From Flaccisagitta enflata (taxonomy: Eukaryota): 64,000 nt of DNA. Shown here piece after piece: positions 1-64,000 of this stretch; position 1 is the stretch's first letter, and each line of letters starts with the position of its first letter. Below the pieces are notes generated by a model. That model had not been told where the DNA came from. It saw only the letters and a list, made by a program, of their open reading frames with translations, and made no database searches. The position numbers were made by a program, and so were the translations under genes. The stretch is from NCBI GenBank assembly GCA_965153355.1, contig OZ231126.1, positions 620,001-684,000 on the forward strand, read 5' to 3'.

Positions 1-482
1 CGTAAAATATACGCGTGACTGTTTTGACAATCAACCAACCGATCAATCAACCAACCGAGCTTTCAACCAACCAGCCGATCAATAAACCAACCGATCAACC
101 AACCGACCAACCGACCAATCAACCAACCAATCAACCAACCAACTATCCAACCAACCGATCAGTAAAACAACCGACCAACCAACCAACCGACCAATCAACC
201 AATCAACCAACCGACCAACCAAACGATGAATCAACCAACTGACTGGTTGGATACTCCCTGTAACTGTATGGTAACTGATTTGTAGCTATGAACCAGTTAC
301 AACATAGGTGAATGATTACTTTCCAGATAATAAGCAACCATTTTACCATTAAGCCATACAACGATTTATATATTTTGGCTGTTAAAGTAAATCACAATTA
401 ATCTATACCTGAAAACATTTGTTTTCTTTCTAAAGTCAAAATCTTGAATTCTGCCTGTTCTGGTGTTGGATGACTCACACAG

Positions 483-552
<70 letters not shown>

Positions 553-1224
553 GATCAAGCCAAACCAGATCTTTCAACAAAAGATGTTAGGTCGATTTCT
601 TTGTCAAAAAAATGATCACAATAAAGCAAAAACATTCAACTCAGGAAATTTGATTTATAATTTAACTCCAACGTGCAAATATCATACCAGAAGATGCACA
701 AGTTTTTAGCATCGCGGCCCAGTTGTGGTTGACCAAATGATCTGATTACTTGAATCTCATTATCGTATTAAACGGATGGTAAAACATGGGTCTCTGCTGC
801 TCAATTCAGCCAGCGTAAGTTTTAGAATTGTTATTTTTTAAAACCGTTTAGACACATTTTTACGCGCGATGTAATCTTCGCGGTTAGTCATAAAAATCAT
901 TTTGATACAATCCCGCATAATTGTTTTCTGACTGTTCCTTAACCGCACTTTTTTTCTCCAACTGGTTTTCAAAGTTTCAAACATTTAGTTCGTCATGCTT
1001 GGCGTCAGTTGAATCATGATGATTAACAAAATTGCTCTAGTTCATAAATCTAAGCCGTCAGGAAAAAAAATTCAAAATGTTTTTAGTGGTTTTCTGCTTC
1101 ACTTTCATTGTTGTTGTCATTGTGACTGTGGTTGTTAAAAACCGGATCAGGTTTGTATAAAATTAAGTTTGTTTTTTTGCTCGACCTTTGGTCCCCTGTT
1201 GGCTCGTATCCCAAAAAACTACCA

Positions 1225-1484
1225 TCAGCTCAAAAGCAGCCCCTTATTTTTCCTAATCAGCAGCCTTTTTCCTAATCAGCAGCCCTTTGTTTTTCCTAAT
1301 CAGCTCAAAAGCAGCCCCTTATTTTTCCTAATCAGCAGCCTTTTTCCTAATCAGCAGCCTTTTATTTTTCCTAATCAGCTCAAAAGCAGCCCCTTATTTT
1401 TCCTAATCAGCAGCCTTTTTCCTCATCAGCAGCCCCTTATTTTTCCTAATCAGCTCAAAAGCAGCCTCTTATTTTTCCAAATCA
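1225..1484. repeat. Higher-order minisatellite
   Basis: cagcagcc(ccttat)ttttcctaat subunits grouped in three-part units repeated about 3.5 times. Confidence 0.85.
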
Positions 1485-1636
1485 GTTCAGTTATCTTTAT
1501 ATCCTGAAGCTTAAGAAAAACACGATATGATTTTGAATATGTTTTTTTTCACAGTTGGCTTTTTTTGACATACACTTTTTATTTTTCATAAGCACGTCAT
1601 TATTGTTCTGAAGCCTTCAAAAGAGATAGAGATAGC

Positions 1637-2230
1637 TACTACAGGGTGTTCAATCTCAAAGTCGGGAAAGTAAAAAGCTTACATTTCTTAACGCTAAAGT
1701 CAGTGATTCAAGATTTCTTCATTTTATTATGTTAGATGTTTTAATGTAAACTTTTAAATTTAGTCTAAGCTTAAATAGTTTGTCCCACAACATCAATTTG
1801 AAGTAAAACAAGTATTAACAGTTGAAGCTCAAAAACTCATATCTTTATCAACATTGTTTTTCAATATTCTGCCTTAAATTTTCAAACGGCTTGATAATCG
1901 GGGCCATATTGGTCTCAGATGTAAACATCTTCAAATTATACTTAATTTGAGACCAATCTGACATTTCTACTTCAATTAGTTTAGAAATTAGCAATTTTAA
2001 GAAAAACTATCATGATTGAAATGAGAGTTTTTTAGCTCAAACTTTATATTCTTGTTTTACTTAAAATTGATGTTGTGGGCAAACTATTGAGGCTAGACCA
2101 ATGAAATTTTTATACAAAAAATGTAAACCATATTACTACCATCGAAAAATGATTTGAAATCACTGACTGGTTGCATTTAGAAATTGAAAGCTTTTACTTT
2201 TCCGACTTTGAGATTGAACACGGGGTAGTA
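1637..2230. mobile_element. Tc1/mariner-like MITE
   Basis: Long TIRs: tactacagggtgttcaatctcaaagtcgggaaagtaaaa versus ttttacttttccgactttgagattgaacacggggtagta. Confidence 0.75.
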
Positions 2231-3168
2231 AAACAACTACGATGTTCTTGATTTCTGAGCAATGTCAAGGCTTGATGTTCTTATGAAAGTTGAAACAACA
2301 TTGCCCTTATAAAAGGAGGCCGGAATTCTCCAATACAAAGGATGGGAAAGCTAACACGGCTTTCAATGGTGTTTACTCAGTTGCTCTGCTTTATCAACAC
2401 TGTGCTGACAAACAAAAAAACTTACCAAACAATACTATCAGCTTGACTGCATGCCTCATTAGTATAGGGTTGGACAGGCCCACCTGCAGTTAATCTGCCA
2501 AATAACAAAATTTACAATCAAAGATTACTAATGTACTGATGGAAGTACTGACACTAGCAATATTGATTAGAAAACCATACCTTTAGAGGCAAGAATCGAG
2601 GTACGTCAACTGGGACCGCCGGCATTCTTTACCAAATTCACCAATGCCATGAAAGTTGAAACAACGTGCCATATAAAAAGGTGAGGTCTCAATATACTAA
2701 ACTAAACAATATACTATATACTATATACTATACTAAACAATATAATAAACTAGGTTCTCATAAAAAATAAAAAGTTTACTACAAGCGACATTCACATCAA
2801 ACTGATGCGCATTCTCGACTCAGTTCATTTTATTTCGATGTCCAATTGAATTTTTTTTTTTTGTTCACATCTTTAGATGCGTCCTTGCATCTCTATAATT
2901 GGCTGTGTCCGTTGGTCTGTTGGTCGGTCGGTCTGTTGGTTAGTAACGCATTCATTGAAAACATCAAAATCGTGCATTTTTTCAACAGAAAAGTAGTTCT
3001 AACCCATTCATAAATGACATTCATTCATAAAAAATCATTCATTCATAAAAAAACATTCATTCATAAAAAACATTCTTTCATAAAAAAACATTCATTCAAA
3101 GAGGACGCATCGTTGGCCTACTTGGCCTTGTTTTCTTTTTGCTTCAACTCCATTTTCGTACTGCACAG

Positions 3169-3328
3169 AGTCGAGGATGAAGGAGACGTCGGAGTTGATG
3201 TTGGAGTTGATCCTGGTTTTGGTTCGGTTGATGAACGAAATTCACCTCTCAAATTTGCGGCATTTAATATCCAAATCTTTGGCAAGAAGAAAATGCAACA
3301 ACAAGACATTGTCGATGTTCTAGTCAAG
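3169..3328 (+). CDS. DNase I-family N-terminal exon (isolated)
   Basis: Encodes ...SPLKFAAFNIQIFGKKKMQQQDIVDVLVK, matching the mature N-terminus of DNase I (LKIAAFNIxxFGxxKM...). Pyrimidine-rich acceptor ending cacag at 3168 (a second AG at 3169-3170 is also possible). Strong phase-0 donor AAG|gtaaga at 3328/3329. Confidence 0.8.
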
Positions 3329-3362
3329 GTAAGACAACAGTTACAACAACAACAATAACATT

Positions 3363-3420
<58 letters not shown>

Positions 3421-6400
3421 GCAACAACAACAACAGCAATGGGCGCACAACAACAGCAATAAAATGACAAACAATGTGTAGCCTGTAGCAACAGCAACAG
3501 CAAACAACAACCGCAACAGCAACAGCAACAACAGCAGCAACAACCAGCAGCAGCAACAGCAACAACAACAACAGCAGCAACCTTGACGACGCAATGCTTA
3601 ACCAACAGCAGCAACTGACTTAGCGACAGCAAACAACAGCCAAACAGCCGAACCAACCAATAGCGACAACGCCGTCATGTAGCAGCAACAGCAGCAACGC
3701 CAATGTAAACGTAACAGCAACAACAACAACAACAACAATAATAATGACTTAGTAACAACAGCAACAAAACAACAACAACAACAACAGCAAGTAGCAACAA
3801 AAGCAACAATGTAACAACATAAAACAAACAACAGCAACGACGACAACAACAACAACAACAATGGCAACTACCGACGTGACAACAACAGCCGACGTGACAG
3901 CAACGACAACAACAATAACAACAACAACAACAACAACTACAGCAACAACAACATCAACAACAACCAACATCGTGACAACAACAACAACAACAACAAGGAC
4001 AACAACAGGAACAACCATTGACAACAAAAACAACCACAATCACAATCACAACCACAACAACAACAACAACCACAACCAGTGACAACATAATGCAATTTCT
4101 TTGAATGCAAATATTCTTCGGGTAGGGTTTAACCCTGATCGATGAAAACAAGTGACGCGGGGTCACAATATTGTTGCGGACGGGTGGGCAGGGGCAGCCA
4201 TCCCCCATCCACACCCAACGCCCCTCCCAACGCCCCTTTCAACACAGACACATACACAAACAACTTCTGAAACACTCGTTTTCCCGCTTTTCTTCACGTG
4301 CACACCAACGGACAGACAAAGCCTCTTATAGAGTTGCGTGTCCGCAACTAAAAATATTCAATGCATATCTGATAACTGAAGTTGATTTAGAGTAACTGAA
4401 TACCGGTGGAATCTTGATTCTATTTACTTTTCTCATTGCCTTTTGCCGAGAATCTTTGCTTCTTCCTAAAAGTAAAACTAAAAGACCCAAATTGAGAAAA
4501 GTTCTCTTTTCCACGCAAAAATCTTCTCAAATCTTGTAGTTATGACGGCTTACTTCCAAAGGCAACATTTGTGTTTCAACGGGGGCTAAAATCAAAAATT
4601 AAAAATGAATAAAACTGGATGATTATACTAAAATAATCATTGAAACATTTAAACAGTTATTATTTAAACAGTTATTATTCTATTATTTTATTATTTTATT
4701 GCAAAATTTGCATAAAATCATGAAACAGAACCAAATATTGGAAAAGTTGATTAAGAAAATATATTGCAAATTACAGAAGATCTCATATTTGGTCACTGAC
4801 AGGGGGCCCGTTTAAATTCTAAGATTGCATAGAAAATGAAACAAAAAGGAGTGAGAGCAGGGCAGCAGCCCCAAAGGGTCGATACCCTGTAGGACACAGG
4901 GGTGAATTTCAAGATGTCCTGAGGAGGAATATATCAGGCCTAAGGAGACAGGGGGGGGATTGAAGGTAGATTTTAGATCTGGAGGGCAGATTTGAGGTAT
5001 GAAGGACAGGCTTGAGGCCTAAAGGGCGGATTTGAAGCCTGGAGAGCTGATTTGAGGTCTGAAGCGTAGATTTGAGGACCAAAGAGCTGATTTTAGGCCA
5101 GAAGGGCTGATTTAAGGTCATAAGGGCAGCTTTGAGGTTTTAAGGGCTGAATTGAGGCCAGGGAGGGCTAATTTGAGGACTCAGAGGGCCAAATTTAGGC
5201 CTGGGAGTTCTGATTTGAGGACCAACGAGGGGGGGGTGGATGGACAGATGGACATCTGGAAATCCACCCCTGTGTTCTACAGGAAATCGGCCCATTGGGG
5301 CCGCTGCCAAAAAAGTAAAGGAGGTTTTGGGAAGGCGGGAGGTGGAGGAGGGTATGAACAGGTCGCCCAAGGGCAATATGTGGTCAGCGATGCTCGTTGC
5401 CTCTGCTTCTTTGAGTGATTGTGAATTGGAGTGAGGGGAAGGTAAGAAGGCCCAGCGACGAAGTCCTGTAGAACACAGGGGACTTTCTGTCTGCCCTACC
5501 CAGCATGGGAGGATGCTATAGAGGGCTGGGACTGAAGACACTCAACAGCCTAAACTGAGGTCTAAGAAGGCTGAGAGTGCCAATGGGATTTGAGGCTTGA
5601 GAGAGCTAGGATTAAGGCTTGAAAGGCCAGAGTGGACTGATTTGAAGCCTGGGAGCAATAAGTTGAGGTTTATGGCTGATTTGAGGCCTGAGGGGCCTAA
5701 TGTGAGGCAGTAGAGGCCAGGTTTGAGGCCTGAGCATTTGGATTTGAGGCCTGAGAATTTGGATTTGAGGCCTGAGAGGCCAGATTTGAGGCCTGAGAGG
5801 CCAGATTTGAGGCCTGGGAGGCTGGATTTGAGACCTGAGAGGCTGGATTTGAGGCCTGAGAGGCCAGATTTGAGGCCTGAGGGGTCTGATGAAGGGGGGG
5901 ACTAACGAACGGACGGACGGACGGACGGACGAACGTGACGCAACGGGACAAACAAAGTCCCCTGTGTTCTACTAGACTTTGTCCTCTTCTTGGCCGCTGC
6001 CCAAAAGGGAAGGGAGGGGAAGAGAAGGAAGAAGGTGGGAAAGAGAAGGAGGTCGAGGCAAGGAAATGGAAGAGAAGGTAGTAGGAAGAAAAGGTAGTAG
6101 GCATAGGAAGGGAAGTGACTGAATGTATACAAATGAAGAGGATGAGAGGAAAGAGAGGAGTGGGAAGATGTGAGGATGTGATGTCAGAGGATAGGAGGAA
6201 GGAGAGGAGAAGGAAAGCGTGTATGGAAGAGAAAGAGAGAGGATGGGACGGGGGGTAGGTGGACTGGAAGAATAAGAAGTTGGGAATTATAGAGGATGGG
6301 GCAAAGGAGTGAAAGGGTGGAGGATGTAATGGGTAGTAAGGTGGGATGGTGAGATAGCGATGAAAGAGCGGAAGGCAAGGAGTATGTGTCAAGGGCAACG

Positions 6401-9205
6401 GATTGCGTAGAAAATTCGGAAACCCGTTTTTTGTCACGTTTTGCTATTCCCCAATAGCATCAAAGACACTATAGTTACGATTTTTGCATATAACGACTTC
6501 GTTTCTGGTCGTTACGGTCTATTTAAAGCTATATAAAGCTATCAAAAGCTATCATAAGCTATCATAAGCTATCAAAAGCTATCAAAAGCTTTTTACAACT
6601 ATTTGAAGCTATTTGAAGCTATTCATAGCTATTTAAAGCTAGTTAATGAACATAAAACGAAATATCTGTGTCTGTCTGTCTGTCTCTCTGTCTGCCTGTC
6701 TGTCTCACTGTTTCTCTGTAGTTATTTCTCTATGTGATCATTTCAGCATTTATGTCACGTCAATGTTATTGAATCTCATGTTAAGCATGTTGGAGTATGA
6801 TTGATCATTTTCAAACTTTGGTCATTTTCTATCAAAACATTCTTGATAAAAAGAATTGAAAAATGAAAAGTAAAAAATAAAAAATGAAAAATAAAAATAA
6901 AAAATGAAAAAAAAAATGTGAAATGTGAAATGTGGAATGTGAAAAATGAAAAGTGAAAAATGAAAAGTAAGGAATAAAAAGTAAACAGTAAAAAGTAAAA
7001 ATTGAAAAATGGAAAATGAAAAGTGAACAAAATCATTATTGATAGTGAACATATTATATAACATTTTTTTCTATTCTTAGTTTTTTTTCAAATGATCACA
7101 AAAAATCCATAATGAGTAAAAAAGATGAACAAAAAGTGACAGCAATGACAATAATAATAACGCCTCAAATAACGCCATATAGACGCCAAAATGGCGTTAC
7201 GTTGCCATGGAGAATACCGGAAATGGCGTTACTACAGAAGTCGTTATGCAATGGGTTGGTCAAGGGAAGAGAAGGGAAATAAGAGAGAGATGATGCGAGA
7301 GAAGTTGGGAGAGGTGATAGGGAAATAGATGGGATCGGAGCATGAGAAGAAATAGAGAAGAATGCGATGAGGGCAGAGAGGAAGATTGGGAGGATGTGAA
7401 AAGAATAACAGGGAAAATGAGGAAGGGGGAGTGAGATGGGAGGGCAGAGAGGAAGATTGGGAGGATGTGAAAGGAATAACAGGGAAAATGGGGAAGGGGG
7501 GAGTGAGATGAGAGGGCAATTTAATTTTGCCTCAGAAAAAGGCACAGAATAAGAAAACAAGGCCAACACCTATAAGTCGCGTGCGACACTTTCTGACTTA
7601 GAATGTCTTAGAATGCCTGTAAGAATGACTTAAAATGACTCTGAATGACCTAAAATGACTTAAAATGGCTAACAAGGACTTAAAATGATGGAATGACCTA
7701 TTGACCAAAAATGACTGAGAGTGACTTAAAATGACTTAAAGTGACTTAAAATGACTTAGAATGACTTAGAATGACTTAAAATGCCTTAAAATTACTTAGA
7801 ATGACTTAAAATAACTTAAAGAAATAAAAGTGATAAAAAAAGTAAAGTGTGACCGACCGATCAACCAACCAACCAACCGATCAACCGACCAACCAACCGA
7901 CCCACTGACGGACAAAGCGGAGTGTAGAAAAGCGTGCACGCGACTAAAAAATGGAGGCAGGCCCAAAGGAAGGAAGAGATGGGAAAAAGAAGATTTTCTG
8001 GGAAGACAATTTTGAACGAATGTTGTTTATGATGGTTGAGATCACAATATTGTGTATGTAATAAGATTAAGCATACCGACTAAAAAAAAAAAAAAAAAAA
8101 AAAAAACAAGAGAGAAAGAAAACAAGGCTGGATACACGGCTGGCCAAGTCGCGTGCGGGTGGGTAGGGGCAGTGATGAAATAGACCAGCTAGGCAGTTGG
8201 GCAGGAGCTGTATCCCCAAAACCCCCTGTAAACGTCAAAAAAGCAAAGTGTCACAGACCAACCGACCGACAGACGGACAGACAGACAGAGTGGGTTGAAG
8301 AGTCGCGCACGGGACTAAAAAAAGAAAAAAAGAAAAAGAGGACGGGAAAACAAAGAAACAAAGAAAAACAACAATGACTGTACAGAGTCGTAGAAAGGGC
8401 AATGATCGATCCTTTTCAGTTACTTTATCCTTGACCACATGTACAACAATATTGAAACTTGATTGGCTGTCTTGAATAATCTTATTACAGGACAGCCAAT
8501 CAAGTAAGCCCGTCATGATTTGATAGAAAGTTCCAATGGAAAAACGCCAATCTAACAGACAGAAACGCAAATTGCTTTCTTCTCACTCAAGAATGGATCA
8601 TTCCTTAACCAAGGCAAATTATTCACTTTGCTCATTGTTTAACCAATTGTATTCAGTTATACATGAGGTAGCGAGTAACGTATGTTCCATGATTAGGCGG
8701 AAAAAATAATGAAGCACTGAAAGTATGAAAACCACACTCCTAGTCGGCCTATTGTGATAAAATTTGAAATAAAGTAGCCTAAAGGTATTGTGACACTCAA
8801 GTGAAACATGGAAACTGGGTCAGCTAAAAATAAGTTTTTAATGCTTTTAAAGCTTAAGTATTTTTCAGCCAAATTGCGGGACATGTGTCAAACAACAGCA
8901 CAAAACGACCACAAGCTAAAAATGTTAAATGTGAAAGTGTCAAGCAGTCGCCAGCAGCTTTACCTATCACCATCCGTTACCAAAGGATGGAATATGCCCT
9001 GCTGATGAGGAGTGGACAAGTAGGAAGAGATGTTAGTCAATTAAGGGGTAGTCGAGAGGGAGGGAGTGGGGTAATGAAGAAAGAGTAAAGAAGGAGGAGG
9101 AAGAGAAGAAAGAGGAAGAGAAGCAGGTGAATAAAGTGGAAGTGGAAAAGTATGAGGGAGGGGGGGGGGGGGAAGAAGGAGGAGTAAAGAAGAAGGAAGG
9201 GAATT

Positions 9206-9320
<115 letters not shown>

Positions 9321-10032
9321 AAAAACAGTCAGAAAGACAGACAGATAGACAGAAAGCCAGTTAGGCGACCAGACAGGGCGATGGGGAAAGAAAGAGAGTA
9401 ATAAAAAGTGGCAAAGTTTTTATGACTGGTTCCTTCCTTGATTCTCTTTATGAGCTGTCTTTTTTTTTCATCTCCTACTTCCTAAACTTCTTCTTTGTCC
9501 TCTTCTTTTTTTCTTTTCCTTTTCCTTTTTCTTTTTCTTTACTTCCTTTTCCTTTCTTCTTCTTCTTCTTCTTCTTCTTCTTCTTCTTCTTCTTCTTCTT
9601 CTTCTTCTTCTTCTTCTTCTTCTTCTTCACCTAGAGAGGATCAGTCCTTCGGATGCTCATTCATCAGTTTGTGTAACAGTCCCGTTCATGTGCGGGGTCT
9701 CATGAACGCATTCATTGGCAAGATATCTATCTATATCTGTATTGGAGAATGGACATAAAGGTTACTAGACTTATTGACCAAGCGAAGGATGAGCGAAGAG
9801 ACGGTAGAATGCAGATGTAAAAGGGAGATGGCCACGCGGATATAGATGATAATGAATTGTTATTGTATGTTTGTTAACTGGATATATACTAGACGTGTGC
9901 AACACTGTGAAAGGCCTGTTGTAACAACGGAGAAGCGATACACTCATATATAATGATGGAAGAAAAACGTATGCGATCGTAACACCACTACAAAACAACG
10001 ATAATCCACGCGTAACTAGTTAATGTGAGTCC

Positions 10033-10064
<32 letters not shown>

Positions 10065-12572
10065 CTTCTTCTTCTTTTTCTTTTCTTTTTCTTTTTCTTT
10101 TTCTTCTTCTTCTTCTTCTTCTTCTTCTTCTTCTTTCTTCTTCTTCCTCTTTCTTCTTCTTCTTCTTCCTCGTTCTTTTTCTCTTTCTCTCTCTTTCTTT
10201 CTCTTTCTTTCTTTCTTCTTCTTCTTCTTCTTCTTCTTCTTCTTCTTCTTCCTCTCTTCTTTCTTTCTTCTTTCTTTTCCTTCTTCTTTTTCTTCTTCTT
10301 TCTTCTTTCTTCTTTCTTTCTTCTTTCTTTCTTCTTTCTTTCTTCTTTCTTTCTTCTTCTTTCTTCTTCTTCTTCTTCTTCTTCTTCTTCTTCTTCGTTA
10401 TTAACTTTGCCTTCGTCTTTTTCTACGTCTTCTTTTTTTTCATCATTTTCCTCTTCTTCTTGTTCCTCTTTTTTCTTTCTTCTTCTTCTTTCTCCTCTTT
10501 TCCTTCTTTGTCATTAATCTTTTTGCACAAAATTGAGTATGGTGACTTCCTCCTGCTAACGTTGAAGCATTTCAAGAAACCAAGCGGTTGTTTTTGTCAA
10601 ATGTGAAGTTTTATTATACAATGTGCATTACTGCCCCTGCCCACCCCTACGTGCCTGGAGCAGCTTTGTTTCAAGTCTGGTATTCGTTTACTTTGCCTTT
10701 CTTTTGCTTTCTTCTTGTTCTTGTGTCGTCCGCCGGCAATGCGCCCTCTCTTGGGATGCATAATAATCGCGACTAACATCTGATATTCTCTTGTCTAGCA
10801 TCTCTTTTGCATCTTCTCTACTTTTTCACTGTGGGATACATTTCTTTATTTGTGGTTAATAGAAAAGGCAAAACAAGATCCAGATGAAGAAGAAACTAGA
10901 TAGCCTAAAAAATAGGAAATGAAATGAAATAGATTTGACATAAAACCCAACAGATTCGAAATGACAGATGACAAATGACAGATTTCTTCAAGAACAGATA
11001 TAAGGTAATAGATTAAAATGGAATACAAGTGAAATTAGAAAGAGATCTGAAAAAAAAACAAATTAGTCCTAGCCAGAGCATCTAATAACAGGCCATTAAA
11101 AAACAAGGCTAACACCTTTAAGTCGCGTGCGAAACTTACATAATTACTTAATTACATAAACACATAAGTAAAATCACTCTCATTAAATTTAATTGACATA
11201 AGATGACTTTAACTGATTCAGAATGACCTAAAATGACTTAATATGACCTGAATTGACTTGAATTGACCTAAAATGGCTAAAATGACTTAAAATGATGTTA
11301 AATGACTTAAATTAACCTAGAATGACTTAAATTGAATATAACTGACCTAGATTAACTTAAAATTTACCTAAAATCACTAAAATGATGAAAAAATGAAATG
11401 ATTCAAATTGACTTAGAATGACCATAAATAACTTAAAATGGCCTTTTTTGACTTTAAATGACCTGATTGACTTAAAAAGAGTTAGTAGGAATAAAACGAG
11501 CCACGTCGACAGTTTGACTACAAATATGAAGCTATGATTCGGAAAAATCCCTTCCCGAGTCGCGTTCGGTGATCATGCTATGATCTCAGAGTTTCCTGCA
11601 TACGAGACATACTTGGGTGGTCTGCCTGCCTATCCACAGCGCACGCGTGCAGAGGTTGCGCGATAGGCTCCTTAGTTTTGGAAGCTTTGGTGACCTATGA
11701 TTGCACAGTTCGTACAGGGATATCTATTTAACCGTCTCTCCGTTTTATGGCCCCATTTTGCCCCCCCCCCCTTCCCTCGAAGGCCCTGGATCACGCCTCT
11801 TACGGCCCCAATCCTGGTTTGGAAATATGGAGGGCCCAGAAAGCCTCAAATGAGACCTCTACAGCCATTACTGGTCACATTTCAGACCTCCCTTCAAAAT
11901 CAGCCTCTTTACCATCAAATCAGTCGGTAACCTTCTCAGACCCAAAGTTAGCTGTCCAAGTCTTTTAATCAGCCTTGCCGAACCTCAGATTAGCCTCCGT
12001 AGATCTCAAACCAGCTCCTCAAGGCTTCAAATTGGCGTCTCCGCCTGATACCAGCCCTCTCACACTCAAGATTGTCAAAGTTCCCTGCCAACATCCCATC
12101 AACCTGTAGATAACTTAAAGTGATCATTTAAATTTTATCACTCCCAACAAAAGGTGTTGGGGCTGTTGATTAGAAATGAACCTAAATGCAGGACCGACAT
12201 AATAACCAAAAAAAAAAAACGTGATTTGTGAATGAGCCAAAAAGCAACTCAAAACCGGAGAAGAAATTTAATCTAGAATGAAAAACTCCTTTGACAAAAC
12301 ATTTGTCTTTTGTTCTTGTCTGAAAAATTCCCTTTTTGATTTGTTTATCTAGTGTTGCGTTTCGGGATCAATCAGCATGTTGTGGTAAAAATAGCATCGA
12401 CTTTGAATCATTTTCTTGGCATACTATGGAGGTTGATATTTGTTGCATGTCATAATTTTGTTAAAAGCTGCGCAACGAAGTGTTGAGATATATTTCATAG
12501 AAAATCAGAAAGTAATTGTGTTCCACGATAGTGGAACACTAAAGTTCCACAGTTTTCTCCGTGAGTGCATAC

Positions 12573-15500
12573 GTCTGTCACACACTCTAGCAATCTCCAA
12601 TGTCTGTCACTGAACCCAGAATTCTCCAATGTCCGTCACTCAACCCAGAGTTCTCCAAATGTCTGCCACACCACCCAGTTATCTCCAAATGTCTGTCACA
12701 CCACCCAGTATTCTCCAAATATCTGTCACACCACCCAGTTTTTTCCAATGTCTGTTACGCTATCCAGATTGCTCCTGTGTCTGTCACACAACCCAAAATT
12801 CTCCAATGTCTGTCACACAATCCAAGATTCTCCGATGTCTGTCACAAAACCTAAGATTCTCCAATGTCTGTCACACAACCCAAGATTCTCCGATGTCTGT
12901 CACACAACCCATGATTCTCCAATGTCTGTCACACAACCCATGATTCTCCGATGTCTGTCACACAACCCAGAGTTCTCCAAATGTCTGTCACACCACCCAG
13001 TTTTCTCCAAATGTCTGTCACACCACCCAGTATTCTCCGAATGTCCGTCACACCACCTAGTTTTCTCCAATGTCTGTCACGCCAGCCAGATTTCTCCTAT
13101 GTCTGTCACACAACCCAAAATTCTCCAATGTGTGTCACACAACCCAAGGTTCTCCGATGTCTGTCACAAAACCTAAGAATCTCCAATGTCTGTCACACAA
13201 CCCATGATTCTCCAATGTCTGTCACACAACCCAGAGTTCTCCAAATGTCTGTCACACCACCCAGTTTTCTCCAAATGTCCGTCAACCCAAAATTCTCCAG
13301 TATCTGTCAAACAATCCAAGACACTCCAATCTCAGTCACACAATTCAAAATTCTCAAAATGTCTGTCACACCACCCAGTCTTCTCTGAATGTCTGACACA
13401 CTGCCCAGTATTCTCTGAATGTCCGTCACACCACCCAATTTTCTCCTATGTCTGTCACGCTATCCAGATTTCTCCTATGTCTGTCACACGACCCAAAATT
13501 CTCCAATGTCTGTCACACAACCCAAAATTCTCCGATGTCTGTCACACAACCCAAGATTCTCCAATGTCTGTCACACAACCCAAGATTCTCAGATGTCTGT
13601 CACACAACCCAAGATTTTCCGATGTCTGTCACACAACCCAAGATTCTTGAATGTCTGTCACAAAACCCAAAGTTCTCCTTTGTCTGTCACACAACCCAAA
13701 ATTCTCCAGTATCTGTCAAACAATCCAAGATTCTCCAATGTCTGTCGCACAACTAAAAATTCTCAAATGTCTGTCACACCACCCAGTTTTATTAGAATGT
13801 CTGTCACACTACCCAGTATTCTCTGAATGTCCGTCACACCACCCAGTTTTCTGTGATGTTTGTCATGCTATCCAGATTTCTCCTATGTCTGTCACACAAC
13901 CCAAAATTCTCCAATGTCTGTTTCACAACTCAAAATTCTTCGAGTGTCTGTCACACAACCCAAAATTATCCAATGTCTGTCACACAACCCAAAATTCTCT
14001 TATGTCTGTCACATAACCCAAAATTCTCCAATGTCTGTCTTACAGCCCAGAACTTTTTAAATGTCTGTCACAGAACCCAAAATTCTCCAAATGTCTGTCA
14101 CACAACCCAAAATTCTCTGTCTGTCACACAACCCAAAATTCTCCAAATGTCTGTCACACAATCCAAGATTCTTTAATGTCTTTCACACAACCCAAAATTC
14201 TCCAATGTCTGTTCCACAACTCAAAATTCTTCGAGTGTCTGTCACACAACCCAAAATTATCCAATGTCTGTCACACAACCCAAAATTCTCTTATGTCTGT
14301 CACATAACCCAAAATTCTCCAATGTCTGTCTTACAGCCCAGAACTTTTTAATTGTCTGTCACAGAACCCAAAATTCTCCGAATGTCTGTCACACAACCCA
14401 AAATTCTCTGTCTGTCACACAACCCAAAATTCTCCAAATGTCTGTCACACAATCCAAGATTCTTTAATGTCTTTCACACAACCCAGAATTCTATAGTGTC
14501 TGTCACACAACCCAAAATTCTCCAATATCTGTCACAGAGATAGTCCGCCAGCGAATTTGGGGGTGTTCATCAACGGGGAATGAACGCATGTTGCTGAACG
14601 ATGCTATAGAACTGTTCATGAACGACTAAAAATAGGCTCTTGGCAAACAATTTTGTTCATGGAGGGCCCAAAAAGACCTGTTTATGAACGACCGTTCATT
14701 GAGGGGTAAAAAAGCCGTTGCTGAACAGGAAAAAAATACACTCCATCAATAGTTTTGTTGGTGGAGTGGGTTTTTTACCTGTTCATGACACATGCTCATC
14801 TGGCTGTTAAAGAACAGCAAAAAAAAGTTTTTTGATAACAGTTTTGAGCATCTAGTTTAATCTAACAAAGAGTTCATTAAAGGAACTTTTTTGACTCTTT
14901 ATGAATGGCTGGGTTAAAAGATATTTTGTTAGAGATGAAATGATCTTAAGACTATGTTCATCAATACTGCTTTTTGGCTGTTCATGAATAGCAAAATTTC
15001 ATTGAATGGAAAAAAAATCCAGTGATTGAGTGAACCTTTTATGGGCACATATGAAAGAGATTTTTTTGTCATAAATGGATTAAACTTGACACTAACTTCA
15101 TAATTCTTAAACCATAAATTATGCTTATCTGGCTGTTCACGAAATACAAAATATTACCTTTTGTTGGACAGTTTTGTTCATTGAGTAGATAAATGTTACA
15201 GTGATGACTGAAGTTAATACACATTCGGTATGAAGATATTTTATCATAAGTGGAGTTAATTACCACTCTACCAACAAAATTATTGGTGGAGTGGATTTTT
15301 TAGCCGTTCATGAACGCGGTTTTTATGGCCCTCTCTGAACAAAATCGTTGGGCAAAGGTCTCTTCCATTGTGTTCATCAACATCTGTATGGCATTGTTGC
15401 TGAACAGGCGTTCATTCCCCGTTGCTGAACGCACCCAAATTCGCTGGCGGACTACCTGCTGTCACACAACTCAAAATTTTCCAATGTCTGTCACGCGACC

Positions 15501-15610
15501 CAGAATTTTCTGAATATCTGTCACACAACCCAAAATTCTCCAATGTTGATCACACAACCCCAAATTCTCCAAATGTATGTCACACAACCCAGTATTCTCC
15601 AATGTATATC
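12573..15610. repeat. ~27-28 bp minisatellite array
   Basis: Unit tgtctgtcacacaacccaaaattctccaa, tens of copies, interrupted by the 14535-15458 element. Confidence 0.95.
14535..15458. mobile_element. TIR element inserted into the 27-bp satellite
   Basis: TIRs tagtccgccagcgaatttggg / cccaaattcgctggcggacta. ctgtca is duplicated on both sides and the satellite continues after it. Confidence 0.75.
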
Positions 15611-15988
15611 GCACGGCCTAGAATTCTCCAATGTATGAAAGTTGGACAACATTACTACTCCACACTATAAAAAGGACAAGAGCCTTTGGAGCTCTTCATG
15701 GTGTTTAATCCGGACCCATCACAACTATCCTTAAAATATCTGATAGAAACTTCCCTTTTCAGAATTTATCACAAGACTTTTCAAAAGATATGTATCATTT
15801 AGAAAAGGGTCACCAATTCCTGTCTAAACTTGAGATATGTAGACCACAAGAAAACACCTGATAATATGGCGGACCGAAGGAGACCATATTCTCATACTCC
15901 CCATATACTAAAATAGCAAGCAACTGAAACTCTCTCCTTCCTGAAACAACACTCTTGAAGTATCTTATGTCAACCCCAAATTATGTCA

Positions 15989-16485
15989 CAGTTGGGTGCT
16001 TCGCATAGAAAAAGTTGGTTATTTCTTTTCGCCCTCTTTACCAAATGTGGAGTGGATAATTTTAGAACCCTTACCATTTTTCGTCTATAAAAAATCGTTC
16101 ATCTTACGTTTTTAAAGAAAATCGTTTTTGAGGACCTAATTTGCATAATGCTGACATTGTTTGAATCAGCTTTCACAAACTTCTGCTCTTTATAGAGTTG
16201 TAATTCTGCCTTTTTATAATCTCTTTCACAGCTTATTTTCTGATGTTTTAGTTTATTTTTACAAACTCATGATTTTTTAAATTAAATAATTGTCCTTTTT
16301 GTAACAAAACTACACAGGATTTTGCTGAATTCTGGGAAATCAGTGGGAACTTAAAGGTCATAACAAAAAAGATGAAGGAATTTTGAAAAAAAGAAAATGG
16401 TCATCTTTATGATTTTTGCTCCTCCACATTACCTTAATAGGGAAAAGGGATACTCACAACTTTTGCTATGTGAAGCATCCAAATG
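15989..16485. mobile_element. MITE
   Basis: Imperfect TIRs cagttgggtgcttcgcatag / ctatgtgaagcatccaaatg, flanked by tca on both sides. Confidence 0.55.
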
Positions 16486-18865
16486 TCACAGCACCCAGTT
16501 TCACCCAGTCAAACAAAGAAGGCAGTGGGGCAGCCTAAAAGGTGGCAGTGAAAACACCCACAGGCGGTAGTGGGACCGCCTACAGGCGGCAGTGGGAACG
16601 CCCACAGGCGGCAGCGGGACCGCCCACAGGTCGCCCACAGGTGGTGGTTAGACCGCCCACAGGCGGCCATTATTTATAACACAGATTTGTCTGGATACAA
16701 ATAATAAATAATTTCTATGAATTATTGCCTTTGTTTTTCATGCCCAATCAAGTTTTCGTGGAACACATTATGGCGAACGCCACTTGTTAATCTGTCTCTT
16801 GGCAAACGAGTGTACGGACATAACGTCATATTTCAATCGCGTAAATAAACGAATGCCGGTCAAATTTTGGAAAAAGGAAAACGACGATCGTCTTGAAATC
16901 AACAGCCCCATTTTGTGTCAGCGTGACGATCTCGGAATCAGTCATCACCCTTATTTGGTATCAATCAATTATGGAAATTCTACTCGGACATATGACCAAA
17001 GTGTGCAAAATGCAAAATCACATAATAATATCACATGTAAAAGGAAAATATGGTCAGATCATTTCATTCTAATATGGAGAAGAGAGAGCAAGGAGTGGCA
17101 CGACTGTAAATGATGAATTCCCTTGAACTTTTCCTTCTAGATATATTGAGTTGATTTGTAATTGCGTACGGTCTGGTCGTATGTTCGATTTGCATTTCCA
17201 AACCTGATTGATACCGACCCTCACAATAGGGGGGGACGAGGGGGTGTGGGTGGTGTGGAACTGTGGATGGGAGAGAAGGAAAGGTGGCGATGGTGTATGG
17301 TGATTGGACAGCAGGATGGCTCAAAGTGAGGTCGTATTCAACGCTCATGATACTCACGGGTAAAATGCATCATTAGATTTTTTCTATCATAGATGCGAAT
17401 TTTAGAATTTGGGGATGCTTGGATGAAGTTCACTCATGACCACCACCCCTCTCCCCCAACAAGACAGGGGGTGTTCTTTCAAGCAATTTCCATTTGATAA
17501 ACCAGGTTCAAAAGCGAAACAATTTGAGCCAGCGACCACAGCTAAACTACTCAACACCCAAAGCTAAGATTTGGTTCAAATAAATGCCAAAACATTTTAT
17601 TTTAGGCGCTTTAATCAGAATTTGAGTACTTCTATTAGTTCTCAAGGTATGTTGTCATCTTTTCTTTTATTTGAAAAAAAGTCTTACTCTATTTTGATCT
17701 CTCTATGACACTCTCTTGGAAAACGGCGAGTCAGGCGCCTCGTGGGCCCCTATATTTTTGAACGCCCTTGCTTTTCCCAAATACAGTGCTGCGCAAAAAT
17801 AAGTTTAAAGCAATTTAACAGCAAATTATTTTAGAAGTAATGATTCTAAATAATTAAAATCTATAATATTTTTGAACCTCTTTGAAATTTTACAAATCTA
17901 GTCCAATCCTATTCTTGTAATTTAATTTGTTGAATAGCTATACAAGTTTAAACAGGAGAAGGAATTAACCAGTATCAATAATTGATAAAACATAATGTAG
18001 ACCTTGTTTTTCTTTCATGGACTGAAAACAATTCATGATTCATACTTCATATCCATGAGCATTGTATAATTTCAAAAAATTCACAAATCTAGACCAAGAA
18101 GATTTTTATAGCTTGATTTGTTTTCGAATGATATCAGTTCAAAGTGAATCAATCATGTTTTTAAGCAACCAAAATGTCACTATCTTTTGCTCTTTTTCCC
18201 ACAGCAATTTTGATTTGTACCATTTAAAAACAATGTCACGCCTAACCTAAAAGAGCTAAAAATTTAGGATTGGTCCCGAATAAAAAAAAAAATGAAAATC
18301 CTTTAATAATCTCACTGAAAAAAGGTTTTATCATCTATAGAACACACAAAAGACTAATGACAAAACCTGAAATTTATTTTTGCGCCGCACTGTAGAACCA
18401 GAAGAATGAAGATGAAACAAGTAACGCGGGGTTACAATATCGTCGTGGACGGGTGCAGAGGGGTGCACAACCCCGCCTGTCACCCCCCCCCCCATCCACA
18501 ACCCCCCTACCAAACACAGACACGCACACACACAATACCTTAAAAAACACAATTTCTCACTTTCCAGCTTGAATGTGATGCCGATGGATGGATGGAAGGA
18601 ATGACAGACGGACGGAAGGATGGACGGACAGATGGATAGAGGGAAACGGATGGACCGATGGACGAACCAACGGACGGACAAAGCCTCTTATAGAGTCGCC
18701 AGTCCGCGACTTATAACTCGGAAATGTTGTAAAAGAAAATAGGGTTTTACTATAGAGTTGTTTCTTAACAGATTAATTTGATGAATTTGCTCAGTCTTTA
18801 ATCTAATTAACAAAAATAATCCACTTTTCCCGATTTTTTTTGCAAGCTTTTTTGATGCGCGAGAG

Positions 18866-18925
<60 letters not shown>

Positions 18926-21690
18926 TTATTGGTTTTACTATGAAAAAAATAGACGGACCGACGGACGAGCCGACGGACGGACCGTCAAAGCAAGGTGTAG
19001 AGTTGCGTGTCCGCGGCTAATAACTGACATAACTTTTACTTTTACCCGAAAGAAAATGGGCTATGTTTCGACAATCGCAATTGCTGATAATATAGCTCTG
19101 TGATTAAGCAATAGAGCATCGCACTGACCAAAACGCAGCGTTGTTTTTATTGTTGCTTATGTTGTTTTTATTGTTGCTTATGTTGTTTTCATTGTTGCTC
19201 TTGTTGTTTTCGATGGTGTCGTTAAAGCCCTTGGCGGTTTATTTCAAGTAATTTTTTTATTTCTTTTTCATTTTCATTTTCGATCGGTGATAAAGCGGAG
19301 ATGCATCATCTTCGTACCCTCTAAAATTGATGAATTTATGAGATAATGACATCAAACTAAAAAGGGCAGAGGAAGATCTTGACGTGCTTAAATAGCAAAT
19401 AAATAACATTTAAAGATATCACTAAAAAGCGTAGTAAGATCGAACGCATACAAGATATATTCTTACCCTCAATGTTTGGCGAATATGATAGTAATAGCGA
19501 CACCAAACCAAAGAGGGCAGAGGAATATTCTCGACGAGCTGTGCGTGAGTGTGAATGAGTGACTTTCGCCTTTGCTGACGTATCTCCAATCGTACCATTA
19601 AAGGCAAATCTCGCCATGCGAAAAAGTGCAAATGCGCTTGTTTTTTTTTTCTGTCTTTTCTTTTGAATCTCATTTCATTTTTTTCCTCTTTCACTTTCAC
19701 TCTGTTTTTTGTCACAGACAGATTTTAGATGGTCAGCGATATGCCCCTAACTAAGTGTATGTAGTTATGAGATTGTGTGAGGGGCGGTGGCATTAAAGGG
19801 ATAAATGACCTTTGCTTGGACTGATGAGGAGACATGGAGCATTTTTAGGCAAATGGGGTTGAAACAAAGATCTTAGAGCTGCAATTTCGGCCACAAGGTC
19901 GAGATCTAGGAATTTGGCCTGGAGGTAGGAATTGGGGCCTCACAGCTGCAAAACAGGTTTATTGGCTGAATTTTAGGCTGGAGGTTGGAATTTTGGCCTT
20001 GAGGCCTGGGATTTTGATTACTCATTGGCCCTAGTGGAGCCCCTGCCCAAAAATGCAATAATGTAACCTTGTGTGTTATGTTCTTCCCCCTCTTGTGGGT
20101 TCTACCTTTAAGAAATACGCCTGTAATAATGTTTTGCCTAAAAAGAAATGTATATTAAGACTCAAAGAATTTCTTTTGCTTTCCATAACAAAATATTTTG
20201 TTGGTCCCTTGGAGTTTATTAGAGTAATTCTTTACTGTCTTCATCCCCTCTTCTCTTCTTAGCTTCCCTCATTTGCCTCTCCTCATGGCCTCAGCCAATC
20301 TTCTTGCTACTTCCCTCTCCTTTTTGGGCAGCGGCCCCAGAGGTGACGGAGTCCTGTAAAAAACAGCGGGACTTTCGTTCGTCCTTCCATCTGTCCTTCC
20401 ATCCGTCCCTCCATCCATCCTTCCATCCATTTGTTCCCCCCACAAGGCCTCTCAGACCTGAAATCTGCCCTTTCAGACCTGAAATCTGCCCTCTCAGACC
20501 TGAAATCCATCCTGTCAGGCCAGAAATCTGCCCTGTCAGACCTGAAATCTGCCCTATAAGACCTGAAATCTGCCCTGTCAGGACTGAAATCTGTCCTGTC
20601 AGACCTGAAATCTGTCCTCTCTGGTGTGTAATCTACCATCTCAGGACTGAAATATGCTTTTTGGGCAGCGGCCCCAAAGGGGACGAAGTCCTGTAGAACA
20701 CAAGGGGACTTTCATTTGTCCGTCTATCCCTTCATTCGTTCGTTTGTTAGTCCCCCCCCTTCATCGGTCCCCTCAGGCCTCAAATCCAGCCTCTCAGAAC
20801 TCAAATCCAGCCTCTCAGGCCTCAAATCCAGCCTCTCAGGCCTCAAATCCAGCCTCTCAGGCTTCAAATCTGGCCTCTCAGGCCTCAAATCTTGCCTCTC
20901 TGGCCTCAGGCCTCAAACCTGGCCTCTCATGCCTCAAATTAGGCCTCTCAGGCCTCAAGTTAGCCATTAAAACCTCAATTTATTGCTCTCAGGCTTCAAA
21001 TCAGTCCTCTTGCCTTTCAAGCCTTAATCCAGCTCTCTCAAGCCTCAAGTTAGCACTCTCAAGCTTCCAATTGGTATTCTTGGGCCTTATAACAGTCTCC
21101 TTAGACCTCAGTTTAGGCTCTTGAATGCCTCCAGTCAGCCCTCTATAGCATCTCATCCACTTCTTCAGGTAGGAAGAGCGTAAGTCCCCCTGTGTTCCAC
21201 AGGACTCTGTCCCCTTCAGGGCCGCTGCCCTGCTTCCCCTCCTACCAATTCACAATCAATCAAAGCAGGGCAACGGGTATCTCTGACCACCTATTGCCCT
21301 TGGGCGACCTGTTCATACCCAAAATTATTTCTCCCAGGCCTCAAATCAACCCTCTCAGACCTCAAACTTGGCTTCTCAGACATCAATTCAGCCCTTAGGC
21401 CTCAAATCTGCCATCTCAGGGCTCAAATCTGCCCTCTCAGTCCTCAATTCAGCCATTTCAGGCCACCAATCTACGCTCACAGGCTTCAAATTAGCCATCT
21501 TAGGACACGGATAGACAGAACAAATAAAAGTCCCTCTTTGGGGCCGCTGCCCTGCTTCCTTTCACTCGAATTCACAATGATGCAAAGCAGGGCATCAGAT
21601 ATTGCTTACAACATATTGCCCTTGTGCGACCTGTTTTCCCCAAAATCTCCAATCCAATGTTCCAAAAACTCTATGGTGTCAATTTACTAA

Positions 21691-22641
21691 ATAACTATGG
21701 CAAAAAAAAAAAAGACAGTAATTTTCAAAATGATATTGTGAGCTCATTTTTTAGAGCAGCTTTATAGTTTTCTAGACCATGATAGTTTGTCGAATTTGCT
21801 ACCTAGCAAAAAAATCAGATCTTGAAAAAGTTTATTTTTGCGCCCATAGCATTGATTTTTGCAAAATTTTTCTATTGAACAATCGCCGAGTTGGTATCAG
21901 TTTCAGTTTAGATCTAACTTTGAAAATCAACTGTGAGCTCAATTTTTAGAGCAAGATCAAAGTTTTTGAGATGGTAATAGCATGTCAAATTTCTGACACA
22001 GTGAAGAAATCAGAACTCAAAAAAGTTTATCTTTGTAGCTGCAACATCAATTTTTGTAAAATTGGTTGAAGGTGGATGGTCAAAATAAAAAAACATTTAT
22101 TCAGAGTTGATTTCAAATGTTAATCTTTTTTTGTACCTTTATATATTTTTTAAATGATGATAGTATTAAAAGTTTTTGACACAGAACTCAAAAAAATGTA
22201 TTTTTGCACTAGTATCATCAATTTTTGTGAATAGACCTCCAAAAAAAATTTAGATTTGATATCCAGTTTTGACAGATTTTACAAGAATTGATGTAGAATT
22301 TACAAAAATAAACTTTTTTGAATTCTGATTTTTTTGCTATGTCAGAAATTTGACCTGCTATCACCATCTCAAAAATATTGATCTTGCTCTAAAAATTGAG
22401 CTCAGAGTAAATTTTCAAAGTTTGATCTGAACTGAAACTTATTTGGCAGTGGTTCAATTGACAAATTTTGCAAAACTCAATGCTGTGGGTGCAAAAATCA
22501 ACTTTTACAAGATCTTATTTTTTTACCAGGTAGCAAATTTGACGAATTATCACAGTCTGAAAAATTATAAAGCTGCTCTGAAAAATGAGCTCACAATATC
22601 ATTTTGAAAATTACTGTCTTTTTTTATTTTGCCATAGTTAC
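21691..22641. mobile_element. Long hairpin (foldback) element
   Basis: Starts taactatggcaaaa...gacagtaattttcaaaatgatattgtgagctca and ends with its reverse complement. The arms pair over most of the length. The same termini bound about 51324-51924. Confidence 0.75.
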
Positions 22642-23068
22642 ATTCAATTTTATAACAAAAAGTAATGGGAAAACAGAATCCCTCTGCAGGTCTCAAAAAA
22701 CTGAAGACCATTCTTTGACTTTTTTTTCTTCTAAATCACACCCGTATCATATGTCTAGATACCCACATCATTTTTGTCGACAATCCATTTATTATGTACC
22801 AGTAAGAAAAAACCATTTCGACATTTGTGTCAAGTAAGCGGGCTTCCATTTCCCTCTTTTAGTCGTCTAGTACCCACTCCTTTTCGATTTAAGGCAATTT
22901 AATATCACGAGATCAGACAAAATCATGATCGAGTACTTCATACAAGGCTGCCCTTGTTATATGCGGGTGAGAAATGACTCGGAAGCAGATTGTCGATAGT
23001 CGATTTGGGCAGGGGCAGTGATGTAACTAGTTTCCACATTCGTCGCGCCATCATAGAATATGGTAAAA

Positions 23069-23520
<452 letters not shown>

Positions 23521-23541
23521 TTTTTCTCCTCAACAAGTTCT

Positions 23542-24130
23542 ATGAAAGTTGACACAACATTGCCCTTACAAAAGGAGGCCAGAATTCTCCAATTTACTAA
23601 GGATGAAAGCCTTGCAAGTTTTCAATGGTGTTTTTGATTGCTCACAACTATCCTTTATCAAAGACAAATAAAAAAAGATGCTTACCTGACAAAACTATCA
23701 GCTTGACTGCATACCTAATTAGTATAGGGTCGGACAGGCCTATACCATTTAGTATACACAAAATATCTTACAAAAGTAACAATCAAAGATTACTAATATA
23801 CTGGTGGAAGTACTGACACTAGCAATATTGATTAGAAAACCATACCCTTAGAGGCAAGAATTGAGTTACAACCATATGGGACCGCCGTCATTCTCTACCA
23901 AGGTACTGATACTTATGAAAGTTGAAACAACATTGCCCTTACAAAAGGAGGCCAGAATTCTCCAATTTACAAAGGATGAAAGCCTTGCAAGCTTTCAATG
24001 GTGTTTACTCCGGATTGCTCACAACTATCCTTTATCAAAGACAAATGAAAAAAGATGCTTACCTGACAAAACTGACACTTTTTTCAAATCGTCTCATTTG
24101 AAAGATATGTACTTGGAGATCAAAAAACAT
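23542..24130 (+). repeat. Dispersed repeat, locally tandem
   Basis: atgaaagttga(a/c)acaacattgccctta... at 23542 and 23915; also at about 2283, 2649 and 15635. Confidence 0.75.
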
Positions 24131-25026
24131 TACTGATATGCAAGATGGGGTCCCTTGAAATTTATTCTTTATCCTCCCTGCGGACCGGGGACAAACATGA
24201 CCCCGGAAAGATTTTTAGTTGCGTGCACGCGACTCTACAATCCGCTATGTCGGTCCGTCGGTCCATCCGTCGGTCCACCAAACTTTACCTTTTATTTTAC
24301 TTTAGGTCATTTCTAGTCATTCTAGGTCATTTTTAGTCATTCTAAGTCATTCTAAGTCATTCTATGACATTCTAAGTCATTTTAAGTCATTTTAAGTCAT
24401 TTTGAGTTACATTAAGTCACTAAAGTCAATTTGGTTGTATTAAGTTATATTAAGTCACTAAAGTCAATTTGGTTATATTAAGTTATATTAAGTCACTTAG
24501 GTTAATTTGGTCATTTAGGTCATTTTTCATCATTTTATATCTTTATTAGTCATTTTAAATGATCTTGAGTCATTTAATGTCAATTTATCTATGTCACGCA
24601 TGCGACTTATAGGTGTTGGCCTTGTTTTTTGGCGCACTCAAAAACCGTCGGAAGCTTTTTGTTCATGATTTAGTCGGGATTGTTTCAAAGATCCGCGATG
24701 CAGAGCAAGTTGGTTTATTTCGCCACATCATGACAATCAAGAAAACAAAAGTGCATCGAAAAATGATGACAAATTTGAGGGAAAACAAGTGACGCGGGGT
24801 CGTTGCGGACGGGTGGGTAGGGGCGTTTATCCCCCACCCACACCCCAACCCCCAACCCACGCACAAACATACACAGAAAGTATCTAAAACGCTCGTTTTT
24901 CCACTTTTCGACTCAATCATTACCGACGGACAGACCAACAGATCGACGGACGGACCAGCGGACGGACCAACAGACGGACGGACGGACAAAGCCTTTTTAT
25001 AGAGTTGCGTGTCCGCAACTAAAAAT

Positions 25027-25057
<31 letters not shown>

Positions 25058-25060
25058 GCA

Positions 25061-25295
25061 AAAAAGGCCGGATACACGGCTACCCCAGTCGCGTGCGGGT
25101 GGGCAGGGGCTGTAATTGAGGTCCCCAGATCATTTGGGCAGGAGCAGTGAAGCCAAAAATCCCAAAAACCCCAAAAAAGTAAAGTGTGACGGACGGACCG
25201 ACGGACCGACGGACCGACGGACCGACGGACCGACGGACCGACGGACGGACCGACAAAGCGGGGTGTAGAGTCGCGTAGCACGCGACTAAAAAAAA
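25061..25295. mobile_element. Helentron/HINE-like family A (representative copy)
   Basis: aaggccggatacacggc...agtcgcgtgcgggtgggcagggg, then an internal (gacg/gacc)n tract, then the palindrome agtcgcgt(a)gcacgcgact and an A-run. Related copies at about 4146-4355, 8120-8320, 18415-18712, 24783-25025, 42180-42405, 45761-46015, 46515-46712, 52563-52730, 56042-56250 and 62312-62497. The class is inferred from structure. Confidence 0.6.
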
Positions 25296-25672
25296 AAGGC
25301 CGTTTTCTTCCCCCTAAGATCCCCAAGCCGAAAGAATGAAGATATCTCTCTTATACATATTCAATATTCTGGATGCCTCCATATTCAAAATTTGTTTATT
25401 CTCTCATCCATATTCAAAAAATGATAAAGTAACTCAAGAGAATACTATACAAACGGGTATGACTAAGACCTACATTTTATCATTTTGGGCAACGGGCTTG
25501 GATGCGCTGATAATCGTTAATTCCAAGTTGATTTTGATTTCTCGTTAATTGATAATTGTCTCTTTTGCCCTGGTCGGCTATCAATGAGGGTACGGATGGA
25601 TAAGCAGAAGAAGAAGAAGAAGAAGAAGAAGAAGAAGAAGAAGAAGAAGAAGAAGAAGAAGAAGAAAAAGAA

Positions 25673-25719
<47 letters not shown>

Positions 25720-26780
25720 AGAAGAAGAAGAAGAAAAAGAAGAAGAAGAAGATGAAGAAGAAGAAGAAGAAGAAGAAGATGAAGAAGCAGAAGGAAAAAA
25801 TTCCCCTTATGTGCGAAAGCATAAGTCACCGCTCCCCTCGGGGACCCCAAAAGGAACTTCACCCATGAAGTTTTAAAAAGAAAACAAAATACTTTCTTCC
25901 GAAACGAGACTACATTAACGAGCATTTTACACCTGTTAAACATCTCATTTTAATTTCGATCATGTGGCTCAAAAAGGCTAAGAAACGTGCCAATTCAAAT
26001 CGTGTAACTAATTCGTCTGAAGCTAAATGTTGTACTGCCGTTACCCTTACCATTTCAAAGTCCTTTCCTCATCACAACATATCGCATTGCAAGCCATCAG
26101 GCCATATCTAAGAAGAAATGCAATCACTTCATGATGCCGTAAATGATGCGATCAGGAAACTTTGTTCCTAAAAATTGTGACAACATTATAAGACCCGACT
26201 GAAATCTTTTCTACTACAAAAAGAAGTTTTGAAAGCCGTTTGCCTCAAATTGGCAATGCATTACTATCTTTTTGAAACGTTAACAATTGTAATTATCCTG
26301 TAATTTTAGTTGAATTCATTAACAAATTAATCAATTAACTAATTGTCCTGTAGTTTTAGTTGAATTTTGTTCCTCTCAGCTCTGTGTTTTCAAATTCGAA
26401 GACGAATTCTAAAAAAAGTCGAAGTTGTGAAGATTCTTCGAATTTTTGACTGGCCTAGATTTTGTAAAATGCGATTTTTTGAACGATTTGACTGAGCAAA
26501 AACGGCAGTGTGGCAGTCGGTTATTATTGGGTAAATTTTTGCAAAATTGAATTGTCAGAAGTAAGGATGTGGAAACGATCCATTTCAGTGAAATGGGATA
26601 GCTACAAAATGGAAGCGGAAGTGGAAGCGGTGGAAGCGGCATGAAAATTGACCGCTTCCACATCTCTAGTCAGAAATCAAAGTGAGAAGAAAATGAAAAA
26701 AAGGGACTCGACAAAGAAGAGAAATCCCAGGTTTACGACTTTTTTTCCCGTCGGGGATAGCCGCCTTTATTGGTAAAACA

Positions 26781-27410
26781 TACAGTAGATGTCGTCTAGA
26801 TTTGGAAATATGGGAAATACAGGAAGACAAATATACTTAAGATACTGATATTTGAAATATAAACTAATAAAAGGATGCTTTGTTGCCCATGGGTGTTGGT
26901 TGCCATGGAAACACATTTCTATGTATTCACGCTAAAGTATCTATATTTTGAGAAATTTTTTGAGGGAACATTGTTTAAAATAAAATTTGCTACAACTTTC
27001 CAACAATATGTTCTGTAAAAATATTGCTCGTTTAGCCATTGCTAGGGAGCTATGTGTGACAGCTATGTGACAGCTGTGTGACAGCTATGTGTGACAGCTA
27101 TGTGTGACAGCCCTGTGATGATCCCTAGCAACTGCCAAACAAGCGATGTTCTTATAGAACATATTATGGGAAAGTTGTAGCAAATTTTATTTCAAACAAT
27201 GTTCCCTCAAAAAATGTATCAAAATATTGATACTTTAACGAAAATACATGAAAATGTGTTTCTATGGCAACCAACACCCATGGGCTATGAAGCATCCTTT
27301 TATTAGTTTATATTCCAAATATCAGTTTATCAGTTTATCAGTTTATCAGTTTATTTGTCTTCCTGTAATGAATTCCCCCGTATTTCCAAGTCTAGACGAC
27401 ATCTACTGTA
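26781..27410. mobile_element. Palindromic Tc1/mariner-like MITE
   Basis: tacagtagatgtcgtctaga ... tctagacgacatctactgta; arms pair for about 270 bp around a (tgtgacagcta)n centre. Confidence 0.8.
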
Positions 27411-27757
27411 TATATAAAAGCTTTAGATCAGTTCTCTAACAGTTTAACTCGGGTCCAGATTCCATCGTCAGTTCTGGAAAGAAACATGACGCATGAAGAA
27501 GAAGAAGAAGAAGAAGAGTTCATGCTGATCTTGGCTTAAACATGATTATCACGAATTTTGATCGGTAAGGAAAACCTGCCTTATTGAGAACTACCAAAAT
27601 ACGTCAACGAAGGGCTTCCATTTTGAGGAAGGTCTCGGAAAAGGAAATTAAAGGAATTAACCAACTTTTTTTGTGCGGGATTTACTAAATCCTAAATAAA
27701 AAGACCAGTGCGCCGGGAAAATAGGAGAGAATCGAAAGAAGTACAATGGAAAGAAAC

Positions 27758-28290
27758 AAATGAATGAATGAATGAATGAATGAATGAATGAATGAATGAA
27801 TGAATGAATGAATGAATGAATGAATGAATGAATGAATGAATGAATAAATGAATGGATGAACACATTTTCGATGATGCTTGATGCAGAAACACGATGTGTA
27901 GCTTTTAAAGACAACTTTTCATTTTCAAATTGAATGAATGAATGAACTAACATATGAATGAGTGAATGACTGAACTGATATATGAATGAATGATAAAATG
28001 AATGAATGAATGAATGAATGCATGAATAAATGAATGAATGGATGAATGAATGAATGAATGAATGAATGAATGAATGAATGAATGAATGAATGAATGCATG
28101 AATAAATGAATGAATGAAAGAATGAATGAATGAATGAATGAATGAATGAATGAATGAATGAATGAATGAATAAATGAATGATTGAATGAATGAATGAATG
28201 AATAAATGAATGAATGGATGAATAAATGAATGAATGAATGAGTGAGTGAATACGAAATTTCATAAATGAATAGATAGTTGAATGAATGAA
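27758..28290. repeat. (TGAA)n microsatellite
   Basis: Read directly. A compound TGAA/TCAA tract also lies at 30548-30972. Confidence 0.95.
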
Positions 28291-29115
28291 TTGGCCACCG
28301 AAGCTCCTCAATTCATAAGCAACTCTCCCTTCTTTTACATGGACCTTCATGATTACTCAAGAAAATTAAGGCTGCTTTTGTTGTGTCGACAAAAATCTTA
28401 AAATTGCTGTATGACAGAATGTAAGTGTCTTATTAGTCAAACACCCGATAGGAGCCCAAGGAACCACTGTCCAAATGATATCACTTCCTAATTCTCAAGC
28501 CCCTGTCATCTCTAAGTTACACAACAAACAAAAGTGTCCATTCTGATATCTGAAACATGATAAATAAATAACGAGCGTGTCAGTTGTTAACGAATAATGA
28601 TACCTAGTTTCCAATAATGTAAATACAAACGAATTTATGCTTAAAAAAAAAGTCACAATCGGATTAATTTGTAAATCTCATCTTATTGTTTTGCACAAAG
28701 ACAATGAGAGAAAAAAAATGCAAGAATGAGTGAGAGAGAGAGAGAGACAAAAAAAAAGAAAAAAAAACCGAAAGAGTAGAGGGGGGGGGGGAAAGGACGA
28801 ATTTACTCGAAAAGGGATTTAAAAGAAGTGATATAGAGGAAAAAACCCTTTTCTTTTATTTACCCGGTTCGGTAAAAAGGCAGTCTCATGATTCATTTGA
28901 TTTGGTGAAAAAAAGAACCTTAGCCTGAGAGAAGAATATTGCAGTGGTGTTGAAATTTGTGTATCCAAGTAGTGTCTTAAAAGAATCTTATGAAAAAATT
29001 ACAACAATAAGATGAAAACAATATAAATATCGCAATAAGAACATTAATAACGACAACGGTCACTGGAGTTACAAAAACAACTACAATCAGATCAACAACG
29101 AAAATAAAACAGCGA

Positions 29116-29680
<565 letters not shown>

Positions 29681-29681
29681 C

Positions 29682-30148
29682 ATGGTGCTATTCGGCGCCA
29701 TAGTCAACGCCTTTTCAGCCGTGACTTCCTTCTTATCTTGTCCTTTACCATTCCTGTGTTCCACGTCTCGCGATAAAACTCCTTGTTTTCCGCCTCGAGG
29801 ATGTTTTTCAAGAACCTCCAAAGACTTTAAACATTTCATAAACGATCCTAAAAACCCGATAGAAATTAACGTTCAATTCAGACTCGTGACGAGACAGTCG
29901 TTGGGATGGGATTTGGGGGCGGGGGGTGGCGTGGGTGGTGGTAGTGGTGGCGCTAGTGGTATTAGTGGCGCCAGCGGTGGCGCAGCAGCAAGTGGTAGTG
30001 GTGCTGGTGTTGGTGCTGGTGGCGCTGGCGCCGGTAGTTTCGGAGGCGGCGCTGCATTTGGCGGATGGGTTGGTGGAGCATCCGGTGCGTCAGGCGCTTC
30101 TCTTGCAACAAACGCCGCGTTGACAGCACCTTTGTCCTCATCGTCATC

Positions 30149-30238
<90 letters not shown>

Positions 30239-30536
30239 TTTATTGGGCCATCCGGGTGCATTGTTGGGAAGATTTGACGTGGGGAGGACATCTTCCTCTT
30301 CTTCTTCTTCCTCCTCCTCCTCCTCCTCCTCCTCTTCCTCCTCCTCCTCCTCCTCCTCATCCTCTTCCATGCCCTCGTCAGCTGAGATCGCGTCTGCCTC
30401 TGGCGCTTCCGCTTTGATTCCGATGAAAGATTTAGAGACAATTCATTGGAAAGACAAAGACTCGATTTCCAAGTCCACGTTTAAAGGAAATCGGAAAACA
30501 TTTATTGTCGTACATGGATTTAGAGGGACAGTGAAG
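29682..30536 (+). CDS. Pancreatic-lipase-family triacylglycerol lipase, exon 1
   Basis: Hydrophobic N-terminus, then CFPPRGCFS...PKNPIEINVQFRLVTRQ (cf. lipase CxxxLGCF...PWSPxxVNTRFLLYT), a Gly/Ala/Ser insert, and STFKGNRKTFIVVHGF. Donor AAG|gtaata, phase 0. Confidence 0.85.
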
Positions 30537-30592
30537 GTAATAGCGAGGAATGAATGGAGGAATGAATGGATGAATGAATGAATGAATGAATG

Positions 30593-30698
<106 letters not shown>

Positions 30699-30900
30699 CC
30701 AACCAATCAATCAATCAGTGAACCAATCAATGAATCAATCAATGAGTGAATGAATGGATGAATGGATGAATGGATGAATGGATTAATGGATGAATGGATG
30801 TATGGCTGAATGGATGAATGAATGAATGGATGAATGGATGAATGAATGATTGGATGATTGGATAAATGGATGAATAAATAAATGAAAACATGAATTCATA

Positions 30901-30977
<77 letters not shown>

Positions 30978-31113
30978 ACAAAGAAACGAATGATTTGAAA
31001 ATACATCCCGCACCAGTTATTTGTTTCTATTTCATTGTGGGAAAAAAAATTTGTCATTTGTAGAGAAAGACAGCGACTCAAATACTCACAAAAGATTCCT
31101 ATTTCATTTTCAG

Positions 31114-31218
31114 AAAGAGTGGTTGCGAGAAATGTGTGATGCAGTTCTGAGGCTAGATGACTACAACTGCATCATCGTTGGATGGGGTGGAGGAGCCAGA
31201 ACCATTAACTACTTTCAG
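31114..31218 (+). CDS. Lipase exon 2
   Basis: ttttcag|KEWLREMCDAVLRLDDYNCIIVGWGGGARTINYFQ|gttagt. 105 nt, phase 0-0; matches the lipase NCIxVDW segment. Confidence 0.92.
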
Positions 31219-32867
31219 GTTAGTTTGGAATGAAAAGAATGAGAACTATCCATTTATGAATCGTTCTGTCCATTCGGTTGACGTTATCTACACCGCTTTT
31301 AGATCCAACTGTCGCGAAAAGAAGATATATTACACCAAAAATATTCAAAGTAATTAGTTTTTTCTTTTTTGCCCCGGATAGATTATTTGATTAAGTTTTG
31401 CTACAAGCAAAGAATGTCCCACCAACTAAAGAATTTAAGCCTCCTACTTACAATAAATGAATATTGCATGTTTCACATTGAAGGATCTTTTTCCCCAACA
31501 ATTTTTTCCTTACTTTCTTTCATAATTGTCATTTCTACACAAATTGAGCTGAATTGCTGGGATTGGTCTAGAATTTGAGAGAATTTAATGTAAGGAAAAA
31601 ATGTTCACTGATTTTTATTTTGAACAATTTTCAGACAATTTTTCAAAACTTTCCCTAATCTTGTGGTTTTTGCGGTGTTTTGGGGTCAAAATCAATTATT
31701 ACTGCATTAAATAAGTCAAATCTTTTAGTATTTTTAACAAAACTTCATTAATTCCTCATAACCAACACTGTAGGACCACTCTTGTTGCAAAAAAGAGGCA
31801 CTGCTGCTATCTAACCTCATTTTTTCCATGAGAAAAGGCTATTTTTAGCTGAAATCGACTAATTTTTGTCATGAAATTTAGAGCAAATGTATCAGCACTG
31901 GGGCTTTAATTCTTTTTTGTAACAAAACTTAATCAAATTATCTACCACAGAAAAAAAAGAATCACGTGGTTGTCTTAAGTATTTTATGAGTAATACATCT
32001 TCTTTTCGCGACAGTCCGATCTAAAAGCGGTGTATCTTTCCATTTCGTAATTCAGTGCCCATTCGTCTTTGGTAAATATTCAACATTTGTAAATTATTAT
32101 CACTCTTAAACATCCATAAGCCATGTTTCGTGACCAACCAAAACACAGAGCGACGGACAGACGGACAGATGGACAAATAGACAGACGGATGAGAGGTAAC
32201 CATTTGAATCACATGAAGAAGATCAAGGGCAAAAATGTTATTAGCGTTTGGTCAACACAGGAACAGATGGTCCTCGCGCACAAAACTCGCAAATTGAGGC
32301 TTCAATTTCCTTTTTTAACGACATTTACTTTCTATGCCGTCGCCGTTTAAGAAATGGTCATTACATGACCAACGCTGCCTTCTCTACCACCACCACTTTC
32401 TTTTTTTAACGACAATTACTTTCTACGCCTCGCCAATCAGAAATGATTTACCGTAAGAATGGACGTCACATAACCATTGCTACCCCACTTCCCTTTCCAC
32501 CACCGCCAATTTCCTTCTATAACGACATTTACTTTCTACGCCGTCGCCATTTAAGAAGTAGTTTACCGCAGAAATGGGCACCACAATACCACTGCTAGCA
32601 CACTGTCTTTTCTACCACCACCACTTTTTGCCATCGCATTCAAGGCTACCACTTCCTTCGCTCTACCAGACATTTGTTATTTTCCATCATCGGTGCCACT
32701 TACACTTCTTTCATTTTTCATATCGTCCTTGTATTGCATTGCTAATACCCAAACGCCACAGATACCGCTGTCATGACCATGCTTAAAACCACAGCGCAGA
32801 AAAGTGGATGCAAAAGCCTACGTAGCCACCCTCTAAAAAAGCTCTATTTGGAAGTGTCCAATACTTA

Positions 32868-33176
32868 GGGGGCGTTTCTAGTCAGAGATAATCGCGTTTT
32901 AACGGGCCACTCGGTCGCCCGCCACATTTGTTCGCTCGCATCGCTCACTCCGCTCACTCCGCTCACTCCGCTCACTCCGCTCACTCCGCTCACCCTGCTC
33001 ACTCTGCTCACTCGCTACGCAGCGCTCCGCTTTGCTAAGCTTGCTACGCTCACTCGCTCAATTCACGGGCTTGCTCACTACCTCGTGGGACAGTTGAAAT
33101 TCTTGAATATGTGTTCACGCTGTAAACGCGTTCAATGGGAACAAACGCGTTTTTGGTCGCCAGTAGAAACACGCCC
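32868..33176. mobile_element. MITE of the same family as 44295-45144
   Basis: Ends gggggcgtttctag and tagaaacacgccc, with internal (gctcactcc)n repeats. A fragment also lies at about 41660-41737. Confidence 0.7.
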
Positions 33177-35079
33177 TCATGCACCATTTGAATCCTGCAC
33201 TTGATTTTAATGGCGCGCAACGTCCATTCTTTGTGGTCTTTGTAATTACGAGGTTTCCAATGCCCGCCAGCGAATTTCCCCTTTACGATGAGCTTGGAAG
33301 ATGAAATCAGGTCTTGAATTACGGATTGAATTACAGATTGCCTCATAGCCTCATTTCCTGTCAACCTGGCTCTTGTTCCAATCAGAAATTGATATCGTCG
33401 ATCCAGGTGTAAGAGCGTTAGGACTCGCAATAGTCAACTTTTACTAGCTAGTTAACTGGTTAAGATTCTGAAAACCCCTATAGTTAACCATGCGAAATTA
33501 ACTAATTAAAACAGTAAATGATTTTTATGGAAAAATGGGGAAAAATGACCTTTTTTTTCCTTTAAATCACATCATTTTTTTATAAATTTCTATTAAATTC
33601 TTAGTAGATTTTTAATAAATTTTTAGTAATTTTTCTGTAAATTTTTAGTAAATTTTTTTGACATTAAGAAAGAATACTTGGATGATAACACAGAAACATG
33701 GAAACTTGAGGATTTTTAGCCTCAAACAGTAAAATCAATGCTAAAACTAAAACTAAATAATAACAATTTTCTGTAAATTCTGCCTCTTTTAAGGTAAGAC
33801 AGTGGTCTTCCGAAGGCAACATTTGTGTTTCATCGGGGGCCAAAATAAGGAAATGAAAATCTGTAAAACTGAATGATTATAATAAAATAATCATTGAAAT
33901 AAGTCACAATAATATTTTTTTGCATGCTTTGCACTTATCAACAAAAAAGAACCTAATTAAGATAAAATTGATGAAGAAAATTTACTGCAAATTACTAAGA
34001 ATTTCATTTTTGGTCAGTGACCAAGGGGCGGTTGAAACTATAAATTTGCATAGAAAATGAAAAAATGAATAAATGAAAAACATAGTTCTCCTTAAAAATC
34101 ATTTACCGAGAGACCTATGTTTTTGGAAATGCAAAATTTCCTTTCATTAGAGAGTAATATAAATTCAACCGCAGGCAAGAACAGAAAAATGTAATCAAGA
34201 TTTTATAAAAATCCTTGATTCTCTTGACTATTTTCAGGTGAATTGCATAGTTAAGATTACTTTTGAGGTCTAAATATGATAAAAATGTATACATAAAGTG
34301 TCTATAGAGATAATTTGTCTTCTTAAAACATTTGAGGATCATCATTATCCTGATACTGATGTATGGTGAAACGCTTGATTTTCCTTCAAAAAATTGCCGT
34401 CGTAAATTCTTTAAGACAGCGTGCCCACGAAGCCAACATTTAGGGTATCAAAATGGGTCAAAATAGAAAACATACATGAGTGTAAACAGAAAATCAAGTG
34501 AATAAAAATGATTGAGATAAGACATGCATGATATTTGAAAGTAAAATTTGCATCCATTCAGCAAAAGACTAAGATCTAGCCTATGTTATTGAGGAAGATT
34601 TACGTAAAATTTCTACAAATTTCCTTTTTGTCACTGACAAGGGGTTGGTCGAAATTATAAGTTTGCATAGAAAATGAAAAAATGAAAAAAACAAAGAACA
34701 TAGTTCTCTTTCCAAATCGTTTTTTGAGAGAACTATGTTTTTGAAAATGCAAAATTTTTTTGGTTGTGGCTTTCTTATAATTTCGACCTCAGAAAATAGA
34801 AAAAAATGTCAACAAAATTTTACTAAAAATCTTCATTTTCTTGTCATTTGCCGTGAGCATTGCTAATCAAAAAGCATCTTAAAGCGTAAAATATGAAACA
34901 GACATACATAATAAGTGTATCCAGTGACAACTTGAGCAATGAAAACATTTGTGGATAAATAATTAGTCCATTATTGATGCAAAAGTGGGGTGAAGCACTT
35001 CATTTTTCCCTGGCAGATTTGACGTCTTAAGTTTTTTAGCCAGTTAACTAGCATAATTTGTAGTAAATTAACTATTAAC

Positions 35080-35430
35080 TACAGTGGAACCCCGCAATAA
35101 CAGCCTCGCTTTTAAAGTTTCCCCATCAATAAAGGTCAACATTTTGAGGTCCCAAATGGTACCAATGAGGCGGGGTCCTACTGTGGTTAATTTGAAAACC
35201 TTAACTATTGCGACTCCTAAAGGGCCTGTTTTTAGTGATGACAACAATCAAAAGTACAGTAGGACCCCGCCTCATCGGTCTCATTGAGACTGAAGATTTT
35301 TCACCTTTATCTCAGGGTAACCTTTATAGAGAAATGAAATCACATTAAAAACTACCATTTGGGACCTCAAAATGATAACCTTGATGGGGAACCTTTAAAA
35401 GCGAGGCTGTTATTGCGGGGTTCCACTGTA
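35080..35430. mobile_element. Two inverted copies of a short Tc1/pogo-like MITE
   Basis: tacagtggaaccccgc...gcggggtcctactg (35080-35186) and tacagtaggaccccgc...gcggggttccactgta (35255-35430). Related cagttgaaccccg ends occur at about 35650 and 43563-43735. Confidence 0.65.
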
Positions 35431-35850
35431 TTCCCATTTATGTTGTTGACACTGTGAATACAAATTTCTAAATTTCAACGAACCCACGTTGGAGTGAGCG
35501 GGGTGAGTGAGCGAGGTGAGTGAGTGAGTGAACCCTGGAAAAGAATGAGCAAACAGAGTGAGCGGTGCGATGGGAAGACCTTGATGTGTATCAGCAAACC
35601 CAGCAAGAATGTTTCATGTTGGCAAAAAAAAAAAAAGAAGATATCATTACAGTTGAACCCCGTTATAACGGATATCAACAAATTCTCTGCGCCATAAAAG
35701 CCCATCTGTTCGTGTTCGTGATCCGACCAAAAGCGTGTTATCAAATTACTCTGCCTCTTGCCCTACTTTTTTCCTGAGATTTACATCCCACTTTTTATGT
35801 TCCTCTCCGTTTATTTACAATTCTCATTCCGCTTCACGCTGAGAGAATGA

Positions 35851-35915
<65 letters not shown>

Positions 35916-35929
35916 GCAACAGCAACAGC

Positions 35930-35988
<59 letters not shown>

Positions 35989-36200
35989 AAACAACAACAA
36001 TGACATCAACAACAATACAAAACAACAACACAATAATAACAACAACAACAACAATAACAACAATAACAACAACAACAACAATAACAAATAAACAACAAAA
36101 CAACAACAACAATAACAACAACAACAACAACAACAACAACAATAACAACAACAATAATAACAACAATAACAACAACAACATAACAACAACAACAGCAATA

Positions 36201-36236
<36 letters not shown>

Positions 36237-36354
36237 AACAACAACAACAACAACAACAATAACAATAAATAACAACAACAATAATAACAACAACAACAAT
36301 AAAAACATAATGTTAATCATTCAAAAATCCGGTCTCGGTGGTTCTCTCTCACCG

Positions 36355-36429
<75 letters not shown>

Positions 36430-36743
36430 GTCTGTCTATCTACCTGTTTGTCTCTCCATCTCGTCTGTCTGTCCATATGGTCTGTCTATCTGTCTTTTTT
36501 CAGTATGGTCGATATCTCTCTATAATCCCATTTTTTTCGGTTTATCTATTTCTTTGTGTCTGTCTATCTGTCTATCCGTCCAATCATTTCTCTTTCTCTC
36601 TGTCTATCTATTCATCTTTCTGTCTCTCTCTCTTCCTTATCTACGTCCTACACCTTTTTTCAGCGTATCTATTTTTGTGTGACTGTCTTTCTGTCTCTTA
36701 TCATCTTTCTCTCTCTCTCTCTCTCCCTTATCTATCCATCCAG

Positions 36744-37002
36744 GCGATGTCCAACTCTCGCGTTGTTGGCGCTGAAGTCCAACTTCTCGTCGACTCATTG
36801 GCCAATTTTGGCGCCACTCGCGACTCCTTCTGGTTGGTCGGCCATTCCTTAGGAGCCCATATCATGGGCTTTGTGGGCAGGAGAGCTCCCGGCATTGGCA
36901 GGATCACTGGGCTGGATCCCGCTAGTCCGGGTTTTGAAGGGAAACCGGAGGCGGCGAGACTAGACTCGAACGACGCGCTGTTTGTTGATGTAATTCATAC
37001 TG
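36744..37002 (+). CDS. Lipase exon 3 (catalytic Ser and Asp)
   Basis: atccag|AMSNSRVVGAEV...LVGHSLGAH...RITGLDPASP...LDSNDALFVDVIHT G|gtgagt. Contains the GxSxG nucleophile elbow and the LDPA catalytic Asp. Confidence 0.95.
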
Positions 37003-37115
37003 GTGAGTGCGTGCATGTCATGTTTGTGAGGCTGTATGCATGCGTATGCTTGTATCTGTAGCATGTGTGTGATTGAACAGTGTTATTGTGTGTGTGTGTG
37101 TGTGCGCGTGTGTGC

Positions 37116-37199
<84 letters not shown>

Positions 37200-37279
37200 A
37201 TGAGTGTGTGTGAGTGTAACAGTGAATAATTTAGTATTGTTATTGTTTCCATCATCATCAATCCTATATTCTTTTGCAG

Positions 37280-37442
37280 ATGTGGATGGATTGGGCGCTG
37301 CCGAGCCAATGGGTCACGTGGACTTTTACCCAAACGGTGGTCGAAATCATCCCGGATGTCACAAAGTTGACCCGGATCCTGAAGAGGGATTCCTGGCAGG
37401 AGCCAAACGGGCCGTCGTTTGTGATCACAAGAGAGCTCATAG
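37280..37442 (+). CDS. Lipase exon 4 (lid and catalytic His)
   Basis: ttgcag|(D)VDGLGAAEPMGHVDFYPNGGRNHPGC...VVCDHKRAH AG|gtgagt. Phases 1 and 2 fit the neighbouring exons. Confidence 0.95.
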
Positions 37443-38276
37443 GTGAGTTGTCTTTGATCTTTGTCGTCAAGAAAACGTCATAAATAAGTTGATTTTTGAA
37501 ATCCTTTCTTTCCTCTAATCAAATTATTTATTCCTTCTTTATTTTTACCAATCATTGATGGGCCATCAAAACAGTCAGTTCTTGATACAGTCGAACCTCG
37601 CTTGAGCGCACCTACTTATATGGCATTTCCGCATATAAGGCATGAAGTTTTCAGTCTCTTGAAAAAAAAATTGATATTCATTTCTATATTGGCTTTAAGC
37701 CAGCTTCGCTATAAAGCATGATTTTGTCCAGTCTTTTGACATTGTCAAGGGATTGGACATGCGCTCTAGTAAAGCTGAACTGTAGTTGAGTTCATTTTAG
37801 TTAAGCTAAGAAGCCAATCTCTGATACTTTTCTTTCTAACCCCAAAAAAACTACTTTGAAAAATTCAGAGCTTCAGTTTACACTTTCAATAGATAATTTT
37901 GGCTGTTTTGAATTCTGATTGTTGTTAGGCTTCATTGCCTTATCCTCACTACGGCTTTCCATCATTATTCAACCTCTTTTGCAAATCGTTTATCTTCACC
38001 CCCTCCCATTCCCCCTTTTCCCTTCCCATTCCCCCTTTTCCCTTCCCATTCCCCCTTTTCCCCTCCCATCCCCCCTTATCCCCCGTCCCCCCTCACCCCC
38101 TTACCCCCTCCCATTCCCCCTTTTCCCCTCCCATTCCCCCTTACCTTCTCCAATCCCCCTTTTCCCCTCCCATTCCCCCTTACGTGCCCCCATCCCCCCT
38201 CACCCCCTCTCATCCCCCCTACCCCCCCCCATTCTCCCCTCTGCCCCCCCCCCCCCGGCCATCATCTCGTTACAAG

Positions 38277-38556
38277 GTTTTTCATCGACTCCATCTTGGG
38301 CAAAGCCGAGAAACGTCCTTGTCAATTCAAATCCCGCACTTGCGCTAACGAGACGGCTTTCTTATCCGGTCAATGCCTTCGTTGCACCAACCGGAACTGC
38401 GTGTCCTTTATGGGACCGGATGCCGTCAAGATGCGCAGCCGCAACTTTTATTCTTCCGTGAAGGCGTTTCTGCTGACGTTGGACGCGGCTCCGTACTGCG
38501 CAGAAAACTATTTCCTGTTTTCGGTTCGGTTGAGACCGGATTTTAACTTGCAAAAG
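38277..38556 (+). CDS. Lipase exon 5
   Basis: After a C-rich tract, tacaag|(R)FFIDSILG...CQFKSRTCANETAFLSGQCLRC...FMG...FLLTLDAAPYC...LQK|gttggt. The Cys pattern matches the end of the lipase catalytic domain. Confidence 0.88.
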
Positions 38557-39012
38557 GTTGGTAAATGACATGTTAATAAAAGACGGTGCATGAATTACCA
38601 TTGACTTTAATCATGTTGATTTTATGTCGATTCTTATCGTCTAAGAATAATCAAATTAAAGTACCTTGTATCTGGATAAGGTCATTTCATAGAATAAAGG
38701 ATTTGATTCAATTTCTTTCCTCTCCGAATTGAGGAAGACAATTGGGACAATGTTGATCATTCTCTCGATCTTTGCATTCATCCATATTTAGAACATTCAT
38801 CCATATTCTGTTAGTCTCAGAACCTTTGCAGCCGCCTTCAAAAATCTTTGATAGTCTGAAGTGTCATGTGAAAAAGTTTTTTTTCTAAATTTTTAGGTGC
38901 GCCAAAGCACCTCTATGATAGCTGTGTCTGTCGGTCGGTCAGTCTGTCGGTAACGCATCACGACGATCCACCCGGCGCACCTTATTGGTTTCTCTATCAC
39001 CATCTCTATCAG

Positions 39013-39697
39013 GGTCAAATCTTCCTGCATCTGACGCTTGAAAATGGCGAAGAAGAAGAGAGAGAAGTGACTTTGACTCCTCACAATGAAATCAAACCTT
39101 AAAGTGTCATTCGTTATATTCATTTTTAGGGTCAAATTTTCCTTCATCTGACGCTTGAAAATGGCGAAGAAGAAGAAAGAGAAGTGACATTAACTGCTCA
39201 CGATGAAATCAAACCTTAAAGTGTCATTCGTCATATTCATTTTTAGGGTCAAATCTTCCTTCATCTGACGCTTGAAAATGGTGAAGAAGAAGAGAGAGAA
39301 GTGACTTTGACTCCTCACGATGAAATTAAACCTTAAAGTGTCATTCGCTATATTCATTTTTAGGGTCAAATCTTTCTTCATCTGACGCTTGAAAATGGCG
39401 AAGAAGAGGAAAGAGAAGTGACTTTGACTCCTCACGATGAAATTAAACCCGGAAGTGTCATTCATTATATTCATTTTTAGGGTCAAATTTTCCTCCATCT
39501 GACGCTTGAAAATGGAGAAGAAGAGGAAAGAGAAGTGACTTTGACTCCTCACGATGAAATCAAACCTTAAAATGTCATTCGTTATATTCATTTTTAGGGT
39601 CAAATCTTCCTTCATCTGACGCTTGAAAATGGCGAAGAAGAGGAAAGAGAAGTGACTTTGACTCCTCACGATGAAATTAAACCTGGAAGTGTCATTC
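39013..39697 (+). repeat. Six-copy 117-bp tandem array containing a splice acceptor and the start of lipase exon 6
   Basis: GGTCAAAT starts at 39013, 39130, 39247, 39364, 39481 and 39598 (exact 117 spacing), each preceded by AG. Confidence 0.95.
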
Positions 39698-39771
39698 AAA
39701 AAGTCGTTGCCATGAAAGCGGACATTCTTCAGCCAGCAAATGAGCCGCCGACTTTTGGACTTGAAGCGCCG
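39598..39771 (+). CDS. Lipase exon 6 (PLAT domain start; last copy of the 117-bp array)
   Basis: tttttag|GQIFLHLTLENGEEEEREVTLTPHDEIKPGSVIQKVVAMKADILQPANEPPTFGLEAP|gtaaaa. 174 nt, phase 0-0; the only array copy without an in-frame stop. Confidence 0.75.
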
Positions 39772-40748
39772 GTAAAATTTGCCCCCGCATGAATCAAAAT
39801 GTTGATGAGAGAATCTACGCATCGCATTTTCATCGGACAGAACCACTGTGTGCAAGGACAATGTTTGTAAACATAGATAGAGCAAATGTGTCACCAATTG
39901 TCACAGAGATGTGGAAGCGATTGACCGCTTCCATTTTGTAGTTCAAAAACTAGTAGCTATCCCACCCACCAAAATGGAAGCGGTAGCGGAAGCGGAAGCG
40001 GTGGAAGCGGCATGAAAACATCCACATCCCTACCAACTGAGCAATCAACTAAAGAAGGCGTCATTTTAGGATAAGGCTTAAGAAAAGGAGCTCTCAATGG
40101 GAACTCAGGTTCAACAAGGACTATGTTTGGAAACATAGATAAAACAACTAACTAGTCATCCAAGGATCGCACATGCTGGAAGTGATCCAGTGAAGAAGTG
40201 GAGTGAGAGCAGGGCAGCGGCTCCAAAGGGCTGAGGTCCTGTAGTACACAGGGGGGAATTTCCAGACTTCCTTAGATGACTGATTTAGGCCACTGAAGCT
40301 GTATTTGAAGGCTGGACGGCAGAATCAAGGCTTGGAGAGCAGATTTGAGGTTTGGAGGGCAAATATGAGCCTCAGAGGGCTAATTTGATGCTTGCAGGGC
40401 AGAGTTGAGGTCTGGAGGTCAGAATTGAGGCGGGGGGGGGGGGGGCGATTAGAATCTTGGGCTAGATTGAGGGCTGGGAGGGTAAATCTGAGGCCTTGAT
40501 GGCCTAGGGGGGGGGGGGACAGAAGGACGAACAGACGGAAGGACGGAAGGACGGACGTCTGGAAATTCCCCCCTTTATTCTACAGGACATTGGCCCTTTG
40601 GGACCGCTGCCCAAAAAGGTGCCATTTTAGGCTTACTGGTCAGGAAAAGGGACCCCCAATGCTACACTTATGCAATTGTCTGCGTTTCGAAATCTCACTG
40701 TCTCGGCCTAAATAATTCATTTTCATTGAATTTAAACATTTGTGCCAG

Positions 40749-41180
40749 GTGCTGGATAATGGCGCTGGAAGTGAAAACAACAACAACAACAATTACAACA
40801 ACAACAACAACAACAACTACAACGCGTTCCGTCGTCCATTTTTGCGCGTGAAGATTCGTTTCAGGCACAATTGGGGCTCCTCTTCCGTGTCTTCTTGGTA
40901 CGACAGAAGTCTCATCAAAATCCAGTCAGCTTCAGTCCAAAAACTCTCTTCAGTCGGCGGAAGTCAAGTCGGGGCCGAAAAAATGAGCTTCTGCCCAATT
41001 TCTGGGACTGTGTCCTCCACTTGGGTGCATATGGCTGATTGCGTGGATCTAGCGCCGAGTAGAGATGGAGGGAGAGGAGTAGGAGGAAGAGTTGGAGGGA
41101 GAGTTGGGGGGAGAGGGGGAGGAAGAGGAAGAGGGGGATCAAGAGGAGGGGGAAGAATCAGAGGAAGGGTTAGAGGTTGA
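40749..41180 (+). CDS. Lipase exon 7 (PLAT domain end plus RGG tail)
   Basis: gccag|VLDNG...poly-N...FLRVKIRFRHNW...KMSFCPISG...ADC, then GGR repeats to TGA. The seven exons sum to 2268 nt (755 aa + stop). Confidence 0.75.
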   Translation: MLDNGAGSENNNNNNYNNNNNNNYNAFRRPFLRVKIRFRHNWGSSSVSSWYDRSLIKIQSASVQKLSSVGGSQVGAEKMSFCPISGTVSSTWVHMADCVDLAPSRDGGRGVGGRVGGRVGGRGGGRGRGGSRGGGRIRGRVRG

Positions 41181-42989
41181 GGAGGAGGGAGAGGCGGAGG
41201 GAGAGGGGGGCGGGAGGGTTGGCAGGAGAGTTGAAAGGATAGTAGGAGGGAGTGGTGGAGTGAGAAGGGGAGGGAGTGGGGGAAGGAGAGGTGGAGGAAG
41301 AAGGAGAGGAGGGGGGAAAGGGGGAGGAAGAAATGGAGGGAGTAAGAAGGGGGACTAGAGGTAGGGAAAGAGTGAGAGGAAGGATTAGAGGTTGATGAAT
41401 GCCAATACCCAGCAGAAACAGAGGAAGAAGAAGAGGAAGAGGTGGAGGGAAAGGGGGAAGAATAAGAGGAAGGGTTAGAGGTTGATAAATGCAAATACCC
41501 AGTTGGGAGGAAGAAGTGGATGGAGAGGGTGAGGAAGTGTCAGATTGGGAAGAGATGGAGGGTTAGGTGGGACAGAGGGTGGGGGAAGGATGAGAGCGAG
41601 GATTAGAGGTTAAAGAGGGAGGACACATGCAACGCAATGGGAACTAAGTGGAGGGAGAGCGGTGTTAGCAAACGAACATTGCGAGCGACCGAGTGGCCCG
41701 TTAAAAACATGATTGTCACTGACAAGAAACGCCCCCTCAGAAGTACATTGTGGTTGTTTCCCCCTTGTTTTAATTTGACTGTTCTGATTGCTGTTATTCA
41801 ATGTTTAAAAAAAAAAAAAAAAAAAAAAAAACATCTGGGCACTAACATATTGTCCCAGTAGCGGATTTCTTGTTCATCAAAAATATTTTTTGCTCATCAG
41901 CTGTATTAAGAACTAGCTAGGTATCTGAATCAACAGTCTGTTTCACCAGTGCAACAAAAAAAAAATCCGTCCTCATTGTTCAAACATTCATTATTGAAAG
42001 TTACAGGTTACAATACAGGATTTTAATAAGAAAAAATACGAGATTGATGGACAAACCAATGGAAAAGGCATAACAAAGCGAAAATGAATTCATATGCATA
42101 CAACTTTCATTGTGCTATTTTACAAAGTCACAAATATTGGGTTTCGGGCCAGCTTATGCGTAGATAAAGTTTAAAAAAAACGAGGCCGGATACTTGGCTA
42201 CCCCAGGCGCATGCGGGTGGGTAGGAGCAGTGCTGGAGAAGGTCACTAGGATATCTGGGCAGAAGCTGTTTGCTCAAATAGCTCAAAAACGCCAAGAAAG
42301 TAAAAAGGGGACCGACCAACCGACCAACCGACCAACCGACCAACCGACCAACCGACCAACGGACCGACATAGCAGGGTTTAGAGTCGCATAGCACGCAAC
42401 TAAAATGCTACTGACCTCAACTTGGGCTCGCGTAGCACGCGATTAAAAAAGAAAAATATGATTACTGAAGAAAGGAAACAGAAAAAAGCGAGTGTATAAA
42501 AGCGTTTGTTGATTAGTGTTTGTTGATTAGGTATGTAACTAATTGTCTATTTAAAACAATATCTAGAAAGCCTGATGAAATCTAGGACCATGGTAAGTCA
42601 TTCTCTAAATCATGGAACCAATAACATGAGGTTTCTCTGCCTTAAGTTGTCAAGATTTAAAATTATGCGAGACCTTACTACTTGAATGCCAAATTAGCAG
42701 GTGGACATGTCCAACAGAGATATAATCCCTTTAGGACTTGAACACTTAAGACACAGAGCTTAGTTCTATTTTCACTCAAGCGCATGCCACGGGATTGGAT
42801 AAGATGGTTCCTTATGATAAAGCAGCTTCATTGCTCATATAGAAATAAACTAAATATTTACTTATGGGACTGAAAGTTCTGTGCTCTATAGGCGGGCATG
42901 CCTTAATAGCGGGTGCGCCCAAGCGGGGCTCCACTGTACTCAGATAAATGAGATAATGAGTCCCTCATAATTTCAAGTCTAAAATATCT

Positions 42990-43318
42990 TTAAAGCAAAG
43001 TCTTTTTGCGCATCTCCATGGCATTCATGTATCTTCTGTGAAGTCTATCCTGAACATCTCTTCTTTCATTTCTGCCATTCTTTTGAGGATCAATGGCTTC
43101 TCCCAGACAACCACCTTCTTCAGTTTTGTCTTCAAAAACGGCGTCCTTGCATTTTCTCTCGGCTTTGTATCTTCCAAATCTATGCCAAGACCATTTGATG
43201 AGACGAAGTGGATAAGCGATCAAATTCATGGGCGGTTGGACTGTGAAACCCATACGGATTAGTCGCAATCGAAGACGAACTTTAGATGCTTTCCAGTGTA
43301 TGTTGGCCGATTGATTAA
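42990..43318 (-). CDS. TRPC-like channel, exon 5 (TRP domain and C-terminus)
   Basis: ctttttag|(V)NQSANIHWKASK...TVQPPMNLI (cf. EWKFAR and LPPPFNII)...DRLHRRYM, stop TAA. With exon 2 ending at 58633 the total is 3633 nt, about 1210 aa. Confidence 0.88.
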
Positions 43319-43818
43319 CTAAAAAGAACAAAATTCGCAATGGTCAGTGGTACAGTTGAGCCCTGTAATAGCGTCAACGTCAAGGGACTAGCAAATAATA
43401 TCTGTTATAGCTAAATTTCTATTATTCTATTATTGGCAACAATTAAAATAATAAGTGAGTCTTAACTCGTAGTGAATCATGATAAATCGTGGGAAACAAT
43501 AAGGCCTGTTAGGTTTGGGATTAAGGCTTTTGGCCATGATGATTCTTACATCAAAGCCAAATACTGTTGAACCCCGCTCTAACAGGGGACCCACAATTTT
43601 CCTCTGTTATAAGCGGACTTCTGTTATTGCCAACAACGGCAATAAAAGAAGATAATTTGAAGGGACAATGAATTTGCATGTGTTATAGGCGGAATTCCGT
43701 TGATGGCGGGTCCGTTAATGCGGTGTTCAACTGTAGATGATTCCCCAAATGTCATTAGCCCCTACAAGGTCACTGCCCCAAAATCGTACCGTGCAATCCC
43801 ATGAATATCATCACTTAC

Positions 43819-44268
43819 CTCTTTCAAATCCATTTGACATGAGCGCGATCAGCAAATTGAGCATAACCACGACGGCGAAAACGTGATACAAGCCAAGAAA
43901 CAATTCCCCGATCCAACTCGGCGACAGAGGCTCATTCGGGGCGAAATTGAAATCTTTTCCAATATCTTCTTTGGTGTAATTGTACTCTTTCATAATCTCG
44001 AAGAATGTGTCGTTGTCGAGTCCCGGTTGGCATAATCTCTCTCTCAATTTCAACATGTCATCTGGGTCTAAATACTCATCGTGATCATCGGCGTTCTCCT
44101 TCGGCTTTCTCAGATTGGGCAAGAATATCTTCAAATTTTTCATGTTGCTGTAACCAAACAGAGTCCAAAACAGACTCTTTAACGTTTCGATGAAATCGGG
44201 GAATTTTGATTCGATGAGTTGGCAGATTGGGAGGTTAGTGAGTGGACTCAGCGTGATTTGCCACATGC
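43819..44268 (-). CDS. TRPC-like channel, exon 4 (pore and S6)
   Basis: FIETLKSLFWTLFG is the TRPC LFW pore helix; WIGELFLGLYHVFAVVVMLNLLIALMSNGFER is S6. Donor G|gtaagt, phase 1. Confidence 0.92.
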
Positions 44269-44294
44269 CTTGACAATTGAAGTGAGTAGAATGA

Positions 44295-45144
44295 GGGCGT
44301 GTTTCCAGTGACAACTAAAAACGCGTTTCTTCCCGTTAAACGCCTTTACAGCGTGAACAGATATTTATGAATTTCTATGGTCCCACGAGGGAGTGAGCAA
44401 AGTGAGTGAGGAAACCTGTGAGTGAGCGAGCCTGTGAATGGAGCCAGCGAGCAAAGCGAGTATAACAGGGTGTGCAAAAAAATCTCATACTAGCCATCAA
44501 ATCCATACAAAAGACACCTTGATTTGGAGAAATTCCTTAGGATTAATGTTCAAAATTGAAAAATAGGTCATTTTTCAAACTTTAGGAAAGGAAAAATGAT
44601 GAATGGTAGACAGCAGAATAGGTTTTTAGACCAACAGGGGTGTAAGTAAAAAGTCACAAAAGATTTTTTTTAATGAAAAAACATTTATCTCTGGTCTAAG
44701 TTTGATTGATATATTACTTTTTAAGACTGAAAACCCTCCTAGATGACCTACCTAACTCCCCTTGATAACGATCCATCTAGGAGCCAATAAAGTTGAAAAA
44801 ACCTTCATTTTTAAACAAACACAGCTCTGCAAATAAAATAATGTCAAAATCTGATTTCCCGTTTGTTCTCAAGTATATTTCATGGCCATGTTTAAAAATT
44901 ATATCAGATGTTCATAGATACTACTTTTAGTATGACTAACTGAGATACTCTGGTTCAAATTTTAACTCATAACTCCCATAACAAGTATGGTTTTCATGCT
45001 ATAGAGCAAGCATGACATTTTTCGCTCACCCTGTTAGCAAGGTGAAGCACTGCGAAGCGAGTGAGCTGAGTGAACGGAGTGAGCGAACAAACAGGGCGAG
45101 TGACCAAGTGGCCCAAGTGGTTGTCTGTAACTAGAAACACGCCC
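44295..45144. mobile_element. PIF/Harbinger-like MITE with a nested Tc1/mariner-like element (about 44466-45033)
   Basis: TIRs gggcgtgtttccag / ctagaaacacgccc with an exact 3-bp TSD TGA (44292-44294 and 45145-45147). The inner element has cagggtgtgc / gctcaccctg ends. Superfamily labels are inferred from TSD and termini only. Confidence 0.75.
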
Positions 45145-45166
45145 TGAGTCTTGATTTGCCACATGC

Positions 45167-45400
45167 CTTGATAATTGATGTACGTCATTTGTATACAAAT
45201 CGCGAAGCAGAAAGTGTACAAGGAAAAAGCCAAAGCAAAATAAGTGATGTGCCGAATGGTTTTGACCATCATCAAGTTCATCGTGCCCATGGCTTTGTGG
45301 AATTGGAAGATGCGAGCAAATTGGCAGAAGAGCATAAGACAGGCGATCTTGAAGATCATCTCGTGGCCAACCACAAATTGGGCGAAGGTGTCGATGTAGC
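45167..45400 (-). CDS. TRPC-like channel, exon 3 (S4, S4-S5 linker, S5)
   Basis: aaatag|(G)YIDTFAQFVVGHEMIFKIACLMLFCQFARIFQFHKAMGTMNLMMVKTIRHITYF...TYINYQ G|gcatgt. Aligns to TRPC S4-S5. The donor is an inferred GC site. Confidence 0.8.
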
Positions 45401-45526
45401 CTATTTTTTTGGGTTACACATGATTTACAATTTGGGGTTTATACAATAAGTGAGGTGAAACCAAGTAAGACATGCTGAAATTTGTCATGGAATATTTCTT
45501 TATCTTCAACTATATTTTTCTTTTTC

Positions 45527-45606
<80 letters not shown>

Positions 45607-47163
45607 TTTTTCTTTCTTTCCTTCTTTATTTCTTTCTTTACTTCTTTCTTTCTTTCTTTATTTCTTTCTTTCGTTCTTTCTTTCTTTCTTTCTTTCTTTT
45701 TTTTTCTTTCTTTCTTTCTGTCATGCTAGTCTTTCCAGCTTGTTCTTCTTTCATTTATAAAAACAAGGCCGGATACACGGCCAATCCGTAGTCGCTGCTG
45801 GTGGGCAGGGGCAGTAATGCGGGTGGGCAGGGGCAGTATGGGAGTGGGCGGGGGGTATTGATGCCAGGCAGGAGCTGTGATGGTCAGAAATCCGTTTTTC
45901 AGTCGATTTTTCGTCATCAAAATTTTCCTATTTCATACATTCAGACAGACAGACAGACAGACAGACAGACCAAGGGACATACCCTCTTATAGAGTCGCTA
46001 GGCAGCGACTAAAAAGATGAGTACTTCCACAGAAGATATGTTACATTCTATGTAGGAGATAGATATACGGACAAAAGGTAGTCTCTTCACTCAATTGAAT
46101 CAATCTTTTATCATTAAGTGATATTTTGATCTATCATGTACTTCTGTTTTGAGCTTTTATGGGATTGGTCTGTGATTTTTAGTCGCGTGCACTCTATGAC
46201 CCGCTCTGTCCGTCGGTCGGTCGGTCGGTCGGTCGGTTGGTCGGTTGGTCGGAGACGCTTAGCTTTTTGTGTCGTTTTTGGTCATTTTGGGTTGTCTGAA
46301 GTTATTATGAGTCATTTTTTTGTTGTTTTTGGTCATTTTTGGTTGCTTTTAGTCATTTTTGGTGGCTTTTAATCATTTTTGGTCATTTTTGATCTATTAT
46401 GTCACTTTGTTTATTTAAGTCATTTGTGTCGTTTTTGGGCATTTAAAGTAGTTCTAAGTCATTTTAGATCATTTTCGGACATTTTAGGTCATTTTTGGAC
46501 ATTTAACATGTTTTTTAGTCGCGTGCTACGCGACTCTACACCCCGCTTTGTCGGTCCGTTGGTCAGTCCGTCCGTCCGTCGGTCACGTTTTACTTTTTTG
46601 GGGTTTTTGGGGTTATTGGCCTCACCGCTTCTGCCCAAATCATCTAGTAACCTCAACTACAGCCCCTGCCCACCCGCACGCGACTGGGGTAGCTGTGTAT
46701 CCGGCCTTGTTTTTGTAAGTTTTGGTCATTTATGTTTTTTTGTTTTTTTGGTGTTTGGTTTTTGGTTTTTGGTTTTTGGTTTTTGGGTTTTTGGGTTTTT
46801 GGGTTTTTGGTTTTTGGTTTTTGGTTTTTGGTTTTTGGTTTTTGGTTTTTTGTTTTTCGTTTTTGGTTTTTTGGTCATTTATCATGGTTTTTTGGTATGT
46901 ATTGGTCATTTATGTTTTCAGTTTTTTGGTTTTTTGGTTTTTGGTTTTTGGTTTTTGGTTTTTGGTTTTTGGTTTTTGGTTTTTGGTTTTTGGTTTTTGG
47001 TTTTTTTCTTTTTTGTTTTTTGTTTTTTGTTTTTTTGTTTTTTGTTTTATTCTTTTTTGTTTTTTTTTGTTTTTTGTTTTTTTGGTTTTTGGTTTTTGGG
47101 TTTGTTTTTTTTTGGTATTTTGGTCATGTTTTTTGGTATATTTTGGTCATTTCTGTCATTTCA

Positions 47164-47600
47164 AGTCTGCTGGTTTAAGTCTGCTGGTTTAAGTCTGCTG
47201 GTTTTTGAGTCTGCTGGTTTTTGAGTCTGCTGGTTTTTAAGTTGGCTGGTTTTAAGTCGGCTGGTTTTTAAGTCGGCTGGTTTTTAAGTCGGCTGGTTTT
47301 TAAGTTGGCTGGTTTTTAAGTCGGCTGGTTTTTAAGTCGGCTGGTTTTTAAGTCGGCTGGTTTTTAAGTCAGCTGGTTTTTAAGTTGGCTGGTTTTTAAG
47401 TCGGCTGGTTTTTAAGTTGGCTGGTTTTTAAGTCGGCTGGTTTTTAAGTTGGCTGGTTTTTAAGTCGGCTGGTTTTTAAGTCGGCTGGTTTTTAAGTTGC
47501 TGGTTTAAGTTGGCTGGTTAAAGTTGGCTGGTTAAAGTCTACTGGTTTAAGTCTGCTGGTTTAAGTCTGCTGGTTTAAGTCTGTTGGTTTAAGCCTGGTT
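47164..47600. repeat. 14-16 bp minisatellite
   Basis: (aagtcggctggttttt)n with variants, adjoining a (tttggtt)n tract from about 46750. Confidence 0.9.
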
Positions 47601-49587
47601 TAGTCATTTTTCATTGATTGGGTTGATGGAGTTGATTAATTTGACTCAATTACAAAAGTCACCACTTTTTCCAGTGGTCCCGGCCTGTAACTGGGTGGGT
47701 TTCCACGGCCTCCAATACCTTATTAAGCTGATTTATTCAACAATTCATAAAAGTCAATCTAGTCAACTAAATCATTTTATTCATTTCTTATATTTCTCCC
47801 TATTCAGTCATGTTAATAAGGAGTCAGGTCAATTCAGTTTTTTATGTCTCGCACGCGACTTAAAGGTGTTGGCCTTGTTTAACTTGAATCGGCGTATCCT
47901 TAATTTCCCAATCAGCAACAAACAAGGTCATTAGACCTAAGTCGCGTGCTTCAGCACTTTCAAAAGATGTCATGCAGACAGACGGACAAAAAGTTTTTTT
48001 TGAAAAGCACTTTATAAAAGGCTTTTTACTCCTCCAAGTTTCTTCTCTGCCATCTAGAGCCATCAAAAACGCAATAAAAAGCCTTTAAAACGACTTTGTG
48101 ACGGACCAACCGACCGACGGACCGACCGACCGACCGACGGACCGACCGACCGACCGACCGACCGACCGACCGACAAAGTGGCTTATAGAGTCGCGTAGCA
48201 CGCGACTAAAAAATCATTGTCTCGTTTTCTTTTTTTTTTCTTTTTATAATAAATACTTTCAGAGAAATATTTATGAATGCAGGCGACAATTTTTTGTTTA
48301 ATCAAGAATTCATCAAAAATGTGATCTGATGGGGCCAGGCGGAAAATTTGTTGTCAACCTCTTTAGACATCAAAACTCTTTCCATTTTGGTTGTCCTAAG
48401 AAGATTTGATATGAAAACCACTTAATCAGATTTTAGTAATACAGCTGGCGGACCTTAAATCCGTTGGAATTAGCGGGACCCCTCTTGATTTAGTTGATTT
48501 CAACAGTTTCAACAGGATATTTACTATAGTTTATATAGCAAAAAATATAAATTACAATTTTACTCAAAATACGTCATCTTCGATTTTTTTCATTTTCTGG
48601 CCATTAAGGGCCCTAAGTGAGCCGACTTTGGTGAAACATTAATCTCAGATACTCCCCGCCCCTAAGGGGCCCAAAATTGGGGCAAAAAAAATTTGACGTT
48701 AAATCCGTTGGTTTTAGCGGGGGCAGGGTCACTTTTTTAAATCACCATGCTAAAACCGCTGATTTTAACGGGTTTAACGGCAAATTCCCCTATTTTGGTC
48801 CTCCACATACATATCCACTATCTTGAGACCCTATTTAATAACAAAAGAGAAAAAGTGAGCACACATGAGCACACATGAGCAAGCATGAGCAAGCATGAGC
48901 AAGCATGCTAAAACTGCTGATTTTAACGGGTTTAACGGCAAATTCCCCTATTTTGGTCCTCCATATGCATATGCAGTATCTTGAGCACCTATTTAATAAC
49001 AAAAAAGAATAAGTGAGCACACATGAGCACACATGAGCAAGCATGAGCAAGCATGAGCAAGCATGCTAAAACTGCTGATTTTAACGGGTTTAATGACAAA
49101 TTCCCCTATTTTGGTCCTCCACATCCATATCCAGTATCTTGAGACCCTATTTAATAACAAGAAAGAATAAGTGAGCACGCATCAGCACACATGAGCAAGC
49201 ATGAGCAAGCATGCTAAAACCGCTGATGTTAACGGGTTTAATGGCAAATTCCCCTATTTTGGTCCTCCACATGCATATCCAGTATCTTTAGACCCTATTT
49301 AATGACAAAAAAGAATAAGTGAGCACACATGAGCAAGCATGAGTAAGCATGAGCAAGCATGCTAAAACCGCTGATTTTAACTGGTCTAATGGCAAATTCC
49401 CCTATTTTGGTCCTCCTCATCCATATCCAGTATCTTGAGACCCTATTTAATGAAAAAAAAAAGAAAAAGTGAGCACACATGAGCACACATGAGCAAGCAT
49501 GAGTAAGCATGAGCAAGCATGCTAAAACCGCTGATTTTAACAGGTTTAATGACAAATTCCCCTATTTTTGTCCTCCACATCCATATC

Positions 49588-49718
49588 CAGCGGCGTATAT
49601 GAGGGGGCTTCCGCAGCTGCCGCGGCAGCTGTAAGATTTTGGACAAGAATAATTTCGGTCAATGGGAGTCAAGAAAACAGAGAGAGAGAGAAAAAAAAAA
49701 GAGGGGAAAGGAGGAGAA

Positions 49719-49806
<88 letters not shown>

Positions 49807-50191
49807 GACAGAGACAGACAGAGAGAGAGAGAGATATTCAGAACACGAAACCTGTTTTTCATGGTAGAAACAATGGGCCCCATAGGATATGTGACTATCC
49901 ATGCCATGCTTTGGACTGCTTTCTTCTTTTTGATCAAATCACTCTTTTGTAAACTTATAAACTGATATACTTATTAGTCATACACTGATTTAAAAGTTGT
50001 TGTTTTACATGGTTTTATTATCTAATAGTAATGTATAGTAATAGATAGTCAGGTATAGTCATATATAGTTATATGTAATAGTGTATAGTTAATGATAGTA
50101 TCATATAGTAATACATAGGTCGGACAGGGACTATGTCGGGACATAGATTGGAGGCGGAAGCTGCTTTAGTCTTGGCTTGGATATGCCACTG
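49588..50191. mobile_element. hAT-like non-autonomous element inserted in the satellite arm
   Basis: TIRs cagcggcgtatat / atatgccactg, flanked by 8-bp near-identical tccatatc / tctatatc. The satellite unit resumes after it. Confidence 0.65.
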
Positions 50192-52338
50192 TCTATATCC
50201 ATTATCTTGAGACCCTATTTAATGACAAAAAAGAAGCACACATGAGCACATGAGCACACATGAGCAAGCATGAGCAAGCATGCTAAAACCGCTGATGTTT
50301 ACGGGTTTAATGGCAAATTCCCCTATTTTGGTCCTCCACATGCATATCCAGTATCTTGAGACCCTATTTAATAACAATAAAGAATAAGTGAGCACACATG
50401 AGCACCCATGAGCAAGCATGAGCAAGCATGAGCAAGCATGCTAAAACTGCTGATTTTAATGGGTTTAACGGCAAAATCCCCTATTTTGGTTCTCCACATG
50501 CATATCCAGTATCTTAAGACCCTATTTAATGATAAAAAAGAATAAGTGAGCACACATGAGCACACATGAGTAAGCATGAGCAAGCATGCTAAAACCGCTG
50601 ATTTTAACGGGTTTAATGGCAAAATCTCTATTTTGGTCCCTCACATGCATACCTAGCATCTTGAGACCTTGTATGATAACAAAAAAGAGTAAGTGAGCAC
50701 ACATTAGCAAGCATGAGCAAGCATGAGCAAGCATGCTAAATCTGCTGATTTTAATGGGTTTAATGGCAAATTCCCCTATTTTGGTTCTCCACATGCATAT
50801 CCAGTATCTTGAGACCCAATTTAATGACAAAAAAGAATAAGTGAGCACACATGAGCACACATGAGCAAGCATGAGCAATACGCTGTCCTATATACACTCA
50901 AGTGCCTAATAATGCTCTGTTAAGATGAAAATCCTATCACACATCATGAGATAGACACATACTAATTGTCCGAGGATCTAGAACAAGCTACAACCTTAAC
51001 TAACACTCATTTTTTACTTTTTAGAAAAGGAAATGTAACAAGTAAGCACACATACGCAAGCATGAGCATGAATGCTACATCTGCTGATTTTATTGGGTTT
51101 AACATAGAAATCCCCTATTTTGGCCCTCTACATGCTTATTTAACATCATGTGACCCTCTTTGGTGACAAAAAAGAGTGAGTGAGCAGTGAGCACACATGA
51201 GCAAGCATGAGCAAGAATGCTAAATCCACCGATTCTTACAGGTTTAACATTAAAATCCCCAATTTTGGTCCTCCACATGCTGTTTTGACATCATGAGACC
51301 CTCCATGGTTACAATAAAGAAGGTAACTATGGCAAAGAAAAAAAGCGAACACTTTGTTTTGCTAGTTTCTGCTCAACTATGGGCCTGAACCATAGAAAAT
51401 CCATGACCGTTTTAAAGCTCTGCAAAAAATCTTCCAAATGCGACGTTGCTGGTCATTGTAGCTTTATTCGTTTAGAAATGGCAATGGTTTGAAGAAAAAA
51501 ATCGCCGATTGAAAAAAGTGCTTATTCCAACTTTTTTTCCAATGAGCGATTTTAGTCTTTCCGTTTTTGTCAGTAATGCAGCTCAGGATTGTCTTAGCTA
51601 CTCGTTATCCATGAGCAAATTAAAGAGCTTCAAATTTTCTTTAAAATGGCGCCAAGAATGATTTTTTAACTCAATGCGTTTAGTTTTTATGTTAGAATAA
51701 AGATAACCCATGAAAGTGGCGTAGTGAATTTCCAAATTCTTGACCACCTGTCTTCATTCTAATGCCATTTCTAAACGGATAGAGCTAGAACATTCAGCAA
51801 GGTCTCACTTGAAAGATCTTTCGCAGATCTTTAAAATGGTCATGGATTTTGCTATGTTTTTCTCATTGCTTGTATGTGAAACATTGACAAACAAGTTGTT
51901 CGCTTTTTTTTTTTGCCATAGTTACGTTTCACGGTCTCGCAGGCGGAGTATGAGGAAAATTAGTCATTTTTAAAATTAGACAAACCTAGGAAATCTATAT
52001 ATCATTATAAAGCTTATACATTATTGTAAATGAATTCACTTTTGGATTTTGTTAGCAGGGTCCAATTCTTATGTAAATTAGGTTATTATGAAAAAATATC
52101 AAATTGGCCTTTATTTCAAAATTAAACCATCTAGAGAAGTAAGATTGACCTGCATTTGTGCCAATAGGCTGGGGCAAACGTGTGTAGACTACATCAATCA
52201 TTTGGCAGTTGGTCAGTTGGTCCGTTGGTCTGTTGGTCCCTTAGTCCGTCAGTCCGTTGGTCTGTTGATTCATTGGTTGGTCTGTGAACAGACTCCCAAA
52301 TACTTCCCTGAAGTGTGGAAACGCACCTTTAAGATACT

Positions 52339-52417
<79 letters not shown>

Positions 52418-53394
52418 CGTGCTGGAGTGGGTTGGTCAACCCTACCCACTTTTCATCTTTGTTCTTTGTTCCCTTCTTTCTCTCCTGAAATAAAAGACAC
52501 TTTATCTGTTTTCATCTTTCTCTCATTCTTTCTTTCTTGTCTTCTTTCTTTTTCTTTTCTTTTTTAGTCGCGGACACCCAACTCTACACCTTGCCGTGTT
52601 GGTCAGTTGGTAGGACGGTTGGTAGGTCGGTCCGTCCGTCCATCACATTTTTTAAATTCCAAGCGGTTTTTGCATTACTGCTCTTGCCCAACCATCCGCG
52701 ACTGGATTGCCATGTATCCGGCCTTGTTTCATTGTTGTTTTTTTTTTCCTTTTTTGGGCAGCAGCTCGAAGGGGCCGATGACCTTTGCTCTCACACATAT
52801 GGGAGATTTCTCCTCCTCCTCCATCTCCTTCTCCTTCTCCATCCTCCCCCCCCCACTTGCCCTAGGCTCCATATCTAGCCTCGAGGTCCCATTCCTAGCC
52901 TCGACGCCCCGTTCCTAGTCTCAAGGCCCCATTCCTAGCCTCGAAACCCCATTTCTAGCCCCGAGGCCCTATTCCTTGCTTCAAGGTCCCATTATTAGCC
53001 TTGAGGCTCCAGTTCACACCTCGCAGCTCCTGTCCCAGCCTTGAGGCTCCAATCCCAGCTTCCAGGCTCTAACTCCGGCCTAGAGGCTGGGACCCCAGCC
53101 CTGCGGCTCCAACCCTAGCCAAAAAGCTTCATTCTGGCCTCGTAGCCCAAATCCCAGCCTCAATGCTCAAATCTTAGCCCAGCATAGGTCATCGGCTCCT
53201 TCGGGGCCGCTGCCCCTCTCACCTTCACATGTTACATACACTAACTTGGGGGCAACGGGTACCGCTGACCATCTGACGCTTTTGCGACTATTCATTGTAG
53301 GTTTTCATTCTAGGTTTCTAGTCTAGTCTGACGATCTTTATATGCAGCTTTGTCTTCATCATCATCATCATCTTCTTCTTTTTCTTTCTCTTTT

Positions 53395-53905
53395 TGGGCA
53401 GCGGCCCCAAAGGGCCGATGTCCTGTAGGAAACAGGGGCTAAAAATTACGTCCGTCCGTACGTACCCCCCCCCTCCGAAGCTTCTCAAGCCTCCCCGGAC
53501 TCAAATCCAGCCTCTCAGGCCTCAAATCTGGCCTCTCGGGCCTCAAATCTGGCCTCTCAGGCCTCAAATCCAGCCTCTCAGGCCTCAAATCCAGCCTCTC
53601 AGGCCTCAAATCCAGCCTCATGGGCCTCAAATTCAGCCTCTTGGGCTTTTAATCCAGCCTCTCAGGCCTCAAATTCCCATTGAATAAAATGGCAAATTGA
53701 CAAAAAATTGAGAAAAATTCCAAATTCCCAATGAATATTATGAAAAATTACCCCAAATATGCTCTCTCAGGACGTATGGAAATTCACCCGTGTCCTACAG
53801 GACATCGGCCCTTTGGGGCCGCTGCCCTGCTCCCACTCCACCTCTTTAGCTGATTACTCCAAGCAGGGCATCGGGTACCGCTGACCATGTGCGATCCTTG
53901 GATGA
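53395..53905. mobile_element. Helentron/HINE-like family B (representative copy)
   Basis: Inverted repeats gggcagcggcccc / ggggccgctgccc enclose a 21-bp (ctcaaatccagcctctcaggc)n array and are followed by gggtaccgctgacc. Related copies at about 4853-5310, 5440-6005, 20324-21640, 40205-40617, 52755-53290 and 63143-64000. Confidence 0.6.
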
Positions 53906-53982
53906 CTAGTTCTTTTTCTGCTTCTTCTTCTTCTTCTTCTTCTTCTTCTTCTTCTTCTTCTTCTTCTTCTTCTTCTTCTTCT

Positions 53983-54037
<55 letters not shown>

Positions 54038-54081
54038 TCTTCTTCTTTCTTCTTCATCTCCTTTTCATTTTGATTCCATAA

Positions 54082-54116
<35 letters not shown>

Positions 54117-54284
54117 AATGATGATGATGATGATGATGATGATGTTGATGTTTGATGATGATTGATGATGATGATGATGATGATGATAATGGTAATAATG
54201 ATGATGGTTATGAACTGGTGTTGGTTACAATTGTTAATGATTATGATGAATTTGATTCCATAACTGATGAAGATGATAAAGATA

Positions 54285-54341
<57 letters not shown>

Positions 54342-54739
54342 TTTGATGATTGATGATAATGATCATGCCTGGTAGCTTAGAAATTGCGTCCTTGGTGTTT
54401 TTAAAAGCTTCTCTTTGGGATCCTTGATGTTGTGTCGCTCCATCATAACTATATTTGGGAACGCACATGCAGGATGCTTTGGATTAACTGGGATCACTAT
54501 TCAATGAATTGTGTCAGTAAGTGTGATTGTGGGGGGGGGAGGCGAGGTCACTTGTTTTGCCCCGGTAAATGCAATTGCATCTAAGTTTCAAAAACACCTT
54601 CAAAGCATTTAAAATTACAAATTGATATTCAATTTCCTAGTCTTCATATCTTTGCAGCAGTATCTCAGAAAGAAACACCCAAAATTCTGTTATTTATGCT
54701 ACTCTTAAGGCATTTTTCAGCATAAAATGATACCTAATT

Positions 54740-55082
54740 AATTTCAACAATCAAGGTAGAAAATATTGTAGGCGAGTGTCTTTGAATCTTTTACTCCTTT
54801 TTTGATCCTTTACAAGTTAATGCTGCAGAGAAAAAAAGAGAAAAACCTTAAAGACAGTTCAAAAATGCTATTTTTACAGCATTTCCACAGCATTTTACAG
54901 CATAGAATGATAATAAATTTCAACAATCAAAGTAGGAAATCATGTAGGTGAGTGTCTTTGGCCCTTTTACTCTCTTTTTGATCCTTTATAAGTTAATGCT
55001 GCAGAGGAAAAAGGAGAAATACCTTAAAAACAGTTAAAAAATGCTATTTTTACAGCATTTCCACAGCATTTTACAGCATGAA
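54740..55082. repeat. Two-copy tandem duplication, about 175 bp
   Basis: aatttcaacaatcaa...gtgtctttg...gttaatgctgcagag...cagcattttacagcat occurs twice in succession. Confidence 0.8.
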
Positions 55083-58000
55083 ATAAAAAATACTGAGTTG
55101 AATTTTTATATTTTGCTATGAAATAATGATTTAAGCATTCCCAAAGACAAATCCATCGGTTCTTCTGACTTAACATTTCATTTTGACCGTCCAAAGCCTC
55201 CAAAGTTGCGTGACTCCAAGAAAACCCGACGGAGCTATGAGAAATGTGTTCACACTTTAGTGCATGTAATCACTAAAATGCTCATATCTCCAGAACGCCT
55301 AAAGCTATGGTCTTGAAATTTTGAATGTAGACGCAGAATTTCATGCTCTTTCAGACCATACTTCATGGCGGGGCCCCTGGTATCATGTGACTGGTCAAAT
55401 CACCATGACACATAGCGTGACATGAGCGTGACAGGGTGTGAACACATTTCTCATAGCACATTCAAAACGTTATATCTCCGGTCTGAGAAATGGGAAAGTC
55501 GTAAAATTTGGCATGAACACCCTCACATGACTTTTTTAAACGGGCAAAAAAGAAAAAGTTTTGAAATCCAAAGTAATGTGCCTTTTTTTTTGGTTTAGTC
55601 AATCTTTTTCAAAAAAATCGTCAAAATGGGTGATTAAAAAAAAATCAGAAGTTGTAAATTTACAATATAAAAAAGTGACCTATCATTGTGAGATTTTAGA
55701 TGCTTTGAACCACAACCAAGACGAATGAAAATGACCCTTTCTCTCATACCATTTTCTGTTTTTTGTTATCTTTTACCCCTATGAAAGTCAGTGTGACCTA
55801 TGTGAGACATACCAAAATCACTAAAATTAGGCCTTTTTTGGGCCATAGAGCCTCATAATATGTCGCCAATGGAGACAAAAATTTGTTCCCTAGGTACTAA
55901 CTGATACCCCTGAACAGTTAATGGCACTTTTCTCACAAAATTGTTTTGGTAAGGATACTCGATATACCAGTTAATCAGGTTATCTCCCTGGCCCGGGGAA
56001 TCCTGAATCCTACCAGAACAAGTGAGCACTCATGAGCAAGTAAACAAGGCCGTATACAAGAGCCAAAGTTGCGTGCGGGTGGGCAGGGGCAGTGATGAAA
56101 TTGACCAACTAGACGGTTTGGCAGGAGCAGTAACCCCCAAACTGCCTGTAAACGCTAAAAAAAGCTAAACGTTACGGATGGACGGACCAACGGACTGACT
56201 GACAGACGGACAGAGTGGGTTGTAGAGTGGCGTGCACGAGATTAAAAAAAGAATAACAAGGTTGGATACAGGGCAATCCAGTCACGGAGGGTTGGGCAGG
56301 AGCAGTTATGCAAAAAAACACTCCCTGTTTTAGAAATATTTCCTACCAACCCACATGGCAAGTTTTAAAAAAAAAACACAGCAAGTTCTAGAGTCGCAAG
56401 TCCTCTATGGTAACAAAAAAAACAAGTAAGCACACATACGCAAGCATGAGCATGAATGCTACATCCACTGATTTTATTGGGTTTAAAAGGGGACTTTGAA
56501 GTTAAACCTGCTAAAATAAGCGGATTTAGAATTCTTGTTCATGCTTGCTTATGTGTGTTCACACACTCTTTTTTGTCACCATAGAGGATCACATGATGTT
56601 AAATAAGCATGTGAAGGGTCAAAATAGGAGACTTCTATGTTAAACCCGTTAAAATCAGCGGATTTAGCATTTGTGCTCATGCTTGCTCATGCTTGCTCAT
56701 GTGTGCTCTCTTGCTCTTTATCGTCACTTTAGAGGGTCTCATGATGTTAAAAGACATGTGAAGGACCAAAATAGAGGATTTTTATGTTAAACCAGTTGAA
56801 ATCAGCGGATTTAGCTTTCTTGCTCATGCTTGCTCATGCCTGCTCATGTGAGCTCACTTGCTTTTTTTTGTCACCATAGAGGTTCTCATGAAGTCAAATA
56901 AGCAGGTGAAGGAGCAAGATAGGGGATTTTGCCGTTAAACCCGTTAAAATCAGCGGTTTTAGCATGCTTGCTCATGCTTGCTCATGCTTGCTCATGTGTG
57001 CTCATGTGTGCTCACTTATTCTTTTTTGTCATTAAATAGGGTCTCAAGATACTGGATATGCATGTGGAGGACCAAAATAGGGGAATTTGCCGTTAAACCC
57101 GTTAAAATCAGCGGTTTTAGCATGCTTGCTCATGCTTGCTCATGCTTACTCATGTGTGCTTATGTGTGCTCACTTATTCTTTTTGTCATTAAATAGGGTC
57201 TCAAGATACTGGATATGCATGTGGAGAACCAAAAAAGGGGAATTGACCGTTAAACCCGTTAAAATCAGCGGTTTTAGTATGCTTGCTCATGCTTGCTCAT
57301 GCTTGCTCATGTGTGCTCATGTGTGCTCTTTTATTCTCTTTTGTCATTAAAAAGGGTCTCAAGGTACTGGATATGCATGTGGAGGACCAAAATAGAGGAA
57401 TTTGCTGTTAAACCCATTAAAATCAGCAGTTTTAGCATGCTTGCTCATGCTTGTATATGCTTGCTCATGTGTGCTCATGTGTGCTCACGTATTCTTTTTT
57501 GTCATTTGATAGGGTCTCAAGATACTGGATATGCATGTGGAGGACCAAAATAGGGGAATTTGCCGTTATACCCGTTAAAATCAGCGGTTTTAGCATGCTT
57601 GCTCATGCTTGCTCATGTGTGCTCATGTGTGCTCACTTATTCTTTTTTGTCATTAAATAGGGTCTCAAGATACTAGATATGCATGTGGAGGACCAAAATA
57701 GGGGAATTTGCCATTAAACCTGTTAAAATCAGCGGTTTTAGCATGCTTGCGCATGTGTGCTCATGTGTGCTCACTTATTCTTTTTGTCATTAAATAGGGT
57801 CTCAAGATACTGGATATGCATGTAAAGGACCAAAATAGGGGAATTTACCATTAAACCCGTTAAAATCAGCGGTTTTAGCATACTTGCTCGTGTGTGCTCA
57901 TGTGTGCTCACTTATTCTTTTTTGTCATTAAATAGGGTCTCAAGATACTGGATATGCATGTGGAGGACCAAAATAGGGGAATTTGCCGTTAAACCCGTTA

Positions 58001-58632
58001 AAATCAGCGGTTTTAGCATGCTTGCTCATGCTTGCTCATGTGTGCTCATGTGTGCTCACTTATTCTTTTTTCTCATTAAATAGGGTCTCAAGATAGTGGA
58101 TATGCATGTGGAGGACCACAATAGGGGAATTTGCTGTTAAACCCGTTAAAATCAGCGGTTTTAGCATGGTGATTTAAAAAAGTGACCCTGCCCCCGCTAA
58201 AACCAACGGATTTAACGTCAAATTTTTTTTGCCCCAATTTTGGGCCCCTTAGGGGCGGGGAGTATCTGAGATTAATGTTTCACCAAAGTCGGCTCACTTA
58301 GGGCCCTTAATGGCCAGAAAATGAAAAAAATCGAAGATGACGTATTTTGAGTAAAATTATAATTTATATTTTTTGCTATATAAACTATAGTAAATATCCT
58401 GTTGGAACTGTTGAAATCAACTAAATCAATTTTTCTTAAAATCTTTTTTTCATTTCTAAACGGAATTAGCCAGCGAGCTATGTTCGGTCTTGAATGGAAA
58501 TTTCTTTGTCATAGTTTATGATCTGTTTTTATTTCTTTAACGGATATTGAAGTCTAGCTGCTGGCTGCTGTAATCATGGTTAGGTTTTCTTATATTTTTT
58601 CTCCTAGATAGTAATGCCCTCTCGATGTAAAC

Positions 58633-60700
58633 CATGTGTATAGGCGTCTAGCAGTCGTTTTTCAGCCTCCATCTTTTCCGAGGCAACATCACGAAGATGA
58701 GAGGCTCTGGCGTGAATGTCTCTAGCTCTGGCTTTGACAATTTCTTTCCTTTCCTCCAAGGTAACATTGCCTTCTCGCGATCTGTTGTAGGAAACAGCGC
58801 CCAAGTGAATTTCCTTCAACGCCTCTTGATATTCCATGAAGTAGTCAAACAGAGCGGAGACATCTGCGCGGTGGTCGCCAGTGTGTTGGTTCCAATAGAC
58901 TCGACTTCCCGCCTTGCAGAAATTGACTGGGAAATGATTGGAAGGGTTGTCAGGATGGTAACATTCGCTTTTAGCGAAGTTTGAAGATGGCCAAAGTCTG
59001 TTTCTTCCGTCTAAACCATTCATCTTGCTCATGGTTGAACCGCAGTCCACCCACTGGGCCGGCAGCCATTCACCACGAAGCATCGGAGCGATGAATGGAT
59101 AAAACCAAACTCCATACGATACGATGAAAAGAGTGACATTGATGGTCGTATACACGTTCCAAAAGTCTCTCCAAAACGCTCGTTTTTGTTTCATCATCAT
59201 TTCTATCAGGTGGAAAATCGTAGCGATGGCGCAAAAGATAATCAATTTTTCCAGGTTATCCAGTGGACACATCACTTGAGTCATGTTACGAGAGGAGTAT
59301 TTGGAAATTTCTTTCAAGACGAGGGCGCAGAATACCAAATATACTATGACGTAATGTACGTAACTGTGATAGGGAGTGGCTCTCCCGCGCGACCAGTTGT
59401 CGATGGCATGTTTCCACTGACGCCATTTTGACAATTTGGGGCAAACTCCACTGGTCTTTCTATTCAGCCTACGCGTTTGCGCGAATTCATTTGCGGAACA
59501 GTCTTGATAGAAATAGAGAATTGGGGAAATCATCAATGTAAAAACCGGTTCTACCGCTGTGAATACCAAGTGCATCCAATAAACCAGCATCATCAAAAGT
59601 CTAGCGCAACAGCTGCTGGGTCCCTGAGCCGTAGGCCTCTTTGGTTCTTTGTGTTGAGAGGGATGCCACATCCTCTCTATAAACTTGTAACATTTCTCAT
59701 GGGTAAAGAATTCAGTTACATTGTAAGCGATAGAAGTCTCAATCAATGGACTAAGCCTCGGCTTTTTGCCTCCAATCCCTATCAAGACATCCATTTCCTG
59801 AAGAGCATACCCAGGCGTGTCTGCAGCGCCGTTATTGTAACCACCACCATCATCATCATCATCGTCATCCTCACGAGCAACGTTCAATAACTCGGTGGCA
59901 TAACTGACGCACTTTTCCTCTAACGTTTCATAGATCTCGACCTTAACATGCTCGTTTCTCGCTCTCTGTTTGAATCTGCCTGCCAATTCCAAACATCTCA
60001 TCATCGTGTGCGATTCTGTCAGGTTAATGTAAGATGGAGTACAAATGGCTTTTTGAGAAGCGTGGCTTGAAAACCATCGCATATGGTTGTCGGGGTGGTA
60101 TGGACGACAAGCTCTTGGGTGCAAAAGTAATCCGTCATTGTCACCTGAGACCAAAGTGCACAGCACTCTCTTTTGATCCCAAATCACAAAGCCATACTCC
60201 AACAGCATCGAAATCATGTCGTAATCATCCAAAAGACAGGCTCTCAATAATGGATTGGCCACCTCCTCATCCGTGAAAAATGTACTTTCATATGGATGCT
60301 TACTATCTTCCTCGAAGACGTGAAAATGTCGATAAAACACTCGGTTTTCATCCACCGAAGTCGAATTAAGGAACGTTGCGAAATTTTTGAATATCATTTT
60401 TGAAGAACCCATGGGTTTGAAATCTTTCTGTGGGGCTGGGTAGCTCTTCCTTGTGTCACAACCTGGACCACAGTGGTATCTTTGACGTACTCTGCAATCA
60501 AACTCGCTGACTAATGTATTCAAATCTTTGCCATTGTTTGGAACCTTTTTCTCACACTTGCTTGTCCTAACAACAATAGGGATCGATCTACCTCGCAAAA
60601 AGCCATTTATGGCGGCATAATCCAACAAACTTTTGGCTAACAGATGGTTTTGGCAATCAACAGCGTGAGTCAATGCATCTCCAAGACGGATCTTGTCATC
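58633..60700 (-). CDS. TRPC-like channel, exon 2 (ankyrins, linker, S1-S3, long loop)
   Basis: ttccag|DDKIRLGDALTHAV...NPLLRACLLDDYDMISMLLEYG...YETLEEKCVSYATELL...EFFTHEKC...DFWNVY, all aligning to TRPC motifs. The 3' end is uncertain: phase-1 donor candidates are at 58633, 58618 (GC) and about 59073. Confidence 0.85.
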
Positions 60701-61235
60701 CTGGAAGTTGGATTCAAGGGGATGGGGTTTGATGGGAAGCAAAATGCAGGGATCAACCATTAAAGTCGAGTGTGAACAGGGGGAGCATTAAGGAATTAGC
60801 TCTTGATTCTTCCTTTTTACGATCATTCGAAAGCAATTCAACAGTATTTGTGACACTATCCCTACAGAATTGTTGCAGTTAGTAATAAGTGAGGCAAGAA
60901 AAAGAAAAGAAATATTGCTAGAATAAAAGTTCAGGGGGACAATGATGGTAAGGAATGCAAAATTCTGATGGCAGTTTCACCATGAGCTATTTGAATGACA
61001 TGAACTGACTGGAGGATGGGCCAATTAATGAACAGATATAATCGGATTTACACCATATATGTCACATGATTGAGACCTAACAACCAACAAGTCCAAGCAC
61101 CTTGGCCCTGATAATTGTGTTCTGTCATTATTCATTTTGACATTAATCAAAGTCATGAGGTCCATCTTACTTTGGCTAAAGATGTCAGATTGCATCTAAA
61201 CGTTTCTAGTCTAATCCAATCTACATTTGTCTTAC

Positions 61236-61925
<690 letters not shown>

Positions 61926-64000
61926 GATGTCGTTGATGTTGTTGTGCTGTCGCTAATATTGTTCTTTACATGCAGTCCCGTGCAGTCTTGTTAAACGATG
62001 AGGAAAAAATAGATGATCCATCATCTAAATTTGAGTTACATGTAACAACACATGCGGAAAGTGTGGGAGGAAAGTCAACAAAGTAAATATATCACTCCGA
62101 TACCATAAAATTTGAACTAGAGGCACTACTTTCTGACAGAGGATTTGAGACAAAGATGATATCACTTTGGGGTTTTTTTTTCCAATTTTGTGTACGTCAT
62201 GGGTATACAAATCAAGAACTATTTAGTGGAAAGAGCGGTTTTTGAAAGTGAAGAATTCATAATTTTCAGCTTTATTTTGCATAAGAATTTTGCAGTTTAG
62301 TTTGACTCATTTTTAGTCGCGGACACGCGTCTCTACAACTTGCCGTGTCGGTCGTTCGGTCCGTCCATCGGTCCGTCCGTCTGTCCATCCGTCCGTCCGT
62401 CCGTCCGTCCGAAATATTTTTGAATCGCGAGCAGTTTTTGCATTACTGCTCCTGCCCAACCGTCCGCGACTGGATTGCCGTGTATTTGGCCTTGTTTGAT
62501 AGCATATTGTTAATCGTGGTGCAACTCCCTTTGATCTGATAAGTCGCACTGTACGGTTTTGATGAAAAATTCTTTTTTTTATATTTTTAGCCAACTCTGT
62601 ATTTTTTCAAACGGCGGCTTAGAAAATGAAAATGTCATCTCTTTGCAGATCTCTTAAGTGCGACCTATTAAATAGGAAGAGGGAATTGCATCAAGATTAT
62701 TTTGATTAAGTGTTATTGTAATTGTTATTTGGGTGTCAATCAATTTTGGAAACGCCAATCGGACATATGACCAAGCACAACCACAAATCAACTATCTTCA
62801 CAATTTTTTTTTTTTAGTTTTTTTTTTTACTGTAAATCATGAAGAAACAAGCCCAGCACAGTCCTGCAGTACTCCAAAACTACAGACCGGCGGACGGATG
62901 GACGGATGGACGGATGGACTGACACAGCAGGGTGTAAAGACGCGTGTCCGCGACTAAAACAAGTCTTCATGTCACCAGTAGAAAATATACGGAATATTTT
63001 TGTAAGAAAGCAAAAAAAGTAAAATAATCTCGATGCGCATGTTATGAAGTGGGTGCTTCATACCGAATGAATCTTGGGCCTAATTTCATGAAAAAAAAAC
63101 CTTAGGGGAAAGAATGACTAATCTGATTTGATATTTCCTTTTTTGGGCAGCGGCCCGAAGGGGCCGATGACCTATGCTTTCACACAGAAAGAAATTTTCT
63201 CCTCCTCCTTCTTCTCCTTCTCCTTCTCCTCCTCCTCCTCCTCCTTCTCCGTCCCCCCCCTGGCTTCCAAGCTCAAATCGCAGCCTCAAGCCCAAATCAC
63301 AGTCTCGAGCTTGAATCCCAGGCTCAGGGCTCAATTTCCAACCTTATGGCTTAAATCCCAGCTTCATCATTCATATTCCAATCTTTTGGCTCAAATCCCA
63401 GCCTTATGACTCAAATTACAGCCTTGCATAGGTCATCCGTTCCTTTGGGGCCTGCTGACCTCTCAAATCCCACCTCCTCCTTCCAAAGCCTAGTCTCAAG
63501 ACCAAAATCCTAGCTTTGAGGCTCAAATCCCCGCTTTGAAGCTCAAATCCCAGCCTTGAGGCTCAAATCTCAGTCTCCAGGCTAAAATCCCAGCCTCGAG
63601 GCTCAAATTCCAGCCCTTAAGCTCAAATCCCAGTCTCAAGGCACAAATCCCAGCCTCGAAGCTCAAATCCTAGCCTCAAAGCTCACATACCAGCTTCCAA
63701 GCTCAAATCCCTGCCCTGAAGCTCAAATCCCAACCTCAAAGCTCAAATCCCAGCCTCGAAGCTCAAATCTCAGCTTTGAAGCTGAAATCACAGCCTCGAA
63801 GCTCAAATCCCAGCCTCAAAGCCCTAATCCAAGCCTCAAGGCCCCAATCCCAGCCTCCAGGCCCTAATTCCAACCTTGAGGCCCAAATAAAAACAGCATA
63901 GGTCATCGGCCCCTTCGGGGCCGCTGCCCCTCTTACCACCTCACACCCACATACACTCACATAGGGGCAACGGGTACCGCTGACCATCTAACGCTTTTGC

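Follow-up and report, generated by a model that had tools for sequence, protein, structure and literature searches.

Mirage minisatellites have, to our knowledge, been described so far in cephalochordates, and the original report is said to be that of Canestro et al. 2002. In amphioxus, they are tandem duplications of an intron/exon boundary which, according to the parts of the two reports drawn on here, leave normal splicing undisturbed (PMC3087553, PMC3902484). The globin mirages treated in the first of these sources include BflGb9 as well as BflGb6, the latter with units of 150–160 bp that number six and three in two haplotypes and share 81–100% identity; concerted evolution is reported within clusters, RT-PCR is reported to show regular splicing, and the model put forward in the same part of that paper treats mirage units as a source of new exons or introns (PMC3087553). 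Mirages are also on record in Adh3, troponin C, and PGBD5 (three units of 108 bp), “without aberrant mRNAs” in the wording of the part concerned (PMC3902484). Mirages have thus far been handled as curiosities that are ignored by the spliceosome and as possible raw material for introns or exons.

Here we describe an array at the boundary between intron 5 and exon 6 of a lipase gene in the window, i.e., the whole 64,000-nt stretch of Flaccisagitta enflata DNA analysed (contig OZ231126.1, positions 620,001 to 684,000 of the forward strand). Tandem Repeats Finder reported a period of 117 bp over 39011–39697 (5.9 copies, 92% matches, 0% indels, score 1178). The unit start AG|GGTCAAAT is common to all six units; AGGGTCAAAT is found at 39011, 39128, 39245, 39362, 39479, and 39596, with no further occurrence within the window, and a 35-nt probe with up to 3 mismatches gave six matches, as compared to none in 100 shuffles. 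Six tandem 117-bp units with a shared start, as an earlier note on this DNA had described them from its letters, are thus borne out by all three approaches. Each unit is laid out as AG, 29 codons (GQIFLHLTLENGEEEEREVTLTPHDEIKP), codon 30, 11 bases in common with the true exon, and a 15-nt T-rich tail. Codon 30 is GGA in units 4 and 6 and TAA in units 1, 2, 3, and 5, while unit 4 reads on to a TAG that represents its codon 39 and forms part of the next acceptor; the earlier reading of these stops agrees with the sequence. The unit tail, TCGTTATATTCATTTTTAG, has five occurrences, every one of them within the array, and resembles neither the 24 nt before unit 1 nor the exon sequence 3′ of unit 6, such that the acceptor tract before unit 1 is unlike the tail that precedes units 2–6. 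A pyrimidine tract and an AG are nevertheless present at all six acceptors. Homology between units stops after 102 nt of the 174-nt exon 6, and inter-unit identity is about 90–98%. The unit length of 117 nt equals 39 codons and is a multiple of three. Long-period tandem arrays are common in the window, and micro- and minisatellites are abundant there.

Judged by its structure, a boundary-spanning repeat with the authentic exon at its edge, the lipase array is a mirage minisatellite. Both BflGb6 and the lipase array repeat the 3′ end of an intron together with the 5′ part of the next exon; unit lengths are similar (150–160 bp in BflGb6 and 108 bp in PGBD5 versus 117 bp here), as are unit numbers (six and three versus six) and inter-unit identities (81–100% there and about 90–98% here), and in both cases the authentic exon lies at the array edge and the units keep their AG signals. 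The features of the array and of the mapped exons around it are collected in Table 1.

Table 1. Positions in the window of the lipase exons 3 to 7, the unique part of intron 5, and the repeat units.
Feature	Position	Strand	Description
Exon 3	36744..37002	+	GHSLG active-site serine motif; PF00151 E = 1.3e-28; 69% identity to P0014
Exon 4	37280..37442	+	PF00151 E = 4.4e-12; ends CAT AG|GTGAGT
Exon 5	38277..38556	+	PF00151 E = 4.5e-07; 57% identity to P0014 residues 366–444
Intron 5, unique part	38557..39010	+	last 24 nt TTTCTCTATCACCATCTCTATCAG = acceptor tract of unit 1
Unit 1	39011..39127	+	TAA at 39100–39102; D25N; donor-like GAA|GT at 39066|39067
Unit 2	39128..39244	+	TAA at 39217–39219; P23A and, within 8 nt, two private silent changes
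Unit 3	39245..39361	+	TAA at 39334–39336
Unit 4	39362..39478	+	GGA at codon 30, like the true exon; open to TAG at 39478–39480
Unit 5	39479..39595	+	TAA at 39568–39570; tail = acceptor of true exon 6
Unit 6	39596..39697	+	102 nt of homology: AG + start of true exon 6
Exon 6, authentic	39598..39771	+	58 codons; phase 0 at both ends; donor GCCG|GTAAAA
Exon 7, last coding	40749..41180	+	acceptor GTGCCAG|GTG, phase 0; TGA stop at 41178–41180

Exon boundaries were read from the sequence, and the Pfam matches of exons 3, 4, and 5 were each above the 27-bit cut-off; on these grounds the host gene is assigned to the pancreatic lipase family (PF00151). The motifs GHSLG, GLDPA, and CDH in exons 3 and 4 carry the predicted catalytic Ser, Asp, and His, and an alignment of 51 sequences shows little or no variation in the corresponding columns (S206, D229, and H307). 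The codon split at the end of exon 4 is completed by the G at 38277. Exon 5, which completes the catalytic domain and begins a C-terminal beta domain with its first strand, matches lipoprotein lipase residues 248–316 and ends in phase 0 at the donor AAAAG|GTTGGT (38556|38557); a protein homology search with this exon against longer and similar-length proteins found no relatives. Exon 6 codes for the C-terminal beta domain from its second and third strands onward (strand positions taken from the model of P0014, described below) and matches P0014 residues 445–490 (tblastn at 39598–39735 with 41% identity and E = 8e-04; blastp E = 3e-09). Exon 7 contains a poly-Asn linker derived from (AAC)n, the rest of the beta domain, which matches P0014 residues 533–603 (40830–41054; tblastn E = 8e-11), and a Gly/Arg-rich tail. 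Exons 6 and 7 join in phase 0 into a complete open reading frame, and phases agree throughout the mapped exons. As read here, unit 6 is the predicted true start of exon 6, and the gene would be intact provided, and only provided, that the array is crossed in the correct frame.

A search with exon 3 against 1.84 billion representative proteins gave 3828 matches, of which a 615-aa protein, P0014, is the best full-length relative. When aligned to the window by tblastn, P0014 fell into eight plus-strand pieces (29685–29909, 30423–30533, 31096–31221, 36741–37001, 37276–37443, 38320–38556, 39598–39735, and 40830–41054), and its identity per exon (41–69%) is that of a distant relative. The repeated segment is present once in P0014 and once in the five-member P0031 cluster (P0031 and four near-identical sequences), which are the two relatives that match exon 6; both derive from contigs of 1.9–2.9 kb encoding 534–615 aa and, given this contig size relative to coding size, are probably transcripts. 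Metagenome contigs yielded no other haplotype or relative, either with a protein pattern (0 confirmed of 462 candidates) or with an exact 20-mer (0).

The beta-sandwich fold was tested on P0014 in place of the spliced protein encoded in the window. The AlphaFold model of P0014 (pLDDT 77.7) is all-beta in its C-terminal part, and its residues 31–598 superpose on chain residues 1–449 of the two-domain pancreatic lipases 1gpl, 1w52, and 1lpa (Z = 44–45, 418–430 residues aligned), while hornet venom phospholipase A1, which is without a C-terminal domain, aligns only to model residues 53–429. The PLAT profile (PF01477) had no match in exon 6, exon 7, P0014, or P0031 at E ≤1 (≤0.1 for exon 7); the PLAT label that the earlier note had given to this domain is supported by the fold of the P0014 model and is not confirmed by Pfam. 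In the same model, the repeated 30 codons correspond to residues 445–474, which are predicted to form strands 443–453 and 458–462 and the loop that follows.

Divergence among the six units is almost entirely silent in the lipase frame. Codons 1–18 contain six variable sites, all of them third positions and all synonymous, and codons 1–29 contain 12 variable sites, ten at third positions (all synonymous) and two at first positions; the latter give P23A in unit 2 and D25N in unit 1, both downstream of the donor-like GAA|GTGACT. Counted relative to the majority base, codons 1–29 show 14 changes, of which 12 are synonymous and 2 nonsynonymous; transitions account for 10 of the changes and transversions for 4. 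The silent share of possible changes in the array codons is 36% for transitions and 14% for transversions, and when the same numbers of transitions and transversions are distributed randomly over the 87 nt, the exact probability of at least 12 synonymous changes is P = 1.2e-5. A binomial test on third positions gave P = 5.4e-4 for codons 1–29 (10 of 12 sites) and P = 1.4e-3 for codons 1–18 (6 of 6). Other frames yielded silent to replacing ratios of 3:11 and 2:12 on the plus strand and of 1:13, 1:13, and 9:5 on the minus strand, and the silent bias is specific to the lipase frame only. Pairwise among units, dS is 0.12–0.52 and dN does not exceed 0.03. The recount reproduces the numbers of synonymous and nonsynonymous changes given in the earlier note for 18 and for 29 codons, the synonymous excess among copies is significant, and its argument that neutrally decaying intronic copies would not show this bias is supported by the exact test and by the frame specificity. 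Chance is excluded as the cause of the bias (at about 1e-5), and selection has acted on the repeat units, either through turnover of the array or through use of the units.

Past codon 29, variable sites are spread over all codon positions, and the 26-nt non-coding tail has 4 changes in 26 sites, as compared to 12 in 29 third codon positions (P = 0.06). For codons 19–29 alone, third positions account for four of six variable sites (P ~0.10, binomial by hand); the sequence therefore cannot place the end of the constraint at GTGACT.

Other sources for the pattern or for the array were tried and set aside. CpG or other mutational hot spots were rejected, as by inspection only one of the ten variable third-position sites lies in a CpG (GGC followed by G). 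A gene on the opposite strand was considered for a minus-strand open reading frame at 39190–39900 (236 aa) that is open through units 2–6; with 1 silent and 13 replacing changes it is not coding, and a protein homology search gave no relatives for it. The minus-strand frame that scores 9:5 has no open reading frame of at least 35 aa across the array except at 38939–39091. A 13-nt pair that is 92% complementary connects the start of intron 5 (38564–38576) with the tail of unit 5 (39567–39579); docking/selector pairing of the Dscam type was nevertheless rejected, the pairing energy being −10.6 kcal/mol as compared to a shuffle mean of −10.4, with 43% of shuffles as good. A transposon behind the different flank before unit 1 was also rejected, with only a short low-complexity match at 38911–38951.

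Sequencing runs other than the assembly bear on whether the array is real and on the diversity of the species. Contigs from run X1, with 0 differences from the window, anchor both array edges (38910–39057 and 39665–39833); the assembly may itself derive from this run. A contig from run X3, a marine metagenome from a different study, covers 39255–39401 with 6 differences and crosses the joint between units 3 and 4, with 107 and 40 nt on either side. The tandem arrangement is real; six is the unit count of the assembly and extends beyond the span of any single record. Contig depth over the units is strongly unlike between runs X1 and X2, and depth is not copy number. A mis-assembly in which diverged haplotypes were laid end to end, the “copies” being alleles of one exon start, would fit the high allelic divergence in the species, and alleles of a functional exon would be expected to differ silently, as seen here; the BflGb6 mirage is also described, in the part of the globin report drawn on, as having been mis-assembled in a draft genome (PMC3087553). 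We regard this explanation as highly improbable, however, since the unit-to-unit joint occurs five times with unit-specific variants, since the independent X3 contig crosses the joint between units 3 and 4 and X1 contigs span both array edges, and since TAA in place of GGA is impossible as an allele of a functional exon.

Comparison of the unique exons with contigs from runs X1 and X2 showed, among the differences listed, 12 synonymous and 2 nonsynonymous changes; by exon, these comprise four of four silent in exon 5 (all at third positions, within 135 nt), one silent and one replacing in exon 6, and seven silent and one replacing in exon 7. As the listed differences are mostly silent, the downstream exons must be translated and constrained, and an in-frame mRNA must be made. 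Other contigs carry 9–15 differences per 166–181 nt, and silent diversity of the species is very high. The association with metagenome runs also indicates a marine organism. In a contig from run X2 that is anchored in unique exon 6 (39622–39761), codon 29 of the terminal unit is CCC, a variant that within the window is private to internal unit 4. From the polyA RNA run X5, which belongs to the same study and of which 12.2 million reads (about 6%) were covered, 326 reads were placed, all of them on an interspersed repeat in intron 6 (about 40432–40713) and none on exons 5–7 or on the array.

We favour, with a probability of roughly 0.5, the reading that the last acceptor alone makes functional mRNA and that silent-only divergence reached the other units through exchange with the selected terminal unit. 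The array would then be a mirage-type minisatellite in which the boundary between intron 5 and exon 6 of the lipase gene was duplicated head-to-tail, each unit carrying an acceptor tract, the AG, and the first 29–30 codons of exon 6, with only the last unit continuing into the exon. Productive mRNA would join 38556 to 39598, and transcripts spliced at an internal acceptor would meet a stop, TAA in units 1, 2, 3, and 5 and TAG in unit 4. Silent-only divergence would not come from translation of the internal units; it is possible without such translation because of exchange with the selected terminal unit, a route that is absent from the options considered in the earlier note. Unequal crossing-over and gene conversion would shift sequence in both directions between terminal and internal units: in a misaligned exchange, the functional exon start from one haplotype would become an internal unit start in the recombinant, and exchange would also promote internal starts, with their acceptor tails, into the functional position. 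Every unit would thus recently have been, or would in future be tested as, a real exon start, with replacements purged when exposed at the terminal position and silent changes allowed to pass. The TAA codons may persist because only 13 nt of homology lie to their right, so that most exchanges would fall to their left.

Several features of the units fit this turnover of the array. The site patterns {4,5,6}, {3,4,6}, {1,3}, and {2,5} form three mutually incompatible pairs (determined by hand), units 4 and 6 differ at 2 of 102 positions, and unit 6 has no private variants, as compared to ten in the internal units; together with the CCC shared between unit 4 and the terminal unit of the X2 contig, these observations are consistent with exchange. 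Unit 6 differs from the other units by a mean of 5.8 differences per 102 nt, as compared to 8.6 per 117 nt among the internal units, and this star-like position of unit 6 agrees with turnover. As a rough estimate, inter-unit dS is of the same order as allelic silent divergence. Against turnover, it is an assumption that the last acceptor, out of six that are alike, is the one used constitutively, exchange is deduced from few sites, and recurrent mutation could also give incompatible patterns. The low variation of the tail equally fits internal acceptors that are directly used, and units that are read would likewise be expected to lack indels and to have a length that is a multiple of three. 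The single copy in distant relatives leaves room for lineage-specific use of the units, and the 15-nt tail, which matches neither flank, leaves the origin of the first duplication unexplained.

That internal units are spliced in some form, either as hairpin-adding 54-nt micro-exons or as decoy acceptors with TAA isoforms that set the output of the gene, is conceivable but doubtful. One form of such use, which we consider unlikely, is that 38556 is joined to the acceptors of units 1, 2, 3, or 5 to give transcripts that end in ...EIKP*. The products may be lipases without most of the C-terminal domain, or the transcripts may be isoforms targeted for decay that tune expression, and both the 29 codons and the acceptor tails would be direct targets of selection. 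In keeping with this, silent-only divergence spans all 29 codons, beyond the first 18, an identical TAA is found in four units, the acceptor tails are conserved (4 changes in 26 sites), every one of the six acceptors has its pyrimidine tract and AG, and family members without the C-terminal domain exist, as the hornet venom phospholipase A1 illustrates. Four to five redundant units for the same peptide, however, would each be expected to be under weak selection, and the truncated product, with about three of eight sandwich strands according to the model, is unlikely to form a stable fold. In addition, the downstream exons 6 and 7 are themselves constrained, and the mirage literature, in the parts cited here, reports no aberrant mRNAs (PMC3087553, PMC3902484).

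In the other form, the units would each supply a 54-nt exon (GQIFLHLTLENGEEEERE) with GAA|GTGACT at its end and a 63-nt intron after it, such that up to five extra beta-hairpins of 18 residues would be added in frame within the C-terminal domain. This is an improbable arrangement in our view, even though a number of observations speak for it: 117 nt amounts to 39 codons, and the sole GT before the stop that all units have in common lies in phase 0; the six variable sites within the 18 codons are all silent, with both replacements beyond them; and a purine-rich GAA run, a type of sequence that acts as a splicing enhancer, lies directly upstream of the candidate donor. The 18 residues would also make a complete hairpin (strands 443–453 and 458–462 of the P0014 model), and the downstream frame would stay open, as is needed given the constraint on exons 6 and 7. 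The donor, however, is weak (A at −1 and C at +5), the seven mapped introns of the lipase gene are about 277 to 5500 nt long with none near 63 nt, and the third-position bias runs on into the supposed intron (four of six sites). The segment is single-copy in the related transcript-like proteins, ten extra strands would be unsuited to a PLAT-type sandwich, and unit length and GT phase are estimated to coincide by chance in about 1 of 9 cases. Micro-exons and truncating last exons, both of which the earlier note had raised, are each less likely than turnover of the array.

The lipase array is a new example of the mirage class, and a silent-only signature was not found described for this class. 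The parts of the amphioxus reports drawn on here make no mention of codon-position bias, the terms “synonymous,” “stop codon,” and “reading frame” have no occurrences in the globin report (PMC3087553), and a literature search found no paper on silent-site bias in mirage units. Units that are seemingly untranslatable carry a clear mark of purifying selection that is confined to the lipase frame (12 silent versus 2 replacing changes, P ~1e-5). If the favoured turnover is true, the array would provide a compact natural case of selection reaching non-coding copies through concerted evolution in a highly diverse species; if the units are used, it would be the first functional mirage and would show an exon or intron in the process of arising. 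Splicing of the units would, moreover, place a mirage under direct selection, and copy-number variation would alter protein or dosage. Either way, the locus raises the question of how one acceptor is chosen among six that are near-identical and 117 nt apart. It also holds a warning for gene prediction, as use of the first acceptor yields a truncated model.

Within the mirage class, the lipase array differs from its amphioxus counterparts in that regular splicing has been shown there by RT-PCR, whereas the array here is known from sequence, and in that a length difference between haplotypes (six and three units) is on record there, as compared to one haplotype here. Mutually exclusive tandem exons, for which oyster alternative oxidase is reportedly one example, are whole exons with both splice sites, each of which gives a full-length protein. 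They share with the lipase array the tandem exon copies with their own acceptors and the similarity kept at the protein level; the units here, however, stop before the 3′ two-thirds of the exon with its donor, and four of the five internal units have TAA at codon 30, while the fifth has TAG at codon 39. Complete mutually exclusive exons are therefore ruled out, as homology covers only 102 of 174 nt and the internal units have early stops. A further parallel is intron gain by tandem duplication of a segment that contains AG|GT, as in the Rogers model and in the part of Hellsten et al. 2011 drawn on here (PMC3265369). There, too, a short intragenic duplication brings extra splice signals, and the redundant copy can be removed with the peptide unchanged; the difference is that an existing acceptor, not an exonic AGGT, has been duplicated in the lipase gene and that a new intron is not in evidence. 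Chicken immunoglobulin pseudo-V segments are donor pseudogenes that are kept open by gene conversion. While these serve programmed somatic diversification, and the turnover proposed here would be a germ-line process in an array without known purpose, both cases would involve untranslated copies that bear coding-type constraint through repeated copying into a translated gene.

In run X2, one of the sequencing runs whose contigs were compared with the window, contig depth was 450–680 on units 1 and 2 of the array of six 117-bp units (39022–39209) as well as on unit 6, and only 10–38 on units 3–5 (39210–39585). Codon 23, which encodes Pro in the array units other than unit 2, was GCA (Ala) in all X2 contigs aligned at 39079 and 39081; the array of the X2 individual seems to be composed of different unit variants. 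Exon 5 of the lipase gene was represented at 38275–38455 in another run, X1, by one contig with no differences and by a second (record 2) with 15 differences in 181 nt; this second contig comes from the other haplotype, which would then be very diverged, or else from a lipase paralogue.

Tandem repeats of long period are frequent in this genome, and one of those in the window lies within another intron of the lipase gene (see table). Just 5′ of unit 1, the region 38834–39021 contains a short low-complexity, GTCGGTC-rich element (38911–38951), where contig depth was very high (~3e5); similar stretches are found at 46192 and 48149. Intron 6 contains an interspersed repeat of very high copy number (39868–40620), with a summed contig depth of up to ~4 million (X1 and X2), as compared to ~100 in unique sequence. 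All 326 matching RNA reads, among the 12.2 million examined (~6% of a polyA run from the same study), fell at ~40526–40619 within this repeat and continued into unlike sequence, indicating that members of this family are transcribed at other places.

Repeats located elsewhere in the window
Feature	Unit (bp)	Copies	Position
Satellite arrays, opposite orientation	148/158	up to ~11	48746–51320 and 56534–58168
Minisatellite	29	67	12573–14536
Repeat within large lipase intron	115	2.2	32375–32627
Related copy of intron 6 repeat			~4848–5239
Related copy of intron 6 repeat			~20319–20939
Related copy of intron 6 repeat			~53390–53911

Downstream of the lipase gene, an open frame of 167 aa lies on the minus strand (43811–44314) and has a weak match to Ion_trans (PF00520) that stays below the cut-off (E = 1.8e-4). 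This frame probably represents an ion-channel exon, in which case the channel and lipase genes are convergent.

Simple sequence forms part of the reading frame of exon 7, the last coding exon, where GGA-rich sequence encodes a Gly/Arg-rich tail at the exon end (41061–41180) and an (AAC)16 microsatellite (40776–40823) encodes a poly-Asn linker. P0014, the best full-length relative of the lipase protein, also has a low-complexity linker at the position of the poly-Asn stretch, but the two linkers are unrelated.

What the first reader, a model, noticed from the sequence alone, without database searches (positions are those of the whole stretch)
44254..45178. Possible intron caught in the act of birth: coding duplication plus MITE insertion, spliced GC-AG
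Seen: the two TRP coding blocks overlap by a 27-bp direct repeat (44254-44280 and 45152-45178, one mismatch), so both read N-x-QGMWQI. The repeat contains CAAG|GCATGT on the minus strand. The first copy offers a GC donor and the second an AG acceptor behind a pyrimidine-rich ctcattctactcacttc tract. Splicing 45166-44269 (898 nt) leaves exactly one copy in frame. Removing the 850-bp MITE and one TGA TSD leaves a 45-nt, stop-free, in-frame segment (GMWQIKTHSTHFNCQ). Known: intron gain by duplication of a proto-splice site, and by transposon insertion, are both proposed mechanisms. Inference: an in-frame duplication supplied latent splice sites and MITE insertion turned it into an obligatory intron.
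Basis: partly seen in the sequence, partly recalled or inferred. Interest (0 to 1): 0.8.

Follow-up and report, generated by a model that had tools for sequence, protein, structure and literature searches.

The report
Young intron from exon duplication plus MITE
An ion-channel gene of a marine animal carries an 898-base interruption that its relatives lack, made of a small duplicated piece of the exon with a jumping-gene copy inside, and it is probably removed as a recently born intron, though no RNA evidence could be obtained.

Summary
On the minus strand, a TRPC-like channel exon is interrupted by 898 nt (45166-44269). This consists of a 44/45-nt tandem duplication of exon sequence (38/45 identical; core 28/30) with an 850-bp high-copy TIR element (TGA target duplication) inside the upstream unit. 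All nine relatives whose ORFs cover the site read ...NYQGMWQ(I/V)... once and without a break, so the interruption is derived, not an old intron. Of 14 frame-preserving, stop-free GT/GC...AG pairs nearby, only AAG|GC (45166) ... AG| (44269) restores the family sequence. Contigs from two haplotypes of one DNA run and from a second individual carry the element at the exon-3 junction. Exonic differences shown are 15 of 16 synonymous, and 0 of 11 listed indels hit exons. So the interrupted gene appears to be under purifying selection and must lose the insert from its mRNA. Splicing itself was not shown: the one RNA run gave 0 reads. "Caught in the act" is overstated, because the units differ at 7/45 positions and the allele is shared by diverged haplotypes. 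The "in-frame 45 nt" may be secondary, since the ancestral unit is 44 nt. This is a well-preserved case of intron gain by tandem duplication, with a GC donor and a later MITE.

The parts
45167..45400 (-). Exon 2 of a TRPC-like channel gene (S5 region). It ends ...M-T-Y-I-N-Y-Q + G.
   Evidence: tblastn with P0002 and P0027; acceptor AG at 45402-45401.
44269..45166 (-). Proposed young phase-1 GC-AG intron, 898 nt.
   Evidence: It is the only one of 14 frame-preserving stop-free GT/GC...AG pairs that restores the relatives' sequence; dinucleotides checked. RNA not seen.
45165..45166 (-). GC donor in AAG|GCATGT. It matches 7 of 9 positions of the (A/C)AG|GT(A/G)AGT consensus.
   Evidence: consensus from PMC2490688 (passages).
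45145..45179 (-). Upstream duplication unit, first 35 nt. It includes the 28-nt near-perfect core and one copy of the target duplication.
45145..45147 (.). Target-site duplication copy (TGA on +, TCA on the gene strand).
44295..45144 (.). 850-bp non-coding TIR element (MITE) of a high-copy family.
   Evidence: TIR pair. A second, shorter copy in the window has the same termini. Summed contig depth is 7e3-5e5 against about 140-180 in the flanks.
44292..44294 (.). Target-site duplication copy (TGA on +).
44282..44291 (-). Upstream duplication unit, last 10 nt. It is homologous to 44238-44247 of the downstream unit and supplies part of the pyrimidine tract and a CTCAC branch-like motif.
44238..44281 (-). 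Downstream duplication unit (44 nt). Its first 13 nt are intronic (acceptor region); the rest is the ancestral coding sequence G-M-W-Q-I-T-L-S-P-L-T.
   Evidence: relatives.
44269..44270 (-). AG acceptor.
43819..44268 (-). Exon 3 (pore helix, long pore-S6 loop, S6). It ends in AG|GTAAGT.
42990..43318 (-). Exon 4 (TRP-box-like I-H-W-K-A-S-K; stop TAA at 42992-42990). It shows that exon 3's donor is real.
   Evidence: Exons 2+3+4 joined give one open frame of 337 codons including the final stop.
58763..60673 (-). Exon 1 (N-terminal cytoplasmic part and S1-S4), inside a 727-codon open frame at 58607-60787. Its 3' boundary was not determined.
32863..33180 (.). Second, shorter copy of the same element family. 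It has TGA/TAA at its ends and no long flanking direct repeat.

Best explanation
A single ancestral exon of a TRPC-like cation-channel gene was split by a lineage-specific intron.

Step 1 (shown from sequence): a 44-45-nt piece of the exon was duplicated in tandem. This put the motif AAG|GC(ATGT) at two homologous places about 45 nt apart.

Step 2 (shown): an 850-bp MITE with a 3-bp target duplication transposed into the tail of the upstream unit. That unit had already diverged at the target.

Step 3 (inferred, not observed): the spliceosome removes everything between the two copies of the motif as a phase-1 GC-AG intron, 45166-44269. The donor comes from the upstream unit. The acceptor, pyrimidine tract and branch-like motifs come from the end of the upstream unit and the start of the downstream unit. 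This leaves exactly the ancestral coding sequence.

The element contributes length, and possibly a terminal stem that brings the two sites together. It contributes no splice site.
For: Derived state:
- All 9 relatives that cover the site, of 21 fetched proteins, read ...M-T-Y-(I/V/F/S)-N-Y-...-W-...-L-x-(P/S)-L-...-L-P once, in one ORF.
- Four of them (P0002, P0027, P0032, P0033) run from exon-1-equivalent sequence through exon 3. They end 2-17 residues after N-G-F-E-x-G with unrelated tails. In the window this point is the AG|GTAAGT donor before exon 4. They are therefore unspliced genomic ORFs.

Tandem duplication:
- The units are 38 of 45 identical, and the tail homology is reached by 11 of 20,000 shuffles.

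Mobile element:
- TIRs and TGA/TGA.
- A second copy with the same ends has no long flanking repeat, so the long repeat is not a by-product of transposition.
- Depth is 50- to 3000-fold that of the flanks.

Splice choice:
- 1 of 14 canonical frame-preserving pairs restores the family sequence.
- The donor matches 7 of 9 consensus positions.
- The last 30 intron nt are 67% pyrimidine, against 43% for the rival acceptor and 40% for this gene's exon-2 acceptor.
- Two YTNAY motifs lie upstream of the AG.

Constraint:
- X1 records 5 and 6 (two haplotypes, 10 differences in 183 nt) and X3 record 23 all join exon 3 to the element.
- One search shows 40 of 89 differences; 16 of the 40 fall in exons 2/3, and 15 of those 16 are synonymous. 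The chance fraction is 401/2088 = 19%; binomial p = 2e-10, or 2e-6 if 35% is assumed.
- The 2 differences in 44269-44294 would both be replacements.
- 0 of 11 listed indels lie in the exons, which make up 684 of 2171 nt.
- Exons 1-4 are open.
Against: - No RNA was seen. The only RNA run offered gave 0 laid reads from 12.2 million records (about 6% of the run), which is no test. No transcript-derived protein of this species was found.
- GC donors are under 1% of donors (PMC2490688, passages).
- The polymorphism table is incomplete. 49 of 89 differences were not shown, among them at least 8 in 43970-44093 (X1 record 4), and their coding effect is unknown.
- Only 3 of the synonymous differences (44207, 44237, 44240) lie on contigs physically joined to the element. 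The phase of the others is unknown.
- One X3 contig (record 24) leaves the window sequence exactly at 45152 for 54 nt of unknown content. A structurally different allele may therefore exist.
- The order of events and the original unit length (44 or 45 nt) rest on a short gapped alignment.
Confidence: 0.6

Rival explanations
1. The gene copy is simply disrupted. The duplication and MITE insertion made a null or decaying allele, and no productive mRNA is made.
For: No RNA evidence of any kind was obtained. A MITE in an exon usually inactivates a gene (review PMC11282704, section 5). The original duplication may have been 44 nt, which shifts the frame. The family has several close paralogue-like relatives that could compensate.
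Against: All four exons are open. 15 of 16 shown exonic differences are synonymous and 0 of 11 listed indels are exonic. Three of the synonymous differences sit on contigs that carry the element junction. The insertion is present in all three haplotype contigs seen at the exon-3 junction, in two individuals. A ready-made canonical splice pair restores the exact ancestral protein.
Confidence: 0.15
2. The insert is spliced out, but through other sites. One option is a GT inside the element's TIR (GGGC|GTGTTT, intron start 45138) joined to ...GCTGAG| (exon start 44246). Another is AT|GTGGCA (intron start 45162) joined to the same acceptor. Either gives a channel with a small indel in the S5-pore loop.
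For: Both are GT-AG and keep the frame open (rows 3 and 10). GT donors are far commoner than GC.
Against: Both donors depart from the consensus at +4/+5 and at -1/-2. The shared acceptor has only 43% pyrimidines in its last 30 nt. Both products delete or replace the W-Q-I-T-L-S stretch, which the close relatives share and whose W recurs in all nine relatives that cover the site. The first option makes 45151-45139 coding, yet an X3 contig is unlike the window from 45151 on.
Confidence: 0.1
3. The intron is as in the best explanation, but it arose in one step. A staggered double-strand break in the exon was repaired with fill-in, giving the flanking direct repeat, and captured a DNA fragment that already held the MITE with its own flanks. 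There was no tandem duplication followed by transposition.
For: Daphnia neointrons show a direct repeat of the exon end at the opposite intron end, attributed to staggered breaks (PMC4202315, passages). The 7-8 nt next to the element on the upstream side align poorly with the downstream unit (4 of 8).
Against: The Daphnia repeats are 4-12 bp; here the repeat is 30 nt or more. The 10 nt on the other side of the element (44291-44282) are homologous to the sequence that follows the downstream unit's core, as expected for a tandem duplication and not for foreign filler (11 of 20,000 shuffles). The element has a clean 3-bp duplication, like the family's other copy.
Confidence: 0.1

Closest known systems
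[quoted passage not shown] The vertebrate ATP2A1 intron was re-enacted by Hellsten et al. 2011 (PMC3265369; abstract and Results read).
   Same: The intron is absent from relatives. Donor and acceptor are the same duplicated proto-splice motif at homologous points of two tandem units. The intron is phase 1 inside a Gly codon, and splicing restores the unaltered coding sequence.
   Different: The motif is AG|GC, not AG|GT. The unit is only 44-45 nt, below the roughly 60-nt minimal spacing those authors state for their system. 850 of the 898 nt are a later MITE. Both units are still recognisable. Splicing was not demonstrated here.
Potato RdRp intron from a recent tandem duplication (Ma, Lan & Niu 2016, PMC4974935; abstract read).
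   Same: A recent, lineage-specific tandem duplication whose upstream copy supplies the donor from formerly exonic sequence.
   Different: In potato the duplication spanned an existing intron-exon boundary, so acceptor, branch site and pyrimidine tract were inherited from an old intron. Here all signals derive from exon sequence.
Introners, i.e. MITE-like elements that create introns (Micromonas IE1 and others), as summarised in PMC11282704 (section 5 read). Gozashti et al. 2022 was seen only in the search listing.
   Same: A short non-autonomous TIR element with a 3-nt target duplication makes up most of an intron in a coding exon of an aquatic organism. The review's example also integrates at TCA.
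   Different: Introners bring one splice site and co-opt the other from the target duplication. Here the element ends lie 21 nt inside the donor and 25 nt inside the acceptor, and neither the element's ends nor TCA provide GT/GC or AG at the junctions. Whether this family forms many introns could not be tested, because no genome is held.
Daphnia pulex neointrons from double-strand-break repair (Li et al. 2014, PMC4202315; passages read).
   Same: A young intron with a direct repeat of the adjacent exon end at the opposite intron end, seen in population data.
   Different: Repeat length is 4-12 bp there, against a 30-nt core within a 45-nt unit here. The content there is filler of unknown origin; here it is duplicated exon plus an identifiable transposon.

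Membership tests
Intron gained by tandem genomic duplication | The intron is absent at this position in relatives (derived state). | tested here: met
   9 of 9 relatives that cover the site are uninterrupted. 4 are long genomic ORFs that run into the next, conserved intron.
Intron gained by tandem genomic duplication | Two tandem homologous units of exon sequence, with the junctions at homologous positions of the units. | tested here: met
   Units of 45 and 44 nt are 38/45 identical once the element and one TSD are removed. The tail homology is reached by 11/20,000 shuffles. Both junctions lie after AAG.
Intron gained by tandem genomic duplication | The duplicated proto-splice motif supplies canonical donor and acceptor dinucleotides. 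| tested here: met
   AAG|GC...AG|GC gives a GC-AG intron, a recognised minor canonical class and not the AGGT of the textbook model.
Intron gained by tandem genomic duplication | The segment is actually spliced from the mRNA. | tested here: inconclusive
   RNA run X8 gave 0 reads laid from about 6% of the run. The only support is indirect, from purifying selection.
Introner / transposon-derived intron | A transposon with TIRs and a TSD makes up the intron. | tested here: met
   An 850-bp TIR element with TGA/TGA occupies 850 of the 898 nt.
Introner / transposon-derived intron | Splice sites are supplied by the element or by its target-site duplication. | tested here: not met
   The donor lies 21 nt upstream of the element and the acceptor 25 nt downstream. 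The only GT near an element end gives a non-ancestral product.
Introner / transposon-derived intron | Many introns of the genome are copies of the same element. | not testable with these tools
   No genome is held. High depth shows many copies but not where they lie. The other copy in the window has no evident gene context.
PIF/Harbinger-type (Tourist-like) MITE (features recalled from memory, no library on hand) | Short non-coding element, G-rich ...GTTT... TIRs, 3-bp TSD (usually TWA), high copy number. | tested here: inconclusive
   The TIR GGGCGTGTTTC, a 3-bp TSD and high copy number are seen. The TSD is TGA/TGA and TGA/TAA rather than TWA. No transposase or reference library was compared.
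TRPC-type TRP channel (host gene) | Six-TM ion-transport domain, TRP_2 linker domain, and a TRP box after S6. | tested here: inconclusive
   Pfam Ion_trans is above threshold in P0002 and P0027 (32-34 bits against 25). TRP_2 is below threshold (18 against 27). The best solved matches are TRPC3/6, E about 1e-7. A W-K motif follows S6 in exon 4.

The most novel reading that the evidence does not exclude
A two-step 'spacer activation' birth of an intron. The 44-45-nt duplication created a matched AG|GC donor/acceptor pair that was too close together to be spliced. The allele may have been frame-shifted and null, or may have carried 15 extra residues. Only the later MITE insertion made the pair usable, by adding about 850 nt of length and a TIR stem that brings the two sites together. 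It thereby rescued or fixed the allele as an intron. In this reading the transposon creates an intron without contributing or co-opting any splice site.
Probability: 0.25. Interest if true: 0.7.

Novelty: new variant of a known kind. Interest (0 to 1): 0.5.

Why it matters
Proven recent intron gains whose mechanism can still be read from the sequence are few, and the tandem-duplication model has mostly been inferred after the traces have faded. Here both duplicated units, the ancestral uninterrupted state in relatives, and a datable transposon insertion are all visible at one animal locus, with natural polymorphism around it.

If the GC-AG junction is confirmed, three things follow:
- A duplicated AG|GC motif, and not only AG|GT, can found an intron.
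- The signals of a new acceptor (pyrimidine tract, branch-like motifs) can come from former coding sequence.
- It becomes possible to test directly whether a transposon can turn a too-short duplication into a spliceable intron.

If the junction is not confirmed, the locus is a disrupted paralogue and of little interest.

Tried and rejected
- **RNA.** No RNA holder was listed for the stretch. The one RNA run offered (X8, same study as X1) gave 0 laid reads from 12.2 million records, about 6% of the run, so it is no test of expression or splicing.
- **Own genome.** Not held, so there was no genome-wide census of the element and no scan for other repeat-flanked introns.
- **Metagenome contig scan.** An alignment of P0027, P0002 and exon 3 found only 2 loci at 24-29% identity. 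Their alignments start at the pore helix, so they say nothing about this site.
- **Same-species proteins crossing the junction.** The 'near' search with exon 3 and the 'longer' search with exon 2 found none. The only same-species hit was a 110-aa ORF, P0031.
- **Scan notebook.** Nothing by place or by sequence.
- **Long TSD.** I considered that the long repeat is a long target duplication of a larger element whose TIR extends to AGAMTSA. I rejected this because the family's second copy has the same 3-bp ends and no long repeat, and because the 'spacer' is homologous to the downstream unit.
- **Old shared intron.** Rejected on the relatives' uninterrupted ORFs.
- **Exon 1/2 intron.** I tested whether the 13-kb intron between exons 1 and 2, also absent from relatives, has repeat-flanked junctions. 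The longest shared word was 9 nt of A/T, so it does not.
- **RNA fold of the intron.** The terminal TIR stem appears in both the MFE and the centroid structure, but the overall energy is ordinary (z = -0.65), so this is not evidence.
- **P0020.** This is a repetitive, unrelated protein and a spurious hit.
- **Not inspected.** 12 of the 26 hits were not fetched. No supplementary files of the papers were opened.

Full report
**What is in the sequence.**
The window is eukaryotic and no whole genome is held for it. On the minus strand, two coding blocks overlap by a direct repeat at 45152-45181 and 44254-44283, 28 of 30 identical, 898 nt apart. Both copies read N-x-Q-G-M-W-Q-I in frame. Directly inside the repeat lies an 850-bp element, 44295-45144. 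Its terminal inverted repeats begin GGGCGTGTTTC, and TGA sits on both sides.

**The inserted element is a real, abundant transposon.**
A second, shorter copy lies at about 32863-33180. It is 85% identical over 110 nt at one end and 73-83% at the other, with the same termini and TGA/TAA next to them. That copy has no long direct repeat around it. The 30-nt repeat at the channel gene is therefore not something the element makes when it inserts.

In contigs of three DNA runs, the summed depth over the element is 7e3 to 5e5 against about 140-180 in the flanking exons. This is not a copy number, but it shows a high-copy family. By TIR shape and 3-bp duplication the element resembles PIF/Harbinger-type MITEs. 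That comparison is recalled from memory, not tested, and the TSD is not the usual TWA.

**The host gene.**
tblastn with an 840-aa relative maps exon 1 (about 60673-58763, inside a 727-codon open frame), exon 2 (45400-45167) and exon 3 (44268-43819). Exon 3 ends in AG|GTAAGT. Exon 4 (43318-42990) follows a clean acceptor, carries a W-K motif after S6 and ends in TAA. Exons 2+3+4 joined give one open frame.

Relatives reach Pfam Ion_trans above threshold and TRP_2 below it. Their best solved matches are TRPC3/6 at E about 1e-7. 'TRPC-like channel' is a fair label, but membership is not proven.

**The interruption is derived.**
I fetched 21 proteins from the searches. These were 14 of the 26 hits, three further cluster members, two hits and two. 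Nine of them cover the site: P0001, P0002, P0004, P0008, P0011, P0027, P0030, P0032 and P0033. All nine read the region once, without a break. In the closest ones it reads ...M-T-Y-I/V-N-Y-Q-G-M-W-Q-I-T-L-S/D-P-L-T-N-L-P....

They come from unnamed metagenome contigs of 585-3629 nt. P0002, P0032 and P0033 (840-871 aa) and P0027 (267 aa) run from exon-1-equivalent sequence through exon 3. They stop 2-17 residues after N-G-F-E-x-G with unrelated tails. That is exactly what an ORF caller gives when it runs into the conserved G|GT donor that the window has there. So these are unspliced genomic ORFs, and they have no intron at the exon 2/3 site.

One relative needs a caveat. P0006 aligns only from L-H-P-L-P-N-L-P onward and starts with an F-rich unrelated stretch. 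Its contig may be interrupted a few codons downstream of this site. I could not see its DNA.

**It is a tandem duplication, not just a 30-nt repeat.**
I took the element and one TGA out by coordinates. The upstream unit (45179-45145 plus 44291-44282, 45 nt) then aligns with the downstream unit (44281-44238, 44 nt) at 38 of 45 columns with one gap. The 17-nt tail alone matches at 12 positions. Only 11 of 20,000 shuffles and 13 of 20,000 random 16-mers of the window do as well.

Three consequences follow:
- The downstream unit is the ancestral coding sequence and is 44 nt long. The original duplication was therefore more parsimoniously 44 nt, which shifts the frame. The present 45-nt open frame may be secondary or coincidental.
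- Both copies of the element's target read TCA on the gene strand, where the homologous triplet of the other unit is TGA. At least one change in the upstream unit therefore predates the element. The order duplication, then divergence, then MITE is the best reading.
- The units differ at 7 of 45 positions, so the event is young but not 'in the act'.

**Which splice.**
I enumerated all GT/GC donors in 45215-45096 and all AG acceptors in 44345-44206 that keep the frame and give no stop. There are 14 pairs. Only GC 45166 ... AG 44269 reproduces the relatives' sequence without an indel.
- The donor AAG|GCATGT matches 7 of 9 positions of (A/C)AG|GT(A/G)AGT. GC donors are under 1% of donors and are reported to fit the rest of the consensus more closely (PMC2490688, passages).
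- The last 30 nt before the acceptor are 67% pyrimidine, against 43% for the rival acceptor at 44247 and 40% for this gene's own exon-2 acceptor. They hold CTCAT and CTCAC. All of this comes from the tail of the upstream unit and the head of the downstream one.
- The intron is phase 1 inside a Gly codon, as in the ATP2A1 case (PMC3265369, Results).

**Population evidence that the interrupted gene is functional.**
In run X1, two contigs join exon 3 to the element: record 5 with 0 differences, and record 6 with 10 differences in 183 nt. In X3, a second individual, record 23 does the same with 14 differences and 2 gaps in 238 nt. X1 record 8 joins the element to exon 2. The insertion is thus shared by haplotypes about 5% apart.

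One search shows 40 of 89 differences, and 16 of the 40 fall in exons 2/3. Fifteen of those 16 are synonymous; the exception is 45379 (Q to R). The chance fraction is 19%, giving p = 2e-10, or 2e-6 if 35% is assumed. The two differences between the element and the acceptor (44274, 44287) would both be replacements. One of them makes the other haplotype's copy identical to the upstream unit at that base. None of the 11 listed indels lies in the exons, which are 31.5% of the stretch.

Caveats:
- 49 differences were not shown, including at least 8 in 43970-44093.
- Only three synonymous differences sit on contigs physically joined to the element.
- X1 may be the assembly's own sample.

Even so, a gene that keeps four open exons and this pattern while carrying the insert is most simply one that splices the insert out.

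**What was not obtained.**
No RNA holder was listed. The one RNA run gave 0 reads from about 6% of its records, so splicing remains an inference.

One X3 contig (record 24) follows exon 2 and the first 15 intron bases, then departs from the window exactly at 45152 for 54 nt that I could not see. It may mark a structural variant at the 5' end of the intron. It fits an unconstrained intron and argues against the rival in which 45151-45139 is coding, but it is unexplained.

**Comparison and verdict.**
[quoted passage not shown] That mechanism has in-vivo proof and many inferred cases: 188 events in Table 1 of PMC3443670 (passages) and the re-enactment in PMC3265369. This locus differs in three ways. 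It uses AG|GC. Its unit is shorter than the roughly 60-nt spacing quoted for splicing in that work. It carries a later MITE that makes up 95% of the intron.

It is not an introner in the defined sense, because the element and its TSD supply no splice site. It is not the Daphnia type, which has 4-12-bp repeats. Searches for 'intron gain' + 'tandem duplication' + 'GC-AG' (4 papers, listing only) and for 'intron gain', 'direct repeats', 'double-strand break', 'MITE' (96 papers hold at least 3 terms; 12 were listed) showed no title describing this combination. That is weak evidence that the combination is not in print.

I rate it a new variant of a known kind. My confidence in the spliced GC-AG reading is about 0.6. 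I score interest at 0.5: it is a clean, testable natural example, not a new principle.

Noticed in passing
window 45401-58700 (minus strand): The roughly 13-kb intron between exons 1 and 2 is also absent from the relatives' uninterrupted ORFs (P0002, P0027, P0032, P0033). It is therefore a second lineage-specific intron in the same gene. Its junctions share no direct repeat (longest common word 9 nt), and its donor was not determined. Several phase-1 GT/GC candidates lie at 58801-58618.
   Followed up: partly
window 45152 (run X3, record 24): A 446-nt contig of a second individual matches exon 2 and the first 15 intron bases, then is unlike the window for 54 nt, starting exactly at the end of the repeat core. 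This may be a structural allele at the intron's 5' end. Its sequence was not visible.
   Followed up: no
protein P0006: This 95-aa relative aligns only from L-H-P-L-P-N-L-P onward and begins with an unrelated F-rich stretch. It also leaves the family sequence after ...M-L-R-F-R. Its contig may hold interruptions a few codons downstream of the window's junction and in the pore-S6 loop, while its closest relative P0004 is uninterrupted at the first place.
   Followed up: no
window 43592-43737 (intron 3): Another very high-copy repeat: summed contig depth is 3.6e5-5.2e5 against about 140-250 beside it in X1 and X3.
   Followed up: no
window 32863-33180: A shorter (about 318 bp) copy of the same TIR element, with an internal (GAGTGAGCG)n-like array and TGA/TAA at its ends. 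It has no evident gene context.
   Followed up: partly
window 45500-45720: A long (GAAA)n microsatellite about 100 nt upstream of exon 2's acceptor.
   Followed up: no
window 48900-50900 and 57400-58500 (intron 1): Tandem arrays whose minus-strand frames repeat a unit like ...R-Y-W-I-C-M-W-R-T-K-I-G-E-F-A-I-K-P-V-K-I-S-G-F-S-M-L-A-H-A-C-S-C... This is a satellite-like repeat inside the large intron.
   Followed up: no
window 42128-42442, 46488-46718, 48026-48205, 25000-25350, 62316-62606: A dispersed repeat family whose frames read ...A-C-Y-A-T-L-H-P-A-L-S-V-R-W-S-V-G-R-S-V... with (GRSV/TDRP)n-like runs. It occurs on both strands and in several places of the window.
   Followed up: no
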